Below are positions 1 through 64,000 of a stretch of 64,000 bases of DNA, piece after piece. The stretch is taken from sequence record MZ475898.1, one strand, 5' to 3'. The position numbers and the translations under genes were made by a program. How positions within the stretch are numbered: the stretch's first letter is position 1; each line of letters starts with the position of its first letter. Below the pieces are notes generated by a model. The model ran no database searches, had not been told where the DNA came from, and saw only the letters and a program-made list of their open reading frames with translations.

Positions 1-1446
1 CCGAATATCAAAGAAGCGTACAGGACGGCCATGATGGGCCGTCTTGGCGTTTCCCATTTCAGTTCGGAGATCACTCGCAAAGCATTCCGCCGCATCACCA
101 AGCTGGTGGAAGTTAAAAGCGAAATAATTGAATGGGACGACTTGCTGGAAGACCCGAACTTGGCAGAAGAGTTCAGGGACAGTCTGCGTGAAGCAGATGA
201 GAAGCCAGCAAAGAGCATGAAGGGATTCGACCGCGTCTACGACAATCTGGAGAAGTATCGTCAACGCCGTGACATTATGAACATCGGTAAGATGATTGCG
301 AAAGATTTCGGTGAAGCGGATGCCGAAGAGTTCAACGAGCAAGAGTACATGCAGGGTCTGGCTGATAAGTTGGGTCAAGCGCAACGCGGCACTCGTTCGA
401 CCGAGAAAGTGCATACGTTCGGTGGTAAGAAAAGCAACGCTATCAAACTGGCGAAGCAAGTTATCCTGAACCCGAAAGAGGTGATGTACAAGACAGGCTT
501 CAAGAACTACGACAAACGAAATGGCGGTTGGCCTACAACGGGTGTCGTACTCTTAGCAGGTTCTACCTCTGGCGGTAAGTCTGTAATCTCGATGAACATC
601 GCCGATGCAATGGCAAAGATTAATGGCATCCACTGTTTGAAGGTCACCCTTGAGATGACTGCCGAGCAGGAAATGAAGCGTATGCTGTCCATGATCAGCG
701 GCATTGAGTTCAACAAAATCAAGCAGGGCAAGTTATCGAAGCGTGAGCAGAAGCAGTTGATTGAAGCTGCGAAGCAATACGACAAGATCATGACCAAGTC
801 TAAGGGACGTAACTCATTCACGTCTCCTGAGCGCGGCATGTCTATCGATGACGTCCTGTATATGTCTATCCCGTACGGCGTTCACGTAACCTTCATCGAC
901 TACGTTGGTCTGTTAGAAGGTGTGGACAACGACAACCAGTGGCGAGAACTGTCCACGATTGTTCGTAAAGCGAAAGTACATGCGAACGCAACAGGTCAGC
1001 TTGTTGTTATCCTGTGTCAGCTTGATGACCAGTCTGGTCGTATTCGTTACTCTGGTGGTATGCGTGAGCACGCCGACGTTGTATGGTCATGGAACTACTC
1101 TGACCCTGAGATTCGTGAAGGTCACGTTATCCCGATGCAGGTAATGAAAGCGCGTGATGGTGAGCTGTTCGAAATGGCAATCGCCGAAGCGTTCCACTTG
1201 ATGCGTGTGTCTGACGCAGAAGAAGGTGCCGAGATTCCTCAACGCGCCGTAACGTCAGATGATGTTGGTGGTTCTCCTGCAAAAGGTAATTTCAAGAAGA
1301 AAGGTAAGGGTAAAGACAAGATCGAAATCAAGAAGTCTCGACGTGCAGCAGCAGCCTTCCTGTCAAGCGGCAGCGACGATGATGACGACGATGAAGATCT
1401 GCCGAAGAAGAAAAAGAAACGCAAGCAATATGACGTTGCTGCGTAA
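1..1446 (+). CDS. dnaB: DnaB-like replicative helicase, 5'-truncated by the window
   Basis: Frame is open from base 1. Walker A LAGSTSGGKS, TLEM, FIDY (Walker B), LCQL and MKARDGE motifs; acidic/basic low-complexity C-tail. Confidence 0.85.
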   Translation, partial: PNIKEAYRTAMMGRLGVSHFSSEITRKAFRRITKLVEVKSEIIEWDDLLEDPNLAEEFRDSLREADEKPAKSMKGFDRVYDNLEKYRQRRDIMNIGKMIAKDFGEADAEEFNEQEYMQGLADKLGQAQRGTRSTEKVHTFGGKKSNAIKLAKQVILNPKEVMYKTGFKNYDKRNGGWPTTGVVLLAGSTSGGKSVISMNIADAMAKINGIHCLKVTLEMTAEQEMKRMLSMISGIEFNKIKQGKLSKREQKQLIEAAKQYDKIMTKSKGRNSFTSPERGMSIDDVLYMSIPYGVHVTFIDYVGLLEGVDNDNQWRELSTIVRKAKVHANATGQLVVILCQLDDQSGRIRYSGGMREHADVVWSWNYSDPEIREGHVIPMQVMKARDGELFEMAIAEAFHLMRVSDAEEGAEIPQRAVTSDDVGGSPAKGNFKKKGKGKDKIEIKKSRRAAAAFLSSGSDDDDDDEDLPKKKKKRKQYDVAA

Positions 1447-1457
1447 AGGAACTGACC

Positions 1458-1706
1458 ATGAGTGATATTCAGCTACAGGAATTCACGCAAGAAATTCGTG
1501 ATGACCTGTCGAAAGACTTTGTGTATCACATCCGTACCAAGGACGGTACGGAGCACACTGGTATGTGGCCCAACTATGCAGGCTTTCATTGTCTCAACCC
1601 AAATGAGGGCAAGCGCATTAGTATGGATGATGTTACGCACATCAGTGAGCAAATGACCTTCGACGATCACTCGGACAAATACGTCTTCAATCGTGAAAAA
1701 GTTTGA
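1458..1706 (+). CDS. hypothetical protein (82 aa)
   Basis: ORF with AAGGA RBS, tightly packed. Confidence 0.6.
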   Translation: MSDIQLQEFTQEIRDDLSKDFVYHIRTKDGTEHTGMWPNYAGFHCLNPNEGKRISMDDVTHISEQMTFDDHSDKYVFNREKV

Positions 1707-2490
1707 GGGTCCATACGGGCTAGTTGAGTCCGATAACCTTGTCCCACGTTGGACGTACCCTATTGTGCATGGTAGAGTTCGTCAGGTAGAAGCGTGGGAA
1801 CTTGATACGCTACCAAACGTTTCCACAGAAGTCCGTATGGTAAACGATATTCATGCAATTCACAGCACCCCCGTAGAGGATTATGATGACACAATCGACC
1901 TCGAAGCAGAAGCCGAAACGTATTCAAAAACTGAATCCCGACTTCTTATCAAACCTAAGCTCAATGAAATCAGAGCCCGTAAAAACCAAAGTAACACTGG
2001 TCCAGAGAACGTCTTCTCTGTAGCTCCTGAAGTTCTTGACCGTACGCTGGACAGCATTGATCAGCACAGCGAATCCTTCCGTGATTATCTGTTGCATCAA
2101 GTGTTCAGTCCAATCTTAGGCTTTGATATAGCGGCGGGTGAAGTCGAAGCAATTGCGCGTGATTGTCTCAAGACCCCTCTTGAGATCGACAGTGAACTCG
2201 TTCCCTATCTCGAACGAATCGGACTTGCTAATATCATAGGAGTGATGTTGGGCAAATCTGAGTCTGTACCAGAAATCGTGCGTGCAGACGTACTCAAAGA
2301 CTGGCTGATTAAGTCATTCGATGATATTCGTTTAGACAATAAAACGAAAGCTAACGGTACGAAGCTGCGTGATCAAATACGCCGCCTGATGCACGGTAAC
2401 GACGAGCTGGTTGCTCAAGGTGCTGGCATTGGTTCTACCCGAGGTTATTCGGAAGCGAGGAAGCAACAGAAAGAAAATGGCAAAGCCTAA
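1693..2490 (+). CDS. hypothetical protein (265 aa), positional candidate for terminase small subunit
   Basis: Long ORF overlapping the terL start; function inferred from position only. Confidence 0.55.
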   Translation: MKKFEGPYGLVESDNLVPRWTYPIVHGRVRQVEAWELDTLPNVSTEVRMVNDIHAIHSTPVEDYDDTIDLEAEAETYSKTESRLLIKPKLNEIRARKNQSNTGPENVFSVAPEVLDRTLDSIDQHSESFRDYLLHQVFSPILGFDIAAGEVEAIARDCLKTPLEIDSELVPYLERIGLANIIGVMLGKSESVPEIVRADVLKDWLIKSFDDIRLDNKTKANGTKLRDQIRRLMHGNDELVAQGAGIGSTRGYSEARKQQKENGKA

Positions 2491-5311
2491 GAAGGGTCCA
2501 GCCTTCCAACTTCGTCCCAAGCGTATAGCTGCATTCGATGCACTGCTTGGCGATGATTTTGAGGAGGCTTCATCTGAGGCGGAAGGGTTAGACTTCCTCT
2601 CAGAAAATAGCGCTAATGCCATAGACTTCCTTGAGAAAGGGGAAGTGAACGTAGTTGACTTGGTGGAGAGTGCGCTAGAGCAGCGTACCCTCGTACCACG
2701 CGACTTGAAGTTCGACGATAGCTCAATGCCGAAAGCAAAGAACTTCTTGGACTGGTGTACTAATCCAAAGTTCCTTAAAGCTGAGCCATATCTTGAGCAG
2801 GCCATGATCGGTCTGCGTTTGTTCGGTGAGATCTGCGTAAGATGTTCACCCAATCTACAATGGATGTATACAGAGAATCATGAGCCGCAGGAGGGTACTG
2901 CCGCTATTGGGAAGCATTTGCATCTTCTCCATAACGGTGTGTGTCCTCACTGCGGCGCTCGTCGTTCTGATATGATTCGTAACAAGGAGATTAACTTCTA
3001 CAACGAGCTGGCAGTGAATGCCGGTCAGCGTTGTGTGATTGCGTCTACGCCTGTAGCGACGAACAACGGTATCATGCCTATCGGTCACATGATGATCGGT
3101 CATGACACTCCTGGCTTCCACAAGCCTCGTCGCAATTTCAGTGCGCACAACGGACGTGAGATCAAAAAGGTTAGTCAAGTCTATGTGTCAAGCGAGAGTC
3201 CGACCAAGGTCATTACACTCGCTAACGGCATTTGGATTGAAGCAACACACGATCACCCTATTCGTACAGAGACGGGCTTTAAGAAGACCGATAAACTCGT
3301 GCGTGGTGAACGTGTTGAAGTAGCTGTCGGCACGAACACGTGGGGCAAGATACAGCGCCCTACGACGATCTACGAAGCTGGATTGTCTACGCGTGAAGAT
3401 GCGTTGCGATACATTGCAGACAGATCGATTCCGTTCGGCGAAAGCAAGCTACAGTACGTCTCAGACGACCCTGATGCGATTCAGATGGTGTGGTCTATTC
3501 TGCTTAACGCGGGATTTGTACCGAGCGTGCTCAGAGGCTCAGAAGGCCGTAGCGTTCTCTACTCTCTGACAGATGAGCCTCAGCGTTGTTCGAAGCACAT
3601 CGAGATCATGTTCGTTGAAGAAGGCACGCCGCAGATAACATACGACTTGCAGATGGAAGGTCTGCCTCAGTTCGTAGCGTCTGGCCTCGTACACCACAAC
3701 AGCGGTAAGTCAGTTGTTGTTGCAATGATCTCTACCTATCTGACGCACAGACTGCTTATGTCGCAGTCGCCTACGGGTATCTTGAGCATCGACAGCACAA
3801 CCGTATTGCACGGTACGTTCGTTGCTCTTACCCAGAAGCAAGCGGCCGATACATTGTGGACTCCCTACTTCAACTACATCATGGGCAGTCCCTGGTTCCA
3901 AGCATACCATGACCTGATTCGTAAACACGAACGGCGCTATGGTATCGAAGTAATGAAGATTCGTGACACGTTCATATTGTACGGTCATCGTAGCTTTGTT
4001 ATTTATCCTGCAGGTCCTGATGGACGTATTCTTCGTGGTCGAACCCGTGTACTAGCGGTAATCGATGAAGTGGCGTATTTTGACAACGACGCCCAATCGA
4101 AGAAAATCAAAGTCAGTGCTAATGCCGTGTACGGCGCTCTCGACCGCTCGCTCGCCACTGTGCGTGCTAAGGAGAAGCGGCAAGTCGAAGCCGGATATGA
4201 TGAGGCGTTTACGGGTTACTTCTGCAACATTAGTAGCCCGGTACATGCCCGCGACAAGATCAATGAACTGATGCGCATGGCAGTTGACTCGAAAACGTTG
4301 CTGGGCATTCATGCTCCTACGTGGAAGATGAACCCAGACATGCCGCGTGATTCAGAGTTCTTGCTCGAAGCGTTCCGTCGTGACCCTGTTGGTGCGGCGC
4401 GTGACTACGGTGCAGAAGCTCCGTTGTCTGCTAACCCGTTCATCACTCAGCCTATCTTTATCGAGCAGGCGATACGTGAGAAGGGTCGTTCGCTGTGCAG
4501 TTACACGCATCATATTCTACGTCACAAAGACGGACAGAGACAGCGTTACGGGTCACTCGTTAAAGCAGTTGAGACAAACAAGAACAGCATCCTCGCAATC
4601 GATGCAGGCTATTCAAACAACAGCTTCTCGCTGGTGACTGGTAGCCGTGACGAAGCAGGGATCATCTCGGTAGACTGCGTTGTGGAGATCATTCCTAAGC
4701 CAGGCATACCTCTCAACTACACGATGATATTCGATGAACTGCTTGTGCCTCTGTGTCGCCTGCGTAACGTTCGCGTAATGCTTGCTGACCAATGGCAGTC
4801 TCTCAAGTTGCTACAAGATGCGAAGATCAAATGTCCTTCAATCGAAGCTGCCGACAAGTACAGCCTCAAGTACGAGGACATGTGGACAGTTAAGACGATG
4901 TTTGAATCTCAGCCATCGCGTATCAGTCTGCCTCGTATGGGCTTTGCTAAGACCATTCAGGAGACGTTGCAGTATAACGGTGACGAGTACCCACACTGCT
5001 TTGAGAACAAGCCTACAGAGCACTTGATAATGCAGCTACAGACTGTGCAAGACACGGGCCGTGGCGTTATCAAGAACACAGGTGCAACAGATGACTTGTG
5101 GCGTGCTATGGCTCTCATGGTATATGGCTTTGAGTGTGGTGAATATGAGGAGTTCTTGTCCACTCCTGCAAAAATCAGCGTTAACCGTGACCCGAATCGT
5201 CTGGGTCGTGTTGCTGGTCGTCTCAACAAAGGCGTTGCAGGGTCTAGTGGTAAGGCAGCTCCTACTCGCGTTCTTGGTAGCGCTGCGACTCGTATGATTG
5301 GTCGCAAATAA
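2477..5311 (+). CDS. terL: terminase large subunit with intein
   Basis: Spliced Walker A AGQR|SGKS, Walker B VIDEVAYF, nuclease motifs ILAIDAG and TDDLW. Start moved to ATG 2477 (MAKPKK). Confidence 0.9.
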   Translation: MAKPKKGPAFQLRPKRIAAFDALLGDDFEEASSEAEGLDFLSENSANAIDFLEKGEVNVVDLVESALEQRTLVPRDLKFDDSSMPKAKNFLDWCTNPKFLKAEPYLEQAMIGLRLFGEICVRCSPNLQWMYTENHEPQEGTAAIGKHLHLLHNGVCPHCGARRSDMIRNKEINFYNELAVNAGQRCVIASTPVATNNGIMPIGHMMIGHDTPGFHKPRRNFSAHNGREIKKVSQVYVSSESPTKVITLANGIWIEATHDHPIRTETGFKKTDKLVRGERVEVAVGTNTWGKIQRPTTIYEAGLSTREDALRYIADRSIPFGESKLQYVSDDPDAIQMVWSILLNAGFVPSVLRGSEGRSVLYSLTDEPQRCSKHIEIMFVEEGTPQITYDLQMEGLPQFVASGLVHHNSGKSVVVAMISTYLTHRLLMSQSPTGILSIDSTTVLHGTFVALTQKQAADTLWTPYFNYIMGSPWFQAYHDLIRKHERRYGIEVMKIRDTFILYGHRSFVIYPAGPDGRILRGRTRVLAVIDEVAYFDNDAQSKKIKVSANAVYGALDRSLATVRAKEKRQVEAGYDEAFTGYFCNISSPVHARDKINELMRMAVDSKTLLGIHAPTWKMNPDMPRDSEFLLEAFRRDPVGAARDYGAEAPLSANPFITQPIFIEQAIREKGRSLCSYTHHILRHKDGQRQRYGSLVKAVETNKNSILAIDAGYSNNSFSLVTGSRDEAGIISVDCVVEIIPKPGIPLNYTMIFDELLVPLCRLRNVRVMLADQWQSLKLLQDAKIKCPSIEAADKYSLKYEDMWTVKTMFESQPSRISLPRMGFAKTIQETLQYNGDEYPHCFENKPTEHLIMQLQTVQDTGRGVIKNTGATDDLWRAMALMVYGFECGEYEEFLSTPAKISVNRDPNRLGRVAGRLNKGVAGSSGKAAPTRVLGSAATRMIGRK
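3032..3700 (+). mobile_element. intein (223 aa) in the TerL Walker A, with only a remnant endonuclease region
   Basis: Starts CVIAST, block B ATHDHP, ends YDLQM...FVASGLVHHN, followed by Ser(+1). Confidence 0.9.
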
Positions 5312-5313
5312 GC

Positions 5314-5319
5314 TAATTT
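5314..5319 (+). promoter_or_regulatory. putative late promoter core TAATTT (context TAAGCTAATTTA)
   Basis: 35 nt upstream of ATG 5349; the same 12-mer lies upstream of the - strand gene starting at 47401. Confidence 0.45.
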
Positions 5320-5348
5320 AACCAAGAAAGCCACTTGAGGAAAAGATC

Positions 5349-5567
5349 ATGGAAAACAAGTTTTACAACCCACTGACAGCCGCCGAGACTGTAAAGTCAC
5401 AGTCAAGCACGGATAAGGCAGAAAGTACGAGCGGTGCATTTCAAGTTGAAAACCCGAACGTCTGTCCTAAGTGCGCATCGTCTACTGTCCCCACTCAGTT
5501 ACTTGACGGGGAACAGGTGATGTTCTGCACATCCTGCCGTGTGAGTCTCGCCATTCCATTGAAGTGA
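5349..5567 (+). CDS. small Zn-ribbon protein
   Basis: CPKC...CTSC; GAGG RBS. Confidence 0.7.
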   Translation: MENKFYNPLTAAETVKSQSSTDKAESTSGAFQVENPNVCPKCASSTVPTQLLDGEQVMFCTSCRVSLAIPLK

Positions 5568-5574
5568 GGTTATA

Positions 5575-7500
5575 ATGGGCATTCGTGTCGGACGCCAGTA
5601 CACTGGCTCTCCACCGGAGGAGGCCAAGAAAAAGAAACAGTCTACTCTTGGCTCCGCATCCCTCCCCCGAGCAGTAGGCGAAGCTATCCGCAGTGAGAGT
5701 TCGAAGCGTCACACAGAGTTTCTTTCTCAGTCTGCTGGTGGCGCAGGAATGGCTGCTGGTAATATGCAGATTGGTACCGTACCGCTAGACATTGACTTAG
5801 AGCCAATGATGGAAGGTATGGACTATGATGCTGATGACCGACAGCTATTCAACGTCTACCGCGATATGTATCACTTCGACCCAATCTGCGGCTCTTACGT
5901 GGACTTGTTCTCAACGCTGCCGTTCTCTGATGTGAGTTTCAGTGGCGCGAAGGACAGTGTGCTTGAGCCGTATTACGAAGTGAACGAACGTCTGTCACTA
6001 ACGTCCAGTATGCCGAACATCTGTACCGACATTCAGGTTACTGGCGCGTTCATTGGCAGCATGATCTACAACAAAGACCGTAAGAAATTCATCGACCTGA
6101 TGACGCACCGTTACGACAACATCGACGTGACACCGCTTCCGTTTATCAGTCAGGACCCGATGTTTGACTTGCGTATTCCTCAGTACGTGAAGCAAGCCTT
6201 CAACAAAGAAGGTAAGCGAATCGATGCGCTCAAGAAAGAGCTGGGGCCTGGCTTTGTTGAAAAGCTGATGAACGATCAAACGATGGAGCTTGACCCTATT
6301 GGGACAATCTATATCCCTCGCAAGACGTTCACTTTCGGTGAAGGTATCTCTGTATTCCGTCGTGTGTTGCCTATCTGGCTAATTGAGAAGAACCTGTATC
6401 GTGGTACGTTGATTGAATCTGGTCGTCGTCAACGCGGTATTCTTCATGCTCAGTTGGGTGATGGCGATCAGTGGGAACCTTCGCAGGAAGAAATGGACTT
6501 CATGACAGACCTGTTGCTGTCTGCTGATAGTGACCCTATCGGTAGTATCATCACAACTCGTCTGGGCGTCAACATTAGTGAGTTCCGTCAAGGCGGTGAC
6601 TTCTGGAAGATTACCGATATCTGGGACCAGACTGCTACGTTTAAGATGCGTGCAATGGGTATCAGTGAGGCATTCCTGAGTGGCGAAGCCAACTATGATT
6701 CCGGTGCTGCTGGCCTGACTATCTTTGTCGAGGCGATGCGTGCGTTCCGTGATCATCTGACGCGTAAGGTCTACTATGAGAAAGTCTTCCCGCTTATCAG
6801 TATGATGAATGGCCTTGCTGTTCAGCGTAACGGTAAGATCGTTAAGAAGAACAATCTCATGGACGGCGGCCTGACCGAAGTTATGCACAGACTGAATGAC
6901 GGCTCTAAGCTGTTTATCCCGAATGTGCATTGGTCTAAGCAGCTTCGTCCTGATGTTGACCAAGCAATGATGGAAAACTTGCGTGCTATGACTGAGCTGG
7001 GTGTTCCAGTTCCATTGCGTGCAATCGCATCTGCTGGTGGCTACAACTTCGACCAGATTCTGATGGACCAAGATGAAGACCTCGCTATGCGCCGTAAGCT
7101 GATGGCTTATAAGAAGCGTATGGCAGAAGTTGATTCTGAGTTCAAAGCCCCAGAAGAAGGTGCAGAAGGTGGCGATAGCTTTAGTTCTGTTTCTAACGAT
7201 CTCAAGCGCCGTCGTCGTCACATTGCAGGTATCGGTTTGTCCTCGGCTGTGCTCGGCGGTGAACGTCGCAAAGGCCTGCTGGGCCGTGATTTCGGTGAGC
7301 AGTCAGAAGTCTTCGAGTTCACCAAAACCGGTAAGAAGAAACACATCATCGGTCAGGCGCGTGCTAACCATAAAGCGAACGATGCTATTTGGAAAGCAGC
7401 ACGCAACTATGAAGCCAACAAAACGATGCCTCTTGATAACGGTAAAGTGTCCTTTGAGCCTACCGCGCAAGAGCTTCGTGCTATGTCGAGACTTCGCTAA
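5575..7500 (+). CDS. probable portal protein (641 aa)
   Basis: Size, position right after terL and portal-like organisation; no decisive motif recognised. Confidence 0.6.
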   Translation: MGIRVGRQYTGSPPEEAKKKKQSTLGSASLPRAVGEAIRSESSKRHTEFLSQSAGGAGMAAGNMQIGTVPLDIDLEPMMEGMDYDADDRQLFNVYRDMYHFDPICGSYVDLFSTLPFSDVSFSGAKDSVLEPYYEVNERLSLTSSMPNICTDIQVTGAFIGSMIYNKDRKKFIDLMTHRYDNIDVTPLPFISQDPMFDLRIPQYVKQAFNKEGKRIDALKKELGPGFVEKLMNDQTMELDPIGTIYIPRKTFTFGEGISVFRRVLPIWLIEKNLYRGTLIESGRRQRGILHAQLGDGDQWEPSQEEMDFMTDLLLSADSDPIGSIITTRLGVNISEFRQGGDFWKITDIWDQTATFKMRAMGISEAFLSGEANYDSGAAGLTIFVEAMRAFRDHLTRKVYYEKVFPLISMMNGLAVQRNGKIVKKNNLMDGGLTEVMHRLNDGSKLFIPNVHWSKQLRPDVDQAMMENLRAMTELGVPVPLRAIASAGGYNFDQILMDQDEDLAMRRKLMAYKKRMAEVDSEFKAPEEGAEGGDSFSSVSNDLKRRRRHIAGIGLSSAVLGGERRKGLLGRDFGEQSEVFEFTKTGKKKHIIGQARANHKANDAIWKAARNYEANKTMPLDNGKVSFEPTAQELRAMSRLR

Positions 7501-7826
7501 TGTATCGCTTCCAGACTTGTCCCATTGAAGGTACGAAGGAGCTGGTGGTGTATCGCCACCCTTCGTTCTCCAACTACGGTCTGGCCTTAAAGGTAAATCG
7601 CACTGGTGAGCAAGACGCTGTTCAGTGCGATATTGTCTCAGGCAACATTGATGGCGTCTCTCGTCTGGACGCCATTACAGACCATACTGCTCCACTTGAT
7701 GTACAGCTATGGGCTTTTACCTGTATGCACATCTTGCGGGAATCTGTAAATATCGAGAGCATTAATCTTGATACGCTGTTTAGCAATAATGGCGGTATCG
7801 TATACTATGGTACTTCAGGAGAATAA
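7500..7826 (+). CDS. hypothetical protein (108 aa)
   Basis: TAATG coupling to the upstream gene. Confidence 0.6.
   Translation: MYRFQTCPIEGTKELVVYRHPSFSNYGLALKVNRTGEQDAVQCDIVSGNIDGVSRLDAITDHTAPLDVQLWAFTCMHILRESVNIESINLDTLFSNNGGIVYYGTSGE
7742..7751 (+). promoter_or_regulatory. ATCTGTAAAT motif (putative early/middle phage promoter)
   Basis: Exact copy of the recurring motif, upstream of 7829. Confidence 0.45.
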
Positions 7827-7828
7827 TC

Positions 7829-8215
7829 GTGAGCGGAATGTTTCCTCATCATGTAATTGAACAAAAGAAAGGCTTCGTGTTTATCGTTACTCCGATTGAG
7901 GACGATCCAGACAGTCTCGAAGCTGCGGAAGAAGTGCGTGCCGTACTCGAAGAGTCGTGGCCTACTGCACCTTCTGAGTTGACCGTGGACGACGTTCGCG
8001 ATCCTGAAGAAGCTGAGTTAATCTTGGCTGACATTCTGGAGGTTCTGGGCGAAGCAGAATCTGAGTACGCGAACAAAGTCCTGATCAACAGCGTAATTGT
8101 TGTCGGCGCTCTGGCCATCGTTAACGTCCTGCTGCTGGACGAAGAAGTCAATTCCGAAGAAGAGGAAGAAGACGATGACGCTGATCAGTCTGCGGACGAA
8201 GAAGAGTTCGAATAA
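7829..8215 (+). CDS. highly acidic protein (128 aa)
   Basis: GTG start with AGGAG RBS; 39 D/E versus 5 K/R. Confidence 0.7.
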   Translation: MSGMFPHHVIEQKKGFVFIVTPIEDDPDSLEAAEEVRAVLEESWPTAPSELTVDDVRDPEEAELILADILEVLGEAESEYANKVLINSVIVVGALAIVNVLLLDEEVNSEEEEEDDDADQSADEEEFE

Positions 8216-8222
8216 CGTAGAC

Positions 8223-8246
8223 CATGAGGACCTTCGGGTCCTCATG
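8223..8246 (+). promoter_or_regulatory. perfect 10-bp hairpin with UUCG loop, no U-tract
   Basis: CATGAGGACC-TTCG-GGTCCTCATG. Confidence 0.6.
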
Positions 8247-8378
8247 AATCTAACAGACAAGCATCCCGTACTTGCCGCCAAGTATCTCACTAATCAGACC
8301 CCTGTGTATGCGCGTGCGTTACTTGATGAACTCAACAACGAGGAAGTATCTGACCTCTACTATCAAATGGTAGCATGA
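8244..8378 (+). CDS. small hypothetical protein (44 aa, MNLTDKHP...)
   Basis: ATG within the hairpin; ends overlapping the next start. Confidence 0.45.
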   Translation: MNLTDKHPVLAAKYLTNQTPVYARALLDELNNEEVSDLYYQMVA

Positions 8379-8857
8379 TGGACAAAACAGAGAGCGCAAG
8401 CTCCAATAGCGAAAGGCACCGAATCTATTTCAGGCAGCCGCAACGAGTACCTCCCTTCGATACAGCTTTTGTTCGTGCGTCAGACACCACGAGCCTCAAG
8501 CTGCTTCTCTCGGCTGCTCCTGAACATTGTCAGATCATATTGTTTACGGACGGCACCGGCACTGCTTATGCCATGAAACGCCTCTTTAAGCGCAAATTCC
8601 TTTTGAACTCTCAAGCTCTACAACTCGATCTGCCTACGATAACACTTACAGGTCAGGTCGTTTATCAGTTCGTTCGCGGCGGCTCTGTGCGCGACAAACT
8701 GAGTCGTTACTTCTGTGCTGGACCAAGCTATCTGCATGAGCTGGCACAAACGTCCGTTGAATCAGACGTTCTCGATATGTTCTGTTTGGGCTTAGACTTC
8801 CATGCGGTATTGCGTGCGAGGGAGCGTGGCCGTTCTATTGTCTTTACGGAGGAATAA
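8375..8857 (+). CDS. hypothetical protein (160 aa)
   Basis: ORF coupled to both neighbours. Confidence 0.6.
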   Translation: MMDKTESASSNSERHRIYFRQPQRVPPFDTAFVRASDTTSLKLLLSAAPEHCQIILFTDGTGTAYAMKRLFKRKFLLNSQALQLDLPTITLTGQVVYQFVRGGSVRDKLSRYFCAGPSYLHELAQTSVESDVLDMFCLGLDFHAVLRARERGRSIVFTEE

Positions 8858-9885
8858 TGGGAAGAACGTTTGCGTCAGTGACTCGCCACTCACCTGTCGC
8901 TCAAATACCTAAGATGGAAATCAAATACGGTAAGAAGCCTATGCTTCACGTAGTTGATGCATCTAACTGGATGTGTCGTGCTTACTTTGCCACACGCGAT
9001 AAGCCTGTATATGCATCAGACGGTACACCCATCTACGGCCTGCGCCAGTTTCTGTACATGGTTCAGGACCTGATTGATATAGCAGCCAAAGACCCTAACG
9101 GTTGCTACATTGCTTTCTGCTTCGACCCAAGCTCAAACGAAACGTGGCGGTATCGTGCTCTGCAAAACTGGGCAGCAACCAAGAAGAAGAAATTCATCAG
9201 AGGTGTGTTCAAGAAAAGCAGCGACTATAAAGGCAACCGAGACCGCTCTCAGACAGCCGAGCTTGGTGTGCAGATGATTCTAGCGCGGCAGATTCTTGAA
9301 CTTGCAGGCTTCTATGTTGGCCTGAAAAAGCCATACGAGTGCGACGACCTTGTAGGAACTATCTGCCATAGATTCAAGCGCAAGTATCTGATCAAACTCT
9401 ACTCACGCGATAAGGACTATGTACAGCTTGTTGATCACAAGAACGTTGAACTCATTATGCAGGCGCAGTCTAACGCAAAAGAACGCCGCTTCGATTTCAA
9501 AACAGCGAAAGGCTTCTTCGGTGTTCCTGCAGACCGTGTTATCGATATGCTCGCGCTGTGCGGTGATGGTGTCGATAACGTTCCAGGCATTCCTGGTATT
9601 GGCGAGAAGACTGCTATTGAACATATTCATCGCCACGGTGGTGCTATTGAACTTCGTGACGCTCTGCTTAATGGCAAAGTGAAATCGAATGCGGGCTGGG
9701 CTAAAGCATTGCGCTCAGAGATTCCTTCGATGGACCTTGAACTCCAGATGGAACTTGTCACTATTTGCCGCAACGTGCCTGGCATGCCTCGCACTATCGA
9801 TGCGTTTGCTAATCGCACGCCTGATGTTAAAGCGCTCAAAGCAGTTAAGAAGCGTCTGGGCCTGACTAAACTATTACACGTATAG
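8857..9885 (+). CDS. 5'-3' exonuclease / flap endonuclease (PolI N-terminal, T4 RNase H-like)
   Basis: VVDASNWMCRAYF, YECDDLVGT, SRDKDYVQLV, LCGDGVDNVPGIPGIGEKTA (H3TH). Confidence 0.92.
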   Translation: MGRTFASVTRHSPVAQIPKMEIKYGKKPMLHVVDASNWMCRAYFATRDKPVYASDGTPIYGLRQFLYMVQDLIDIAAKDPNGCYIAFCFDPSSNETWRYRALQNWAATKKKKFIRGVFKKSSDYKGNRDRSQTAELGVQMILARQILELAGFYVGLKKPYECDDLVGTICHRFKRKYLIKLYSRDKDYVQLVDHKNVELIMQAQSNAKERRFDFKTAKGFFGVPADRVIDMLALCGDGVDNVPGIPGIGEKTAIEHIHRHGGAIELRDALLNGKVKSNAGWAKALRSEIPSMDLELQMELVTICRNVPGMPRTIDAFANRTPDVKALKAVKKRLGLTKLLHV

Positions 9886-9892
9886 GACTATC

Positions 9893-10438
9893 ATGAAACA
9901 TCCTCAGCGCGTTGCTCATTTAGAGCATTGGTTGGAGGCGGGTCGCGCCGCTTTCACCATGGGTGTGCGTACACCAAATAAAGATGGCGTGGAGCTGCTT
10001 GCTATTTTCCGTGCTGTGTCTCGTGGTACAAAAGACCAGTGCGCTGCATCAATCAAAAAGCAAACGGCAGAACTGATTGAAGACATTGAACGCGATGTGC
10101 CTGCCTTCAAAGTCATTCGTCGTCGCTTCCGCAAAGAGTTTTATCCTGACTACAACATACCAGCAGAAGTCGAGCTGTATGTTGCGCTTCTGGCGGAGAC
10201 GTTCGGTGACATTGTGCAGACGATGACGTACCTGCATCTTCGTCGCTGCGTCGATACTAAGGACCTACTGCTTAACTGGCTGCCAAATGGCTATCCAGCT
10301 AAAGACGCTATGGGTCTCCTGTGGAACTTACAGAAAGTGCCTACCGAGAACGAGTTCATGTTCACCGGAAATGCGGTAGACTGCATACAATCTGTAAATG
10401 ACCTATACAACAAAATGTATAAGACAGGAGACAAGTAA
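9893..10438 (+). CDS. hypothetical protein (181 aa)
   Basis: ORF with AGGA RBS. Confidence 0.65.
   Translation: MKHPQRVAHLEHWLEAGRAAFTMGVRTPNKDGVELLAIFRAVSRGTKDQCAASIKKQTAELIEDIERDVPAFKVIRRRFRKEFYPDYNIPAEVELYVALLAETFGDIVQTMTYLHLRRCVDTKDLLLNWLPNGYPAKDAMGLLWNLQKVPTENEFMFTGNAVDCIQSVNDLYNKMYKTGDK
10390..10399 (+). promoter_or_regulatory. ATCTGTAAAT motif
   Basis: Exact copy, 39 nt upstream of ATG 10438. Confidence 0.5.
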
Positions 10439-11025
10439 TGGATTTATCTTCTATCGGCTATGCAAACAAACCATTTCGCGTTATCCCTGTTACTTCTGGT
10501 AATATCGTAACTGATTTCATTGCCGGAAAGTTTCAGGTGATTGGCGTTGAGTGTAATGCTCGTGGTGCGTATGGCTCGCCGATTCAACAAAGCATTGCAC
10601 GCCGCTTCCCTGACGTGTTGCAGAAGATGAACGCGCTCGACTACGACCACCAGAACTTCATGGGCAGCACGTTGATGCATCCTGTGCAGACTCAGCATCG
10701 TCGTCGTTTGTTTGTCGCTAACATGTTCCTTGCACGCGGCTTTGGGTTAGGCCAGAATCGCACTCAAAGTGAAGGTCCGATTAATCGTTTCAGTGAGCGA
10801 CACTTGACGCAAGCCTTCGACAGTCTTGTTGATAGCTGTGCATCACTCAACATTAGTCTGGACCGCCAGATTGCTGTGCAGCGTTTCTACGGCGGTCTTG
10901 GTGGGGTATCTTGGGAAGAAGTATGTGAAGTGCTGGACGCTATTTGCGCCAAGCATAAATTCAACATGCTGGCTTATCTGCCTAAGAACTATAACTCTAA
11001 CTTTGTGCGGGGTTCTGCGCAATAA
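10438..11025 (+). CDS. macrodomain protein (Poa1p/TARG1/DarG-like)
   Basis: ECNARGAYGSPIQQSIARRFP, VANMF and GGLGGVSWEEV follow the macrodomain pattern. Confidence 0.7.
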   Translation: MDLSSIGYANKPFRVIPVTSGNIVTDFIAGKFQVIGVECNARGAYGSPIQQSIARRFPDVLQKMNALDYDHQNFMGSTLMHPVQTQHRRRLFVANMFLARGFGLGQNRTQSEGPINRFSERHLTQAFDSLVDSCASLNISLDRQIAVQRFYGGLGGVSWEEVCEVLDAICAKHKFNMLAYLPKNYNSNFVRGSAQ

Positions 11026-11037
11026 CTCTGGGGTGTA

Positions 11038-11373
11038 TTGATGAATACAATACGCGGTTTTGATTGGCTTTTTTATGAGGATGGCACCGACAGTGGCCAA
11101 CACTCTGTTTTAAATATCGTCTGTGAACCACAGACTAAATCAATGCAGGTAGAAGTTCGAAAGGGATGCGCCGCACCTGTAATTCAAGCAATTCAGGAAA
11201 ATGAAATCCTGTATGCTCAGACCGATGAAGGACTTTATCGAGTTCGTTATCGTTGTTCGTTTAAGCATCTTGCAGCGAACGCATTTCCTCCAGAGATGAC
11301 AGTGATCAAGTTGAAGTTGCTTGCACTCGACTTTCTTCCGGGCGTTACTACGCACGATAAACCTTTGGACTAA
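11038..11373 (+). CDS. hypothetical protein (111 aa)
   Basis: ORF in operon. Confidence 0.55.
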   Translation: MMNTIRGFDWLFYEDGTDSGQHSVLNIVCEPQTKSMQVEVRKGCAAPVIQAIQENEILYAQTDEGLYRVRYRCSFKHLAANAFPPEMTVIKLKLLALDFLPGVTTHDKPLD

Positions 11374-11378
11374 CCGCC

Positions 11379-12101
11379 ATGATTACAGCGAAACACATTG
11401 AAAGCCGTTTAAGAACAATAGACTATACCAAGCCTAATCCTGATCGGGAAATGCTTGTGGCGCTTGTGTCTGATGGACGTTCTCGTATTTTGAAGACAGC
11501 ACAGATCGATGGTCTGTGTCCGCTGTCTGATAAATATTTTGAGTTCTGCCTCAGCCAGGTCGGCTCTTTCTGCACGGCAGGTTACAACGCTGTGGAGATT
11601 GCAATGTCTATCGGTGTTCAGCCTATCTATGTTGCAGCGCACATCCATCTGCATGGCTGCGATTGGGCACACAGACTTTTAGGCTTGAAGCGATTTGCTG
11701 CGCTCGCACGTGGTCCACATACTGTGTGGTCATCAGGTGAAGCGTGGTTCGCTTTGGGTGAATGCCAGCGCCGCTCTAAGCTGCACTATGGCACTTCAAG
11801 CGGGCAGGAGGCATTGCGCAAAGCAATCCAAAAAGCAGAGATGCCTTATGTGCTTGCTGCCGCTGTCACACATCCCCATCGTCTCATGAGCATTCTCCGT
11901 CCGCGTGATGGTCTGTTGTATCGTGACCCACGTATTGAGAAGACGCTGAAACAACGTGAGAAAGCCGCTGCTGATGCAAAGGCGGAAGGCCGTTCTGTGC
12001 TAACGACTGAGAAGCGTAGCGAGTACGGCGACATGGGCAAGTTGTTTAACGGTCATCTGTCTCGCGCTGACAAGACAGGTAATCCTCGCGTAACTGAATA
12101 A
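11379..12101 (+). CDS. hypothetical protein (240 aa)
   Basis: Long ORF in operon. Confidence 0.65.
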   Translation: MITAKHIESRLRTIDYTKPNPDREMLVALVSDGRSRILKTAQIDGLCPLSDKYFEFCLSQVGSFCTAGYNAVEIAMSIGVQPIYVAAHIHLHGCDWAHRLLGLKRFAALARGPHTVWSSGEAWFALGECQRRSKLHYGTSSGQEALRKAIQKAEMPYVLAAAVTHPHRLMSILRPRDGLLYRDPRIEKTLKQREKAAADAKAEGRSVLTTEKRSEYGDMGKLFNGHLSRADKTGNPRVTE

Positions 12102-12111
12102 GGAACGTATC

Positions 12112-12492
12112 GTGGATAAGAATGAAATCACGTTGTTGATTGACAGTCTGAACGGCAATCGCAATTTCCCAATCGATCCAGAAGCTGCAATAGGCATGAC
12201 CCTTGAACAGTTCATCAAAACCAATGGGAACTTTGTGTTTCTCATGAATGATGCGCTCGTCCGTGACATGGTAAGTAAGCAGCATGAGTACGATCCAAAC
12301 TTCGTACCAGCTACTACTCTCGACGAAATCAACAACGGTCTTATGGGAACTTTCCACGGCGTCAATGTGTACAGCACTTGGGTGTATCGTGCTCCTGGGG
12401 ATCTGCCTGCGGAAGCGAAGCCTCGTTTCGGTATGTATCGCGCCGACCTAAAACAAATCTTCCCGTTGACTAAACATTTTATCGTAAAGTAA
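12112..12492 (+). CDS. hypothetical protein (126 aa)
   Basis: GTG start with AAGGA RBS. Confidence 0.6.
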   Translation: MDKNEITLLIDSLNGNRNFPIDPEAAIGMTLEQFIKTNGNFVFLMNDALVRDMVSKQHEYDPNFVPATTLDEINNGLMGTFHGVNVYSTWVYRAPGDLPAEAKPRFGMYRADLKQIFPLTKHFIVK

Positions 12493-12504
12493 AACTGTTT
12501 ACGG

Positions 12505-12510
12505 TAATTT
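12505..12510 (+). promoter_or_regulatory. TAATTT core in intergenic gap upstream of cmoA
   Basis: 39 nt upstream of ATG 12544. Confidence 0.3.
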
Positions 12511-12543
12511 CTGAAGGTCAATCAGAATAACGGAATCCTCATC

Positions 12544-13314
12544 ATGAGCAATATCGATACTACAATGCCTAAAGGCAAATGGGAGTTCAACGAGTCAGTT
12601 GCTTGCGTGTTCGATAACATGCTGCAAAACTCCATCCCGTCTTATGCCCGTATGCGTGACCTGACGTACCGTCTTGGTCGTCGCTTCGTAACTCCTGGTT
12701 CAGCTATCGTTGATCTCGGTGCCTCCTTGGGTCGCGCTATCGAACCGTTTGCAAAAGAGTTCGGCAAGTATGACTATCATCATGCTGCTGACGCTCCTGG
12801 CGAAGACTACGAAACAGGCAATCACTACAGCCTGTATGAAGTAGCTCCAGCTATGCGCGAACGTCTGGTGCAGAATGAAGTGCTTCTCTCAGTGAATGCC
12901 AAACTGGAAAGTGAATCGCTGGTAGATACTGACACGTTTATGTTCGACGGTCAGGTGCATTGCTCGTTGATTCTGAGTGTGCTAACTCTCCAGTTCACGC
13001 CGATTGAACATCGTCAACACATTCTGGAAAACGTGTACAACTCACTGCAACCAGGCGGCGCATTCATCCTCGTTGAGAAGGTGTTAGGCGATAACAACTA
13101 TCTCGACAAAATGCTGGTGGACACCTACTACCAGATGAAAGGTGGTAACGGTTACAGCGCCGAGTCGATTGCGACTAAACGTAAGTCACTGGAAGGCGTA
13201 CTCGTTCCTGTTAAAGCAGCGTGGAACGAAGAACTGTTGCGTAAAGCAGGCTTCGGTCAGGTAGAAAGTTTCTATCGCGACCTGAACTTCGCAGGATGGA
13301 TTGCTATTAAGTAA
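12544..13314 (+). CDS. cmoA: CmoA-family carboxy-S-adenosyl-L-methionine synthase
   Basis: Co-linear with E. coli CmoA: WEFNESVACVFDNM, DLGASLG, TLQF, PGGAFILVEK, NGYSAESIATKRKSLEGV (keeps the Arg equivalent to R199), LRKAGF, LNFAGWIAIK. Confidence 0.88.
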   Translation: MSNIDTTMPKGKWEFNESVACVFDNMLQNSIPSYARMRDLTYRLGRRFVTPGSAIVDLGASLGRAIEPFAKEFGKYDYHHAADAPGEDYETGNHYSLYEVAPAMRERLVQNEVLLSVNAKLESESLVDTDTFMFDGQVHCSLILSVLTLQFTPIEHRQHILENVYNSLQPGGAFILVEKVLGDNNYLDKMLVDTYYQMKGGNGYSAESIATKRKSLEGVLVPVKAAWNEELLRKAGFGQVESFYRDLNFAGWIAIK

Positions 13315-13323
13315 GGAAATACT

Positions 13324-14586
13324 ATGAAAGTAAACGGGCGTATCTTAGCTATCGTCCCACACAAGACAATGCAAGACCGTACCAAGTCGGGTGTGGGTTC
13401 GTACATTGATGGACTAGAGGCATACGGCTTCTGCGACTTTATCACGGACGGAGAGAACAGCTCCGTTACGAAAAGTCAGTGGTTCACTTACGGTGATACT
13501 ACTCTCAGTGACGGTTATAAGATAGGGCATATCCAGAGCGAGTTGCTGATTGCACTTGAGCGCTTGCCTTACCGTGCGATTATTTGCAGCACGTATGAGG
13601 CGATTGAAGCCTGCGTGTCTCTGGGACTGCCAAAGATTATGCCCGTTTACTATCGCACGCACAACAGCTTTTTGCTCACACAAGATCTCAAGGGTCTTGG
13701 TGCAGAGAAGATCCACCGTGCGTTGTTGCAAGCACGCGTCACAGGGCTGCGCATCCTTGCTAACTGTGATTCGACTGCGATCAATCTTGCTGAGCGCTAT
13801 AAGACGCCAGCACACGTGGCCTACAACTCGTTCTCGGTGCCTGACTACAACCCACCAGCGCGGCGTTCTCCGCAACTGCTGATTATCTGTCGCTATGAGA
13901 AGGTCAAGCGCACGTTGTTTGCTGCGCGTATTGCTGCTGCATCAGGGTTACCCGTTCGTGTTATGACAGGCAGTGATCGTCAAGTACGCAATTGGGAGAA
14001 AGAGCTGGCTGAGGCGGGTGTCAAAGAATATACGGTCGTCAGTGGCCTTAGTGGTAAACAGAAACTCGAATTTATAGGCGCTTGCACAGTAGCCCTTTCT
14101 ACTGCGAGCGTTGAATCTTTTGCTAACGGTGTGCGTGAGTCTATCCCCTACTGTCCTACCTTTATCGTGCAAACATCCAAGTACGATTGGGCTAAGGACT
14201 ATACGCGCTTCTGTACTGCCGACAAGCATGTTCATATCAGAACTGTTGATCGCGTATCAGACCAAGCCGTAGCCGAAATCGGAAGTGAGATAGCGCAAAC
14301 AGCTACCACACGTTATCTGACAGGGCCGCAGCGTAAACAACTACTGACTGCTTGGGCAAAGCAAGTTGATCGTGGTTGGTCCGACTTTGTTCAGAAGGCT
14401 GTTGTTGACGATGACGGCAAGCCGCTGCGCACCGAGCTGTATCAAGAACTGATCGACAAGTCAGAGATCGATTGGTCACAAACGCCCACGCTGATGCGTA
14501 CTGTAAATGCGTTACATAAATGCCACGCTCGTTTGGGCCTGACATTTGATGGCACTAAAATCAAATATAAGAGGAAGCGCAAATGA
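13324..14586 (+). CDS. GT-B (GT4-like) glycosyltransferase
   Basis: SGVGSY, LLIICRYEKVKR, and STASVESFANGVRESIPYCPTFI matching the S..E.FG....EA..G.PV donor-binding pattern. Confidence 0.75.
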   Translation: MKVNGRILAIVPHKTMQDRTKSGVGSYIDGLEAYGFCDFITDGENSSVTKSQWFTYGDTTLSDGYKIGHIQSELLIALERLPYRAIICSTYEAIEACVSLGLPKIMPVYYRTHNSFLLTQDLKGLGAEKIHRALLQARVTGLRILANCDSTAINLAERYKTPAHVAYNSFSVPDYNPPARRSPQLLIICRYEKVKRTLFAARIAAASGLPVRVMTGSDRQVRNWEKELAEAGVKEYTVVSGLSGKQKLEFIGACTVALSTASVESFANGVRESIPYCPTFIVQTSKYDWAKDYTRFCTADKHVHIRTVDRVSDQAVAEIGSEIAQTATTRYLTGPQRKQLLTAWAKQVDRGWSDFVQKAVVDDDGKPLRTELYQELIDKSEIDWSQTPTLMRTVNALHKCHARLGLTFDGTKIKYKRKRK

Positions 14587-15659
14587 GTGTTATCGGTGAT
14601 ATTTATAACATCCCACAACCGTTCGCAATGTATGTCGGGAATTGTGAGACGCGTGCTCAAGCCAAAGTTGCTGCTGGCACAATCGAGTGGGCGCCAGAGA
14701 AAGTGTGCTGCACCGTAGATGATGGTAACAACCTGTTCCCCAACGTACCTTCAATCAACCCTGCTGACGTGCATAAGACAGATGCAGAAACTTTAGTGAT
14801 TGGCTGTGCACCTTTCGGCGGCCGCATTGACGAGCACATGGACAAAGCTATTCGTAGCGCTATCTATCGTGGACGCAACATTGCTGCTGCTATGCATACG
14901 CGCCTGGCGGATAACCCCGAATACGTTGAGCTGGCCGATCGCTACAACGTCAAGCTGTATGACTTCCGTCATCGTCCTGATGCGTACCCACTAGGTACTG
15001 GTGAGAAGCGTAGCGGTCTGCGTCTGTTAACTGTCGGTACTGATAGCTCCTGCGGCAAGAAGTTTACCACGCTGTCTCTGTATCGTGAACTAAAGCGCAT
15101 CCACGCAGACACTGTGTTTTGCTCTACTGGTCAAACAGGCTTCCTGATTAGCGGTTGCGGTATCAACAACGACACGATTGTTGCTGACTTCCTTGCTGGT
15201 GCTGCTGAATCCCTTTCGCCTGCAGGTCCTGCTGATCGTATCTATCTGATTGAAGGCCAGGGCGCTATCACGCATCCAGCCTACACAGGCGGTAGCATGA
15301 GCTTGATTGCTGGCTCTCAGCCTGATCATCTCATCCTGTGCCACGCATGGAACCGCCAGAATCAGTTGGGCGTTAAGCGTAAGCCTGACCTTGATTTTGA
15401 GATGCGTGCTAACATTGAAGCGGCGCGTATTCACGGTCTCAACCCGACCTACATCGGTATCAGCATTAACTTCTCTGAGTGTGATTTGACACAGGACGAG
15501 CAAGATAAAATCCTGTACCAACTCGCATCAACGTATGAGATTCCCGTGTTCGACCCATCACAGGACACTTCTGTGCTGCGTGACCTCGCTCGTATGTTAG
15601 CAACTAAAGCCAAAGCAAGGAGCCTCGATGGCCAAGCATCCACTGCGCAAGCTGTTTGA
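14583..15659 (+). CDS. DUF1611 / DgcN-like P-loop protein
   Basis: VIGCAPFGG, TVGTDSSCGKKFT, STGQTG, VADFLAGAAE, IEGQGAITHPAY, GSQPDHLILCH. Confidence 0.88.
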   Translation: MSVIGDIYNIPQPFAMYVGNCETRAQAKVAAGTIEWAPEKVCCTVDDGNNLFPNVPSINPADVHKTDAETLVIGCAPFGGRIDEHMDKAIRSAIYRGRNIAAAMHTRLADNPEYVELADRYNVKLYDFRHRPDAYPLGTGEKRSGLRLLTVGTDSSCGKKFTTLSLYRELKRIHADTVFCSTGQTGFLISGCGINNDTIVADFLAGAAESLSPAGPADRIYLIEGQGAITHPAYTGGSMSLIAGSQPDHLILCHAWNRQNQLGVKRKPDLDFEMRANIEAARIHGLNPTYIGISINFSECDLTQDEQDKILYQLASTYEIPVFDPSQDTSVLRDLARMLATKAKARSLDGQASTAQAV

Positions 15660-16503
15660 ACAGCATGTGAAAAAAGAAGTGAAAGCAGACAAGGTAGCTG
15701 TGCTGCTTTCATCTGGCCTCGATGGTTTAGTCAGTGCGTTAGCTGCACACGACCTGGGTAAGAAGGTACATGCCTTCACATTCCAAATGGGTGACAACCC
15801 TAGCTTCGACAGTCGCCACGCACAGATCGTTGCACAAAAGATGGGCTGGGAGTTCACGCTCGTTAAAGTTCCCACCAGCGTGTCTGCTATCGCGTTAGCG
15901 TGGCGCGTGCTTCATTCCAAGTATCGCTGCATCAAGAAGCGTGACTACGAGTGTGCATATCCTATGGTCTATTGCTACAAGGCAATCAAAGACGCTGGGT
16001 ACAAGTATGTGCTAAGCGGGCTGGTGGCCGATGGCTACTTCCTGTATAACCGTAACACGCACATTCAGAAAATCAGCGGCCCTCACTCTGACGCTCAGAA
16101 GTATCATGAGTTCCGTACTCAATACTTTAGTCCGTGGCTTAAACACGGTAAGAAGTCTCTGGGCGTTGACGGGTATAACCCGAGCGGCATGTTGCAGCAT
16201 GAGATGTTGTGCGATAACTTCGGCCTGATTCACGTTAACCCGTGGATGCAGAACAAGGTGTTTGACTACTTCATCAAATACACTTGGCAGGAGTTGAATC
16301 AGCCTAAGCAGAAGATGCCGCTGACCGAAGCATGGGCTGAACATATTGCACTGGTTGGTCATCGCCCACACAGAGGCTATCAGACAGAAGCCAAAGTGCC
16401 TGAATACTTTGAGCATCTGATCGATAGCCCTGAGATTAACTTCAACGGGCGCAAGCGCATCATGGACGTTGCACGCGACTGGTCCAAACGAGAGCCTGAA
16501 TAA
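15628..16503 (+). CDS. asparagine-synthase-type ATP-dependent amide ligase (synthetase domain only)
   Basis: PP-loop LLSSGLDG, VLSGLVADGYF, PWMQNKV, KMPLTEAW, RPHRGYQ; no N-terminal glutaminase domain. Confidence 0.82.
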   Translation: MAKHPLRKLFEQHVKKEVKADKVAVLLSSGLDGLVSALAAHDLGKKVHAFTFQMGDNPSFDSRHAQIVAQKMGWEFTLVKVPTSVSAIALAWRVLHSKYRCIKKRDYECAYPMVYCYKAIKDAGYKYVLSGLVADGYFLYNRNTHIQKISGPHSDAQKYHEFRTQYFSPWLKHGKKSLGVDGYNPSGMLQHEMLCDNFGLIHVNPWMQNKVFDYFIKYTWQELNQPKQKMPLTEAWAEHIALVGHRPHRGYQTEAKVPEYFEHLIDSPEINFNGRKRIMDVARDWSKREPE

Positions 16504-16757
16504 TGCATCCTGTTATCACAGACTTTCTTGGTCCTATCGTTAAGCGGCTGGGCCTATTCACTGCTATATTCGGTTTTGTCGGCGTGCTGCTGTCTGTGAT
16601 CGCAGTGCTTGTGTGCCGCCCAGAAGTCCTTCAATACGAATACGATACTGTAAATAGACTTCGTATTGAGGGTATTGTATTCTTGGGTAAAGGCGTTCTC
16701 GTTTACATCGTAGGCGAGATACTTGAAGGCACGTTCAAGTGGAGAAAAGATGATTAA
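16503..16757 (+). CDS. small membrane protein
   Basis: Two hydrophobic segments; TAATG coupling. Confidence 0.55.
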   Translation: MHPVITDFLGPIVKRLGLFTAIFGFVGVLLSVIAVLVCRPEVLQYEYDTVNRLRIEGIVFLGKGVLVYIVGEILEGTFKWRKDD

Positions 16758-17013
16758 CAAATTCGTGATGAAGAAGACTCCGACCATTGAAGCCTGTCAG
16801 TGGAACGGGGAGAACAAGGAAGAGATTGAAGCCTTCCTTGGCAATAACGGATTCGTTGTTGGGCGTTACGTGCAGATTGGTGTTCTGGATAAATACCAGA
16901 AGCCAACTATTGCTAACGTAAGCGTAGGCAACTATGTGATCAAGCGCGATGATGGTAAGTTCGACGCCATTACTGCGCAAGATCTGTTTGAGAATTATGT
17001 ATTAGCAGATTGA
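16750..17013 (+). CDS. small conserved phage protein (KKP..IEA.QW.G.N...GDY.IK family), sponge candidate
   Basis: KKTPTIEACQWNGENK...GNYVIKRDDGKFDAITAQDLFENY. Confidence 0.65.
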   Translation: MINKFVMKKTPTIEACQWNGENKEEIEAFLGNNGFVVGRYVQIGVLDKYQKPTIANVSVGNYVIKRDDGKFDAITAQDLFENYVLAD

Positions 17014-17020
17014 GGCCATA

Positions 17021-17473
17021 ATGAATCTGTTTTCTATTTTAAAACAGCAAGTGAAGAAATCCCTGACGACCGAAGCAACGCTTGAGCCAGAAGTGCGCAA
17101 ACACTTTGACTGGCGTTTCAGTGTTGACGTCAAAGGTCTGATGTACATTGTAGGCAAGACTGGTGCTAACACCTGCTTCTATCTTGAGCCAGGTCACGTT
17201 GAGCCTACTGCCTGCTATCCTGATGAACTACTTGCGAAGATTGATAGCTGGGGCGCTGCTAAGTATGTGTCCTACGCTGTCTATTTCAAGAAGTTCACCA
17301 GTCCTGTAGCTGAAAACATCAAGACGCTTGAGCAAGCCAAGACAGGCAAGCCTAAAGCGTTTAAGAAAGGCTACTTTATCTGTGGCGTAACACCGAAAGG
17401 TAAGCGCGTCAAACTGTGTCGTCTGCACAACAGCCTAAGCGGTATGCAGTGGGTTGATGTAGACCAGAAGTAA
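17021..17473 (+). CDS. hypothetical protein (150 aa)
   Basis: GAGG RBS. Confidence 0.6.
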   Translation: MNLFSILKQQVKKSLTTEATLEPEVRKHFDWRFSVDVKGLMYIVGKTGANTCFYLEPGHVEPTACYPDELLAKIDSWGAAKYVSYAVYFKKFTSPVAENIKTLEQAKTGKPKAFKKGYFICGVTPKGKRVKLCRLHNSLSGMQWVDVDQK

Positions 17474-17487
17474 ACCAAGGAGCTTAT

Positions 17488-17808
17488 ATGATTAGCGACA
17501 TTGACATTGGCCATTATTATAGTTCTGCGAGCGGTATACCGTTTCGCGTAAAAGAACGTGCAGCACACGGACAAGATTGTTCTCTGTCGATGATCGTATT
17601 TGAGAACGTGGAGGCAACTAAGGATTACCCTGTTGGTCAAACTTGGGTGCTTCCAGAATCTCTGTTCGTGAAACAGTATTCCGAATTTACGGAAGGAAAG
17701 TATCATGAACGAAACAACGCTCTTAGAGCATCTGAAAACAAGACACTGGCAACCAGAGAAGCATTTCGGGTGGCTTTCGCCGAAGACCCTGACAGTGCCA
17801 CTGTATAG
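17488..17808 (+). CDS. DUF1653-like SH3-fold protein
   Basis: HYYSSASG.PFRV...A.HG.D...MIVF...TWVLPES.F pattern; AGGAG RBS. Confidence 0.5.
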   Translation: MISDIDIGHYYSSASGIPFRVKERAAHGQDCSLSMIVFENVEATKDYPVGQTWVLPESLFVKQYSEFTEGKYHERNNALRASENKTLATREAFRVAFAEDPDSATV

Positions 17809-18221
17809 CTTTGACCGACAGATGAGAGGCGTTCAAGTCTATACGCCTAGCGCACCGAAGAAAGACCCGAACCCCAAAGCGTGTCGTTACTTCACTCGCG
17901 TGTTCGGTGGCAAACAGTTGGTGTGGGGAACGGAAATTAGACCTATACGGGCCGACCGTTTTCTTAACTGAGTCTGTGTTCAAAGCGTGTGCGCTACATC
18001 GTCTCGGTCTCAATGCGTGGTCTGTTTTAGGCTCGAACGTGAGTGACTATTTATACCACCAGCTTAGTCTTCTTGACCTGCGTTTTGTTTGTCTAGGTGA
18101 TGCGGATAAAGCTGGTGAGGAGTTCAGTCAGACGTTTGGTCGTGGTGCTGTTAGTGCCGACTTGGACGAGATGACTGATGAGCAGTTACTCGATTTAACT
18201 CTACCACTATTAAGGAAATAG
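17705..18221 (+). pseudogene. small TOPRIM primase-like gene split by a frameshift near 17933-17937
   Basis: Frame 1 runs ...RQMRGVQVY...RYFT...LVWGTE; the next frame continues LDLYGPTVFLTESVFKA...GDADKAG...DLDE. The second part has no start of its own. Confidence 0.7.
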
Positions 18222-18222
18222 G

Positions 18223-18651
18223 ATGGAACATAAAGTTGTCGTGCGTATTCTCGGACCTGTTGGCAGCGGTAAGTCTTCTGTTTACGCCAAGCTCGTTAAA
18301 GGTCTGACTGATACTGGCGCTATCATCAAACACGCAGATGAGCAAGCGTGGAATATGCTGAATAACAGCGGTGAGGTAACTTCGGCCGACACGGTTCTCG
18401 ATGAGTTTCGCACCGAAGTTACCTTCGAAGAAGTTGTGATTCGTGACGACTACACCAAGTCTAAGAATCAGATCATGCAGTTCTTCGCGTACTCGCATCT
18501 GCCGCCTAACTTGCAAGCGATCAGTAAACCGATTGCGTTGCTCGCTCAGGAGATGGACCAGAATCTGCCTGATGGTGCTGAGAAAGCCGCTGGTCTGCGT
18601 AAGCTGCTTGAAGCGAAAGACTGTCTGGTTCGTGCGCTGGTAGCCAAGTAA
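18223..18651 (+). CDS. P-loop-like N-terminus fused to a helical-hairpin domain (FFAY.HLP...EK.AGLRKLLEAKDC)
   Basis: GPVGSGKS; QFFAYSHLPPNLQAISKP...LPDGAEKAAGLRKLLEAKDCLVRA. Confidence 0.65.
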   Translation: MEHKVVVRILGPVGSGKSSVYAKLVKGLTDTGAIIKHADEQAWNMLNNSGEVTSADTVLDEFRTEVTFEEVVIRDDYTKSKNQIMQFFAYSHLPPNLQAISKPIALLAQEMDQNLPDGAEKAAGLRKLLEAKDCLVRALVAK

Positions 18652-18665
18652 CTCGGAGAGCAAAC

Positions 18666-19055
18666 ATGCCTAATTTTATTCGCCCTCCTTCATTACTCAA
18701 GTCAGTGCCTACGTCGTCAACTGTAGAAGCAACTGACATTTTCGCATCACTCGCACCTATCAACAACGTAATTAACCTAAGTGCCGCTCAAGCTCTGCGC
18801 CGTGAGCAAATCGGTGCTGGTCATGTTGAGCAGTTCTCTGAGGCTATTGGTCTGCATCCAGAAGACCCTGCTCCTGAAAATGATCTTGTCAGCGTTCCAG
18901 CGATCACTTTCTCATTTGAAGGAGATGCATGTGAGACCTGGTATTTCTGCGGACCTGAACGTACTCTAGCTGAATGGGCTGTAGTGCGTGATGCCGTTGA
19001 ACAATCTTTTGTTGATAATTCATACCATCATGATATGAACTTCGAAATCAACTAA
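18666..19055 (+). CDS. hypothetical protein (129 aa)
   Basis: GGAG RBS; ends before a terminator. Confidence 0.6.
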   Translation: MPNFIRPPSLLKSVPTSSTVEATDIFASLAPINNVINLSAAQALRREQIGAGHVEQFSEAIGLHPEDPAPENDLVSVPAITFSFEGDACETWYFCGPERTLAEWAVVRDAVEQSFVDNSYHHDMNFEIN

Positions 19056-19061
19056 CAACAC

Positions 19062-19087
19062 AAAGGGTGGCTTCGGCTGCCCTTTTT
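19062..19087 (+). terminator. intrinsic terminator with UUCG loop
   Basis: AAAGGGTGGC-TTCG-GCTGCCC-TTTTT. Confidence 0.85.
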
Positions 19088-19089
19088 CG

Positions 19090-19099
19090 ATCTGTAAAT
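19090..19099 (+). promoter_or_regulatory. ATCTGTAAAT motif
   Basis: Intergenic, right after the terminator, 31 nt upstream of ATG 19130. Confidence 0.6.
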
Positions 19100-19129
19100 A
19101 ACTCGTATAACATCTAACGAGAAGCTACC

Positions 19130-19531
19130 ATGAGACCTGAAAACATTTCACGCACCTATCGCGTCGGTCAGTCTGACCTGGAGAAAGCACACAACGTCTG
19201 CGGAGAGAACAATGTAACACTCTCAGATGTGGTACGCAGATACATCGAAAGAATCGTACTGACTGAGGGTGAGTTCCTTATGAGCGAGCGTAAGCACGTA
19301 CCTGAGTCTCAACTGAATGTACGCCTGCCCTTTTACATTGCGCACTCCTTTGCATCTGTGTGTAAGTCTCGTGGTACGTTAGCCTCTAAAACCATTCTCA
19401 ACTTTGTCAGGAATATTGCTCTTTCAGGTACTATCCCTGAGGAGTTAAAGTACGCCTCAGACACAGAGTTGCGTGCCTATATTACCTCCGAGCGCTCTCG
19501 CCTCGATGCACTGGAAGCAAAACTTAAATGA
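19130..19531 (+). CDS. tandem ribbon-helix-helix DNA-binding protein
   Basis: Two RHH-like units: RTYRV...TLSDVVRRYIE and QLNVRL...LASKTILNFV. Confidence 0.6.
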   Translation: MRPENISRTYRVGQSDLEKAHNVCGENNVTLSDVVRRYIERIVLTEGEFLMSERKHVPESQLNVRLPFYIAHSFASVCKSRGTLASKTILNFVRNIALSGTIPEELKYASDTELRAYITSERSRLDALEAKLK

Positions 19532-20367
19532 TTCTAACTAGCCCCATTCGCTATCAGGGTAACAAGCGCACTCTGATGCCTCTTATTCTCGAACATGCGC
19601 CTGTGAAGGATTGCGTTCGCATGATAGACGCATTCGGTGGTAGTGGTACTGTTGCGCTCAACATGCCTCACAAGTTTCGCATCTACAATGAACTGAGCAC
19701 GCCTGTGTTTGAGATCGTCCAGCTGCTTGCGCATCAAGACCCGAAGAAAACATTGGGTCAGATTAAGCGTATCGTCAAGCGTTTTTGTCTAACCAATAGC
19801 AGCCAAGACAACTACGACATGTTCCGTGCGTATGTGCAGAAGAAGCCAAGTCCGTTGTTCCATTACATCGCACACAGGCACGCACGCTCTAACATGCTGC
19901 GCTTCAACCAGAAAGGTATCTACAACGTGCCCTTCGGTGAGCGTGGCCTGATTGGTAAGTTCGATCAGCTTGAACAGGAGCTGGTGCAGTTCCACGAGCG
20001 TATGCAGAACACGCACATCACCAACATGCGCTATAACCTGTTGCTCAAGTCTGTGTCAAAGCATATCGGACCGAACACGTTCATTTACTTTGACCCTCCA
20101 TATCTTGCTAGTGGTGCAATGCAGTACGGCAAGTGGACTGAGCACAACGAGCGCAACCTGTTGTCCGTGCTTGAATATCTGAATCGTCAAGGCTGCCCGT
20201 GGATGTTGAGCAACGTTCTCCAACATCGTCATCACACTAACGACCTGCTCAAGCGCTGGCTAAAGAAACACGCAACGACTGTCATCTATCCTGACAAGTC
20301 TTATTCAATGGCCAACTCTCATTCCGATAGTCACAGCACTATCGAGATTCTGGCAATGAACTACTGA
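19528..20367 (+). CDS. dam: Dam-type (D12 class) DNA adenine methyltransferase
   Basis: SPIRYQGNK, IDAFGGSGTV, IYNEL, YFDPPY. Confidence 0.9.
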   Translation: MILTSPIRYQGNKRTLMPLILEHAPVKDCVRMIDAFGGSGTVALNMPHKFRIYNELSTPVFEIVQLLAHQDPKKTLGQIKRIVKRFCLTNSSQDNYDMFRAYVQKKPSPLFHYIAHRHARSNMLRFNQKGIYNVPFGERGLIGKFDQLEQELVQFHERMQNTHITNMRYNLLLKSVSKHIGPNTFIYFDPPYLASGAMQYGKWTEHNERNLLSVLEYLNRQGCPWMLSNVLQHRHHTNDLLKRWLKKHATTVIYPDKSYSMANSHSDSHSTIEILAMNY

Positions 20368-20374
20368 GGTACAA

Positions 20375-20761
20375 ATGGTCAAACAGTATTGTGCCGATAA
20401 GTACGAGGGGGATCTTGAGGGTCACCCTGTTGTGCTGCTGCTATCGTTTAAGATAGGTGGCCCTACGCCTATGCGAATCTCAGGACGTGACCTGTATCGC
20501 TATCTGGGCATAAGCAAGAACTACAGTAGCTGGGTAAACGACTCTATTGCTGACTGTGGTCTTGTCGAGAACTCGGACTATGTGATTGAGTGGTTCAAGT
20601 CAGATGCGAATGGGCATTCGATAGAACACAAATTCACACAGCACGCCGCCATTGAGATTGCAATGCGCGGACGGAGTGTATTGTCTAAACGTATTCGTCG
20701 ATCTGTGTGTCGTCGAGATGGCTTCATTCGATTTGTAGGAGAACATAATGAACAAGATTGA
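20375..20761 (+). CDS. AntA/AntB antirepressor-like protein
   Basis: ISGRDLYRYLG.SKNYSSWV...LVENSDY...FTQHAAIEIAM. Confidence 0.7.
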   Translation: MVKQYCADKYEGDLEGHPVVLLLSFKIGGPTPMRISGRDLYRYLGISKNYSSWVNDSIADCGLVENSDYVIEWFKSDANGHSIEHKFTQHAAIEIAMRGRSVLSKRIRRSVCRRDGFIRFVGEHNEQD

Positions 20762-21212
20762 AGAACTGCGCAGCCGTCTTGCTGCTGCATTGGGCTTTCG
20801 TGTTAAGTCTCTGAACGGGGCTGACCACTACGTTGACGGCGATGATGTTCTCGGCCTAGTCGAGCATTGGCTGCCAGATGAGCCTCAGCACATCCTTGCG
20901 GTTATTGAGCGTTATGGTCTGAAAGTCGAACGTATGGTCAAAGAAGGCACTCGCCCTCGACCTGGTGACGAGCCTGTGTTCGTTTTCTGCGTGAGATCAA
21001 AGACTCTGGTATACCGCAGCCTATCTGAGAGTAATCTCGCACGCAGTAGTCTGCCTTACGTATCAGGCAACACCCTGACTGAGGCTGTTCTCCTGTGGGC
21101 TGTGTTGCGTGCGGAGCGCATTGTTGCATATAAGGCCGACCCACTAATGTCTAGCGCCTACAACTTCGACAGACTGGAAGAGCTGGTATACATAACGCGG
21201 TTTGGAGAATAG
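20748..21212 (+). CDS. hypothetical protein, possible phage ABA-sandwich-like
   Basis: ORF in operon; weak pattern only. Confidence 0.55.
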   Translation: MNKIEELRSRLAAALGFRVKSLNGADHYVDGDDVLGLVEHWLPDEPQHILAVIERYGLKVERMVKEGTRPRPGDEPVFVFCVRSKTLVYRSLSESNLARSSLPYVSGNTLTEAVLLWAVLRAERIVAYKADPLMSSAYNFDRLEELVYITRFGE

Positions 21213-21213
21213 T

Positions 21214-21516
21214 ATGGATGCACCCGAAGGTACTAACTTAAAGCTGTGGTCTATTGCGAAGCGTATGGACCGAGTGCTTGAACATGTGGCAAGAGAAGCA
21301 TGGTTCGTGTCTGGCGATCCAAAAGACACCTGCGGCGCTGTTGCGTGGGCGGGCAAATTTGATGATGAGTCTTTGATTGCTCATATTGAAATGCGTGCCG
21401 CCCAGATTGAAGAACGCCGTCGATACACAACACGTATCAGACAAGGCTCTACTGCCTATACGGTAGCGTTAGAGAATCATGCAGACGCTATTTATGCTAA
21501 GTACGGTCGCTCTTGA
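21214..21516 (+). CDS. hypothetical protein (100 aa)
   Basis: ATG with GGAG RBS. Confidence 0.55.
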   Translation: MDAPEGTNLKLWSIAKRMDRVLEHVAREAWFVSGDPKDTCGAVAWAGKFDDESLIAHIEMRAAQIEERRRYTTRIRQGSTAYTVALENHADAIYAKYGRS

Positions 21517-21517
21517 G

Positions 21518-21527
21518 ATCTGTAAAG
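21518..21527 (+). promoter_or_regulatory. ATCTGTAAAG motif variant
   Basis: Intergenic, 30 nt upstream of ATG 21557. Confidence 0.55.
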
Positions 21528-21556
21528 AAACCTAAAGCCATCTAATTGAGGTCAGT

Positions 21557-22279
21557 ATGGAATTCACCTTAGAAGAACAACTCAAAGCCTTGTCTCAGAT
21601 TCGTATCGATCAGATTCAGGCATTTGATCATATCGCTCGTCTGGTGCTGAGAAGCACGGACCCAATGGCACATACTGAACAATGGAAGTCTCACGTATGT
21701 AACGCTATGGGTCTCGATTATTCATTGTGGCCCTACTACAATGAACTGTCCAACTTCATGGTGAGTGGCATGCCTCCGTGCTTGGTTATGTTGCAGATCG
21801 CATGTACAACGTTTGTGGGTGCTGACGTGCGGGAGACAATAGCTCGCTTCTCCTCAGTTGACGCAGAGACTGCGCTCAATGCCATGGAGTTTGGTAACAA
21901 GTGGCGTGCAGACAATCAGCGAATCATCTACACAATGAAAGCCATTGATGATCTGCTTGTTTTGTATTCGTCGCTTGTGTCAGATGAAGATGCAGAGGCG
22001 GATGAAAGTCGTTGTATCGGATATCCTGGTATGCCTAACATGCATCCGTATCTGAACATGATCTTCCAGTTGATTGCAGATCATAATATGGTAATTGATG
22101 ATCGCTGGCGCACACCTGCTGAGTGGTTCAATCAGCCTAAGCGCGACTTTGCGCTGATGTACCCGCCGAATCTTTCTGAACAGCATAACGCTATCATCAA
22201 AACGGAAGTTGGTACTATCTATCTTACCAAAGCGCCAAAGCGCGGTGATACCAACTCTAACCATTTACGCTCCGTCTGA
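21557..22279 (+). CDS. hypothetical protein (240 aa)
   Basis: GAGG RBS. Confidence 0.65.
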   Translation: MEFTLEEQLKALSQIRIDQIQAFDHIARLVLRSTDPMAHTEQWKSHVCNAMGLDYSLWPYYNELSNFMVSGMPPCLVMLQIACTTFVGADVRETIARFSSVDAETALNAMEFGNKWRADNQRIIYTMKAIDDLLVLYSSLVSDEDAEADESRCIGYPGMPNMHPYLNMIFQLIADHNMVIDDRWRTPAEWFNQPKRDFALMYPPNLSEQHNAIIKTEVGTIYLTKAPKRGDTNSNHLRSV

Positions 22280-22286
22280 GGTCAGT

Positions 22287-23030
22287 ATGGAACACGAAGA
22301 AAACATTGCAGATCGTCCTGACGTTATCGTCAACGGTTTTCAGTTCAACGATGCCAACACGAAGCTGCTGGCGTATGCGCTTAATCTCCATCGTCTGGGT
22401 GCAAAGATTGGTCCTGAGTTTTGGGCGCAACATATCATTAGCGATGTTGTAGAACAGTCCGACGACGGCTTCGATAAACTTGCAGGCGTGGACGAACCTA
22501 CTCGTCCTATTACGTCTTCTGATTTGCTTATGCATCAACTGACTGTAGTGGGTCCTGTTATCACTCGCCGTGACTTCTGCCTGTTCGACAGCCTTGAGAA
22601 GTGCCGGAATGATGCTGCTGTTGTTCTTGAAGCGCTGGGCAGAGGTCTGCTGCATATGCATGGCTCAATGATTGAGATCTGGGCGATCATTGCGGACAAC
22701 CCTGTTAAAGTGTTGACTGAGAAGCAGGTAAAAAGCCTGGGTCGTGGTGCGCTGCGTTATCTTACCAGTAGCGCTAAGCTGGATGAACAGGACGAGCGGG
22801 TGTCTGTAGCTACGGTACATGCTGACTCTGAGCCTGTGCTGATTCATGTGCCTACAACGCCAGTCGATCAGTACGTGTTTAGCGGTAGCTGGACGCATGT
22901 GTCTCATCTCGGTCCTCGCGCAGACAAGCTGCGTCTGTGGTATTACAACCACCAGCTCACGCGCTTCCGTATGCAGCAACTGCTGAACATCTTCCTCACT
23001 CTCGATTTCCCCGAAAAGTTTAAGGCCTGA
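22287..23030 (+). CDS. hypothetical protein (247 aa)
   Basis: GAGG RBS; start moved to ATG 22287. Confidence 0.65.
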   Translation: MEHEENIADRPDVIVNGFQFNDANTKLLAYALNLHRLGAKIGPEFWAQHIISDVVEQSDDGFDKLAGVDEPTRPITSSDLLMHQLTVVGPVITRRDFCLFDSLEKCRNDAAVVLEALGRGLLHMHGSMIEIWAIIADNPVKVLTEKQVKSLGRGALRYLTSSAKLDEQDERVSVATVHADSEPVLIHVPTTPVDQYVFSGSWTHVSHLGPRADKLRLWYYNHQLTRFRMQQLLNIFLTLDFPEKFKA

Positions 23031-23032
23031 TT

Positions 23033-23377
23033 ATGTCCATCGCGCTCGTTGTAGAAATGAATCATGTGGAACAGATTGACACTGGCTACGAGAACAGTCC
23101 TATCTTTCGCATTCAGTACATCGCAGACAAATCGGTAGCTCCTGCTGATTATATCCGCGAAAAGCTCGTACCGAAAGCATTCCCGTTCGGTGTGGACAAA
23201 GCAGTAGTGCAAGGCCATGACTATATGGTGCTTACTGCTATCATCGACGGTACTGAGCACGATGTTTGTCCTGGCGATCTGCTTGTCTATCACGTTGGTG
23301 GTCGTGTGACGTATATCGCAGGCGCCACCAAAGACTGTCTCGTAATCAACGGAGACGGAACAATTGTCATCAGTTAA
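23033..23377 (+). CDS. hypothetical protein (114 aa)
   Basis: ORF in operon. Confidence 0.55.
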   Translation: MSIALVVEMNHVEQIDTGYENSPIFRIQYIADKSVAPADYIREKLVPKAFPFGVDKAVVQGHDYMVLTAIIDGTEHDVCPGDLLVYHVGGRVTYIAGATKDCLVINGDGTIVIS

Positions 23378-23762
23378 TCAGTTACGTGATCAATTGACCG
23401 AAGCTGAATACGCAGAACTTGAGCGCACGACAGCACGGTCAATCATGGAACAAGTGTGGGCACTACGCGGCTGGACGGTTAAGCTCGACTGGTGCAACTA
23501 TATGTGCGACGACGTTGATTGGTTATTCCATGGTAATGAACGTAAAGCACCAGTTGACCACGCTATGCCGAATTCTGGTGTTGGCACTAGCATTGAGCAG
23601 CATCGCCTTAATGTCGTGTTTACTCCTACTGAGGTTAGCGTTACGAACTCACTGGTAGATAGTCCTGTCACTGGTACTGGTATGTCACTGCGCTGTGCTT
23701 ACTGCGCGTGGCTTTTAGAAATCGAAAAACAAAAGGCTGCCAATGCGCTGCAATCTGACTGA
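23364..23762 (+). CDS. hypothetical protein (132 aa)
   Basis: ORF in operon; start uncertain. Confidence 0.5.
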   Translation: MSSVNQLRDQLTEAEYAELERTTARSIMEQVWALRGWTVKLDWCNYMCDDVDWLFHGNERKAPVDHAMPNSGVGTSIEQHRLNVVFTPTEVSVTNSLVDSPVTGTGMSLRCAYCAWLLEIEKQKAANALQSD

Positions 23763-24258
23763 ACTGCCTATCAAACTCGATCAGGCTGAAAACATTATGG
23801 GCAGCGTGTTTGCGCTTGCTGCTGGCTCTAAGTCCAAACGCCGTGCTACTGCTGCAATGCTCATCCATTTCCATGAAGGCTACCCTACGATCATCAGTAG
23901 TGGTGTCAATGGTACTGTGCCTGGTGAAAGCAACGTGTGTGAGAATGAAGACCTCACTCTGACGTTTGCTCACGTCACCCACGCAGAAGCTAACTGCCTC
24001 AATCGCATGGACGAATACAGTCTGTGGCCAGAAGAAGAGGACATCCTGTTTTGTACTGACAGCCCATGTCCTGATTGTTTGCAGCAACTCGAATCTGCTG
24101 GTGTGCAGACCATCGTTTATGCGCGTGAATACAGACTCACAGAGCACCTGGATAAGTCTGCTATTCGCATGTATTGTCTCGATATTGAGAACGTGAGGGC
24201 GTCTTTGCTGAAATCTGTAAATCGTATAGACGAAGTGATTGCAACCACACCTACTTAA
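23743..24258 (+). CDS. dCMP deaminase
   Basis: SSGVNGT, HAEANC, SPCPDC Zn-deaminase motifs. Confidence 0.9.
   Translation: MRCNLTELPIKLDQAENIMGSVFALAAGSKSKRRATAAMLIHFHEGYPTIISSGVNGTVPGESNVCENEDLTLTFAHVTHAEANCLNRMDEYSLWPEEEDILFCTDSPCPDCLQQLESAGVQTIVYAREYRLTEHLDKSAIRMYCLDIENVRASLLKSVNRIDEVIATTPT
24213..24222 (+). promoter_or_regulatory. ATCTGTAAAT motif
   Basis: Exact copy, 54 nt upstream of ATG 24276. Confidence 0.5.
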
Positions 24259-24275
24259 ATACCATAAGGATTGTC

Positions 24276-24956
24276 ATGATGGACAAGAATCTGACTATTG
24301 AGTTTTTTGCGCCCCGCATTGAAGGAAAGACAGTGCATGTTGGACCTAAGCCTATCGATGCACCTTCTTGGGAAGAGCAGATGGCTACTGTGTCTGGAGA
24401 GACTACCTACCAGATGCGCCAGCGTGCGTTTGACCGCATGGATAAGGAATTCAAATTCACTATTCAAGACATTGCAGATTCTTTGGACTGTCGTGACAAT
24501 CCTTCCAGTCCTACAGGTCGTATTCAAGACCCGTATCGTCCGCGTCTGCACAATATCAATCTTCGCCCTGAACAGGCCGCAGTGCTGCGTGAAGTAATGA
24601 GTCCTCCTCGCCACATGGGTGGCCTGCCTGTTGAGTTAATGCAGGGAACTGAGTCTTCTCTTAATGCCCGCGCTCTCTTTGAGCATACCAAAGAGCATTT
24701 TCGTAAGGAAGGACCTATCGTTACGATTGATAGTATCCCTGTTGAGTTCACACAGAAAGGTGATGACAGTATCGTCATTGCAGAAGATAAGATCGGTCAA
24801 CAGGCGTGGGGGCGCACGCTTCGTATCGACTATGAATCACGTTCTGACTGGTCGATGAATCGCACCAACCGAGCTGCAACGCCTGCTAAAAGCCGCAGCA
24901 AACTTCGCGCAAAGGGTCGTGCTCAAAAGCAAGCACGCAAGCGCCAAAGAGGATAA
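24276..24956 (+). CDS. hypothetical protein with basic C-terminus (226 aa)
   Basis: AAGGA RBS. Confidence 0.6.
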   Translation: MMDKNLTIEFFAPRIEGKTVHVGPKPIDAPSWEEQMATVSGETTYQMRQRAFDRMDKEFKFTIQDIADSLDCRDNPSSPTGRIQDPYRPRLHNINLRPEQAAVLREVMSPPRHMGGLPVELMQGTESSLNARALFEHTKEHFRKEGPIVTIDSIPVEFTQKGDDSIVIAEDKIGQQAWGRTLRIDYESRSDWSMNRTNRAATPAKSRSKLRAKGRAQKQARKRQRG

Positions 24957-24961
24957 CAATA

Positions 24962-25459
24962 ATGAGCGACATTAATCAATTACGCCGCAACTGGTTACAG
25001 TCTATGGACGTGCCTGAAGAGCTGGTGGACAAAGTATGCGGCACTGACATTGAACAGCAAGATCTGTTTGAGCGTCTGAGCGCACAGCAACAACGCAAAG
25101 TAACGATCGGCCTTGCGCTGCTTCATCTGCAAGTGCCTGATGAAATTCGTTTCGATTTGCTCACCAATCATCTGGACGAGACTGAGCGTTTGGTCAAAGA
25201 GCAATTCGAAGAACTGGCAGCACGTCTCGTTAATCAAGTGACGCAGACGGGTTCACCGGAGAAGCAATCAATGACAGGCGGTGTTCGTTTAGCAATGCTG
25301 ATGAACATCCTTGGCTTTGATGATACTACGCTGCACGGTATCATGTCGAACCCCAGCTTGATGCGTCAGGCGGGCCTTGTTGCTATGACTGGCCTTCAAG
25401 ATATGGGACAGAAAATACAGCAACTTTACGACGGAAATAAAAGCAATGAGCCAAAATGA
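24962..25459 (+). CDS. hypothetical protein (165 aa)
   Basis: GAGGA RBS. Confidence 0.6.
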   Translation: MSDINQLRRNWLQSMDVPEELVDKVCGTDIEQQDLFERLSAQQQRKVTIGLALLHLQVPDEIRFDLLTNHLDETERLVKEQFEELAARLVNQVTQTGSPEKQSMTGGVRLAMLMNILGFDDTTLHGIMSNPSLMRQAGLVAMTGLQDMGQKIQQLYDGNKSNEPK

Positions 25460-25583
25460 ATTAGACGATTTCGACATTCCTGATCTGGACGAAGCCGAAC
25501 AACGCGCAGAAGCTAAGCGTGATGGTGGTGGGGAAGTTGTCGAAGCATCTGATGAATGTGAAGGCGGCGCCTGCAAAATCTAA
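25446..25583 (+). CDS. 45-aa acidic peptide ending ECEGGACKI (NrdA C-terminal tail-like)
   Basis: Hand-translated, below the ORF-track cutoff: MSQNELDDFDIPDLDEAEQRAEAKRDGGGEVVEASDECEGGACKI*; fills the gap between two genes. Confidence 0.7.
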   Translation: MSQNELDDFDIPDLDEAEQRAEAKRDGGGEVVEASDECEGGACKI

Positions 25584-25627
25584 TTCATGGGGCCTCGTGC
25601 CCCATTTCTGTTTCTCGGAGAGAACCT

Positions 25628-26062
25628 ATGGACTACGTGATTTTAGATCCTCATGAGCGCGAGTTTATGCTCGACAAGATTCACGGCTGGTATAACTTGA
25701 GCGCACAGAAGTCTGCGTATCTTGATCTCATGACTGACGTTGACCGCATCTTGTCCGAAGTGCGTTTTGCTATCATGGCAGAAAACACTATTCAACGTGC
25801 GCAAGGTCTTGTGGACAAAGCACTGAGTGAATGGTCTGCGCGAAATTCAAGTTGCCCTCATCTGCAAGATCGTTCACGCTTCTGGATTAAGCTATCGCGG
25901 AAAGAATGGCAAGAGCCGGAACTGTTGTTTGTTGAGCGCAGCTCCGAACTCCAGTATCTTGCGACAGGTACCTGCTACGGAACCAACTTGGTTGATGCCC
26001 AGAAATGGCCTGACAACGTTATCTCTAAGGCGTACTACGAAATAAAAGCACGAGGCGTCTGA
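25628..26062 (+). CDS. hypothetical protein (144 aa)
   Basis: GGAG RBS. Confidence 0.6.
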   Translation: MDYVILDPHEREFMLDKIHGWYNLSAQKSAYLDLMTDVDRILSEVRFAIMAENTIQRAQGLVDKALSEWSARNSSCPHLQDRSRFWIKLSRKEWQEPELLFVERSSELQYLATGTCYGTNLVDAQKWPDNVISKAYYEIKARGV

Positions 26063-26592
26063 TGGAAATTGGTTATCGCTGTGTCAACTGCCGCCACGTC
26101 TATCAAGACATTATCGGCAAGTGTGATTGCAACAACGACAAGTTCGTGTTCAAGCGTGTTGCAATCATTGACGTGCCTGACGAGGAAGAAAAGATTCCTC
26201 AACTGAATGAGTTGCATCATTCACGCGGTCCTCGTTTAGTTAACTACCGCAATGGCAGTTCGTGGAATGGCGTGTATGAGTATCAAGGCCTGCATGAGAA
26301 CGGCCGACCTCGCGTAGGCATTCTCGGTAACATGGGCAGTAGCTATGATCATGTAGAAATGTCTAAACAGTTCGGTGATCGTAACATGCAGTCCAACTGT
26401 GTTCTGGCTGCTGCTGGTCCTGAGTTGCTGGAAGTTGCCTACATGTGCTACAACTATTTCAATACGAAGCGCAAGGTGCAGGGCAACAGCCCTAAAACTG
26501 AAATGCGTATCAAACTAATCGCGCAGGCTATTCACGCTGCGACTGACCTTTCCGTATACAAGGAACCGCAAGATGCTCCAGTATCTAAGTGA
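26062..26592 (+). CDS. hypothetical protein with N-terminal CxxC...CxC
   Basis: TGATG coupling. Confidence 0.6.
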   Translation: MEIGYRCVNCRHVYQDIIGKCDCNNDKFVFKRVAIIDVPDEEEKIPQLNELHHSRGPRLVNYRNGSSWNGVYEYQGLHENGRPRVGILGNMGSSYDHVEMSKQFGDRNMQSNCVLAAAGPELLEVAYMCYNYFNTKRKVQGNSPKTEMRIKLIAQAIHAATDLSVYKEPQDAPVSK

Positions 26593-27214
26593 CCCACATT
26601 TTATGACGCGCCTTCTGTGCGCAGTAATTCTGATTATCGTTGCTTATCTGATTTGGCAGAAATTGAAGATCAGACGCGCAGAGAGCATGAACAACTACCG
26701 CGCTTCGTTGGCGGTACGTGCCGGTGATTTCAATTTCGGGCGTTGCTGGCGTCATCGCAGTTCGGGCCGTGATTACGTTATACTGTGGATGACCAACCTT
26801 ACTGCTAACAAGCAGGGCTGGGAAGTTATGGTAACGTACACAAACAACCATCGCGATCTGTACACGCGTCCTGTGTCGCAGTTCTACGCTAAGTTCCGTC
26901 GTATGCCTGACTCTGATAGTGTGAAAGACCTGTCGCTGTCTGAGCTGCTTACTCTGGCTACAGCTAACTGTAAGATGCGCGTACCACTTGCGGGTGAGAC
27001 GTGGGTTCGTGAAACCTCGTTGAATCTTAATGGCACGGAAGGTTCGTCCATCACAGAAGCCACAATCACTGACGTGTTGGCGCTTGACACGTCTCGTCCT
27101 GTTGTCACGTATACTGTAAATGGTAAACACACAGCAATGCTGATGTATGTTTTCCTCGCTGATTTCAAACTAAAGGAAGTGCAACGTGAGCAACAACCAA
27201 AAGTTACCGCCTAA
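26573..27214 (+). CDS. membrane-anchored protein with DUF1653-like SH3 domains
   Basis: N-terminal TM helix; WRHRSSGRDYVI...VTY...LYTRPVSQFYAKF. Confidence 0.6.
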   Translation: MLQYLSDPHFMTRLLCAVILIIVAYLIWQKLKIRRAESMNNYRASLAVRAGDFNFGRCWRHRSSGRDYVILWMTNLTANKQGWEVMVTYTNNHRDLYTRPVSQFYAKFRRMPDSDSVKDLSLSELLTLATANCKMRVPLAGETWVRETSLNLNGTEGSSITEATITDVLALDTSRPVVTYTVNGKHTAMLMYVFLADFKLKEVQREQQPKVTA

Positions 27215-27542
27215 CGTTTTCAAATACGTGATGTTCTTGCTGGTCAAAGACGAGCGCACGAACAAAGATCGCACGCATATCCCTATAATCTTCCCACGTC
27301 ATATCATGCACAGTGATATGGGTGATGAGATGCGCGGCTATGCGATACATAACGGTTACGTGGAGAATCGTTACCACCAGACAATGGAACCTGTTAGCGC
27401 AGGCTTTGTTGATCTCAACACTCTGTCGTGCTTCGGCGAATCTGAGTCTATGGAACTCAAGTCTCGTCCAGAAGAAGACAGCCTAATCCTTCGTGAGTAT
27501 TTCAAAGATGATGGAAAACTTCCTGAAGTACCTGTGGAGTGA
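27186..27542 (+). CDS. hypothetical protein (118 aa)
   Basis: GTG start with AAGGA RBS. Confidence 0.6.
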   Translation: MSNNQKLPPNVFKYVMFLLVKDERTNKDRTHIPIIFPRHIMHSDMGDEMRGYAIHNGYVENRYHQTMEPVSAGFVDLNTLSCFGESESMELKSRPEEDSLILREYFKDDGKLPEVPVE

Positions 27543-27846
27543 TGCGTTCTGGTCCTCTCCTGCTTCTGCGTTCGCACCCACTGTTGTAATCATCTCATGG
27601 TTTGTGTTCTGTGAGATTCGTGAACGCCGTGCATTACGTGCAGCACAGCGCGTTGTAGCAAGCGGCTGGGAGCCTGTTGAACATGCCACGTATCAACACA
27701 AATGGCTGCCGTGGGTGAAGTGCTATGTCATGTTCTATACTGTCAGTCTGAACGATAAGTTCATGCCTGCTGTGTACGTGCTAAGAGGCAAGCATAGTTC
27801 TGAAATTCCCATGCACAAATTCCATTCTCGTTGGAGTTTAGTATGA
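27508..27846 (+). CDS. hypothetical membrane protein
   Basis: One hydrophobic segment. Confidence 0.5.
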   Translation: MMENFLKYLWSDAFWSSPASAFAPTVVIISWFVFCEIRERRALRAAQRVVASGWEPVEHATYQHKWLPWVKCYVMFYTVSLNDKFMPAVYVLRGKHSSEIPMHKFHSRWSLV

Positions 27847-28160
27847 CACCCCTCATTATGTTTGATGCACGAACCATTCGCGTGCTCAAGCAAAGTTTCG
27901 GTCAGGACAAGCCTTTTGTTGTAGCGGGATTAAACCCAATCGTTGGCAACAAAGGCGACCGTGTTACTCTCGCTAATGCCTGTAGCGTAGTCGCCATCCC
28001 TCGTGTGATGGGACTTGAAGTAGGTCAAGTGCTTTACGTAGGCACGGATGATGAAGTCTACGCATGGCCTTCTGATATGGTGATGGAATTTGCTTCTGTC
28101 TCTGATAACCAAACTCGGACCATTGCTTATGCATTGCGTCCAATACTCTCGGATGATTAA
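27843..28160 (+). CDS. hypothetical protein (105 aa)
   Basis: GGAG RBS. Confidence 0.55.
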   Translation: MTPLIMFDARTIRVLKQSFGQDKPFVVAGLNPIVGNKGDRVTLANACSVVAIPRVMGLEVGQVLYVGTDDEVYAWPSDMVMEFASVSDNQTRTIAYALRPILSDD

Positions 28161-28162
28161 AA

Positions 28163-29263
28163 ATGACAGGCCCTCTCGATCTCACTAACCCACAGCACTT
28201 CGAACTGTACTCGCTGCACAGCGTTGATGCACAGTATATCAATCTGTGTGACGCACTCCTCACTCAGGGTACGCACGAATCTGACCCAGATCGCACTGCC
28301 GATACGTGGCATACGCTGATCGGTATTGGCTTCCAGTTGTCTAACACCAACATCGCTTTCCCTGCGCTGCTGTCTAAGCGTGTCAACGTCCGTGCAGCTA
28401 TCGATGAATCATGCTGGTTCGCACGCGGTGAAACGAACATCGCAACTCTCGGTTCTAAAATCTGGAACGAGTGGGCAGACGAAGAAGGTGAGAACGGTCC
28501 TATCTACGGCTTCCAGTATCGCAACTGGCCTGACATTAAAGTGTTCAACACTGTCGAAGGTATGATTGAGCAGCACATCCCACCAGCAATGATTGAGCGC
28601 ATCTCGAAAGAGATCAACCGCATGAAGGCGCAGGGCTATATCGAAACTGCGTTGCCTGATGGTCGCGTGCTGTATGAAGGCTATATCGATCAGTACGCTG
28701 ATGCACTACGTCAAATCATGGCGCGTAGTCGTAGCCGCCGCATTCGTGTGCAAGCGTTCAACCCTGGTTACGTTGGTATGCAGAGCCTGCCTCCGTGTCA
28801 CACTGAGTTTGAGTTCAACGTGACCAAAGCTACTGCGTATGAAATTGCGCAGATGGAAGCACGCTCAATGCGTCCTGACGCCGACTCACTGCATATCGTG
28901 GTGACGATGCGCAGCAATGATGCACTTCTCGGGCGCCCCTTCAACATCGTTGGCTACAGCGCCATGCACCAGTTGTTTGCGAAGTGGGCGGGTCTGAACG
29001 TTGGTTCGTTTACTCTGAATGTGACCAATATGCACATGTACGATCACCACCGCGAAGCGTATGCACAACAGCGTGAGCAGTGGCTGGAACTACAGACGCA
29101 GATGCAGACGACAGGCAAACCTGTTGTTTACCCTACCCTCGAAATCACTGACGACATTCTGGGCCTGACGCCAGAAGAGCTGCTGGATAACGTCAACGTC
29201 GATTGGTTCGAGCTGGTGGACTACTCTCCTAAACCTGCTGTTAAAGGACGCGTAACCAAATGA
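28163..29263 (+). CDS. thyA: thymidylate synthase
   Basis: IWNEWAD, GPIYGFQYRNW, LPPCH, MRSNDALLGRPFN, HMYDHH. Confidence 0.93.
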   Translation: MTGPLDLTNPQHFELYSLHSVDAQYINLCDALLTQGTHESDPDRTADTWHTLIGIGFQLSNTNIAFPALLSKRVNVRAAIDESCWFARGETNIATLGSKIWNEWADEEGENGPIYGFQYRNWPDIKVFNTVEGMIEQHIPPAMIERISKEINRMKAQGYIETALPDGRVLYEGYIDQYADALRQIMARSRSRRIRVQAFNPGYVGMQSLPPCHTEFEFNVTKATAYEIAQMEARSMRPDADSLHIVVTMRSNDALLGRPFNIVGYSAMHQLFAKWAGLNVGSFTLNVTNMHMYDHHREAYAQQREQWLELQTQMQTTGKPVVYPTLEITDDILGLTPEELLDNVNVDWFELVDYSPKPAVKGRVTK

Positions 29264-29922
29264 TGCTAATCAGCCGCATTGCTGCATTCCTGTATGTTGG
29301 GTATGCAGAGTCAGTGGAAGACATTCCACGTTTGCTCGTCGAAAAAGTTAAGGTGCGCATCGAAGATCCCGATTGGGACCCGTTTGATGACGTTACCGTC
29401 GAAGATGCACCGCCTATTCTCGAAATGACAGGCAAGGTCATCTATCATCTGCCTCTTAACTGCTTCCTGATCGACGGTCGCATGGAGCAGGACGAATCGT
29501 CCGAAGATACTCTCAAGATGCAGAAGCATTGTCAGACCAACTTCTTCAAGCACAAGCAGACGCGTAATGGCCGTGTAGGCATTGCCGTGGACAGCATGAT
29601 CAGAGAACTGTCTTATGCAGAGGCACAGCACCCTAACTGGCCTACTGAGCCTCTGCACGCTGGTGCTATCCTTGCAGAAGAAGCTGGTGAGTGTCTGCGT
29701 GATTGCGTGTCATACGATGAAACAGGGCGTGAAGATCTGCTTGCATCTATGGCAGAAGAAGCGGTGCAGACAGGCGCTATGGCGATTCGTTTTCTGATCA
29801 ATGCGCATCGCTCTAAAGAGCGCACGCTGCCTCGCTCTACAGTCCGTGACCTGCTGTCAGACACATCCATTCCTCTGGCTGAGCGTGTTGCTAAACTTCT
29901 TGATGTGGTGGACGCTAAATGA
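29260..29922 (+). CDS. protein with C-terminal MazG-like NTP pyrophosphohydrolase domain
   Basis: AILAEEAGE...MAEEAVQTGAMAIRF. Confidence 0.7.
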   Translation: MMLISRIAAFLYVGYAESVEDIPRLLVEKVKVRIEDPDWDPFDDVTVEDAPPILEMTGKVIYHLPLNCFLIDGRMEQDESSEDTLKMQKHCQTNFFKHKQTRNGRVGIAVDSMIRELSYAEAQHPNWPTEPLHAGAILAEEAGECLRDCVSYDETGREDLLASMAEEAVQTGAMAIRFLINAHRSKERTLPRSTVRDLLSDTSIPLAERVAKLLDVVDAK

Positions 29923-30830
29923 AACTACTTGCACTTATTCCAGCTGCTACCACCAATGTTTTCCGCACGCTGCATTGTGTAGGCACGGCAGAAGAGTTCC
30001 CTGTAGGCGAGCATCCTAAGTGGTCTGGCTTTGGTTTGAATATGACTAACGTCAAAATCATTCCTGACCTGGCTAAAGACGCCGTGCCTGATTCGTTCTA
30101 TGTTACTATCGATAGCCACCTCGACTGGTCTGTTGATCTTGACCGTATCGATACGTTCAGCGCTGATTATCTCATCTGGTGCGGTAAGCATACGCCTTCA
30201 ATTGAAGCTGTGCTCGAAGCCCACATGATTAAAGGCCAGCTGCCGAATCTGGTGCAGGACTTCGATGCTTTTGTCGCTGATCTGCAAGAGCGTCTGGACA
30301 ACATGACCAGCCTAGCCAAAGATCGTATGACCATCTCAGGCAGCACGCTGATCGATAGCGACACCACAGCCAAATACAACTTGTGGGCTATCTATCGTCA
30401 CTGTCTGATGTTAGACAACAAGATGGTCCTGCTGTACGGTAAAGACAATCACATCCATGTGTCCGACACGCACGTATCTGAAAAGGGTATCGGCTGGTGG
30501 TTGACCGAGCACAACAAACACATGATGAGCATTGCACAGCAAAACGATCTGCTGGCCGCTTACATTACGTTTGAGCGCGATAGCTCTGGCTATACGTTTG
30601 TTGGTGCTGACGGTACTCAGGTTAAACGTCCTGTCGAGAGCAGCGAGTTCATGCACATGGCGCATCACGGCCTGTTCCCTAAAGTGGTAGTGCGTGAAGA
30701 CGCAGACGGCCGTAACTTTGAACTGTCGTTTGATTACGCCGAATACTTCCCGCAAGCGTATCACGATTTCGTCAATCATGCGTGGGCCGGCCGTTCTGAT
30801 CGTTCACGCGATTTGGTTCGCTTCGTCTGA
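29919..30830 (+). CDS. hypothetical protein (303 aa)
   Basis: Long ORF overlapping upstream stop (ATGA-type coupling). Confidence 0.65.
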   Translation: MKLLALIPAATTNVFRTLHCVGTAEEFPVGEHPKWSGFGLNMTNVKIIPDLAKDAVPDSFYVTIDSHLDWSVDLDRIDTFSADYLIWCGKHTPSIEAVLEAHMIKGQLPNLVQDFDAFVADLQERLDNMTSLAKDRMTISGSTLIDSDTTAKYNLWAIYRHCLMLDNKMVLLYGKDNHIHVSDTHVSEKGIGWWLTEHNKHMMSIAQQNDLLAAYITFERDSSGYTFVGADGTQVKRPVESSEFMHMAHHGLFPKVVVREDADGRNFELSFDYAEYFPQAYHDFVNHAWAGRSDRSRDLVRFV

Positions 30831-30834
30831 TCGT

Positions 30835-30882
30835 TGCGCTGTCTGCTGTCAGTAATTTGAAGCTACTATAGGAGACAGCGCA
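30835..30882 (+). promoter_or_regulatory. RBS-sequestering hairpin with TAATTT in the loop
   Basis: TGCGCTGTCT (30835-44) pairs perfectly with AGACAGCGCA (30873-82), covering part of GGAG and the A of ATG; TAATTT at 30853-58. Confidence 0.65.
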
Positions 30883-31220
30883 TGAAATATGATAAGACCA
30901 AAGACTACCAACCGTTCAAGTATCTTGAGCCGGACCCAAAGGCTCCAAGAGTAGGCTTCTACGGTTCGACTGGCCACACTGTCACAAAGGACGTTCTGAT
31001 AGGGCAGGACGTATGCGAGTTTGAGTTCAAGCCTGAAGAGTTGAACAATATGAATCGCGGTACGCTGCTCTTCCGTGCTAAAGATAGTGGCGGAACTATT
31101 GTCGTAAAGAAATGCTCTGTGCTTGGATTGAAAATGGTAATTACGCTAGAGAGAAGGGTGATTCAGTTCGGCAAGGTTCAAGCTGAATGGATGACCACAT
31201 CCCGACTGTATAACTACTAA
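30882..31220 (+). CDS. hypothetical protein (112 aa), putatively late
   Basis: AGGAG RBS. Confidence 0.6.
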   Translation: MKYDKTKDYQPFKYLEPDPKAPRVGFYGSTGHTVTKDVLIGQDVCEFEFKPEELNNMNRGTLLFRAKDSGGTIVVKKCSVLGLKMVITLERRVIQFGKVQAEWMTTSRLYNY

Positions 31221-31228
31221 CTGTAAAT
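31220..31228 (+). promoter_or_regulatory. ACTGTAAAT motif variant
   Basis: 35 nt upstream of parB ATG. Confidence 0.45.
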
Positions 31229-31262
31229 ACATTGTACAGAAGCAACTACAAGAGAAAAGAGA

Positions 31263-31961
31263 ATGGCAAAAATTGCTAAAGCAAAGGAAGGGAAAAAGAA
31301 AAGCAACCCTATGTTGATTGACCTGAAAAAGTTCAAGTCAGTTAAACAGCTTAAGGGTGCGAAGTACAACCCTCGTTTCATTACAGACAGCCGACTGAGA
31401 GCGCTCGAAGGTTCTTTGGGCAGCTTCGGTGATTTGTCTGGCGTGGTGTTCAACAACAGCGTAGACAGTGGCGTATTGATCTCAGGCCACCAGCGTCTCA
31501 AGTCGATTGAGAAGTGGGACTCGCGCATTGAGATTCAACAAACGTCTGACAAGTACGGCACGGTAGCGTTGGGTTATATCCATGCTACCAGCGCCAAAGG
31601 TAAAACGATCAGCATCCCACTGCGTATCGTTAACTGGTCAGATAAGAAAGTGGAGTTTGCTGCTAACATTGCTGCGAATGCCCACGGCGGTGAGTTCGAT
31701 AACAAAAAGCTCGCGTCTCTTGTTGAGAAGCTGGACCTGACTACAATCAAGCCAGCTCTTATCGGGCTTGACCCGTTAGAGATTCGCGGCCTGCAACAGA
31801 CGCTGAGCAAACAAGCTATCGTCGAGCAGGAAAAGCGTGTTGGTAAAACAACAGGCAAAATGAACGGCAGTACTGGCGAGTTCAAAGAGTACACGACTGA
31901 TGAAGTTGGTACTGCGCTGACCTGCACCTGCCCACGTTGTGGCTTTAAGTTCGAGGGATAA
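31263..31961 (+). CDS. ParB/Srx-like N-terminal domain protein with C-terminal Zn-ribbon
   Basis: YNPRFIT, SLGSFG, ISGHQRL, ANIAAN..GGEFD, CTCPRCGFKF. Confidence 0.85.
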   Translation: MAKIAKAKEGKKKSNPMLIDLKKFKSVKQLKGAKYNPRFITDSRLRALEGSLGSFGDLSGVVFNNSVDSGVLISGHQRLKSIEKWDSRIEIQQTSDKYGTVALGYIHATSAKGKTISIPLRIVNWSDKKVEFAANIAANAHGGEFDNKKLASLVEKLDLTTIKPALIGLDPLEIRGLQQTLSKQAIVEQEKRVGKTTGKMNGSTGEFKEYTTDEVGTALTCTCPRCGFKFEG

Positions 31962-31962
31962 C

Positions 31963-34098
31963 ATGATCATCAAGCCGCCTACAATGAAAGAGATTAATAA
32001 GCTGCCCAAGCCTTGGTCAGGTATGAGTTTCTTTGCAGGTTGCGGTGGTTCATCTACCGGTCACAAGATGGCCGGTATTAACATCCTACTGAGCAACGAG
32101 TTCGTGGACGCGGCTCGTGAATCGTATGAAGCGAACCATCCAACAACCAAAGTGTTGCCCCACGATATTCGTCGTCTTGACCCGAAAAAGCTGCTTAGCT
32201 ATTGCGGCCTGAGTCAGGGCGAACTGGACTTGCTCGACGGCAGTCCTCCGTGCTTCACCGAAGACACGTTCATTCATACCGACACTGGTATGAAGTTCAT
32301 CACTGATATGCGCATCGGTGACTTCGCTATGACCTCTGTTGGTAAGTATCATCCAGTGTATGACACGATGGTACGTCCGTATGACGGTCAGATGCACAGA
32401 ATTGAAACGCTGCTTGGTCAGAACAATGCAACGCCTGAACATCCGTTCTTTGTTCGTCGTCAGAATGAAGAAACTGGCGGGTACAGTGCGCCGTTCTGGT
32501 GTGACGCTAAAGATGTGCAGGAAGGTGACCTGTTAGGTACGCCTCGTGTTACGCCTGATATGGGCGAAGCACACACGCATGAGATTATCTCGTCGTTGAC
32601 TGCGCAGCTTGTGCGTTGGATTGCATTGCCTGAGTTCTGGTGGCTGATTGGTCACTGGTGCAATCGCGGTGCAATCGATAAGATTCGTGGTGTCGATGTT
32701 ATTCAATTCACCTCGATGACAGCGATGGAAAACTCGCTGGTGGAACAAGCGTTCGACGTGCTCAAGTTAAGCAGCATCAACAGCGCTTCGTCCGACATGG
32801 GCGTTCATCGTAAGACCGTTCGTGTTGTTATGGACACAGACCTGTTGCTGTTCTTGCGTATGTTTATCGCGCAGGGCAAGAAGTCTATGTCCCGCCGTCT
32901 GCCTGGCATGATCTTCCATCTGGCTAAAGAGCTGAAACAGCAATTCATTCTCGGCTATCTGGGTCGTGATTACGTCACAGCAATGGGCGTTGGTCATGCG
33001 TTAGAGGCTGACTCAAAGCGCTTCCTAGTTGAGATGAATTACCTGTGCTGCTCTGCGTTCAACAGACCGCTGTTCGATGCAATGTTGTTCACTGACTTGC
33101 ATTACGGTAGTCCGATGTTACCACCGAGTCGCTTCATTACCAAAGAGCACATCGGCTTCCTGTTCTTGCAAGAAGAGGTTAATTTCTTCTTTGAGTTCGA
33201 GCCGGAAGACCCGCATCTGTGGGTTGAAGTGATTGAGAACTTTACGCATCATGAAACGTGCAACGTCTATAACTTCTCAGTCAGTGTTGATGAGACGTAT
33301 GTTGCTAACGGCATGGTCGTGCATAACTGCAAAGGGTTCTCGACTGCTGGCGTGAAAGAAGACGGCTGGGGCAAAGAGGTTAAGTACAGCGGCAACAAGT
33401 ATCAGCAAGTCGATGACCTGTTCGATCAGTATTGCCGTATGCTCAAGCACATGCAGCCTAAAACGTTCACTGCGGAAAACGTTAGTGGCCTCGTTAAAGG
33501 TGCGTCGAAGGGTTACTTCATTGAAATCATGAAGACCTTTGATCAGCTGGGCTACTATGTGCGAGCGCCGTTGCTTAATGCTGCGTGGCTTGGTGTGCCT
33601 CAGTCTCGTGAGCGTATCATCTTTATGGGTGTGCGCAAAGACGTGGCGAAAGCACTCGGCTATAAAACTGCGTTGACTGCTGTGCCTGATGTAACACCTC
33701 AATCAAGCATGGCGTTCCTTGCAGATGCATTGCCGAACATTCGTCGCTATAAAGGTACGGAGCGTGACATTATCAAGTATCTGCCTGCTGTTAACGGCCC
33801 GATGCCTACGATTACCGCTGCTGATGCTATCGCATACGAAACAGCACGCTTCTCCTCTGCTGGCTTCATTGAAGACGACAAAGGGCACAGACGCAAGCTG
33901 ACGATTGACGAACTCAAAGTTGTGTCAGGCATGCCTAGTGATTACGTGCTCACAGGTAAGTTTGAAGAACAATGGGAACGTCTCGGTCGTGTGTGCGTAC
34001 CTGCAATGACGTGTGCTGCGGCAAGCGCGTTGATACGCCATGTGCTTGAGCCTTACGCAAAGCTGCGTAAAAAGAAACCTGGGGATCGTTTTCGTTAA
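31963..34098 (+). CDS. C5-cytosine methyltransferase homolog with intein; predicted carboxymethyltransferase (CmoX-like)
   Basis: Motif I FFAGCGG, IV DGSPP|CKGFS, VI AENVSGL, VIII PQSRER; motif X reads ERLGRVCVP (Arg where Asn is normal). Confidence 0.88.
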   Translation: MIIKPPTMKEINKLPKPWSGMSFFAGCGGSSTGHKMAGINILLSNEFVDAARESYEANHPTTKVLPHDIRRLDPKKLLSYCGLSQGELDLLDGSPPCFTEDTFIHTDTGMKFITDMRIGDFAMTSVGKYHPVYDTMVRPYDGQMHRIETLLGQNNATPEHPFFVRRQNEETGGYSAPFWCDAKDVQEGDLLGTPRVTPDMGEAHTHEIISSLTAQLVRWIALPEFWWLIGHWCNRGAIDKIRGVDVIQFTSMTAMENSLVEQAFDVLKLSSINSASSDMGVHRKTVRVVMDTDLLLFLRMFIAQGKKSMSRRLPGMIFHLAKELKQQFILGYLGRDYVTAMGVGHALEADSKRFLVEMNYLCCSAFNRPLFDAMLFTDLHYGSPMLPPSRFITKEHIGFLFLQEEVNFFFEFEPEDPHLWVEVIENFTHHETCNVYNFSVSVDETYVANGMVVHNCKGFSTAGVKEDGWGKEVKYSGNKYQQVDDLFDQYCRMLKHMQPKTFTAENVSGLVKGASKGYFIEIMKTFDQLGYYVRAPLLNAAWLGVPQSRERIIFMGVRKDVAKALGYKTALTAVPDVTPQSSMAFLADALPNIRRYKGTERDIIKYLPAVNGPMPTITAADAIAYETARFSSAGFIEDDKGHRRKLTIDELKVVSGMPSDYVLTGKFEEQWERLGRVCVPAMTCAAASALIRHVLEPYAKLRKKKPGDRFR
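32251..33327 (+). mobile_element. intein (359 aa) with degenerate LAGLIDADG endonuclease
   Basis: Starts CFTEDT, block B ATPEHPF, ends VYNFSV...YVANGMVVHN, followed by Cys(+1), the catalytic Cys. Confidence 0.92.
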
Positions 34099-34107
34099 GG
34101 AGCAGTT

Positions 34108-34191
34108 ATGTTGTGGGTCGGGTTTATTTTAGGTTTTATGCTCGGCACACTGCTAACGTTGCTGCTGCCTATCCCTTACTTGTCATGGTGA
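34108..34191 (+). CDS. 27-aa membrane peptide
   Basis: AAGGAG RBS; MLWVGFILGFMLGTLLTLLLPIPYLSW. Confidence 0.5.
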   Translation: MLWVGFILGFMLGTLLTLLLPIPYLSW

Positions 34192-34261
34192 CAATCTGTG
34201 TATTATCTCCGAAGCCTGTCACATTTGAAGGTGGGCATGTCGTCCACTAGGAGATAGTATT

Positions 34262-34432
34262 ATGACAAACGTAAACACAAACGAAATCGAAACCCCTTGG
34301 TACGAAGCAGACGATGAGCAGCTAACCGCAGAGCACATTGCAATCATTCAGCAAAAGGCTAATGCTGATGCGATAGCTCGCGGAAAGCCGTTGCCAGATG
34401 CGGATGACCCGAGCTGGATTCGTCTGTTCTAA
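34262..34432 (+). CDS. hypothetical protein (56 aa)
   Basis: AGGAG RBS; hand-translated MTNVNTNEIETPWY...SWIRLF. Confidence 0.55.
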   Translation: MTNVNTNEIETPWYEADDEQLTAEHIAIIQQKANADAIARGKPLPDADDPSWIRLF

Positions 34433-34469
34433 AATAAACTTGGGACAAGGATGTCCTTTGGAGAATGCC

Positions 34470-34604
34470 ATGAACGATCCCGTTGTTCTTTGGTCTATTA
34501 TCGGTGTGCTGTTGTTTCTGCTTGCGTGCGGTGGTGCGTTCATCTATTTCTTGCTGCGCACTGTATCGGAGACAATCTTCCGGAGTCTCTGGGGTGGACA
34601 CTAG
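34470..34604 (+). CDS. small membrane protein (44 aa)
   Basis: GGAG RBS; one TM helix. Confidence 0.5.
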   Translation: MNDPVVLWSIIGVLLFLLACGGAFIYFLLRTVSETIFRSLWGGH

Positions 34605-34773
34605 ACTTCGTGTGGGTCTAGCCTTCATCATTACAGGTGCACTCACATTCATGTCCTGTAGATCACTGGATATGTTATTTGATGACGCCCTACCAATATC
34701 TTTAGTGTTCGGCACTCTTGTCGCACTGCATGAGTTTCATTATCTCATGTCAATGAGGGATTTTGAAAATTGA
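34594..34773 (+). CDS. small membrane protein (59 aa)
   Basis: GTG start with GGAG 8 nt upstream; two hydrophobic segments. Confidence 0.4.
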   Translation: MDTRLRVGLAFIITGALTFMSCRSLDMLFDDALPISLVFGTLVALHEFHYLMSMRDFEN

Positions 34774-35006
34774 AAATACCTAAAAAGTGGCGAACGGCTT
34801 CGAACTCGTTGGCGCACACTGTTGAGATTATTAACGATAATGCGCAACTCGTTGTCGTGTATAAAGTGTGGTACGCTAGGCGCAAACGCTGGGAGTATTG
34901 TGCTGAGCCTATCGAAGTCGTCTTGTATATCATTAAGGACCTGCATTTTGGCGGGTCTCTTGCCGAACTCCGAGCAATTAAAGCCAGTCGAAAAAACAGC
35001 AACTGA
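34770..35006 (+). CDS. hypothetical protein (78 aa)
   Basis: TTG start overlapping the previous stop. Confidence 0.45.
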   Translation: MKIPKKWRTASNSLAHTVEIINDNAQLVVVYKVWYARRKRWEYCAEPIEVVLYIIKDLHFGGSLAELRAIKASRKNSN

Positions 35007-35125
35007 AATACTACACAGGCAAACCGAATGTGTCTTGGCCAGACCAAGACGAAACCGCCGAGTAATCGGCACTCATGGTGTGAGACACACAAGTGAACTC
35101 ACCCTCTACCTAAAAGGTATGTAAT

Positions 35126-35992
35126 ATGACTAAGCAACACACTAACTACAGCTCCGCATTCGCTATCAATGAAATGGCCGTGCTGTCTTTTGATAGCTTC
35201 GGTTCGGATAAGCTGTACGGCGTTGTATCAGGCGTTATGTTCTACGGCCCACAACGTATGTATCGCGTCAGTATATTCGCCAACGACGGTCCTGAGTCGG
35301 CGCCTACTGCGTTCCTGCATGAAGGTCGTCCTATCGATGGATTCATTGCAGATGACCTGCTGCCTGTAACTGACCAGTACGTCCCTCATATCGGTCATGT
35401 TGGTCGCTACGAATCAACTGACCACAAGACGTTTGGTGACTCACCATTCACTAGTGGTCAATTGGTTGAAATCAAGATCAAAGATATTGCCGACAGCTTT
35501 AACGTGCCTGTTCTCATCACAGGCGTCACTTACGTTGAAGGTAAGATCATGTACGATGTGAGCATCGAGCGCGCCTACTACAGGGATGGTCGTGTTAACG
35601 GTGGTCGTCTGGTGCGTGATACTCTTACCGGCATTGATGGTATCTTCATCAAACCTGTTGGTGGCTGGCCAGAAGAAGGCGATGACATTAGTGAGTATGC
35701 GCTGGAGATTGGCGTTGAAGACAGCGCTGTGCCTATCTCAAACGAGATTTTTGATACGGCGTATGATGCGCATCTCTTAGGTGTTCAGTGCGGTGAACTC
35801 AACAAGAACGCTGCACGTAATTTCTTAGGCGCTTACATCAACGCTGAGAATGCGCGTGTGGAAAAGTATCTCGGTGCCCGTACAGGTCGCTGGGACACAA
35901 ACAAACTGAATGAGAGCTCCAAACCTCGTTCAGTATCAGACATTGATACGTCGAAGATCTCCCAAGTTCAGCCTTGGCCAAAAGATGAATAA
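35126..35992 (+). CDS. hypothetical protein (288 aa)
   Basis: Long ORF ending before a terminator. Confidence 0.65.
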   Translation: MTKQHTNYSSAFAINEMAVLSFDSFGSDKLYGVVSGVMFYGPQRMYRVSIFANDGPESAPTAFLHEGRPIDGFIADDLLPVTDQYVPHIGHVGRYESTDHKTFGDSPFTSGQLVEIKIKDIADSFNVPVLITGVTYVEGKIMYDVSIERAYYRDGRVNGGRLVRDTLTGIDGIFIKPVGGWPEEGDDISEYALEIGVEDSAVPISNEIFDTAYDAHLLGVQCGELNKNAARNFLGAYINAENARVEKYLGARTGRWDTNKLNESSKPRSVSDIDTSKISQVQPWPKDE

Positions 35993-35998
35993 ATAACT

Positions 35999-36024
35999 AA
36001 AGGGTGGCTTCGGCTGCCCTTTTT
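35999..36024 (+). terminator. intrinsic terminator with UUCG loop, identical to the one at 19062
   Basis: AAAGGGTGGC-TTCG-GCTGCCC-TTTTT. Confidence 0.85.
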
Positions 36025-36026
36025 AG

Positions 36027-36036
36027 ATCTGTAAAC
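36027..36036 (+). promoter_or_regulatory. ATCTGTAAAC motif variant
   Basis: Intergenic after the terminator, 24 nt upstream of ATG 36060. Confidence 0.55.
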
Positions 36037-36059
36037 AACTTATACAAGAGGAGCATACA

Positions 36060-36413
36060 ATGAAAGACTATGTTATGAAGCGCCTTGCGGAAGACAATAT
36101 CGATCCTGAAAACAAGGATATGATTATGAGCCGCATCCGCGATATTATGGGAGGTGTGTTGCGTGCGCAGCCTACCTTGCCTCATATGTTCGGGGCACTG
36201 GAACACTCACGCGTACCGTCACTGTTTGATGCAATGGTTGTCTGCGACCACACGAACAACTCTGAGGAGGATATTGCAAACAACATCCTTAACGTTTCTA
36301 TTCTCCCTCGCACTCCAGTACAACAAATTTATTTCAACATCGATTCTGGGAGCAAAGAAGATGCGTCTTTTATTTCAAAGACTGTTAAAGTTTCTAAGTC
36401 TGAGCAGCAATAA
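36060..36413 (+). CDS. stand-alone tail-sheath C-terminal-domain-like protein (117 aa)
   Basis: MVVCDHTNNSEEDIANNILNVSILPRTPVQQIYFN resembles T4 gp18-type VVCD.TNN...ID.N......P...I. Confidence 0.6.
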   Translation: MKDYVMKRLAEDNIDPENKDMIMSRIRDIMGGVLRAQPTLPHMFGALEHSRVPSLFDAMVVCDHTNNSEEDIANNILNVSILPRTPVQQIYFNIDSGSKEDASFISKTVKVSKSEQQ

Positions 36414-36810
36414 GCCTAAGCAGGTTCATGATCGTGAGCTGCGCAAGTATCTGGCGCCTAAGCGCGAGCCATTCAACCCAGCTAAAGGCCCTCGTATTCC
36501 GCCGGTAGTCGACCGTGATTTGGAGTATCGTCGTCGCGTGCTCGCTACTGGCGGTCATCCGCCTAAGGCCGACCCTTCTTTGCGATCCAGCCCTCAGCGC
36601 CGTAGAGACGATGTACTTCCGTCACAAGTTGTGATGATGGATGTTAGTACAGGCTTCGGTCCTACTAAGAAGATCCCATCGCATAGCCAGCGTGATTCTG
36701 ATTCTTACTGTTCACCACATCATACGCACCACACGCCGAGTCACACACCGTCTGATAACTATGATGGTGGCTCGAACGATGGTGGCGGTGGAGGAGGTTC
36801 TTGTGATTAA
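36361..36810 (+). CDS. hypothetical protein with His/Gly/Ser-rich tail
   Basis: ATG 36361; ends HHTHHTPSH...DGGGGGGSCD. Confidence 0.55.
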   Translation: MRLLFQRLLKFLSLSSNKPKQVHDRELRKYLAPKREPFNPAKGPRIPPVVDRDLEYRRRVLATGGHPPKADPSLRSSPQRRRDDVLPSQVVMMDVSTGFGPTKKIPSHSQRDSDSYCSPHHTHHTPSHTPSDNYDGGSNDGGGGGGSCD

Positions 36811-37141
36811 AGTGTTATTGAACGCGATCGGTCTTCGCCTGATTACTAAAGCGAATCGCCGTAAGATCGAACAACACCACTACATGATGCAGGCCTGTAC
36901 GGATGTGTATGACTGGTGTGGTGCAGAGTTTCCTCAAGCTGCTGAGGCTGTTGAGCACGTTCGCACACGCGCACTAGGCTATGAAGGACGCTCTGGTCAC
37001 AATAGCAAAATCATGACCCCGTACGAAGCACATACGGGCATCAGCAACTGGCGTGAACTTATGCGCAATAAGTATAAGGACTGGCCGCCCGTTGATTTCC
37101 CTCTTGAGTATAAGAAAGACAATGAGCAAGAACGGCGATAA
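36803..37141 (+). CDS. hypothetical protein (112 aa)
   Basis: GTG start with GGAGG RBS. Confidence 0.55.
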   Translation: MIKVLLNAIGLRLITKANRRKIEQHHYMMQACTDVYDWCGAEFPQAAEAVEHVRTRALGYEGRSGHNSKIMTPYEAHTGISNWRELMRNKYKDWPPVDFPLEYKKDNEQERR

Positions 37142-37229
37142 AGAAAAGCTGCAAGAGTTCCGAGACGAACTTGAGCGCGACTGTGACGGCGAAGAGGAAG
37201 AGGACTTCGATTTCACCGATCATCAATAA
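37122..37229 (+). CDS. 35-aa acidic peptide
   Basis: Hand-translated MSKNGDKEKLQEFRDELERDCDGEEEEDFDFTDHQ. Confidence 0.45.
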   Translation: MSKNGDKEKLQEFRDELERDCDGEEEEDFDFTDHQ

Positions 37230-37257
37230 CCTGCTTCATCTATACCGAGAATAAAAT

Positions 37258-37479
37258 ATGACACACGAAACTCAAGGCATTATCTTACTGACCTGGCTGC
37301 TGGTCGGCATCTTTGTTTCACTTGCGAAGACCTTTCGTCTGCTTGGTGAATCAGACCGCAGCTACAAGAATGCACCCTTCTGGCTGTTCATCTTCAACAT
37401 GTTCTTCTGTCTGATTGTATGGCCGTTCCCTGTTGTGTTTTGTTCAGCACACCAGCGACTCCTCAATCGCTTCTGGTAA
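37258..37479 (+). CDS. small membrane protein (73 aa)
   Basis: Two TM helices. Confidence 0.55.
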   Translation: MTHETQGIILLTWLLVGIFVSLAKTFRLLGESDRSYKNAPFWLFIFNMFFCLIVWPFPVVFCSAHQRLLNRFW

Positions 37480-37488
37480 GGGACTACT

Positions 37489-38028
37489 GTGGAAAAGAAT
37501 TTAGACAAGAAAATCATCGTGCTGGACATAGACCGTTTCGCACAACTGTTAGCGCTTGCATCAGTCGGTGATCAGGAGCTTTGCGGCCAAACGAATCTGG
37601 AAGAGATTATACGCCATGTGCGTAAGTTCAATCCAGTGTTAAAAGCAGCGCAGGACGAAGAACAGAAGGAAGAACGCGAACGCCGTAAAGCTGCACATCG
37701 TGAGCGTGCAAAGGCCAATCGCATTCTGACTAACAGAACGGTGCACAGTTGGCCTTATGAGTCTCGGGGCTGTGGTACGTTTGAGCAAGTACACAAGGAA
37801 GAGCCTCGTGTTTTCTATTACCTGTATGATCATGAAAAGCTGGCGTTCCCTGTTCATGTTCTCGGTCCGTCAAGCAATGCCATTGGCCTCCTCTGCGTCT
37901 CGTTCCTCACTAAAGATCATATTCATCTCGCAGGCCAATACTTTATCCAGATTAATTGCCCTGCTCGAAGCATAGCAGAGAGACTAAAAGATATTCCTGA
38001 AGGCTACACGCTCATGGAGGTCGAATGA
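37489..38028 (+). CDS. hypothetical protein (179 aa)
   Basis: GTG start with AAGGGA RBS. Confidence 0.6.
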   Translation: MEKNLDKKIIVLDIDRFAQLLALASVGDQELCGQTNLEEIIRHVRKFNPVLKAAQDEEQKEERERRKAAHRERAKANRILTNRTVHSWPYESRGCGTFEQVHKEEPRVFYYLYDHEKLAFPVHVLGPSSNAIGLLCVSFLTKDHIHLAGQYFIQINCPARSIAERLKDIPEGYTLMEVE

Positions 38029-38270
38029 TCGGCAACATGATCGTCCTAATTTTGCTAGGCTCTTTCTTGTTTGCATTCTGTGCTTATATAGCCTACAAGT
38101 TGGAGAGTAGCCACAAAGAGAAAGCAGATCAAGGTATCTATGCCTACCGCATAGCCTTCAATATGAAACGCTATCTGTTAGCGCGGCTGCTGTGGCGAAT
38201 CTCTAGCGCAGTCTATTGCGTGCTCTTTGCGTTCGCGCTTTGCTATCTATATTTCACAGGACAACTATGA
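38025..38270 (+). CDS. small membrane protein (81 aa)
   Basis: Two TM helices; GGAGG RBS. Confidence 0.55.
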   Translation: MIGNMIVLILLGSFLFAFCAYIAYKLESSHKEKADQGIYAYRIAFNMKRYLLARLLWRISSAVYCVLFAFALCYLYFTGQL

Positions 38271-38665
38271 AAGCACTATCTATCAGGCAGCCTTGGGCAT
38301 GGCTCATCGTTCAAGGCCACAAGAAAGTTGAGAACCGTACGTGGGATACAAAGAAGCGCGGACGTTTCCTCATTCACGCGAGTTCTAAGCGTCCGTCCGA
38401 TGATGACATGGCTGCGGCTCAAGCTATCTGTGACAAGCTGAACGTAACGCTGCCACAAAAGTCTGAGTTCGTGCTCGGTTCCATTGTAGGCTATGCGACA
38501 CTTATCGGCACAGTGACTGAATCGCGTGACCCGTTCTTCTTTGGTCCTGTGGGTCACTTGCTCAAAGACTGCCGCGCTGTCGAACCTGTGCAGTTTAAAG
38601 GAGCACTCAGTTTCTTTAATACACCGTTCTGTATTGTAGGCGGTAAGCTAGTTCGCTCACGATGA
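38267..38665 (+). CDS. ASCH domain protein
   Basis: MKALSIRQPWAWLIVQGHKKVENRTW...RGRFLIHAS. Confidence 0.9.
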   Translation: MKALSIRQPWAWLIVQGHKKVENRTWDTKKRGRFLIHASSKRPSDDDMAAAQAICDKLNVTLPQKSEFVLGSIVGYATLIGTVTESRDPFFFGPVGHLLKDCRAVEPVQFKGALSFFNTPFCIVGGKLVRSR

Positions 38666-38889
38666 GTAGACCTATCTTGCTACATGGTTCTGGTCACTGT
38701 GCGTTTGCTCGGCAGTCAGGCATTGACGGTAAACTCGTATACTTTGTCCGTGACATAAACATCAAAGGGCACTCAGCTTTGATGGTAGGGTCCACAACGG
38801 TAGATAACGTTATCTTCCTCTACCAGTACGTTCCTAACGCAGATGACGCAGAAGTAATCATAGCTTATAAAAACAAGGGTGGCCATTAG
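38662..38889 (+). CDS. hypothetical protein (75 aa)
   Basis: ATGA coupling. Confidence 0.5.
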   Translation: MSRPILLHGSGHCAFARQSGIDGKLVYFVRDINIKGHSALMVGSTTVDNVIFLYQYVPNADDAEVIIAYKNKGGH

Positions 38890-38900
38890 GCTGCCCTTTT
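38875..38900 (+). terminator. intrinsic terminator, same stem family as 19062/35999
   Basis: AAGGGTGGCC-ATTA-GGCTGCCCTTTT. Confidence 0.75.
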
Positions 38901-38972
38901 CTGTTTAATTTGCCAGTGACGAGGGTCCTACACAAGTAGGAAATTTAACTAGCAACAGCTTAAGGAACTATC

Positions 38973-39977
38973 ATGCAACTAGCATTCCCCAGAAAGAGCG
39001 ACGACCATGTAAGTCTAATGCGCCGTTCGTTGAGTCGTCTATATTTTTTCGATGATGCCGCACCTAAAGAAAGCATGAAAGCAGGCCACCTTAATTGGTT
39101 ACAGAACCTGCCTATGTGCAAAGCTATGGGTGTCGGCAGAACTGATAATGTTGTGAGCACAGGTCAGCTACAGGGTCAAGGTGATAATAACCGCTGGTAT
39201 GTTGCTACTGGTGGCTATGTAGGTACGGCAGATGCCTACAACTTTATCAATATGACGTATGCTTCCTTTGGTCAAACAGATGTTGTGTCTGATACGACAA
39301 CGCCTGTAAGTAATCCTACCACACAAGCAGAAGTCATAGGTTCTACGCTGCTTCCTTCAAACAGACTGATGACAGCCTGCCAATATTCAGGCACGATCTA
39401 TGTAGGCAACAATAGTGGCGGCACTGTCGGTCTAACCGTGTCTGAGATAACGCGCTGGCCTAGTGGCGGCGTACACTACAATGACACATACACGCAAAAG
39501 TTGCGTTCGTACCGATTCTGGGTAGCGAACAACGCATTGACCTCAGTGTCTGGCGTTGATGGTACAGCCAGTTCAGTAGCTGCTAACGGTACGTATCAGG
39601 TATCTTCGTCCACCAGCGCTCCGTTCTTTGCGTTTGTGTCAGCGTACTACACTCTAGTGAGATTGTCGTATAACGCGAGTGGCGAAGCAAGCGGAGGAGG
39701 AGGCACGTTTGATTACAATGGTGTGTACTCGTCGTTCTCTCGCAACAGAACTGCGCAGCCTATATATCTGCCACGAACTGCTGCTAAAGCTGCGGTGAAT
39801 ATTACGTGGGCTGGAATATTTGTAAAGTACCAACAAGCTGAATCTTATTTGCTTCTGGACTCTGCTGATATACTCAACGTAAGTACCACAGAGCCAGGGC
39901 AATACGCCCAGATACAGATCGCAGACATTGAACCGCTCTTAGCTCAATGGTCACCTGCTCGCCAAATCATGTTATAA
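38973..39977 (+). CDS. displaced paralog of the 57443-61712 virion fibre family (334 aa)
   Basis: RRSLSRLYFFDD...LQNLPMCKAMGVG matches TRAMSSLYLFDS...LQSVPECRAMTCG of 59552..60649; S/T/G/N/Y-rich. Confidence 0.7.
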   Translation: MQLAFPRKSDDHVSLMRRSLSRLYFFDDAAPKESMKAGHLNWLQNLPMCKAMGVGRTDNVVSTGQLQGQGDNNRWYVATGGYVGTADAYNFINMTYASFGQTDVVSDTTTPVSNPTTQAEVIGSTLLPSNRLMTACQYSGTIYVGNNSGGTVGLTVSEITRWPSGGVHYNDTYTQKLRSYRFWVANNALTSVSGVDGTASSVAANGTYQVSSSTSAPFFAFVSAYYTLVRLSYNASGEASGGGGTFDYNGVYSSFSRNRTAQPIYLPRTAAKAAVNITWAGIFVKYQQAESYLLLDSADILNVSTTEPGQYAQIQIADIEPLLAQWSPARQIML

Positions 39978-39986
39978 GGAGTCGTC

Positions 39987-40406
39987 ATGTTACCTTTTGC
40001 CCCTCGGACGTTAGTGGTTAGTATGCGCAATGGCAACAAAGAGTTTGATGTACGCATCGACCGCGAATCTATGTGGGGCAATAAGTTCTACATGAAGAAC
40101 GAAAGCAAGGAAGAACGTGCGCGAGTTATCTATGAGTATGGCGTGTGGTTGTGGACTAAAATCTACAACGGAGACATTACACTAAGTCAGCTAGACGCAT
40201 TATACGGTAAGCGTCTAGGCTGCTGGTGCTCACCTAAGCCTTGTCATGGTGATGAATTGAGAAAAGCCGTAGAATGGGCACACGCTACAATCTGTAAATG
40301 GGAACGTATATCACGCACATACGCAAGGAGAAAGAAACATGGGCACAGGCAGACCAAGAAAAGAAAAAGCGATGACAGCAGCCGAGCGTTCAAAAAAGCT
40401 GCGTAA
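39987..40406 (+). CDS. DUF4326 domain protein
   Basis: IDRESMWGNKF...LYGKRLGCWCSPKPCHGDEL. Confidence 0.88.
   Translation: MLPFAPRTLVVSMRNGNKEFDVRIDRESMWGNKFYMKNESKEERARVIYEYGVWLWTKIYNGDITLSQLDALYGKRLGCWCSPKPCHGDELRKAVEWAHATICKWERISRTYARRKKHGHRQTKKRKSDDSSRAFKKAA
40290..40299 (+). promoter_or_regulatory. ATCTGTAAAT motif
   Basis: Exact copy, 40 nt upstream of ATG 40339. Confidence 0.5.
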
Positions 40407-40620
40407 TCGTATGGCCCCTTTGGGCAAGCGAGTTGATATTTATATGGACGAGGAGACTCTTAAGGCGATTGACCGTGAAGTAGCTCAACGTCCTGCGCTT
40501 GTGGGCATTACGCCCGCTGTTGCACGTAGCCAGTTGCTGCGTGAGATTCTTACAGGTCGTGAGTTCCTTGCTGACCTGACTGCATTCGAATACCACAGAG
40601 GTCAGACACGCGATGCGTAA
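40339..40620 (+). CDS. CopG/RHH-like DNA-binding protein
   Basis: AMTAAERSKKLR...KRVDIYMDEETLKAID...RSQLLREIL. Confidence 0.6.
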   Translation: MGTGRPRKEKAMTAAERSKKLRNRMAPLGKRVDIYMDEETLKAIDREVAQRPALVGITPAVARSQLLREILTGREFLADLTAFEYHRGQTRDA

Positions 40621-41164
40621 CAAAGAAAAAGTAAGACGCCGTTTCCTTTCTGCGGGTCGTTCGTTGGACGCTATCAGTTCTCAGGTGTTCACAAGCCCGT
40701 ACTCGGGATTAGCCTACGGCAGCTTTAGCTTAGCTGTGGGTTCGAGTTTTGTGCATATTCACGCGCTGGATGAGAGCACTGTCCCAGAGTCTGACGTTCT
40801 GTATCTGATGAAAGTCGATGCTGTTATTCGTCACCTCAAGGACTACATCGCGTTGTTGACTGATTGGGCTGATGGTCATGCTCGTATGTGGCTGAACCCT
40901 GAAGGCTCTGCTGCTACAGGCTGTGTCGCGTACCACCACGATGTATCGCACCCAGAGAAGCTCGCCTTCTTTGAGCTATCGTCCTGTAGTCAAACGTTCC
41001 GTTTGCAGATGATGACCTTCACGCATAAGGAATACAAGAAGCACATTAACCTGCTGTCCAAAATTAAGGACCATCTTATTCGCCATCGCTTTGATATGGA
41101 TGACTGGATGAAGGCTATTACTGCTGAGTCTGCACGGCTCATGGATTCTGTAAATGAACAATAA
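40613..41164 (+). CDS. hypothetical protein (183 aa)
   Basis: GAGG RBS. Confidence 0.6.
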   Translation: MRNKEKVRRRFLSAGRSLDAISSQVFTSPYSGLAYGSFSLAVGSSFVHIHALDESTVPESDVLYLMKVDAVIRHLKDYIALLTDWADGHARMWLNPEGSAATGCVAYHHDVSHPEKLAFFELSSCSQTFRLQMMTFTHKEYKKHINLLSKIKDHLIRHRFDMDDWMKAITAESARLMDSVNEQ

Positions 41165-41273
41165 CAACGATTGCTGCTGGTGTGCTTTCGGTATGGGTAT
41201 AGTTCTCGGACTATTTATCGGCCTGTCGATTGCTGCCTTCGCTGTTAAATACGGCGTCTTCATAAAACTATAG
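41154..41273 (+). CDS. 39-aa membrane peptide
   Basis: Hand-translated MNNNNDCCWCAFGMGIVLGLFIGLSIAAFAVKYGVFIKL. Confidence 0.45.
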   Translation: MNNNNDCCWCAFGMGIVLGLFIGLSIAAFAVKYGVFIKL

Positions 41274-41287
41274 GACAAAAGTACCTC

Positions 41288-41956
41288 ATGCTTACTAACA
41301 TTGCTCGACTTGCTGCGACTAACGCACACGCAAAACAAACTCGCCGCTTCACTGGTGAACCGTACATCAACCATCCACTAGCTGTCGTTCAATTCCTTGA
41401 ACGCTTCCACGTGGGTGAACAGATTCTCGCTGCTGCCTGGTGCCACGATGTGTTGGAAGATTGTGGCATCTGCTACGAAGCTCTGGAACTTTGCATCGGT
41501 ACGACTGCGACCGACATCGTGTTCGAAGTAACGAACAAAGAGTTTCCAGAAGGCACGCCACGCATTGAGAAATATTGGCATAACATCGAACGTCTGGTGA
41601 GGGCTTCGCATCAGGCGCAGACGCTCAAGTGCGGTGACATTTACGATAACTGCAAAGATGTATATGAGCGTGACCAACACTACGGCGCTAAGTACATCGC
41701 AGAGAAGTATTTCCTGATTCGCATGTTTGCGCGTGCTCAATCTGATGTACGTCAGACCGTTATGCAGATGCTGCATGATCGCTATCTGTCAATGACGCCG
41801 GATGATCGCATGTACTGCTTAGAGTATATGGCGCGTCTCGATAAAGAATGTCCAGCTGACCTGCGTTCTTTGTTTGACCAGGCCCGCAAAGAAGCTGGTA
41901 TTGAAAGCCTCTGCTGTGGAGAACATGATGGAGCTACCTGCATTCAAAACGCGTAA
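41288..41956 (+). CDS. HD-domain hydrolase, SpoT/Mesh1 (small alarmone hydrolase)-like
   Basis: AHAKQTRRFTGEPYINHPLAV, AWCHDVLED, LKCGDIYDN. Confidence 0.88.
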   Translation: MLTNIARLAATNAHAKQTRRFTGEPYINHPLAVVQFLERFHVGEQILAAAWCHDVLEDCGICYEALELCIGTTATDIVFEVTNKEFPEGTPRIEKYWHNIERLVRASHQAQTLKCGDIYDNCKDVYERDQHYGAKYIAEKYFLIRMFARAQSDVRQTVMQMLHDRYLSMTPDDRMYCLEYMARLDKECPADLRSLFDQARKEAGIESLCCGEHDGATCIQNA

Positions 41957-42302
41957 CGCTCTGGTTGAAAGCCTCACCATTCGTGACAAGCAAGCGTCTG
42001 CTTTAGTGCGCGTGTACGAAACGAGCTGGTGGGGTTTCTGCAAACGTGACCTGTGCGTTGCTATCAACTGCCGTAAGATAACGCGCAAGGAACTCAAGTG
42101 GTCTAGCTATGTGCGGTGGTCTGAAGGTTATCAGATTCTGCCTGTATGCGAAGACAGCGAAGTCCTTCAGGTAGCAAACAGTGCGCTGAAAGATATGCGC
42201 CATCTTGGTTACACCAAGTATGAGCAGCTTCTGGCGTATCGTCTCCAAATTCACATGAGAAAGCACAATGCCAAAGAAAATTCTCACGCTCATTCACACT
42301 GA
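41925..42302 (+). CDS. hypothetical protein (125 aa)
   Basis: ATG with GGAG RBS. Confidence 0.55.
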   Translation: MMELPAFKTRNALVESLTIRDKQASALVRVYETSWWGFCKRDLCVAINCRKITRKELKWSSYVRWSEGYQILPVCEDSEVLQVANSALKDMRHLGYTKYEQLLAYRLQIHMRKHNAKENSHAHSH

Positions 42303-42657
42303 TGTGGAAGACCAGAAGGCGTATCTGGAAGACCGCTTTCATCGCAGCATTATGTTCATGCACACGACGACGAACCGCGACCCGTACAAACGTGAATCGA
42401 ATCCGTGTACGTTCTGCATATATAAAGTGGAAGGCGCGAATGTGTATATCAACCTTCACGGCAACAATGAGATGCCAGAAGAGTTGGCGAGCACTCTCGG
42501 CTTGGTCAAAGTAAAAGAGTGGACTCTTATCCGCCGTCAGTCGAACGTCTTCTTTGTAGGACGTAGCTCCGAAGCTATCATCGCAGAGAACGTTGTACCA
42601 ATGGAAATTCGTGTTGAAGGAGCGCGTGATGCTGAACGATGCTGGTCCGGACATTGA
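42268..42657 (+). CDS. hypothetical protein (129 aa)
   Basis: ORF in operon. Confidence 0.55.
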   Translation: MPKKILTLIHTDVEDQKAYLEDRFHRSIMFMHTTTNRDPYKRESNPCTFCIYKVEGANVYINLHGNNEMPEELASTLGLVKVKEWTLIRRQSNVFFVGRSSEAIIAENVVPMEIRVEGARDAERCWSGH

Positions 42658-43243
42658 GTTCGAAGCAATTGATATTGAGAAGTATTGGCAGGGTCGTATC
42701 TATCTCGAAGCTGGTCATCTGCAAGACGTAGAATCCAAGCTGGAGAATGTGGCGTATACCACCGATACGATTAAGCCCTACATCGAAGCCGCGACTAAGA
42801 TCGTTGCATCGAAGCGTGAGCTGCACGAGGAAGGCACTGACTTGCCTCAGGTGGAGTTGGGTGAAGGGCACACGATGAGTCCGTACTTTGTCATTGTGTT
42901 CTGTCTGATGTTCGAAGCGGAAGGCGTTATCAATGCGCAGACACGCAATGCCCTTAAGGGTTTGTCTCAGGCCGAGCGTGATAAAAAGATACGCATTGAG
43001 ATTGCTGGGCATAGCAGCAAAATCGGTGTGAGTCTTCTCAAAGAGCTGGAAGCATCTATCTCTGATCGCTTTCATGACCGTCGCCCCGACTTCGCGTTTG
43101 CAGAGCTGTCCGAGCCTCGTGAGAAGAAGCCTACGTTTCGTGCTAATGCCCATCTCAAGCAAGGTCGTGTTGGCAGACACAGCGGCAATCAGCGATTCAA
43201 TGCTAAGCCGCAGCGTCAGAACTTTAAAGGTCGTGGTAGATGA
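42629..43243 (+). CDS. hypothetical protein (204 aa)
   Basis: AAGGAG RBS. Confidence 0.6.
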   Translation: MLNDAGPDIEFEAIDIEKYWQGRIYLEAGHLQDVESKLENVAYTTDTIKPYIEAATKIVASKRELHEEGTDLPQVELGEGHTMSPYFVIVFCLMFEAEGVINAQTRNALKGLSQAERDKKIRIEIAGHSSKIGVSLLKELEASISDRFHDRRPDFAFAELSEPREKKPTFRANAHLKQGRVGRHSGNQRFNAKPQRQNFKGRGR

Positions 43244-43608
43244 GCAAAATCTTCTATGCTACGGAGTATATTGATAATAAGCCTGTGGCAGTTCATCGCT
43301 TTCCTGCTGTTGAGCAAGGTCGAGCACTATCTGATTACCGTTCCTTGATCTCATTGGGTGCGTTCGATAAGCGTCAGACCGAGCAGTGTCTCAAAGACTG
43401 CATGGTGCGTCGATTCTACGTGAAGAACAAACGCGACTATGAGGCAGACAAGGAGATCTTGCAGAAGTCCTCTGCGCGTCTCAATCTACCTGAGGTAGGG
43501 CTAAGCACTGTCGAACACAAAGACGTGTGGGCATTCTATAAAGCTGTCGGTTATGACTACCGTACTAAAACTCTGGGAGTGAAAGCAGATGACAAGCAAC
43601 CTGTCTGA
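43240..43608 (+). CDS. hypothetical protein (122 aa)
   Basis: ATGA coupling. Confidence 0.55.
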   Translation: MSKIFYATEYIDNKPVAVHRFPAVEQGRALSDYRSLISLGAFDKRQTEQCLKDCMVRRFYVKNKRDYEADKEILQKSSARLNLPEVGLSTVEHKDVWAFYKAVGYDYRTKTLGVKADDKQPV

Positions 43609-44326
43609 CATTAAATTCGGTAGTCCATTGCCTGATATGGCGCAGAAGTTAGGCGAAGAAATCATCAAAGGCCGTATCGCAATCCCCAACACTCTGTGGG
43701 ATTTGCATATTCAGTCTAATGTGCAGCTTCGTCCTATGACTGAGTTGGATATGGCTCTGACAAATACACTGAACGGCTCATGGACTTACGTGCCCAAATA
43801 CTTGGGTCCAGCGCGAGCAATGCGTCAGGCATACAGCTTAGGCCGAACTGTGACAAGCGATGAGCCTCGTGCAGGCTATGAATTGCTGTTGAACCAAATG
43901 ACCCGTCAGGCGGAGCAGCAATTCTTCTACAAGCCGCTGGGTGTGTTGCGCGATCATCTGCTCATTGACGGTAAAATCCGTATGCCTAAACGCTGGCATG
44001 TTGAGATTGGTCCGAAGTTTGCACTGACTGTTGCCTCTTCCTCGTTTGAGTTGTTCCTCAATCAGGTAGATCACCAGGAAATGCTGCGTACCGTGTATGA
44101 TATGCTATCGAGTGCGCTGGATAATAACGATCCCGCGAATGCATCACACGTGGTGTGCTCTGATAGTTCTCGCGGTCCTACGGATGTGCATGTGCTGAAC
44201 ACGCAAGCAACTCCACCAGCAGGTTCTGTCAATATGACCAATATTTTCAGATTCCTGCTGCATCCAATCGGTCATGATCTGACGCAAGACAGACTTCAGG
44301 ACTATTTGGAATCTGTAAATAACTGA
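43589..44326 (+). CDS. hypothetical protein (245 aa)
   Basis: ORF in operon. Confidence 0.6.
   Translation: MTSNLSDIKFGSPLPDMAQKLGEEIIKGRIAIPNTLWDLHIQSNVQLRPMTELDMALTNTLNGSWTYVPKYLGPARAMRQAYSLGRTVTSDEPRAGYELLLNQMTRQAEQQFFYKPLGVLRDHLLIDGKIRMPKRWHVEIGPKFALTVASSSFELFLNQVDHQEMLRTVYDMLSSALDNNDPANASHVVCSDSSRGPTDVHVLNTQATPPAGSVNMTNIFRFLLHPIGHDLTQDRLQDYLESVNN
44311..44320 (+). promoter_or_regulatory. ATCTGTAAAT motif
   Basis: Exact copy, 52 nt upstream of ATG 44372. Confidence 0.5.
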
Positions 44327-44371
44327 TGTAAGCAAGCGCCACTCTTTTAATCTAATGTTAAGGAATAAGTA

Positions 44372-45037
44372 ATGTCTGAGAAAACTAGCGGTATCGCTAA
44401 AGCACCTAAATCTCGCAACGGTGCAATGATCTCCCAAACGTATGCAGGCGCAGAAGTTGGTTCTGCCCGTGCTCCAGGTATCAGCACTGCTGGCTCTATC
44501 GTCAATCGCATCAACAATCTGTCCAATGAAGCGTATTCTTTACGCGACACTCTGCGTCAGATTGGTGTTATCGTAGAAGTGCCCGCTAAAGGTTCTGCGG
44601 GTGAAGCTAAAGCTGCCGCGCCTTCTATGCTGCTGGACGTTATCAAAACCGAACTGGGCGACGTTGTGCGTTTCACACAGAATGTGGTGAACGAAGCCGT
44701 CCATGGTGCTGATTGCGGTCACGAAGACAAAGACTGCGGTGAGGAAGAAGATAAAGAGAACGAAGGCTCTATCCTCTCTACCGAATATGGCCGCACTATC
44801 TTCTACGCCGTTGGTCGCACTACTGATCGTCTGAGCGATATTCGTCGTCAGGTGGAAACAATCGACCGCACGTTCTTTGGCGATAAGCCGAATGACAACG
44901 TTAGCCGTGTGCAGAACAGCTCCGAATCTGTTGTTGCTTCGGTTAGCGTCCTGATCGACAACCTCGATGACACCATCGTCGCTATCCAGCGTCTGAACGG
45001 TGATCTGCGTGCTAACATTCTGGGTGAGAACGTTTAA
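44372..45037 (+). CDS. helical hypothetical protein (221 aa)
   Basis: AAGGA RBS; highly expressed-type codon usage. Confidence 0.7.
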   Translation: MSEKTSGIAKAPKSRNGAMISQTYAGAEVGSARAPGISTAGSIVNRINNLSNEAYSLRDTLRQIGVIVEVPAKGSAGEAKAAAPSMLLDVIKTELGDVVRFTQNVVNEAVHGADCGHEDKDCGEEEDKENEGSILSTEYGRTIFYAVGRTTDRLSDIRRQVETIDRTFFGDKPNDNVSRVQNSSESVVASVSVLIDNLDDTIVAIQRLNGDLRANILGENV

Positions 45038-45039
45038 TT

Positions 45040-45957
45040 ATGATTGATTGGTCACAAGTAAACGTGAAGTGGGAAGAGGGCACTAACGGTGTTCACGTTC
45101 CCTATGTACTTGAGCGCGGCCCGAAAGGTCGTTTCGTAAAACGCTACCTGACTGACGCTGAGCAGAACGAATACAAACGTTCGCATCATAGTGCAAGCGT
45201 ATCAGCCTCATCTGATCCAGTTAATCTGAGCGCAGGTGAGGCTGGTCCTGTGGGTCCTGGTCCTTGTCCGCAGGGTCCTGCTAATGCATACGACCCAGCC
45301 CCTGAGCCTCTGTACGAAAGCGATGTTGATCTGGGTGCTGCTACACGTCTGGCACGGCGTAGCACAACGCTGTTGCTGTCTGTGCAACGTCTATCTGCTG
45401 CGCTGTATGACTTCGGTCTGATCTACGATAACTCGTTTGCAGAGATTATCAACCGCGCTAAATCGCTTAACCAAAATCAGGAAGCGGACTCAAGTTCGCC
45501 TACTCAGGCTGATTACAACGACACTGATTCTAACTTCCTGCGTCTGGCTGGCTTGTTAAATCACTCGTGGTATATGGATCGCGGCGCTTCTCCTGCGCGT
45601 GTTATCGGTAACTATGCTGCACCAACTCTGGTGACGTTGCAGTATCTGCTGGGTCTGGCGCTGCCTGATTCTGATTGCTGCATCCGTGCTTCTCACGACG
45701 AGCTGATGTTCCGCACCGATGCACAGCAAGTGCCTGCGCTGGCTAACGATCTGCTGAACGAATACAACCACATTCAGTCATGCATCACTGCGCTGTGTCA
45801 GAACCTGGCGGGCCATGATATTCCACAGTCTGGCGGCGACATGCAGTACCCACAGAATGCGTCTATCATCGAATACGTCAGCGGCGTTGATGATCTGATT
45901 AGCTATCTGGTTGAACGTGTTGATGCCCTGTCTGAGATTATCGAAGGCACGATGTAA
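45040..45957 (+). CDS. helical hypothetical protein (305 aa)
   Basis: Long ORF ending at the strand switch. Confidence 0.7.
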   Translation: MIDWSQVNVKWEEGTNGVHVPYVLERGPKGRFVKRYLTDAEQNEYKRSHHSASVSASSDPVNLSAGEAGPVGPGPCPQGPANAYDPAPEPLYESDVDLGAATRLARRSTTLLLSVQRLSAALYDFGLIYDNSFAEIINRAKSLNQNQEADSSSPTQADYNDTDSNFLRLAGLLNHSWYMDRGASPARVIGNYAAPTLVTLQYLLGLALPDSDCCIRASHDELMFRTDAQQVPALANDLLNEYNHIQSCITALCQNLAGHDIPQSGGDMQYPQNASIIEYVSGVDDLISYLVERVDALSEIIEGTM

Positions 45958-45974
45958 CAACAGTTTGGACAAAT

Positions 45975-46012
45975 AAAAAGGGCGACTCTCAATCACGAGG
46001 GCCGCCCTTTTT
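45975..46012. terminator. bidirectional terminator between convergent gene blocks
   Basis: AAAAAGGGCG...CGCCCTTTTT. Confidence 0.8.
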
Positions 46013-46015
46013 CGA

Positions 46016-46483
46016 TCACAACGCCAATCCAATCCCTATCGCTGCAACAATACGCGTAAACCAAATCTGCATGTTGGCCGACTTCTGGTCTTCTATACGC
46101 GCCTTCCTTTCTGCTGCTAAGTCTTCGGAATAACCGTTAGCACGCACCTCTTCGGCTTGTGCAAGTCTCAGCAACTTGTTGCGCTCATCAATCGTCAGGT
46201 TAAGAGTCTCAAGCAGCTTGTTACGCTCCTCAGTTCTGTCCTTACCTGCCTTGTACAGATTTATTAGATCAACCATCCCTTTCTTGTCCAGAGTTGCCAG
46301 CTTCTGATCGTCAACTTGCTTGAGCACAATCTGAGGCTTGGCAGGGACCTTTTCTGATTCCCACTGGACTTTGTTGATCTGCTGAACATCCTGCATGGTA
46401 GTCTTTTTCTGAGCATCAATGTTACTCAGATTGGACGAACATCCGCACAGAATAAGGCACAACAGCACAATGATAGTTTTCAT
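46016..46483 (-). CDS. spanin-like lipoprotein with additional C-terminal TM helix
   Basis: Signal MKTIIVLLCLILCG|CSS, coiled-coil body, C-terminus IWFTRIVAAIGIGLAL. Confidence 0.65.
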   Translation of the reverse strand: MKTIIVLLCLILCGCSSNLSNIDAQKKTTMQDVQQINKVQWESEKVPAKPQIVLKQVDDQKLATLDKKGMVDLINLYKAGKDRTEERNKLLETLNLTIDERNKLLRLAQAEEVRANGYSEDLAAERKARIEDQKSANMQIWFTRIVAAIGIGLAL

Positions 46484-46785
46484 AGCTTGTTGTATTTCTC
46501 CGCCAGATCATCCATAGAATCGTTTTCAGATGCGGGCTTAGGGTCAGTCTCAGGCTTCCGTTCGTTCAAGCCTGCCACAGCATCGTTGACAGTCTTGCTG
46601 TCTTGGACCTGATTGGCGATAGCTTGTTCTCGCGTATTCTCTGCGGCTTTCTCTTCACCTGACGTGATTGATTCACTCGCTTTCGGACGACGAAAGAAAA
46701 GTGCGGCAACAATCAACACGACTACTGAGGCGAAAATCTTCCAGTACTTCTTAAAAATTTCAATAGCCTTCGACATACCAATCAC
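46480..46785 (-). CDS. i-spanin-like protein
   Basis: Basic N-terminus, single TM (IFASVVVLIVAALFF), polar periplasmic tail; next to a lipoprotein. Confidence 0.55.
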   Translation of the reverse strand: MIGMSKAIEIFKKYWKIFASVVVLIVAALFFRRPKASESITSGEEKAAENTREQAIANQVQDSKTVNDAVAGLNERKPETDPKPASENDSMDDLAEKYNKL

Positions 46786-47106
46786 CTATTGGTTGTTATC
46801 GTTCTGATCAGTGTTCTGACCGTCAGCATCTTCTTTCTTCGACTTGGAGATTTGAGTGTTAATCAAGTTCTCTACCGTAAAAGCAAGAGAGAAATAGGTA
46901 AGATGATCTGTTTGGCCACTGCGAATCAAACTAATCATCATGCCTGTAGAGACGCATAGTGCCGCGATACTTGCGACAGGATTGAGCGTCCAGTACTCTT
47001 TCCATCCCAAGTGTTCGCGTCGCGTCTTAACGATATAGTTCATCAACACTCCGCCGATGTATGTGCAGGTGAAGGCGAAAATATCGGTATACGACAAATG
47101 CTCCAT
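46786..47106 (-). CDS. putative holin
   Basis: 2-3 hydrophobic segments, charged C-tail, upstream of spanin-like genes. Confidence 0.5.
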   Translation of the reverse strand: MEHLSYTDIFAFTCTYIGGVLMNYIVKTRREHLGWKEYWTLNPVASIAALCVSTGMMISLIRSGQTDHLTYFSLAFTVENLINTQISKSKKEDADGQNTDQNDNNQ

Positions 47107-47127
47107 TGATCAATACTCCGTATCGAC

Positions 47128-47155
47128 AAAAGAAAAGGGAAGCCGAAGCCTCCCT
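47128..47155 (-). terminator. intrinsic terminator with UUCG loop
   Basis: On - strand AGGGAGGC-TTCG-GCTTCCCT-TTTCTTTT. Confidence 0.8.
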
Positions 47156-47161
47156 CATGTA

Positions 47162-47401
47162 TCACAGCTGATCAGCGGTAATCTGACCTGCTTGATATAG
47201 TTCACGTTTGCGTTCTTTCCATGTAGATGATACTTCTGAGAAGAACTCTTTCAGACGGTCGTCATCTAGCTCGAACGGCTGATCAACGCCATACTTGGTG
47301 CATAAGGCATTGAACGTGGATTGGTACTCAGATTGCAGTAAGGACTTACCAGCACTAACTGACGTATATTCCTTAGCTGCCAAAGCAACTCGAATTTGCA
47401 T
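47162..47401 (-). CDS. small putative virion protein (79 aa)
   Basis: GAGGAG RBS; own TAATTT motif. Confidence 0.6.
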   Translation of the reverse strand: MQIRVALAAKEYTSVSAGKSLLQSEYQSTFNALCTKYGVDQPFELDDDRLKEFFSEVSSTWKERKRELYQAGQITADQL

Positions 47402-47409
47402 AACAGGCT

Positions 47410-47458
47410 CCTCGTATTAGACTCTAGTAAATTAGCTTACTTGAAAGTAATAACGAGG
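47410..47458 (-). promoter_or_regulatory. RBS-sequestering hairpin with TAATTT in the loop
   Basis: mRNA CCUCGU(U)AUUA pairs with UAAUACGAGG; TAATTT at 47434-47429. Confidence 0.6.
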
Positions 47459-48042
47459 TCGTTGATTACTGTGGCTTTCGACTGATCATTGCCTGTTGTA
47501 GCGTTGGCATAGACCTTACCACCAGCAATGCGTAGTTCTGCACTGCTGTTCTCGTTACCCACTGAACCCACTGCAAGGAAGTCACAGTAGTATGAAGAGG
47601 TAGGCAGACCTGTTGTCAGATTCAGTGCTAACCCACCTCCAGCAACAAGAGCAAACCACGTAGGCGTTGCGTCCTTCGTGATATAGCTGTTGCGGGTATC
47701 GGTGTTAGCAGCAACCAGTTTGGTGTTCATGGCAGCACCGAGAGTAATCGGTACGTTACTTGCCATAAGCGTTATGCTAGGCTTTAAGCCGGCAACGCCA
47801 CCAACGTAGTCTGCATTGCGTGCAGTCAGGAACGAAGTCAGGTTCTGATAACATGCGTTCGAGCCTGCGTGCTGCGTAGCGCCGTTCAGGAAAGCATTCA
47901 TCTCAGCTTTAGTTGGCTGAGTACCTGTGAACAGCAACACTGCCACGTTCATTGAAGCATACGCGGTAGGCACAGAGCCAGACACATATGTTGAGATAGC
48001 GTTGCGCTGCATTGCGTTTGCTGTAGCTGGTAACATTCTCAT
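47437..48042 (-). CDS. virion fibre paralog, short type A (201 aa)
   Basis: LLFTGTQPT...ATPTWF...VGSVGNENSSAELRIAGG. Confidence 0.75.
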   Translation of the reverse strand: MRMLPATANAMQRNAISTYVSGSVPTAYASMNVAVLLFTGTQPTKAEMNAFLNGATQHAGSNACYQNLTSFLTARNADYVGGVAGLKPSITLMASNVPITLGAAMNTKLVAANTDTRNSYITKDATPTWFALVAGGGLALNLTTGLPTSSYYCDFLAVGSVGNENSSAELRIAGGKVYANATTGNDQSKATVINDLVITFK

Positions 48043-48944
48043 TACACACTCTCCAGGAAGTTATCAGCGATGCGGAACGACAGGTCAGGCACGGCTTGCT
48101 GTGTGAACTTACCTATGTTAGGCACACCCAGCGTCATATCTGTAGGCACGTCAAGCACCAGACCGTAATAGTCGTCTGCAACGTTACCCAGATAGTTGTT
48201 CGCGCCAGAAGGCATAGCAAGCAGCAACGGAACCAACACAACGTGCGTGAGAGCAGCACTAACGTATTCACTGGACCGTTCTGCATATAGCGTGAATGAC
48301 TGATAGGCTGTGGTTGCTGTCTTGCATGTGATGCGAATACGACGAGTAGTAATGTCCAAACCATCATTCATGCCTTGAGCAAGCCCTGTGATTGACGTCC
48401 ACACGTTGTTGCTATCCAGATAGCTAATGTCAAACCAGCCACTGCTTGGAAGCTGTGCAGAGTTAATCATCATACCACGGATATGCAACGAGCGACCGTA
48501 ATCGTACTCAACCACATCACCTAACGCCCATGAAGGAGAAACAGGACTAGTGAAGTCGAATGCGGCAGAGAGCTGTGAGCACACTTGCTGTGGTGTATTG
48601 TTAGTACCGATAGCAGGCGTGAGACGCGAATACTCAGGGTAAGTAGCAAACGTATCAACAGATGCACCAGCAATGAACTGCGTGCGCTTCTGACCGTAGC
48701 CTCCAATAGGAAGCATTGAACGACCACGACTGAACTGACGCGTCAACAGGCCATTTGCTTCTGTGCCTTGAGACTGGAACTTATATTCCACAGCACAACG
48801 TGAGCTTGCAATCAAGTCCATGAGTGTGCGTGGAATGGATGCGCTACTACCGTTACGGAAGAAAGCAGCAAACCCGCTAGAGTTAGCGGCCGTGCCTACT
48901 GTCTGTAAGAACTGGTATAGCGCAACTTTTTCAGAGACTAACAT
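48042..48944 (-). CDS. virion fibre paralog, long type B with F5/8C-like insert (300 aa)
   Basis: VEYDYG...RRIRIT; TAATG coupling to type A gene. Confidence 0.7.
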   Translation of the reverse strand: MLVSEKVALYQFLQTVGTAANSSGFAAFFRNGSSASIPRTLMDLIASSRCAVEYKFQSQGTEANGLLTRQFSRGRSMLPIGGYGQKRTQFIAGASVDTFATYPEYSRLTPAIGTNNTPQQVCSQLSAAFDFTSPVSPSWALGDVVEYDYGRSLHIRGMMINSAQLPSSGWFDISYLDSNNVWTSITGLAQGMNDGLDITTRRIRITCKTATTAYQSFTLYAERSSEYVSAALTHVVLVPLLLAMPSGANNYLGNVADDYYGLVLDVPTDMTLGVPNIGKFTQQAVPDLSFRIADNFLESV

Positions 48945-48953
48945 CGTGCCTCC

Positions 48954-49484
48954 TTAGAGCTTGATGCGAATGTCAGATGGACGCACGGCAACGTTAGCAG
49001 TTACGGTACCGCCAACGATTTTAAGATCCGCTGTGGAGTTCTCATCGCCGACAGTTCCCCAGACCAACGCACTGCACGTAGTAGATGCAGACCAGTTTGC
49101 AAAAGCAGATCCCGCTGAGGCCGCTGCACACAGACGCATCATGAACCAAGTAGGAGTACCTGACGTGGCAATCGCAAAGTTGTTAGCCTGTGAACTGAGA
49201 GGGATAACAAGCGACAACGCATCTGGGTCGATAGTAGGTACGATAGACAGACACGCTAAGTCACCGAGAAAGTTTGACGCTGTAGCGAAAGGTGCAACCG
49301 CAGCAGCCGTCCACGTAGGCAGCTGACTGGAGCCCAACAGAGCAAGGACCTGATCGTCTGTAGGCATAGTTCCGTTGAACAGACCTACATGCAGCACGTT
49401 GTCCAACATAGTTGAGTTAGGAACAAAACGCAGCAGCAGGTTGACCAAACTCTGGTTACTATTAAAAGAAGCAGATACACGCAT
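48954..49484 (-). CDS. virion fibre paralog, type A (176 aa)
   Basis: VGLFNGTMPT...GTPTWF...GTVGDENSTADLKIVGG; start moved to 49484. Confidence 0.75.
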   Translation of the reverse strand: MRVSASFNSNQSLVNLLLRFVPNSTMLDNVLHVGLFNGTMPTDDQVLALLGSSQLPTWTAAAVAPFATASNFLGDLACLSIVPTIDPDALSLVIPLSSQANNFAIATSGTPTWFMMRLCAAASAGSAFANWSASTTCSALVWGTVGDENSTADLKIVGGTVTANVAVRPSDIRIKL

Positions 49485-50548
49485 TAGTAGTTCTCCAGAG
49501 TTACAGGACGCAGGTTGATAACAAGACTCGGGCACAGTTGCTCCTGTGCGGGAATCACAGTCGCGTCAGGCATAAGAATGTCGTTTGACGCAGAGACTTT
49601 CAGATCGTCTGTCACGCTAAGGCCAAAGTGGTTGAAGACGCGTCCGTAGTTATACCCAGACTGGTTCGACACCGCAGGGATAGCAGTGAATGACGTGGCA
49701 AAAGCAAACAAGCATCCCACCATGTGACCGATTTTACTCAGGGTACGCGGTGAAGTGCCTGAAACGTAGTCGCCATAGAAGTGCAGAGCAAACTGACCAA
49801 AGCCCGTAGACCACTGAGTCGCTACGTTAGCAGCTTTAGTGACTAAACGGAAACGACGGCCAGTAACAGTTGAAGGTAACTGGAAGTATTTCTCCGAGGC
49901 TGCGCTGGCGTTGAACAGGTTAGCTGTTACGCTAGTAACGTCAGTCCAGCTACTACCATTCTGCACCTGCAGGAAGACCATATACGGAGCAGATGAGACC
50001 AAGACGTTGTTGCTGCCTGTAGCGAACGTCAATGACGCCAGAGAGTTGATAGCAACATCAGCACCAAAATCGTACTCAGCAATCGTCCACGAACCATCTG
50101 TGTTCTGCACACGAGGTTGAGGCAGAGAAGCTGTAGCATTCGCAGGGAATGGAAGAAGGTTAGCTACGGTAGTTGACGCACAACGGTGAGCCAGAATAGT
50201 GAAAAAGATTTGATCTAACTGTAGAGCAACGTTGGTCAATGAGTTCTGCGACAGCACGTTCGCATAGTCTGCGCTGTACGTAGGCAGATTCACTTTAGGC
50301 AACACGCGTTTGCCACGATAGCCTTGCACAGTAGTCCACGCAGGCGCAGGAGATACCTGGTATGCCGTCACTGCGTTAGGAGTAGCTGTGAACTGACCGC
50401 CACTTGGCGCCGCTGTAAAAGAACGCGCAGACACCATGCTGTTCAGCACAGTTTGTAGATCATAGTTCAAGGGGTCAGGCATAGCCCCCTCAAGGAATGC
50501 GCCGTAGATTTGCTGCGTGGTACTCGAATTAAATGGAGCGAGTTTCAT
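49484..50548 (-). CDS. virion fibre paralog, type B (354 aa)
   Basis: AEYDFGADV, LPSTVTGRRFRLV, FALHFYGDY, VTDDL; start moved to 50548. Confidence 0.75.
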   Translation of the reverse strand: MKLAPFNSSTTQQIYGAFLEGAMPDPLNYDLQTVLNSMVSARSFTAAPSGGQFTATPNAVTAYQVSPAPAWTTVQGYRGKRVLPKVNLPTYSADYANVLSQNSLTNVALQLDQIFFTILAHRCASTTVANLLPFPANATASLPQPRVQNTDGSWTIAEYDFGADVAINSLASLTFATGSNNVLVSSAPYMVFLQVQNGSSWTDVTSVTANLFNASAASEKYFQLPSTVTGRRFRLVTKAANVATQWSTGFGQFALHFYGDYVSGTSPRTLSKIGHMVGCLFAFATSFTAIPAVSNQSGYNYGRVFNHFGLSVTDDLKVSASNDILMPDATVIPAQEQLCPSLVINLRPVTLENY

Positions 50549-50599
50549 ATTATGCCCTTGTGTTGAAGACACATCAAATTAATGAGTGCGGCACATATA
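50546..50599 (-). promoter_or_regulatory. start-codon-sequestering hairpin with TAATTT in the loop
   Basis: mRNA UAUAUGUGCC pairs with GGCAU(A)AUAUG; TAATTT at 50581-50576. Confidence 0.45.
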
Positions 50600-50614
50600 G
50601 CACCGCACGCAATC

Positions 50615-51145
50615 TTATACCTGGAACGACAGATCGAGGAAGCGATAAGCCTGACTGGTCTTAATCGTACCACCGATGAACTGGAGCTCCGCATCAGACC
50701 CTTCTGCACCGACCGTACCGATAAGTACAGGACCTGCAAGCAGCGTACCCGGGGAGGACGTTAGCATAAAGTTAGCCCACGAAGCCACAGCAGCCGCACC
50801 AGCAGCGGCAACGATACGCGCTACGAAGTAGGTAGGTGTACCATCAGCCACGCCAACAAGTGTACGACTACTACCCGCAAGAGGCAGAGAGATTGTACGA
50901 GATGAAGGGTTGACAGAAGGTGTAAGGTTATCAATGGCGATAGAGCCAAGGAAGTTAGCCTGACTCAAACCTAAACCTGTAATACCCAGCACGTTCCAGC
51001 CTGATGTAAGAGACAGAGCCATGAGATTTTTCATCTGAGGCTTAGTGCCTTTAAACAAACCAATATGCAACGTATTTGCCGCAATTGCGGTAGCGGGAAA
51101 CACTGAGTTCAGTTGAGCCAAAGAAAGGCCACGGTTACTAATCAT
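50615..51145 (-). CDS. virion fibre paralog, type A (176 aa)
   Basis: IGLFKGTKP...GTPTYF...GTVGAEGSDAELQFIGG. Confidence 0.75.
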   Translation of the reverse strand: MISNRGLSLAQLNSVFPATAIAANTLHIGLFKGTKPQMKNLMALSLTSGWNVLGITGLGLSQANFLGSIAIDNLTPSVNPSSRTISLPLAGSSRTLVGVADGTPTYFVARIVAAAGAAAVASWANFMLTSSPGTLLAGPVLIGTVGAEGSDAELQFIGGTIKTSQAYRFLDLSFQV

Positions 51146-52218
51146 ACGCCTCTCCCTACGATTGCGTCAGCACGAACTTTGAAAGCAGGCACAGGCACGT
51201 CCGTAAACTTATCCAGCGTGTAAGTTGCGTCACGCATGTAGATGTCCGAAGTCGCTGCTTTCGTCAGGTCATCTGTGATAGTCACGTGGAACATCGCGCA
51301 GTAACGGCCAAGCACTGTAGTAATAGCAGCAGGATAGTTGAAAGCCCACTCAGTGGTAGTAGTATAGCCCGCGGCAGGAATTACATGCAGCATAGTCATG
51401 TGCTTGTACTTGCCCAATGTACGTGGCTTGGTAATGGTATAGTTGCCAAAGAAATGCAAACCAAACGGATAGTGACCAACAGTAGACCACGGGAAGGTCG
51501 GGTTCTTGTTTACGAGGCGGAACTTCTGCGCTTTAACAGAAGAAGGCAACACGTAATGATTAGAACCGTAGTTAGTGGACACACGGGTAGCTGCGTATAC
51601 GTCTACTGCATCTATCCACTGCCCGTCAACTTGAGCCTGCAAAATAGTTTGCTGGGTATTCGTTATCATGTACGTGCTGTTGGTAGAACCACATGTTGTG
51701 CCGAGGATGCTCTTGAGTTCAATCTCTGCACCGAAGTCATATTCAGCACACAGCCACCAGCCTTCCGTAGTCGTGTTATAGATATTGCTCAACACACGGT
51801 TACCTGATGTAGAAAAGGCAACAATCGTATCAAAGTGATGTGCAATCATCGCAGCAGCTATAGCCTCGTTGTAATACTGAGCCTGAATAGAGAAACGCTG
51901 ATCGATAGGTGCGAAACGAATTTTAGGCACGATACGCTTAGCACCAGCAGGCACGGTAATAGCCGAGTTACGTGGAACGGTTTCGATCCAAGAAGGAACA
52001 AAGTTGTTACCGCTAAACGTTGTATTGCTAATGCTTGGCGTAAACTGAGAAGCGATCGGCGATCCAATACGGGCCATGTTAAACAGACGCATAGCAACAG
52101 CTTCATTGAATGCGCTGTGAATCCCTTTCTCACCATCGGCAGGTGCGTCAGTATCGTAGAGTAGACCAAAATACTGAGCGTTGCCTGACAGCAGAGGGTT
52201 GTACGGTAGAATCTCCAT
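51142..52218 (-). CDS. virion fibre paralog, type B (358 aa)
   Basis: AEYDFGAEI, LPSSVKAQKFRLV, FGLHFFGNY, ITDDL. Confidence 0.75.
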   Translation of the reverse strand: MEILPYNPLLSGNAQYFGLLYDTDAPADGEKGIHSAFNEAVAMRLFNMARIGSPIASQFTPSISNTTFSGNNFVPSWIETVPRNSAITVPAGAKRIVPKIRFAPIDQRFSIQAQYYNEAIAAAMIAHHFDTIVAFSTSGNRVLSNIYNTTTEGWWLCAEYDFGAEIELKSILGTTCGSTNSTYMITNTQQTILQAQVDGQWIDAVDVYAATRVSTNYGSNHYVLPSSVKAQKFRLVNKNPTFPWSTVGHYPFGLHFFGNYTITKPRTLGKYKHMTMLHVIPAAGYTTTTEWAFNYPAAITTVLGRYCAMFHVTITDDLTKAATSDIYMRDATYTLDKFTDVPVPAFKVRADAIVGRGV

Positions 52219-52225
52219 AATGTCC

Positions 52226-52807
52226 TCAGCTAAAAGTTATGTTATTGAGAACGATAGGACCGCTCAGTGTGTAAGTACCATCACCATTATCCGTGAGAGT
52301 CGCACCCATCTGAGTCAAGTCAGCAGGCGTAAGCTCAATAACGGAGGGTATCGCAGTTGTTGTACCGATGGAGGCAACGCCACTGAGGAACAAATACATG
52401 CGATTGAACGGTTGCGTGTATGTGATGCGACCCAAGTTCTGAATCAGAATATCCAACATACGAGTACCATCACCCTGATTGATGATACGCACGGCGTTAG
52501 AACTGGAATTCACGACTGCACTCATCGTACAGTTAACGCCAGCAGCAGTCAGCGCTGTGCTCAGAGCATTGATCGTGATGTTCGACGCATACAACGTATT
52601 CCAAATAGAGTCTGGAATGGTATCGCCCGTAGAGAAAAGAATAGCTGCTCCTACTTCGGTACTGTACGGAGCACCGCCGCCTTGCACAGCAACAGCGTTA
52701 TAGGGGGTCACTAGTGCTGGCACCCAAGGCGCATCCACTGGAGAACTTGAGTTGTTAGAACTCAGAGCATCACCACGCATGTTCATCATGGCTTTAGAAA
52801 TATACAT
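52226..52807 (-). CDS. putative virion protein (193 aa), divergent A-like
   Basis: AILFSTGDTIP; position in array. Confidence 0.6.
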   Translation of the reverse strand: MYISKAMMNMRGDALSSNNSSSPVDAPWVPALVTPYNAVAVQGGGAPYSTEVGAAILFSTGDTIPDSIWNTLYASNITINALSTALTAAGVNCTMSAVVNSSSNAVRIINQGDGTRMLDILIQNLGRITYTQPFNRMYLFLSGVASIGTTTAIPSVIELTPADLTQMGATLTDNGDGTYTLSGPIVLNNITFS

Positions 52808-53709
52808 CAGCTACTCCTTGTGGTGAAGCGCAGCTTAGGACAATACATGATTGTCTTCTGGTTAGGAATAACGTCGCCCACGATCTTGAATGGACCTGAC
52901 GTACCGCACGCACCCGCCGCAAACATAATGTCATCAGAGTAGTCAATGCTACCATGAGTGAACGTATTGCAGTGAGTGAAAGCAGCCCACGTAGGAGCAG
53001 TTGCAGCAGCGCTTGGTGCAGCATCTACGGAACTCAACAGGATGCGAGGCATGGACGCAGTGGTGCCTGAGTATTTGAAGCGATAGCGCTTAGCAGCACG
53101 CGGTGTAGACAGAGCAAGACAAGTAGCCTCACCTGCAACAGCCGTAGCACTACCTAACGCGTATTCAGTTGCACCATCGTCAGACAACGCTACCAGCGTA
53201 AAGCCGTCAGAAACAGTACCGAGGAACTTGATGTGCGTTACGGTAACCGCAGTGTCAAACTCAATGTCCGTATTGCTTGAGGCGAAACGTGAGTACACGG
53301 ACGCTACGGACCCAACGCCAAGAGGCAGCGTGATGTTTCTGTCAGTGAAACCGCTACGCGTAATGCGATTAGGCAGAAGCTGATTAACAGCGAGCGCAGC
53401 AGTTCCCACAGTCCCGTAGTACGAAACGCCTTTAGGTATATACTGCGACTGTAGAGCAAGCGCAATAACGTTACCGTTCTCTGTTCCTGTCACTGGGTTA
53501 CGCACAATACCAATTGCTTGGTTGTACATGTCAGCAAGTGACTTCTGGTTGAAAGCCGCAGCGAAGCCCGCATCAGATGTAGGCAGCTTACCGCTAAATG
53601 CAAAGATATTCCAGCCGGCGCCTACGTTAGGGTCATTCAGGACACCAGCTACGTTTGAGGCCGACCCAACAACTGCTTGAGCCATTTGGCGAGTATTGAT
53701 GATTTTCAT
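52807..53709 (-). CDS. virion fibre paralog, type B (300 aa)
   Basis: IFAFSGKLPT, DIEFDTAVTVTHIKF, AKRYRFKY, PTWAAF. Confidence 0.7.
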   Translation of the reverse strand: MKIINTRQMAQAVVGSASNVAGVLNDPNVGAGWNIFAFSGKLPTSDAGFAAAFNQKSLADMYNQAIGIVRNPVTGTENGNVIALALQSQYIPKGVSYYGTVGTAALAVNQLLPNRITRSGFTDRNITLPLGVGSVASVYSRFASSNTDIEFDTAVTVTHIKFLGTVSDGFTLVALSDDGATEYALGSATAVAGEATCLALSTPRAAKRYRFKYSGTTASMPRILLSSVDAAPSAAATAPTWAAFTHCNTFTHGSIDYSDDIMFAAGACGTSGPFKIVGDVIPNQKTIMYCPKLRFTTRSS

Positions 53710-54167
53710 TATCCCACCACCGGTGCAACAGGTTTGTTGGTAACTTTCGTATCGGACAGATCGAGATTGCCTGTCTGCACACGAAACACGATGTTATCAA
53801 ACAGCACGTCCAGTGTTGCTGTTGTGACGAACTGTCCACACACCACAGGCGCGTACTGCACAGGCGCTGGTGGGTTTGAGTTGAACGACTCAGGCATAAA
53901 CTTAGACTGAGACTGCGTAGCCAGCACAGGTTTAAGTGTCAGCGTATCAACAGCCGCAGTACGCTTGCGCTGAATAAGCGACCACACATTCGCACCAAGC
54001 GTCAACGAAATAGCGGTAGCGCTAGTACGCGTCAGACTAATAGCCGACTGGTTTTCGTTGTCGTACTTACGGTTGGGCTGAGAGGAGCTGCTAATCTCTT
54101 GCTGTGAAAGCACGAACGTAAAGTCCGCAAACATATCTGGGTCGTATGTGACGACAGGAATAAACAT
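53709..54167 (-). CDS. putative virion protein, type D (MFIPVVTYD, 152 aa)
   Basis: N-terminus shared with 56232..56879. Confidence 0.65.
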   Translation of the reverse strand: MFIPVVTYDPDMFADFTFVLSQQEISSSSQPNRKYDNENQSAISLTRTSATAISLTLGANVWSLIQRKRTAAVDTLTLKPVLATQSQSKFMPESFNSNPPAPVQYAPVVCGQFVTTATLDVLFDNIVFRVQTGNLDLSDTKVTNKPVAPVVG

Positions 54168-54169
54168 CG

Positions 54170-55264
54170 TTACACTCCTTGGCGAATGCTGTATTTGTCA
54201 ATGATAGGCGTGTAGGCCGCATTCGCACTTGAACCATAGCCGCCTGTAACGATACTACCAGTAACATTCGGCTTAACAATCGCATACGTGAAGCTATCCA
54301 CAACAGTACCGTTGATGGAAATAGTATGGATGTTTGACAGTGCGTTATACACATACTTGATGTGGACGTTGCTGGCGGTTTTCATCGCGGCATACGCAGC
54401 AATAGGACGAACCACTTTAGCAGCAGCCGCACCGCCACCTGAGTTGTTCCACAACAGGAAGCCTTTCTCGTTCGAACGGTCAAAGGATAGCGTCAGTCTG
54501 TCAGTTAACGTGGTGCCCATCTTGAGCAGCGTGAACTCAGAGTAGTCCGTAGTGCTTGACTGACGATAATCAAACTCAATGGTGAATGACTGACTCAGAT
54601 CGATATTGGACGTGAGAGACATAACGCCTGTCGTGCCTAAATCGATACCAGCAGCACCGTCAGCAGGAGCTTTAGCGTTACCACTTACAGTCGCAGTGGC
54701 TCCAAGATAGTCAGCAAAGCTGGTGGCGCCAGGCGTCCACAACGAACTGTCCAGAGCTACAACCTCTGAACCGCCAAGCCATGTCGCTGTTGTGTTCTCT
54801 ACCCACATGTTGGTCAGTGGAATAGTGAAGCTGTTGATCGTAATCTGCGTCTTATACCCCGCTGCATCGTACTTGATGTTCAGGTCAGGATAAAGCAGAG
54901 TAACGTCCGTGCCTACAGTCAGACACACAGGCAAGATGCCACCCAGAATAAGATGAGTAGGCACGCCTTCTGCAACTGCGGTCAACAGGCAATCAGATAC
55001 GGAAATCTTCTGACGGTCGATAGTGCGAACGCAGTTGGTGCCTTTAGCCAGCACAGTACAGATACCGCTAGACGCTGCTAGTGCTGCATCAAACGAGTAA
55101 CCTGCACCAGTCTGTGTCTGATAGTTAAGGCACTTATTAATGTCTGTCTCAGTGAATCCGTTGTTGAGACGAACGAGATAACAGGACTTATCGTCGGCGG
55201 TAGCCTGAGCAAACAGACGAGTAAGCTGAGGTACGGCAGATGCTGCAAATAAACTGTATTTCAT
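54170..55264 (-). CDS. virion protein with A-like N-terminus and C-terminal LamG/ConA-like domain (364 aa)
   Basis: AVAEGVPTHL; FTIEFDY...HIKYVYN...ISING...IDKYSIRQGV; start moved to 55264. Confidence 0.7.
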   Translation of the reverse strand: MKYSLFAASAVPQLTRLFAQATADDKSCYLVRLNNGFTETDINKCLNYQTQTGAGYSFDAALAASSGICTVLAKGTNCVRTIDRQKISVSDCLLTAVAEGVPTHLILGGILPVCLTVGTDVTLLYPDLNIKYDAAGYKTQITINSFTIPLTNMWVENTTATWLGGSEVVALDSSLWTPGATSFADYLGATATVSGNAKAPADGAAGIDLGTTGVMSLTSNIDLSQSFTIEFDYRQSSTTDYSEFTLLKMGTTLTDRLTLSFDRSNEKGFLLWNNSGGGAAAAKVVRPIAAYAAMKTASNVHIKYVYNALSNIHTISINGTVVDSFTYAIVKPNVTGSIVTGGYGSSANAAYTPIIDKYSIRQGV

Positions 55265-55265
55265 G

Positions 55266-56222
55266 TTATACCTCAGTAGACAGGCGCATCTGAGCGATAG
55301 TAGCGAACTCACCCGGGCCCAATGCGGTAGCCTGTACTTCGATTGGCTTACCACTACCGATAGCTCCGACTTCGCAAGCGAAATAAGTTGGGATGTAGTT
55401 GCCATTTGCCAAAGCACCATAGTTGGTATCTTGAATCACGACGATAGCGCTTTGCACAGTCTTGTAACTCGCATTCACACCAACATCAGATGCAGTCACA
55501 GGAATAGCGCGGCGGTTAGCTACAGAGTGGACAAGTCTAAAGCGATTGCTTGCAGCAGGCACGGTGGCCAGCATGTTACCTTCCTGGTTGGCTGCAATAG
55601 ACCACGCAACAGCAGTTCCAATAGAACCATCACTGTTGATAGGAGCAATCGTGCCGCTCGTAATCAGCGACTGATCGTTAACGTCAGACAGCATGGCATT
55701 AATCGTTACCACGTTGTCATACGTCAGGTCAGTAGTTGATAAGTGAATCCCAGGCTGCGCTGCATCGTGAGGGATACCCGCATAGTCCCAAGGACGATAG
55801 CCCGCTTGACCAATACCCCACAGTGCTTTGTTGCCTGCATCGATCGAGGTAGTGTACGCAGTTTGAATCGCAACGTTTGCAGCAGCCGAGTAGCCTACAG
55901 GAAATGCCTTAGAAGGATAGTGAATCGTTGCCCCGTTCTTTGGTTCGTACACAGAACCCGAACGCGCTTTCCATCCCTCAGACAAATCGAGCAGTGGCAG
56001 CAGGCCTTCTGTTGTTGGACGCAATACTACCTTAGTTGCTGCAACTGCGTTGTTGAACAGGTTACGCATGTCAGTCAAATGCTGACGGAAGTTGCCTTGA
56101 TCTGCAATGGTGTTCTCAAAGAAGAACACGTTGGCGATAATACCATTGGACGCTGTATTCGCCCAGCCGGAGCCTTGCTGTAGCACAGACAGCGGCAGAA
56201 TGTTATGTCCTAAGATACGCAT
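55266..56222 (-). CDS. virion fibre paralog, divergent type B (318 aa)
   Basis: ASNRFRLV, CEVGAIGSG. Confidence 0.65.
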   Translation of the reverse strand: MRILGHNILPLSVLQQGSGWANTASNGIIANVFFFENTIADQGNFRQHLTDMRNLFNNAVAATKVVLRPTTEGLLPLLDLSEGWKARSGSVYEPKNGATIHYPSKAFPVGYSAAANVAIQTAYTTSIDAGNKALWGIGQAGYRPWDYAGIPHDAAQPGIHLSTTDLTYDNVVTINAMLSDVNDQSLITSGTIAPINSDGSIGTAVAWSIAANQEGNMLATVPAASNRFRLVHSVANRRAIPVTASDVGVNASYKTVQSAIVVIQDTNYGALANGNYIPTYFACEVGAIGSGKPIEVQATALGPGEFATIAQMRLSTEV

Positions 56223-56231
56223 CAGAACCTC

Positions 56232-56879
56232 TTAATCATATAAAAATACACCAGCACGCAGACGCACTCTATCAATAACTCCAAACGGTCCAGCGACATT
56301 TCCATATCTGCCTATAGCCCAAGGCGTATCGCTTACTTTCGGCATAGCCTGTACGACTTGAGCAACTTGTTGGCCATTGACAAAGATCGTGTGGGTCTTA
56401 GCTGTTGCGTCATAGACATACTTGAAAGGGACCATGCTCAAAGTCAACAGGCCGCCAAGAACACCAGACTGAGCAATTTGCTTTTCTGCCCATGAGCCGC
56501 CCGTGCTATACCAAACGCCTATGCGAATGTTAGAGCCATTCCATTGGTTCTGCATCAACAGCTCCACCTTGTCTGGGTTAGACTTTAGGTAGGACATGAA
56601 TATGAACTGTGCTAACACATTCGTATCAGTCTGTGCATAGAGCAAATCAAGCGTATATGAGGCAGTCGTATCAAACAGCAGATTACCTGCGGTCTTCACG
56701 TTACCACCACAGACAATACCTACATCAGACAGAGACAATGAAGAAGCAGCAAACTGATTGCCTACATAATCAGTGAACCCGTCTGCGGAGAAGTTGTCAC
56801 GGTCAAAGGCCACCAGCTCATCGCCTGTGAACCAAGGAGGCACGTCCGCTATTTCGTATGAAACGACAGGAATATGCAT
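56232..56879 (-). CDS. type D N-terminus plus LamG/ConA-like domain (215 aa)
   Basis: MHIPVVSYE; KYVYDAT...IFVNG...WAIG...IDRVRLRAGV. Confidence 0.7.
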   Translation of the reverse strand: MHIPVVSYEIADVPPWFTGDELVAFDRDNFSADGFTDYVGNQFAASSLSLSDVGIVCGGNVKTAGNLLFDTTASYTLDLLYAQTDTNVLAQFIFMSYLKSNPDKVELLMQNQWNGSNIRIGVWYSTGGSWAEKQIAQSGVLGGLLTLSMVPFKYVYDATAKTHTIFVNGQQVAQVVQAMPKVSDTPWAIGRYGNVAGPFGVIDRVRLRAGVFLYD

Positions 56880-56880
56880 G

Positions 56881-57378
56881 TTAGAACTCCTTAGAGTCTC
56901 TGCATACAGTCGCTAAGAACTTACCGTTACGCAAGTTGTCTGAACTAAGAATCAGGTCAGCACCCGAACCCGCAGCACCGATAGTCAAGATCAAGAAGCC
57001 ACCGTAAGGCGTGCTTGCAATGCTCTTGTTGAACACAATCACGTTGTACTGAGCAAGCAACTCGGTGATTGTTCCAGCAAACGTTCCCTGAAGTGTGGCA
57101 GCAAGTTTGAATTTATATTTATTGCCTGAACCGTGAATCCAGCGAACAGGATTGTTAGTCACAGACGTTAGGTCAAGCACAGCAGTTGCGCCAATCGCAG
57201 CCTGAACGGTAGTACCATCAGCAACTACGATGTTCGCAGGGTCAGGCACTTTCGCAAAGCAGATTGTTTTCTGCATGTTTGAAAGGCCATACTTCAACGG
57301 CGGATCAGCAGCAGGACGTTTGCCTGCGTCTGGGATAACGATGCCGTTAGCGACCAGCGGGAAAGAAATGATTTCCAT
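56881..57378 (-). CDS. putative virion protein, A-like (165 aa)
   Basis: LTIGAAGSGADLILSS. Confidence 0.65.
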   Translation of the reverse strand: MEIISFPLVANGIVIPDAGKRPAADPPLKYGLSNMQKTICFAKVPDPANIVVADGTTVQAAIGATAVLDLTSVTNNPVRWIHGSGNKYKFKLAATLQGTFAGTITELLAQYNVIVFNKSIASTPYGGFLILTIGAAGSGADLILSSDNLRNGKFLATVCRDSKEF

Positions 57379-57379
57379 T

Positions 57380-57441
57380 ATAGTTCTCCAGTTGTTTCGC
57401 GTTTAAATTACTGACTGCATGTGGTAAGTGCGGAACACTAT
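57380..57441 (-). promoter_or_regulatory. RBS-sequestering hairpin with TAATTT in the loop
   Basis: mRNA AUAGUGUUCC pairs with GGAGAACUAU (one mismatch, one GU); TAATTT at 57410-57405. Confidence 0.5.
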
Positions 57442-57442
57442 G

Positions 57443-58498
57443 CTACAGCGAAACGGTTTTTGTTAGCGCAACGTCTGTGATAGTTGCTACGGATATCTGA
57501 GGGATATCGCCAGGCAGCGTAGATGTAGCGTGAGTGAAGTCCGTACCTTCGCGCAGCACTTGCACCATACACGGATGCTGTGGGTCAAACGCTATTGGAA
57601 GCATAGCCCACGTCAGTTTGGTTGCTGGCGTATCAGCACGCGTAACAAGAGGCACAGAATACAGACGATCTGTTTCAACAAAGTTCGTGGTGTTATTCAG
57701 CGCACCCTTTGAGTATGATGTGCTGTACGACCAACCACCTCCTGAGAAATAGCGCGTACCGTACACGTTAGTTCTCCACGAATACAGAACACGCAGGCTT
57801 CTAGCAGGCGCAGAACTCAACGTAGTCTGAGCATTGGCTATGAGCGCACTCTGACCTACAATACCAGACCGCACCGTTACGTTCGTTGCGTCAGAGTAGG
57901 TATAGGTATCCATATAGACGTTAGTGATAGAGCTGGAATCACTAGAAGACCAGTTACCTATTGTGCCTATGTTACCACTGTTAGAGTCAGACATGGGTAC
58001 AGTCACACCTGTCTGCACTGCACACTTAGGGCTTAGGTTAGCTTCTGTGATTGTACTGTCAAATACAGGCAACAACATAGAAGCAGATGAAGGAATGCGC
58101 TTACCATCAATGTTCGTATTGTCCAGTAAGCTGCCTTGCATTGTAACAACAGAACCTTCTGCAAACAAAGTACCGACGCTGTAGTAACGTCTGAATACTT
58201 CTTGAGGAGTCCAGACAACGGATTCGGCAGCTGTAGGCAACGTTGACCCGTACGTAGGGTTATCTATCATTGTGTGATAGTATCGCATACTACGATAGCC
58301 TGCCATGCGCGTACATTGAAAGGTATCGTTTGCTACATACTGAGAGAACGAACGCGCCAAGTTAATCGTGTTCATTGCAGAGGCTGCGGTAGACTGTGCT
58401 GTTGGAGGAACTGTGTCATCCGTGAACAGAAATACCCTTCTTCTAGCTAGTGCTAGTTTCTTCTCCAACAGCTTAGCCCCACTTGAGGCAAATAACAT
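57443..58498 (-). CDS. virion fibre paralog, type C (351 aa)
   Basis: MLFASSG...RRRVFLF...LARS. Confidence 0.7.
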   Translation of the reverse strand: MLFASSGAKLLEKKLALARRRVFLFTDDTVPPTAQSTAASAMNTINLARSFSQYVANDTFQCTRMAGYRSMRYYHTMIDNPTYGSTLPTAAESVVWTPQEVFRRYYSVGTLFAEGSVVTMQGSLLDNTNIDGKRIPSSASMLLPVFDSTITEANLSPKCAVQTGVTVPMSDSNSGNIGTIGNWSSSDSSSITNVYMDTYTYSDATNVTVRSGIVGQSALIANAQTTLSSAPARSLRVLYSWRTNVYGTRYFSGGGWSYSTSYSKGALNNTTNFVETDRLYSVPLVTRADTPATKLTWAMLPIAFDPQHPCMVQVLREGTDFTHATSTLPGDIPQISVATITDVALTKTVSL

Positions 58499-58507
58499 AA
58501 ACTCTCC

Positions 58508-59542
58508 TTAGACAGAGATAACCGATGCAACCCCGGGGACAGCGAGCGTTTGGAGAAATGATACATCGGGCTCAACGTTTGTCTGTTGCTGTACGTTGTT
58601 TTTGAAGTCAGTACCTTTGCGGAAGATCTCACAGCTAATCTTCTCGCCGTTCCATATAGGACAGCCCAGCCATTCAATGTCGAATGCAGGAGTGTCAGCA
58701 GGCGCAGTTGACGCAAAGCCGATCTTAACAACAGGCTTATGTTGAAGCGGAACGTCTACGTTACCTGGTCTGGAGTACGTCCAGGTATTCACGTTATTGC
58801 CTACAAGCGTGTTATAGATATAGTTCTGCACACCGTACACAGAGGCCATACCCGCAACAGGAGCGGAACCAAACAGTCGTATGATATTACCTATCGAGGA
58901 AGAACCAAAGCTGATGTTGCCTTGAGCATATGAGTTATCCTCAGTTCCGTACGAGGCTCTTGATGCAAAGTACGTGTAGCTCCAACTGTTGTTACTACCA
59001 CTGCCAGACGAGTTGTATGTGCCAGTCCTATCAGGGAAGTGACCACCTACTCCGTAAAGAGACGCGTACTTCTTAGGAATCAGCACGGTCTTTATCGTGC
59101 CAACAACAGGCAGATGGCTAGGGTTATACGTGTCATAAGCAGAAGGTGCAGACAACGACACAGGACCTGCCAGTGGGTTAGCAAACGAATTGTCTGCATT
59201 TAGATAGCTCATCACACCGTGCTTGAGAGCGCGTTGTTGGGCAGTAAGCGTATCTGACATGCTGAATATCGGTGAGTTGTTCACAGTGCGCTCATAGGCA
59301 TCATGATTCACCTCAGCAGGAAAGAAATACTGACTCGCAATGCCACTGCATGAACACCCGAGTAGTTTGTTGTCTGCTACACTATACCCGATAGAGCGAG
59401 CTTCTACCATATTCTTTACCCATGCCACAGGGTCAGTGAGTGCAGCTTCTGGTGTTATTGAACTGTCAAACATGAAGGCACGCTTACGCGCAACAGCCAT
59501 AAGCGTCTTCTGGATGTTTCCACCTGACGATGCAAAAATCAT
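58508..59542 (-). CDS. virion fibre paralog, type C (344 aa)
   Basis: MIFASSGG...RKRAFMFD...VEARS. Confidence 0.7.
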   Translation of the reverse strand: MIFASSGGNIQKTLMAVARKRAFMFDSSITPEAALTDPVAWVKNMVEARSIGYSVADNKLLGCSCSGIASQYFFPAEVNHDAYERTVNNSPIFSMSDTLTAQQRALKHGVMSYLNADNSFANPLAGPVSLSAPSAYDTYNPSHLPVVGTIKTVLIPKKYASLYGVGGHFPDRTGTYNSSGSGSNNSWSYTYFASRASYGTEDNSYAQGNISFGSSSIGNIIRLFGSAPVAGMASVYGVQNYIYNTLVGNNVNTWTYSRPGNVDVPLQHKPVVKIGFASTAPADTPAFDIEWLGCPIWNGEKISCEIFRKGTDFKNNVQQQTNVEPDVSFLQTLAVPGVASVISV

Positions 59543-59551
59543 ATTATTGCC

Positions 59552-60649
59552 TCATAGCGTAATAGAGGACGGGGCATTGCACCAGTCTTTAACTGCTTGA
59601 GCAACTACCAAGTCAGCTTGTTGGGCTACTGTCGTCCCTGTCTGCTTAATATCGGCGGAATCGTCCTGTGCAATATCGAACATAGCGAGCCTGTACCCAC
59701 CAACAGTCTCGTAAGCAATGGCACCAACAGTCAGCACACACGCACCATCATCAGCCATGCCTGTTACAATGACAGAAGGAACATCGGGAATAGTCATTGC
59801 ATTCTGATCTGCGTTCGGCGTTAGTCCTTCATTGAATGAGTTGTTAGTGGTACCTCCACCTATAGGGTACGTGGTGAAGCGCCGCTCCTGCATAGTGATT
59901 ACCATAGCGCCCGACACCGTGTTGAATGCCTGGGGATCGAATACATCTGCCCAATTGCCATTCCCGCCATAAGTCGTATCGTTCGGCAGCATAATATCAA
60001 TATAGTTTTGCGCCTGATAAGTATTAGGTATAGGGTAGAACACAGCAGACGAATAGAACTGGTCATAGTAATAGTTAACACCAGATTGACCTGAACTACG
60101 AAACGATATTGTCGCGTTATTGAGAAACTTAGGCTGGTACTGCGTCTTATTCTTCGTACTACGCATACTGGTGACGATGCGCTGCGGATAAAGATACAAG
60201 CGAGAGGCCAGCTTTGCTTTATCGTACTGCCCAACAAGAGTAGAGCCAAGAATGTTGCTCGTCTTGTCTCCGATAGTACCCCTGGGTGCGAGATACTTCA
60301 CGGTGCAATAGCGGTCAGCTTGTTGGTCTGGCGTGTTGCCGTCTGAGGAAACGTTATACATGCCATTCCATGAAGCACTATTCGACGCGTTGTTCTGGTT
60401 GAATAGCTGAATGTTTGCGCTGTGTGCAGGGTAATAGCGATTGGACTTTACACCACTAAGCGCTGTTGATTTAAGAGCGTCTACGGTACCGCAAGTCATC
60501 GCACGACATTCAGGCACGGACTGTAATAGATACTGGCGTGCTTGTCTGATAGTGTCTTTACTGATTGTGCTGTCAAACAGATATAAGGAGGACATTGCAC
60601 GAGTTCGCACAGCTTTATCTCGTACTCCTCCGACGGAAGCGAATAGCAT
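59552..60649 (-). CDS. virion fibre paralog, type C (365 aa)
   Basis: MLFASVGG...SLYLFD...PECRA. Confidence 0.7.
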   Translation of the reverse strand: MLFASVGGVRDKAVRTRAMSSLYLFDSTISKDTIRQARQYLLQSVPECRAMTCGTVDALKSTALSGVKSNRYYPAHSANIQLFNQNNASNSASWNGMYNVSSDGNTPDQQADRYCTVKYLAPRGTIGDKTSNILGSTLVGQYDKAKLASRLYLYPQRIVTSMRSTKNKTQYQPKFLNNATISFRSSGQSGVNYYYDQFYSSAVFYPIPNTYQAQNYIDIMLPNDTTYGGNGNWADVFDPQAFNTVSGAMVITMQERRFTTYPIGGGTTNNSFNEGLTPNADQNAMTIPDVPSVIVTGMADDGACVLTVGAIAYETVGGYRLAMFDIAQDDSADIKQTGTTVAQQADLVVAQAVKDWCNAPSSITL

Positions 60650-60656
60650 AGCTACC

Positions 60657-61712
60657 TCATAGTGTGTAGGATTTCGTTGTTACTAAGGCAGCCAACACCG
60701 CACTCGAACAAGTAAAAGCAGGCTGAGTGCCTACCGAAGTGCCTGTCGTCAGTGTTAGGTCCGAACCAATGTCCATCACCATAAGCTCGCTGGATTGTTC
60801 CGTGGCTACAGCGATAGCGCCAAAGCTCAATGCTGCATCTGGGTCATCGGCCTGAGTAACATCAATGTAAGGCAGTTCGACGCACACCTCATTGGGTGTA
60901 CCGTTTCGCCAGTTCTGACCACTGCCATAGCTCGTATACCACGTGGCGTTAGCGAACCATGTGCGCGTGTAGTTATACTGTGGGTTTATCATGTACAGAC
61001 CGCCATACTCTGTACGCAGCGCACCTAAAGCAGTAGGCGTACTGTTTTCATAGTAACCAGCACCAACAGGGAAAGATACACCAGGCATCGTCCAGAATCG
61101 AGAAACACCAGAACCCAGAGAGATGAATCCAGGAGTTATGCTCTGCGTATAATCAAAGTAGTCCGTGCTCGTACCGGTACGTCCTCCCATCGTGCTCTTT
61201 GGCCGGAGTTTAACGGACTTGCCGCCAAACAAAGAAAGCCGGGATGTAGGCAGCAGATACGTACGGCTCATGCTATCGAATGAAGTAACACCACCGTAAC
61301 CAGATTGCGTACCGAGCATGTTGCCTGTAGCGACATCAAAAGCAGCTTTAGTTGCAGGCGAGGCTACCGTAACAAAACGCGCAGCATAGTTCTCAACAGT
61401 CTGACCGTCGCTTATACCATTTGTCAGACGGAAGAACCAACCGTTGTTACTGGACACAGGACTGAACTGACCGATACGTCCTGTATGCGACAAATAAAAC
61501 TTATTGTTCTTTATACCGCCTATAGCAGTAGCATCCAGAGTATTACCTGTCATTGTGTGCGTGCAGCTACGCGCTTCATGGCACACGTTCAGCAAACCTA
61601 CAGGGGTGCGAACATTCTGTTTGTCTACGGACGTGTCAAACAAAAATAGGTGCTGCATAGCGGACTTGCGAATGTTTTCCTGTATAACAGCTCCAGCAGA
61701 AACGAATAGCAT
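60657..61712 (-). CDS. virion fibre paralog, type C (351 aa)
   Basis: MLFVSAG...HLFLFD...HEARS; start moved to 61712 (GGAG RBS). Confidence 0.7.
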   Translation of the reverse strand: MLFVSAGAVIQENIRKSAMQHLFLFDTSVDKQNVRTPVGLLNVCHEARSCTHTMTGNTLDATAIGGIKNNKFYLSHTGRIGQFSPVSSNNGWFFRLTNGISDGQTVENYAARFVTVASPATKAAFDVATGNMLGTQSGYGGVTSFDSMSRTYLLPTSRLSLFGGKSVKLRPKSTMGGRTGTSTDYFDYTQSITPGFISLGSGVSRFWTMPGVSFPVGAGYYENSTPTALGALRTEYGGLYMINPQYNYTRTWFANATWYTSYGSGQNWRNGTPNEVCVELPYIDVTQADDPDAALSFGAIAVATEQSSELMVMDIGSDLTLTTGTSVGTQPAFTCSSAVLAALVTTKSYTL

Positions 61713-61723
61713 ACAAGCTCCTA

Positions 61724-61760
61724 AAACGAAAGAGGGCAGACACCTTTCGATGCCCACCCT
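61724..61760 (-). terminator. intrinsic terminator with GAAA loop
   Basis: On - strand AGGGTGGGCATC-GAAA-GGTGTCTGCCCT-CTTTCGTTTT. Confidence 0.7.
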
Positions 61761-61765
61761 TTAGA

Positions 61766-62347
61766 TCACACGAGCAGGCGTCCTGCGATAGTGATCGCCA
61801 CACCGTTAAGCGTAGTATCAGCAGTATCAGGCGCAACGATGCGAAGCTGATCACCAGATACGAGAATGATTTCCTGATCTTGGTAAGCAGCAAGCGGAGC
61901 AAATACGCCAGATTTTGAACCAGCACCGAATGAGACGGTACCAAGCTGGATAACAGCCGCAGTTGCAGAGTCATACGCGCTGATCTTAAAAGCAGAAGCA
62001 GCGGTAGCAGCAACGTCGGCAGTAGCCAGAGAACCTGCAAAGTTTTTAGTGATAGCTGTTGTGCGCACAGAGAGGAAACGAGAAATCTCCTGGCCACCAG
62101 CGTAACGCTTGAGCACGTTCATGCCCAAGTCGTATGGGTTGTATGATTGTAGTTGATTAACCCACTTTGCTCGCACTTGGCTATACACGTATAAGCCAGG
62201 CTGGTTAGCACCAGACACAGCAGTCAGGTTCCACACGCGGCCGTTAGTCGGGCTAGCAGGGAAAGTTGGGCCAGAAGAATTGGGATCACCTGGGGCGCGA
62301 ATAATCTGAGAGTTCACACCTGCAAGCTGTAGACCGTAAGATAACAT
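61766..62347 (-). CDS. putative virion/tail protein (193 aa)
   Basis: FPASPTNGRVW...GLYVY...KW; C-terminal jelly-roll-like LRIVAPDTADTTL. Confidence 0.65.
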   Translation of the reverse strand: MLSYGLQLAGVNSQIIRAPGDPNSSGPTFPASPTNGRVWNLTAVSGANQPGLYVYSQVRAKWVNQLQSYNPYDLGMNVLKRYAGGQEISRFLSVRTTAITKNFAGSLATADVAATAASAFKISAYDSATAAVIQLGTVSFGAGSKSGVFAPLAAYQDQEIILVSGDQLRIVAPDTADTTLNGVAITIAGRLLV

Positions 62348-62358
62348 CAGTATTCTCC

Positions 62359-62580
62359 TTAGGCGATTCGCACTTCACCAGTCACCGCGTACGGGAAGGT
62401 AATCTTAACAGTGTCCGAGTCAACGATGACTACATCCAGCGGCAGCACTTGATGTAGCTTACCATCAGGTTGCATAGTGCATGTAGTCACGGCGACAGGA
62501 CGCCCGAAGTTGTGCAGAATCGTCCATTCAGAAGCAGGCGTGTCTTGCTTGAAGCTACGCCCCATCGAATAGTTGAGCAT
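62359..62580 (-). CDS. single HNLG-type beta-sandwich virion protein (73 aa)
   Basis: WTILHNFGRPVAV...DSDTVKITFPYAVTG. Confidence 0.7.
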   Translation of the reverse strand: MLNYSMGRSFKQDTPASEWTILHNFGRPVAVTTCTMQPDGKLHQVLPLDVVIVDSDTVKITFPYAVTGEVRIA

Positions 62581-62601
62581 AAGAGCCTCGCGATTGTGGC
62601 G

Positions 62602-63198
62602 TTAGTACAGGATTACAGTGCCAGACTCAGGATTGTCGAAGGTAATCGTCAACTGGCTGGTGCTGTCATGCACGATAGACTTAGGCTGTACTTCGTTCGC
62701 ACCTTGATAGATACGCACCGCAGGGTTATAACCGAGATTATGCACAACAACCCACGTAGCCAGATTCTCATAAGATGCAGTGAATGCAACGGTAGGAGTA
62801 GGCAGACCTGACTCAACGCCAGACAACAGTACAGCAGTACCGGCCACGGCAGAAGGGAAGAGGACAACGATGTTGTTAGCATCATCAGCGTGAATTGAAG
62901 ATGGCTGCACCACGTCACCATTCTCATCGTAGCACTGTACGATAGGCGTAGCGGTATTCATCTTGTGGTTAATCTCCCAACGAGACGAAGCGGTAGGCTG
63001 CGAGTAGCGAACCATAGTCATCTGTTGAGTTAATGGAACCCAGACAGGAACATCTTCGATAGACACGCAGAACATCAGACGCTTGTCCATGAAGATAGCC
63101 ATACCAGGCTTAGGGTTAAGAGGCCAGTCAGTCGCTACATCAAACGCGAAGTTAGCAAGTGAGCCAAACTCTAAATCAAGAGTCCCTAGGACTTTCAT
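62602..63198 (-). CDS. virion protein with two HNLG-type domains (198 aa)
   Basis: WEINHKMNT...DANNIVVLF and WVVVHNLGYNP...STSQLTITF. Confidence 0.7.
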   Translation of the reverse strand: MKVLGTLDLEFGSLANFAFDVATDWPLNPKPGMAIFMDKRLMFCVSIEDVPVWVPLTQQMTMVRYSQPTASSRWEINHKMNTATPIVQCYDENGDVVQPSSIHADDANNIVVLFPSAVAGTAVLLSGVESGLPTPTVAFTASYENLATWVVVHNLGYNPAVRIYQGANEVQPKSIVHDSTSQLTITFDNPESGTVILY

Positions 63199-63218
63199 AA
63201 ATCTTTCTCCTGAGAGGT

Positions 63219-63248
63219 AAAAGGGGCAGGCAGAAGCCCACCCCTTTT
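63219..63248 (-). terminator. intrinsic terminator
   Basis: On - strand GGGGTGGGC-TTCT-GCCTGCCCC-TTTT. Confidence 0.75.
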
Positions 63249-63261
63249 GTTTGTGTCGTTA

Positions 63262-63999
63262 TTACTCAGCCGGAGTATAAGCGTTCGCACCAGTAACGAA
63301 TGCGATTGCCACTTTCTTCTCGGTGGTCAGTTCAACACGCAGCGTGTTAGCGTCAACAAACACGACCTCATCAGGGATGATCTGATAGCCGGTATCATCA
63401 ACGACGGTAACGGTACCGTATTTGACGCCTGCATTGTGTGCGAAGGTGTGAGTGGTATTAGCCACGTCACCGCTTGCAGTTTTGTCGTACTGGTACAGCT
63501 TAGCAGCAGAACCGCTTGAGCCAGCAGCAATCGCATCGTCAACATATTTCTTGCTGACAACAGACTCATCAACCAGCGCTTCGGTGCCGGTCAGAGTAAG
63601 GGCTTCGACAGCGCCGCCTTCACCAGCGATGAAACCAGCGCTTTTTAAGGCGTCTTGGTCCACGATGATTTTGCTGTTGGTAGTGTCCTGTTTCAGGCCA
63701 GTACCCAGAGCAGCGCCTGCAATCTGCGCATAACCAACGCCACCATCAGTGATTGCCAGACCATCAGCAGTACGTGACAGAGTAGCGCCGTCCAGTTTAA
63801 CGCGAGTAGCACCAGCGTTATCTTCCAGGCCACCAGCAGCGTCCAGCTTAGCAGTAACAGCGTTGCTAGTGATTTCGATACCAGCGCCAGTAACCACGTT
63901 AACGACGTTCGAAACTTTCTCCAAACCATTGCCTGGGTTGAAGTCAGAAGCGCCGCCGAAGGTAGTCCACTGAGTAGCGTCGAAGCGACGGTATTCTTT
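63262..63999 (-). CDS. tail fibre-like protein, 5'-truncated by the window
   Basis: Frame open to the window end; WTTFGG...GNGLEK, AGAGIEI repeats; C-terminal HNLG-type domain. Confidence 0.7.
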   Translation of the reverse strand, partial: KEYRRFDATQWTTFGGASDFNPGNGLEKVSNVVNVVTGAGIEITSNAVTAKLDAAGGLEDNAGATRVKLDGATLSRTADGLAITDGGVGYAQIAGAALGTGLKQDTTNSKIIVDQDALKSAGFIAGEGGAVEALTLTGTEALVDESVVSKKYVDDAIAAGSSGSAAKLYQYDKTASGDVANTTHTFAHNAGVKYGTVTVVDDTGYQIIPDEVVFVDANTLRVELTTEKKVAIAFVTGANAYTPAE

Positions 64000-64000
64000 G

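Follow-up and report, generated by a model that had tools for sequence, protein, structure and literature searches.

A probable DNA cytosine carboxymethyltransferase of the CmoX type with an intein at its catalytic cysteine in a jumbo phage of Erwinia

DNA cytosine C5-methyltransferases such as M.HhaI, M.HaeIII, and Dcm carry an Asn in motif X, whereas a homologue encoded by a jumbo phage of Erwinia (record MZ475898.1) carries an Arg at this position, which raises the question of what group that enzyme transfers to DNA. We analysed a 64,000-nt stretch of this record (hereafter, the window) in which the gene lies. An earlier note on this DNA had read the gene as a natural carboxymethyltransferase using carboxy-S-adenosylmethionine (Cx-SAM), and our computational results support this reading through the match to the crystal structure 8YF3, the alignment with Arg350 of the enzyme in that structure, the partner genes, and their joint distribution. 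Judged from sequence comparisons and a structural model, the gene at 31963–34098 probably encodes the 80-kDa precursor of a CmoX-type, Cx-SAM-dependent DNA cytosine C5-carboxymethyltransferase. The idea of a natural carboxymethyltransferase is not new, because the CmoX family and its Arg signature were published in December 2025 with 5,615 candidates (PMC12783734). What goes beyond that study is a conserved intein at the catalytic Cys, a split locus, and a hypervariable cassette beside cmoA; the paper and its supplements make no mention of Erwinia, Dickeya, inteins, jumbo phages, or DUF1611. The gene is laid out as follows.

31963..34098, + strand: putative cmoX precursor gene, 711 aa, 80.3 kDa; C5-methyltransferase fold interrupted by an intein
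31963..32250, + strand: N-extein, aa 1–96; motif I FAGCGG; F24, E46, F47, and D68; ends in SPP
32251..33327, + strand: class-1 intein, aa 97–455, 359 aa, 41.2 kDa; LAGLIDADG-fold middle domain
33328..34095, + strand: C-extein, aa 456–711; Cys456, ENV, QSRER, target-recognition region, motifs IX and X
33988..33990, + strand: Arg676 codon CGT; equivalent to SpCmoX Arg350, M.HhaI Asn304, and M.MpeI Asn374

The start was assigned to ATG 31963 rather than GTG 31939 because the N-terminus MIIKPP is common to the homologues; a Shine-Dalgarno-like GAGGG lies 5′ of this ATG, and the last nucleotide of the stop codon is 34098. The product matched PF00145 (E 6e-38), plus Intein_splicing and Hint_2. The earlier description of motifs I, IV, VI, and VIII as canonical and of motif X as altered was borne out by the motif positions and the alignments: motif I is FAGCGG (aa 24–29), motif IV is GSPP (aa 93–96) completed by Cys456, motif VI is AENV (aa 504–507), motif VIII is QSRER (aa 547–551), and motif X is LGRVCVP (aa 674–680), in which Gly-Arg (aa 675–676) stands in place of the canonical Gly-Asn. 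The Arg codon was found where it had been placed, as CGT. The residues C456, E505, R549, and R551 were invariant in 86/86 aligned sequences. The SPPC motif, used as a CmoX criterion in PMC12783734, appears in the precursor as SPP (aa 94–96) followed by Cys97 of the intein, and after predicted splicing by Cys456.

The best PDB match of the product was 8YF3 (phmmer, E 1.7e-54), a structure with Cx-SAM bound of the carboxymethyltransferase SpCmoX from Synechococcus phage S-B43 (Yang et al., Nat Commun 2025; PMC12783734). M.HaeIII came next (1e-16), about 38 orders of magnitude behind in E-value, and M.HhaI gave 2e-7, although M.HhaI, M.HaeIII, and Dcm share with the product the fold, motifs I, IV, VI, and VIII, and covalent Cys-C6 catalysis. 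The likeness to SpCmoX extends over the C5-methyltransferase fold, the SPPC loop, ENV and QxRxR, the motif-X Arg, and the cofactor contacts. The N-extein aligned with SpCmoX 20–97 over 78 residues without a gap (55% identity; the C-extein is 31% identical), so that F24, E46, F47, and D68 correspond to F25, E47, F48, and D69, which are named as the adenine and ribose contacts of the SpCmoX cofactor (PMC12783734), and Cys456 aligned with SpCmoX Cys98. Alignment to known enzymes, which the earlier note had proposed as a check, placed Arg676 opposite SpCmoX Arg350 in an ungapped block of 55 residues (HMMER and BLASTP) and opposite the Asn of GNAVP in M.HaeIII (HMMER). In the 8YF3 crystal structure, Arg350 touches the carboxymethyl group of Cx-SAM; the wild-type enzyme accepts Cx-SAM as its sole cofactor and refuses SAM, and the R350N mutant accepts neither (PMC12783734). 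With an AF2 model (mean pLDDT 80.6), which represents the unspliced precursor and falls below pLDDT 50 at the catalytic-loop junctions (94–101 and 456–471), the best Foldseek match was again 8YF3, with a target-normalised TM-score of 0.78. In its target-recognition region the product departs from SpCmoX: the region is shorter and aligns poorly, and the GpC specificity of SpCmoX is therefore not transferable to the presumed target motif of this enzyme.

A basic residue in place of the motif-X Asn has also been introduced by engineering: M.MpeI N374K and M.CviPI variants (Kohli laboratory) gained the use of Cx-SAM, giving 5-carboxymethylcytosine (5cxmC) as product (PMC13288465). These are Lys mutants acting at CpG or GpC, whereas the Arg of the phage protein is natural and fixed in a large clade. 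Of the two precedents cited in the earlier note, M.MpeI N374K could be traced (PMC12783734, PMC13288465), but Dcm N436K was absent from PMC13288465, the one paper text-searched for it. Among the 120 closest database homologues, 117 have the motif-X Arg (QQWERLGR), and the other three, which have Asn, group as one nested clade; in the tree, the product lies within the Arg-bearing sequences, beside that of PaBG. By these comparisons, the Arg is a clade signature rather than a chance substitution. Furthermore, the Arg and CmoA occurred together in every CmoA-encoding phage checked (the query, S-B43, PaBG, and TurkishDelight). The candidate partner genes in the window are listed below.

12544..13314, + strand: CmoA homologue, 256 aa, presumed Cx-SAM synthase; TIGR00740 E 3.4e-40
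13324..14586, + strand: GT-B / GT4-like glycosyltransferase homologue, 420 aa; inserted in the cmoA-cmoY operon
14583..15659, + strand: DgcN-like / DUF1611 protein, 358 aa; PF07755 E 7.5e-47, PF17396
15628..16503, + strand: CmoY-like ATP-dependent amide ligase, 291 aa, Asn-synthase C-domain type; PF00733 E 1.7e-13
17021..17473, + strand: conserved 150-aa protein, possible accessory component; homologue PaBG_00179
31263..31961, + strand: ParB-like protein, 232 aa; phrog_620 ParB-like E 2.3e-31

The CmoA gene that had been reported 19 kb upstream was confirmed as a CmoA homologue at 12544–13314, 18.6 kb from cmoX. Homology of its product to CmoA is clear from sequence: CmoA was the best-scoring family, although the score lies under the TIGR00740 equivalog cut-off of NCBIfam (138.2 vs 193.3 bits); the best PDB match was E. 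coli CmoA 4GEK (E 2.6e-28); and identity was 30% to E. coli CmoA over the full length (E 4e-34) and 28% to the assayed SpCmoA (E 4e-26). The CmoY-like ligase shared 33% identity with the assayed SpCmoY over 275 residues, its full length (E 3e-50). The GT4-like protein (AF2 pTM 0.82) gave Foldseek matches to BshA, MshA, GlgM, and SenB, and its distant homologues carry PF00534 and PF13439; the gene is absent from Y3, AD1, and pEa_35. The DgcN-like protein matched NF041892 DgcN (E 2.9e-85, under the cut-off) and PDB 7XRJ (E 3.6e-50), and a literature search on DgcN/DUF1611 found only unrelated papers. PADLOC gave no defence-system match for the intein or for the GT4-like, DgcN-like, and CmoY-like proteins. 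The ParB-like gene ends with TAA at 31959–31961, 1 nt 5′ of the cmoX ATG; its product had no match in Pfam or NCBIfam, matching only PHROGs and, weakly, a PADLOC methyltransferase N-domain, and it is 44% identical to the ParB-like protein of PaBG, likewise encoded 5′ of CmoX. ParBc neighbours of CmoX have been reported (PMC12783734).

These partner genes bear on a simpler explanation, in which the gene encodes an ordinary SAM-dependent, Dcm-like C5-methyltransferase that makes 5mC, tolerates the Arg, and coexists with a CmoA serving another purpose. The fold and all the catalytic motifs are of the C5-methyltransferase type, relatives are annotated as DNA-cytosine methyltransferases in databases, and the one nested clade that has gone back to Asn indicates that the motif-X position can change. 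We nevertheless regard this explanation as unlikely, given that SpCmoX with the same Arg refuses SAM and loses both cofactors when the Arg is replaced by Asn, that nearly all the close homologues have the Arg, and that the Arg is paired with CmoA in the phages named above. Moreover, no phage CmoB that would give CmoA a tRNA role was apparent: the sole CmoB match among 50,697 phage records was a 3.4-kb Salmonella record resembling host DNA, and none was found in the Erwinia/Dickeya phages.

About 50 records of related jumbo phages have both loci, with equal record counts for CmoA and for the CmoX C-extein (48 from Erwinia and 2 from Dickeya for each). JA11, JA13, JA29, and JA33, which are related by their portal protein and were reached by a portal protein search rather than by a DNA-level search, have neither CmoA nor CmoX (see also PMC6143709, Table 5). 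The genes for ParB, CmoX, CmoA, and the ligase are contiguous in PaBG and TurkishDelight and lie about 19 kb apart in the Erwinia/Dickeya phages. The earlier proposal of a pathway split over two loci thus holds for the latter phages. Its corollary, that the system would be missed by neighbourhood-only annotation, need not apply to the CmoX survey, which sought CmoA anywhere on the same contig (PMC12783734).

The closest isolate outside the Erwinia/Dickeya/Yersinia group is the Pseudomonas jumbo phage PaBG, whose genes PaBG_00176–00180 encode a ParB-like protein, a C5-methyltransferase, CmoA, a hypothetical protein, and an Asn synthase. Its C-extein equivalent has the motif-X Arg and is 48% identical to that of the window, and CmoA (41%) and the 150-aa protein (33%) are also shared; in contrast, PaBG has contiguous genes, no intein, no GT4-like or DgcN-like gene, and a ligase of another lineage, with 24% identity to that of the window. 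S-B43 likewise has genes for CmoA and for a CmoY ligase of Asn-synthase-like type, but the SpCmoX gene is adjacent to them, whereas the cmoX of the window is separated from cmoA and cmoY by 19 kb, is interrupted by the 359-aa intein, has a ParB-like gene directly upstream, and is accompanied by extra GT4-like and DgcN-like genes in the cmoA-cmoY operon.

Even among sister phages with 70–83% identical CmoA, the cassettes beside cmoA are of at least five kinds: the ligase alone; the ligase with a 2OG-Fe(II) oxygenase; DgcN-like protein and ligase; GT4-like protein, DgcN-like protein, and ligase, as in the phage of the window; and these last three with an alanine-racemase-like gene. Their ligases belong to three lineages. 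This variation, together with a target-recognition region unlike that of SpCmoX and a passage in PMC12015181 describing the natural methyltransferase M.MedI as carboxymethylating at CG sites, could be taken to favour an enzyme that resembles a carboxymethyltransferase but has another donor or acceptor, such as another SAM analogue, relaxed use of both SAM and Cx-SAM, or an acceptor that is not double-stranded phage DNA. We consider this very unlikely, since the residues of the cofactor pocket match those of SpCmoX one for one and no cofactor-making gene other than that for CmoA is conserved with cmoX.

The intein to which the earlier note alluded is real. It is placed between SPP and the catalytic Cys456, which doubles as the +1 nucleophile of the intein, and its class-1 residues (C97, T157–H160, H454–N455, and C456) were invariant in 21/21 aligned precursors. 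Cys1, TPEH (block B), DETYVAN, and VVHN followed by Cys+1 were conserved without exception across inteins only 33–40% identical. Foldseek matched it to the TliVMA and PI-SceI inteins, with which it shares Cys1, TxxH, HN, Cys+1, and a LAGLIDADG-fold domain placed within a Hint fold. It differs from them in its host protein, which is CmoX, and in its LAGLIDADG-like motifs, WLIGHWCNRG and ILGYLGRDY, from which the usual acidic pair is missing: the first has no acidic residue at the expected position, and the Asp of the second is lost in more distant relatives. Endonuclease activity is therefore doubtful, and Pfam LAGLIDADG_3 had no match to the precursor.

Splicing of this intein is assumed from the conserved residues. 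With 359 residues between Pro-Pro and the catalytic Cys, the precursor cannot be active before splicing. The intein would offer a simple test case of a modification enzyme wholly dependent on protein splicing, and, placed at the catalytic Cys, it may also gate the timing of enzyme activity after infection. Close relatives free of an intein exist. The dN/dS of the intein was in the range 0.11–0.23; against Y3 it was 0.19 for the whole intein and 0.11 for its N-terminal splicing part. Both exteins are intact and gave 0.11–0.13 against Y3, indicating strong purifying selection; from these values and the invariant splicing residues, we rejected the view of the intein as a decaying relic. That cmoX itself is dead or disabled, the intein splicing poorly or never and the locus being a relic carried by it, is highly improbable: any splicing failure would abolish activity, given an insertion site precisely at the catalytic Cys, the LAGLIDADG motifs look degenerate, and 6-bp palindromes show the depletion expected of DNA exposed to restriction, but the exteins are under strong purifying selection, the splicing residues have stayed invariant in such divergent inteins, and about 50 isolates from three genera of phages retain the allele with the intein.

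The depletion of 6-bp palindromes in the window is strong, which suggests that the phage DNA is not fully protected from restriction and counts against our main reading. A GpC-directed modification that spares palindromes with GpC was also considered and was not borne out, the depletion being stronger with GpC (median observed/expected 0.35) than without it (0.64).

From the homology, residue equivalence, conservation, gene content, and joint presence or absence observed here, we infer the splicing, cofactor use, target motif, product, and biological role of a functional carboxymethyltransferase system as follows. The class-1 intein would excise itself using the nucleophiles Cys97 and Cys456 and cyclisation of Asn455, and joining SPP to Cys456 would yield a 39-kDa enzyme with its SPPC catalytic loop restored. 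This enzyme would flip out its target cytosine, attack C6 with Cys456, and transfer the carboxymethyl group of Cx-SAM to C5, with Arg676 pairing with the carboxylate of the cofactor in place of the motif-X Asn of methyltransferases. Cx-SAM would be made from prephenate and SAM by the phage CmoA homologue, and the host's own CmoA is probably a further source. The resulting 5cxmC would serve as a handle to be amidated by the CmoY-like ligase. The GT4-like and DgcN-like products of the two genes between cmoA and cmoY may change this adduct or build on it, and the modified DNA would resist host restriction. The published end product is 5-glycylcarboxymethylcytosine (PMC12783734), and the hypervariable cassette beside cmoA suggests a different final base here. 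Tentatively, this might be an undescribed 5cxmC amide, formed via the swappable cassette and bearing a D-amino acid or additional acylation or glycosylation. The cassette variation fits an arms race over decoration chemistry, and it would provide a natural series of close phages for finding 5cxmC-derived bases and their enzymes.

The jumbo phages of Erwinia, Dickeya, and Yersinia can be cultivated on tractable hosts, and fire-blight biocontrol cocktails include several of them, so that their DNA chemistry matters for host range, restriction evasion, sequencing, and cloning. Our reading would extend natural DNA carboxymethylation from cyanophage to these phages, in about 50 sequenced isolates. 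The proteins concerned are at present annotated in them as "hypothetical protein", "DNA-cytosine methyltransferase", or "tRNA methyltransferase", and we found no report in the literature of DNA modification in Y3, AD1, Alexandra, or PaBG. A further component may be the 150-aa protein, for which an accessory role is suggested with low confidence: its phage distribution is the same as that of CmoA and CmoX, and the gene for its PaBG homologue, PaBG_00179, is flanked by those for CmoA and the Asn-synthase-like ligase.

The window matches bases 1–64000 of pEa_SNUABM_25 exactly. The 263-kb genome of this jumbo phage of Erwinia amylovora is closely related to those of Alexandravirus, Sasquatchvirus, and Yoloswagvirus phages and of Dickeya phage AD1. 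In its GenBank record (MZ475898.1), the gene at 31963–34098 (cmoX) and its upstream neighbor are both labelled "hypothetical protein"; in its relatives, the former is labelled "DNA-cytosine methyltransferase" and the latter "ParB-like partition protein" or "transcriptional repressor". A Pfam search of the cmoX product detected a C5-cytosine methylase domain split in two pieces (E = 6e−38), together with intein and Hint domains. Because the precursor reads ...DLLDGSPP/CFTEDT...VVHN/CKGFSTAG..., the insert could be placed directly in front of the catalytic motif IV Cys.

Features of the cmoX locus
31963–34098, + strand: cmoX ORF; ATG at 31963, stop codon ending at 34098, 711 aa
32251–33327 (aa 97–455), + strand: intein insert of 359 aa, immediately before the motif IV catalytic Cys
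31263–31961: ParB-like ORF directly upstream of cmoX (phrog_620, E = 2e−31)

A GTG at 31939 was rejected as the start codon, because the homologues open with the identical MIIKPP. The earlier note, which described a C5-methylase homologue with an Arg in place of the motif X Asn, was correct in its coordinates, motifs, and Arg codon: motifs I, VI, and VIII are canonical (FAGCGG, AENV, and QSRER, respectively), and the deviant motif X reads LGRVCVP, with the CGT codon of Arg676 at 33988–33990. In an alignment to M.HaeIII, Arg676 lies opposite the Asn of GNAVP.

Among all PDB sequences, the best match was 8YF3 (E = 1.7e−54), followed by M.HaeIII (1e−16) and M.HhaI (approximately 2e−7). According to PMC12783734, 8YF3 is the complex of SpCmoX of Synechococcus phage S-B43 with carboxy-S-adenosylmethionine (Cx-SAM), and SpCmoX, described in December 2025, is the first natural DNA cytosine C5-carboxymethyltransferase. 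Its Arg350 stands where M.HhaI has Asn304 and touches the carboxymethyl group. Cx-SAM is the only cofactor taken by the wild type, and the R350N mutant takes neither SAM nor Cx-SAM. In S-B43, a phage CmoA supplies Cx-SAM, and glycine is then added by the ligase CmoY (PMC12783734). Arg676 coincides with SpCmoX Arg350 in a 55-residue ungapped alignment block. The N-extein also aligned without gaps, to SpCmoX residues 20–97, ending at the residue that precedes catalytic Cys98, and F24, E46, F47, and D68 correspond to the SpCmoX adenine/ribose contacts F25, E47, F48, and D69. When the precursor was modelled with AlphaFold2 (mean pLDDT 80.6), its top structural match was 8YF3 (target-normalised TM-score 0.78, spanning the insert), and the modelled insert resembles the LAGLIDADG-containing inteins TliVMA and PI-SceI. 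The assignment of 31963–34098 as a putative CmoX-type carboxymethyltransferase has as much support as can be had from sequence analysis. The concept behind it has already been published, so that the enzyme joins a described kind; what merits follow-up is its intein, the separation of the two loci, and the cassette that varies between phages.

When the best 120 homologues of the C-extein from a collection of 5.8 billion proteins were compared, 117 carried QQWERLGR and three carried Asn. These three metagenomic proteins (P0064, P0074, and P0110), all from short contigs, formed a single clade nested inside the Arg clade, which points to one putative natural reversion; they would be useful material for cofactor-switching tests. 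The query grouped with the intein-free metagenomic relatives P0001 and P0002, near Pseudomonas phage PaBG. The motif X Arg and CmoA occur together in S-B43, PaBG, and Streptomyces phage TurkishDelight. Aphanizomenon phage CL131 has Asn at this position, Flavobacterium phage Fpv5 (locus L008; group of approximately 32 records) has Met, and both lack CmoA. Moraxella phage Mcat8 (locus L007) encodes an Arg-type homologue, with no Moraxella record among the CmoA matches listed, and presumably relies on a host enzyme.

Candidate partner genes in the window
12544–13314: full-length CmoA homologue (TIGR00740, E = 3.4e−40, under the equivalog cut-off)
15628–16503: CmoY homologue, 33% identical to the assayed SpCmoY over its full length (E = 3e−50)
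17021–17473: 150-aa protein without a family match; homologue PaBG_00179 in PaBG

The CmoA homologue shares 30% identity with E. coli CmoA and 28% with the assayed SpCmoA, and its top PDB match is 4GEK. CmoB, the tRNA partner of CmoA, was found in no phage genome in the collection, the sole match being a 3.4-kb record resembling host DNA. In PaBG and TurkishDelight, the genes for ParB, CmoX, CmoA, and the ligase are clustered together, whereas in the Erwinia and Dickeya phages they occupy two loci 18.6 kb apart, which bears out the earlier proposal of a split pathway. An association of ParB with CmoX is likewise reported in PMC12783734. CmoA matches came from 48 Erwinia and 2 Dickeya records, and the CmoX C-extein gave the same counts. 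Dickeya phages JA11, JA13, JA29, and JA33 encode a portal that is 72–73% identical and maps to the same place, and both CmoA and CmoX are missing from them. Independently, Table 5 of PMC6143709 shows that AD1 and Y3 share four genes lacking in JA11: those for a methyltransferase (CmoA), an Asn synthase, a cytosine methyltransferase, and a "repressor" (ParB-like). The distributions of the two loci are still coupled despite their separation. The 150-aa protein occurs in the same phages as CmoA and CmoX (53 records), and may therefore be an additional component of the system; in PaBG, the gene for PaBG_00179 is flanked by those for CmoA and the ligase.

The segment from cmoA to two conserved small genes (16750–17013 and 17021–17473) varies among sister phages whose CmoA proteins are 70–83% identical (positions 12544–17473; loci L002, L004, and L010–L014), with at least five arrangements and three lineages of Asn-synthase-like ligases.

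Genes following cmoA in sister phages
pEa_35, pEa_30: PaBG-like ligase
Y3, Yoloswag: third ligase lineage and 2OG-Fe(II) oxygenase
AD1, Alexandra: DgcN-like/DUF1611, then SpCmoY-like ligase
pEa_SNUABM_25: 420-aa protein, then DgcN-like, then SpCmoY-like ligase
pEa_32 (pEa_SNUABM series): the pEa_SNUABM_25 set and an alanine-racemase-like gene (PF01168)

The 420-aa protein, a GT4-like glycosyltransferase by its predicted fold, had no direct Pfam match. It was modelled with confidence (pTM 0.82) as a GT-B fold that matches the GT4 enzymes BshA, MshA, and GlgM, and GT4 domains are present in distant homologues. DUF1611 is unmentioned in the CmoX paper, and no mention of the remaining accessory genes was found in its available text (PMC12783734). 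The differing gene content suggests that the final base, and thus the decoration of 5cxmC, may differ between these phages.

All homologous inteins found (33–99% identity) interrupt CmoX-like proteins of approximately 700 aa, at the identical insertion site, and share without exception Cys1, TPEH (block B), DETYVAN, and VVHN-Cys+1. Weaker relatives (22% identity) belong mostly to thymidylate synthases, the exceptions being single cases in a different C5-methylase and in an unrelated protein. Relative to phage Y3, dN/dS was 0.11–0.13 in the exteins, 0.11 in the N-terminal splicing region, and 0.23 in the middle domain, values that are approximate because dS is near saturation. With no conserved acidic pair in the two LAGLIDADG-like helices, homing activity is doubtful. 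Intein-free close relatives are present, such as P0002, whose contig has the Dam, dCMP deaminase, and ThyA synteny of the window. A 20-kb Logan contig (SRR10492797; locus L003) with the same gene order encodes an intein-free CmoX with a 70% identical C-extein, and is the empty-site allele expected of a homing intein. No description of an intein in the CmoX family was found in the literature searched. Cys456 would act as a nucleophile twice, in splicing and afterwards in the methyltransferase reaction; because the residue is shared, CmoX could be active only after the predicted splicing.

A second intein is located in a 966-aa ORF (2411–5311; N-terminal splicing region at aa 208–286, TIGR01445), the AD1 counterpart of which bears the label "large terminase subunit"; terminase inteins have been noted for this phage group in the PaBG paper. 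The thymidylate synthase homologue at 28163–29263, of a family that also houses distant relatives of the CmoX intein, has 366 aa, with approximately 80 residues beyond the coverage of the Pfam model; near it, at 23743–24258 and 19528–20367, are a dCMP-deaminase-like gene and a Dam-family adenine methyltransferase gene. In the window as a whole, palindromes of 6 bp fall far below the Markov expectation (AAGCTT, 0 observed vs 20 expected; CTGCAG, 4 vs 35; CAGCTG, 8 vs 34), with a stronger depletion in GpC-containing palindromes than in others, and the most depleted 4-mers are CCGG and CTAG (observed/expected approximately 0.4).

What the first reader, a model, noticed from the sequence alone, without database searches (positions are those of the whole stretch)
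47437..57378. Alternating long/short paralog array built on one split scaffold with swappable inserts
Seen: in transcription order the distal genes run B-A-B-A-B-A (52218 down to 47437), with TAATG/ATGA coupling within pairs. All share an N-terminal (L/G)F.G..P element and a C-terminal PT(W/Y)F...G(T/S)VG....DL.I or TDDL element. B members carry an F5/8C (discoidin)-like insert (EYDFG...RFRLV) and others carry LamG domains. Known: 'hairy' jumbo myoviruses have many fine whiskers and paralogous structural genes. Inference: B-A pairs form heterodimeric whisker units with variable glycan-binding heads, a modular adhesin repertoire.
Basis: partly seen in the sequence, partly recalled or inferred. 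Interest (0 to 1): 0.65.

Follow-up and report, generated by a model that had tools for sequence, protein, structure and literature searches.

The report
Phage lectin and garland-protein gene pairs
A giant phage of the fire-blight bacterium carries a conserved row of gene pairs, each a sugar-binding-like protein followed by a small protein that is a distant relative of the 'garland' proteins that tie tail fibres together in Agrobacterium phages. The row therefore most likely builds part of the host-recognition gear at the tail, not necessarily the tail 'hairs'.

Summary
The window is Erwinia phage pEa_SNUABM_25, where every gene here is annotated 'hypothetical'.

**Observation.** The alternation is real. 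Three short paralogs (A: g83, g85, g87) each directly follow a long gene (B: g84, g86, g88), with a 1- or 4-nt start/stop overlap.

**New here.**
- In 11 genomes, including marine phage NCTB, 31 of 31 A genes directly follow a long gene.
- The pairs evolve faster than their neighbours but are under purifying selection.

**Not supported.**
- One scaffold shared by A and B: probability under 1.5%, with weak collinear hints only for g90, g93 and g95.
- The link to whiskers: the 'hairy' relative Lu11 lacks both families.

**Best reading.** These are lectin-like receptor-binding modules with garland-type connectors in the tail-fibre network.

The parts
51142..52218 (-). g88 (B1, 358 aa): long protein with a central discoidin/F-lectin/CBM32-fold domain (about residues 90-263), an N-terminal beta/alpha part and a poorly modelled C-terminal tail
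50615..51145 (-). g87 (A1, 176 aa): garland-protein homologue; start overlaps the g88 stop (ATGA)
50586..50608 (-). Terminator-like hairpin (9 bp stem, 6 GC) in the 66-nt gap between pair B1-A1 and pair B2-A2
   Evidence: consensus scan only
49484..50548 (-). g86 (B2, 354 aa): paralog of g88, same discoidin signature
   Evidence: BLAST 4e-28, hhalign 100% to g88; Pfam F5_F8_type_C sub-threshold
48954..49484 (-). g85 (A2, 176 aa; ATG start as in GenBank): garland-protein homologue; start overlaps the g86 stop (TAATG)
   Evidence: hhalign g85 group vs garland family 93.5%; best window hit of the garland HMM
48042..48944 (-). g84 (B3, 300 aa): distant member of the long class
   Evidence: hhalign 95.8% to g86 over residues 143-299; B1 model matches a 288-aa Y3 protein, taken as the g84 orthologue by its length, E 5e-9; phrog_30594
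47437..48042 (-). g83 (A3, 201 aa): oldest A paralog, present in all relatives; start overlaps the g84 stop
   Evidence: hhalign 98.4-99.6% to A1/A2; separate clade with 100/99 support
52807..53709 (-). g90 (300 aa): long-class protein with a discoidin-like centre; carries weak A-like terminal motifs
   Evidence: B1 model matches a 297-aa Yoloswag protein, taken as the g90 orthologue by its length, E 1.4e-7; hhalign 94.7% to g93; ESM Atlas neighbours F5/8C, lead only
52226..52807 (-). g89 (193 aa): short partner of g90 (1-nt overlap); possibly A-like fold
   Evidence: Only weak Foldseek matches of the A1 model to 186-aa Yoloswag and 197-aa JA13 proteins, taken as g89 orthologues by their length (probability 0.63-0.69); no profile support
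53709..54167 (-). g91 (152 aa): short protein of unknown fold between g92 and g90
   Evidence: phrog_28837 only; no relatives by hhalign
54170..55264 (-). g92 (364 aa): N-domain (1-153) with A-like fold plus C-terminal ConA/LamG-like domain (157-363)
   Evidence: A1 model matches a 339-aa JA13 protein (probability 1.0) and a 351-aa Yoloswag protein (0.91), taken as g92 orthologues by their length; Laminin_G_3 sub-threshold; domain map
55266..56222 (-). g93 (318 aa): long-class protein; N70+C80 splice aligns collinearly with the A family (weak)
   Evidence: B1 model matches a 314-aa Y3 protein, taken as the g93 orthologue by its length, E 6e-4; hhalign 24.6% against 2.8% control
56232..56879 (-). 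g94 (215 aa): free-standing LamG-like protein, present only in the pEa_SNUABM_25 clade
   Evidence: hhalign 99.3% to the g92 C-domain; no orthologue in nine relatives
56881..57378 (-). g95 (165 aa): most conserved gene of the block (78-89% identity to the seven Erwinia and AD1 relatives, 54-58% to JA29 and fHe-Yen9-02); weak garland-like C-terminal element
   Evidence: hhalign 22.6% to the A C-terminus; third-best window hit of the garland HMM

Best explanation
The block g95-g83 is a late, tail-associated gene array that encodes parts of the phage's receptor-binding 'tail-fibre network'.

Five long proteins (g93, g90, g88, g86, g84) each display a discoidin/CBM32-type lectin-fold domain, and g92 and g94 display a ConA/LamG-type one. 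These are the candidate glycan-binding modules.

Each long gene is directly followed, usually with overlapping stop and start, by a small protein. Three of these (A1-A3), and by fold the N-domain of g92, belong to the garland-protein family. By analogy with Milano gp125/gp127 and 7-7-1 gp012/gp014, the A proteins form homo- or heterodimers that clasp the distal parts of receptor-binding proteins and link them into a network at the baseplate periphery. Translational coupling would supply each long protein with its own connector in matched amounts.

Shown: the families, the folds, the homology to garland proteins, the conserved pairing, purifying selection and fast divergence.
Inferred: virion location, dimerisation, B-A contact and sugar binding.

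For: The garland proteins are virion proteins: they are annotated so and seen by cryo-EM (PMC12796354).

Gene order is the same: 7-7-1 has fibre gp015 followed by gp014, gp013, gp012.

Lectin folds.

Pairing: 31 of 31 A genes in 11 genomes directly follow a long gene, 28 of them with an overlap or a gap of 1 nt or less.

Context: in phage NCTB the array follows the sheath, tape-measure and 'tail assembly' genes. Here it lies downstream of fibre and virion-protein genes.

Selection: pN/pS is 0.02-0.15. The B-A pairs are 47-57% identical within the genus (one value 68%), against 60-89% for g90, g92, g93 and g95.
Against: No virion proteomics or structure exists for this phage group, so location is inferred.

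The A-to-garland link is remote (about 16% identity). A single orthologue group can fall to 14% probability (g87 alone).

Pfam does not call the discoidin or LamG domains at its thresholds, and no sugar-binding residues were examined.

B-A contact is untested.

Long proteins of 300-360 aa with globular folds are not typical fibres, and they show no similarity to the 7-7-1 fibre C-domain or to gp013.

An earlier unverified scan note (s1-161776) describes a membrane-protein cassette (g104-g107) between the large fibre genes and this array, and lipoprotein and membrane genes follow the array, so the neighbourhood is not purely structural.
Confidence: 0.6

Rival explanations
1. One reading: each B-A pair forms a heterodimer that is the building block of the fine whiskers along the contractile tail of 'hairy' myoviruses.
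For: Y3, AD1 and the JA phages, which all carry the array, are described as 'hairy Myoviridae' (PMC6143709). The proteins are numerous, paralogous and lectin-like.
Against: Lu11, reported with the same morphology and in the same phage group, has no A or B family by a profile search that does find them in the equally distant NCTB. Garland homologues sit at the distal ends of baseplate fibres, not on the sheath (PMC10811340, PMC12796354). Collagen-like fibre paralogs noted by the scan just upstream (s1-415907, unverified) are alternative hair candidates.
Confidence: 0.15
2. The A proteins are assembly chaperones or adaptors for the preceding long protein, like tail-fibre assembly (Tfa/gp38-type) genes that follow fibre genes, and are not stable virion parts.
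For: A small gene directly downstream of, and translationally coupled to, a putative receptor-binding gene is the classic chaperone layout.
Against: There is no Pfam or PHROG match to known fibre chaperones. The homologues that were found are resolved in virions (9rkv) and annotated virion-associated.
Confidence: 0.12
3. The array is not structural. It encodes intracellular or exported lectin-like proteins that act on the host envelope or in phage-phage competition during infection.
For: All products are 'hypothetical'. The array is flanked by membrane and lipoprotein genes (g79-g81; also g104-g107 according to the unverified scan note s1-161776). Fast divergence also fits conflict genes.
Against: No signal peptides or membrane segments are evident in the A or long protein sequences (read by eye). 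There is homology to virion proteins. The array keeps its position within tail modules in NCTB.
Confidence: 0.08

Closest known systems
Garland proteins of Agrobacterium phages Milano (gp125/gp127) and 7-7-1 (gp012/gp014; PDB 9rkv)
   Different: About 16% identity. The A proteins carry an extra helical or loop segment (residues about 46-62 and 114-137). The partner genes are 300-360-aa lectin-fold proteins, not a 587-aa fibre or tailspike. There is one partner per garland gene, arranged as a repeated array. The hosts are Enterobacterales, with one marine phage. Virion location and dimers are not shown here.
T4 gp8 / Listeria phage A511 gp105 (BW3-tail-fibre-network connectors)
Discoidin / F5/8 type C / CBM32 / F-lectin galactose-binding-like domains
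   Different: Below the Pfam threshold. A long helix (110-128) is inserted. The ligand site was not examined. The domain is embedded between phage-specific N- and C-terminal parts.
Tail-fibre plus downstream assembly-chaperone gene pairs (e.g. Mu, P2, T4 gp37/gp38)
   Same: Long gene followed by short gene, with translational coupling.
   Different: No homology to those chaperone families. The relatives of the short proteins are structural.

Membership tests
Garland proteins (Milano gp125/gp127, 7-7-1 gp012/gp014) | Shared fold with the solved 7-7-1 garland chain | tested here: met
Garland proteins (Milano gp125/gp127, 7-7-1 gp012/gp014) | Sequence homology at profile level | tested here: met
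   hhalign 93.4%, E 2.4e-7, 112 columns. Reciprocal HMM searches agree. NCTB members bridge the two families (garland HMM 1e-7 to 2e-5).
Garland proteins (Milano gp125/gp127, 7-7-1 gp012/gp014) | Gene directly downstream of a receptor-binding-protein gene | tested here: inconclusive
   A always follows a lectin-fold long gene (31 of 31). That the long gene is a receptor-binding protein is inferred, not shown.
Garland proteins (Milano gp125/gp127, 7-7-1 gp012/gp014) | Forms homo- or heterodimers | not tested
Garland proteins (Milano gp125/gp127, 7-7-1 gp012/gp014) | Located in the virion around the distal ends of fibres or spikes | not testable with these tools
   No proteome or cryo-EM data for this phage group turned up in the papers searched.
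F5/8 type C (discoidin) / CBM32 domain | Beta-sandwich fold of the galactose-binding-domain-like superfamily | tested here: met
F5/8 type C (discoidin) / CBM32 domain | Pfam PF00754 gathering score | tested here: not met
   g86 scores 14.7 bits against 28.2; g88 and g84 have no hit.
F5/8 type C (discoidin) / CBM32 domain | Carbohydrate- or metal-binding loop residues | not tested
Laminin G-like / ConA-like lectin (PF13385) | Pfam gathering score on g92 or g94 | tested here: not met
   g92 scores 21.1 bits against 27.6, and 2 of 8 orthologues reach E<=0.01. g94 has no Pfam hit but matches g92 at hhalign 99.3%.
Tail-fibre assembly chaperones (Tfa/gp38-like) | Match to a known chaperone family | tested here: not met
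   No Pfam or PHROG chaperone hit for g83, g85, g87, g89 or g91.
'Hairy Myoviridae' whisker protein | Presence in all hairy members of the phage group | tested here: not met
   No A or B match in Lu11 (or PaBG) with profiles that do find NCTB members.

The most novel reading that the evidence does not exclude
All ten or so long and short proteins of the array descend from one garland-like scaffold. Together they would co-assemble, bead-on-string fashion, into a combinatorial heteromeric lattice with many different glycan-binding heads, and this lattice would be the bushy or 'hairy' coat of this phage lineage. The evidence does not exclude this. There are collinear sub-threshold matches of g90, g93 and g95, and of six NCTB long proteins, to the A profile. 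The g92 N-domain has an A-like fold. The C-terminal third of B is modelled poorly, as expected for a segment that folds only on a partner.
Probability: 0.15. Interest if true: 0.7.

Novelty: new variant of a known kind. Interest (0 to 1): 0.5.

Why it matters
It gives a first, testable function to three PHROG families that are 'unknown' in about 60 jumbo-phage genomes.

It extends the garland-protein family, described only in 2024-2025 in Agrobacterium phages, to Enterobacterales and marine jumbo phages.

It shows a rule, lectin-fold gene followed by garland-type gene, that held for all 31 A genes in the 11 genomes examined.

These fast-diverging pairs are prime candidates for host-range determinants in phages being developed against fire blight and soft rot.

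It also narrows the search for what the 'hairs' of hairy myoviruses are made of, by arguing that this array is probably not them.

Tried and rejected
There is no verdict on B-A binding.
- **A against B as one scaffold.** hhalign of the whole families, of B with residues 82-268 removed, and of fixed N70+C80 splices all gave 1.4% or less. NC and CN orders scored the same.
- **Short motif HMMs (N, middle, C)** separate only the A family from 158 window ORFs.
- **Sub-threshold hits of the garland HMM** to g84, g94 and g95 are not collinear, except for g95.
- **7-7-1 gp013 and the C-domain of fibre gp015** show no similarity to any family of the block.
- **PDB sequence searches** with the A, g92 and g90 profiles found nothing.
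- **Pfam and PHROGs** give no function.
- **The whole genome** is not held for this window.
- **Literature.** No virion proteomics was found for the Alexandravirus, Y3, AD1, Yoloswag or fHe-Yen9-02 group.
- **The large representative-protein search** was not run. The operators flagged it as costly, and the A family was resolved without it.
Full report
**Identity and setting.** The window equals bases 1-64000 of Erwinia phage pEa_SNUABM_25 (MZ475898.1, 263 kb, host Erwinia amylovora). Eight close relatives share the region at 96.5-97.5% identity (nine database records). Every gene from 40 to 75 kb is annotated 'hypothetical protein'. The phage belongs with Alexandravirus, Sasquatchvirus (Y3), Yoloswagvirus, Rivsvirus and Salmondvirus. 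This lineage is described as 'hairy Myoviridae' for Y3, AD1 and the JA phages (PMC6143709) and is grouped with PaBG, Lu11 and phage NCTB (PMC7412058).

**The observation.** On the minus strand the genes read g95 (165 aa), g94 (215), g93 (318), g92 (364), g91 (152), g90 (300), g89 (193), g88 (358), g87 (176), g86 (354), g85 (176), g84 (300), g83 (201).
- Within pairs, stop and start overlap: ATGA for g88/g87, and TAATG for g86/g85, g84/g83 and g90/g89. Between pairs there are gaps of 7-66 nt. All starts have a GGAG-type ribosome-binding site.
- All-against-all BLAST and profile-profile comparison, built on orthologues from nine relatives, define four groups. These are an A family (g83, g85, g87; 98-100%), B1/B2 (g88, g86; 100%) with g84 as a distant relative (95.8% over its C-terminal half), g90 with g93 (94.7%), and g92 with g94 (99.3%).
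- A against B gives under 1%.
- PHROGs places them in families of unknown function.

**Are they real genes?** Against pEa_SNUABM_45, all 13 genes keep their frame. Those that differ have pN/pS of 0.02-0.15 (g93 differs only at synonymous sites; g94 and g95 are identical). The whole block is syntenic, gene for gene, in AD1, pEa_SNUABM_1, _2 and _5, Alexandra, Y3, Yoloswag, JA29 and Yersinia phage fHe-Yen9-02. Within the genus the B-A pairs, g89 and g91 are only 47-57% identical (one value 68%). By contrast g90, g92 and g93 are 60-73% identical, g95 is 86-89% and g100-g102 are 75-87%. So the pairs are conserved in place but diverge fast.

- By its length this chain is gp014, the 'garland' protein. 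It forms 36 homodimers around the distal parts of the long and short tail fibres (PMC12796354).
- With 37 garland-family sequences, hhalign against 27 A sequences gives 93.4%, E 2.4e-7, over 112 columns that cover nearly both proteins. The other small proteins of the block score 2.2% or less.
- Plain HMM searches agree in both directions.
- BLAST finds the garland family only in Agrobacterium and Rhizobium phages, so this link is new.
- The garland proteins are annotated virion-associated. Their genes directly follow the fibre gene (gp015, then gp014, gp013, gp012), the same long-then-short order as here.

- Against predicted viral structures the same model matches, over most of its length, three further proteins that I identify by their length. 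These are the g84 orthologue of Y3 (E 5e-9), the g90 orthologue of Yoloswag (1.4e-7) and the g93 orthologue of Y3 (6e-4). It also matches nine 308-402-aa proteins of phage NCTB.
- The array thus holds five long genes of one structural class (g93, g90, g88, g86, g84).
- g92 has an N-domain that the A1 model matches by fold (g92 orthologues of JA13 and Yoloswag, identified by length, probability 1.0 and 0.91), plus a ConA/LamG-like C-domain (sub-threshold in Pfam).
The status of g89 is uncertain.

**Pairing rule.** In the window, nine relatives and NCTB, 31 of 31 A genes directly follow a long gene. In 28 cases there is an overlap or a gap of at most 1 nt. The fHe-Yen9-02 partner 305c is a B member (E 2e-18).
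- In NCTB the array lies straight after the sheath, tape-measure and 'tail assembly' genes.
- The A tree shows an old A3 clade present in every phage. It also shows a younger A1/A2 split limited to Alexandravirus and Y3. This parallels B3 against B1/B2, which suggests that pairs duplicated as units.

**Is there one split scaffold?** Not shown.
- B gives 1.4% or less against A or garland profiles, whether its discoidin insert is cut out or it is reduced to its first 70 plus last 80 residues. N-then-C and C-then-N orders score the same.
- Motif HMMs pick out only A.
- There are hints. The g93 N70+C80 splice aligns collinearly with A over 109 columns (24.6%, swapped control 2.8%). g90 and g95 reach 18-27% at the expected ends. 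The A HMM gives split, collinear, sub-threshold hits on six NCTB long proteins.
- The C-terminal third of B is poorly modelled.
- I put this idea at roughly 15-40%, depending on how many proteins it is meant to cover.

**Modules do move.** The LamG domain is C-terminal in g92 and free-standing in g94 (only in this clade). It is fused to the g93 orthologue in JA29_083 and missing in fHe-Yen9-02, where the g92 N-domain is a 150-aa protein on its own.

**Whiskers?** Profile searches that find A members in NCTB (1.5e-12 to 1.6e-5) find neither family in Lu11 or PaBG. Yet Lu11 is cited as having the hairy morphology. The solved homologues sit at the baseplate periphery. I therefore prefer a baseplate or fibre-network role over sheath whiskers, but only localisation can settle this.

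**Operon.** Terminator-like hairpins lie after g100 (61760-61733), between g87 and g86 (50608-50586) and after g82 (47156-47135). Sigma-70-like sites are no more frequent than in shuffles.

**Limits.** BFVD hits were assigned to orthologues by protein length. No proteomic or expression data were found. Earlier scan notes supplied context only: a membrane cassette and collagen-like fibre paralogs upstream, and a fifth member of the g96-g99 family at 38.9 kb. They were not tested.

Noticed in passing
window 46016-47106 (minus strand): Directly after the array come g79 (155 aa, lipoprotein signal with a Cys in a lipobox-like site and a hydrophobic C-terminal tail, a layout like a unimolecular spanin) and two small membrane proteins, g80 and g81. 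All three are conserved in every relative (52-80% identity for g79).
   Followed up: no
window 56232-56879; L007:11109-12683; L008:16238-16690: The LamG-like module changes carrier between phages. It is free-standing in g94 (only in the pEa_SNUABM_25 clade), fused to the g93 orthologue in Dickeya phage JA29 (524 aa), and absent in Yersinia phage fHe-Yen9-02, where the g92 N-domain is a separate 150-aa gene. The first 8 residues of g94 resemble those of g91.
   Followed up: partly
window 57443-61712 (minus strand): The four ~350-aa paralogs g96-g99 share an N-terminal ~75 residues but are otherwise extremely divergent: 35% identity or less to any relative, and g97 has no BLAST match in nine relatives. 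Copy number varies from about 1 to 5 between relatives, and none was found in fHe-Yen9-02. An earlier scan note places a fifth member at 38875-39977.
   Followed up: no
window 50586-50608, 47135-47156, 61733-61760 (minus strand): GC-rich hairpins followed by T runs lie in three intergenic gaps: between the first and second B-A pairs, after g82, and after g100. They may split the block into transcription units.
   Followed up: no
window 62359-63198 (g101, g102): g101 and g102 share a ~60-aa domain that also occurs in the tail-fibre-like gene further upstream and in relatives. PHROGs labels one such family 'HNH endonuclease', which looks like a mislabel carried into the fHe-Yen9-02 annotation.
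   Followed up: no
L028:9236-22907 (phage NCTB, LT598654 141.2-154.9 kb): A marine phage (NCTB) has a larger version of the array: nine long B-like proteins and four A members (plus a weaker fifth, BN7874_193), placed right after its tail genes.
   Followed up: partly
L010:8060-8638 (Erwinia phage Alexandra): The g89 orthologue is annotated as two short CDS (Alexandra_85 and _86), although a single 192-aa frame that matches g89 at 5e-54 is open there.
   Followed up: no
window 48954-49535, 49484-50572, 54170-55420, 60657-61757: The longest ORFs start at upstream GTG or ATG codons. The GenBank ATG starts (49484, 50548, 55264, 61712) are preceded by GGAG-type sites and fit the orthologues better.
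   Followed up: partly
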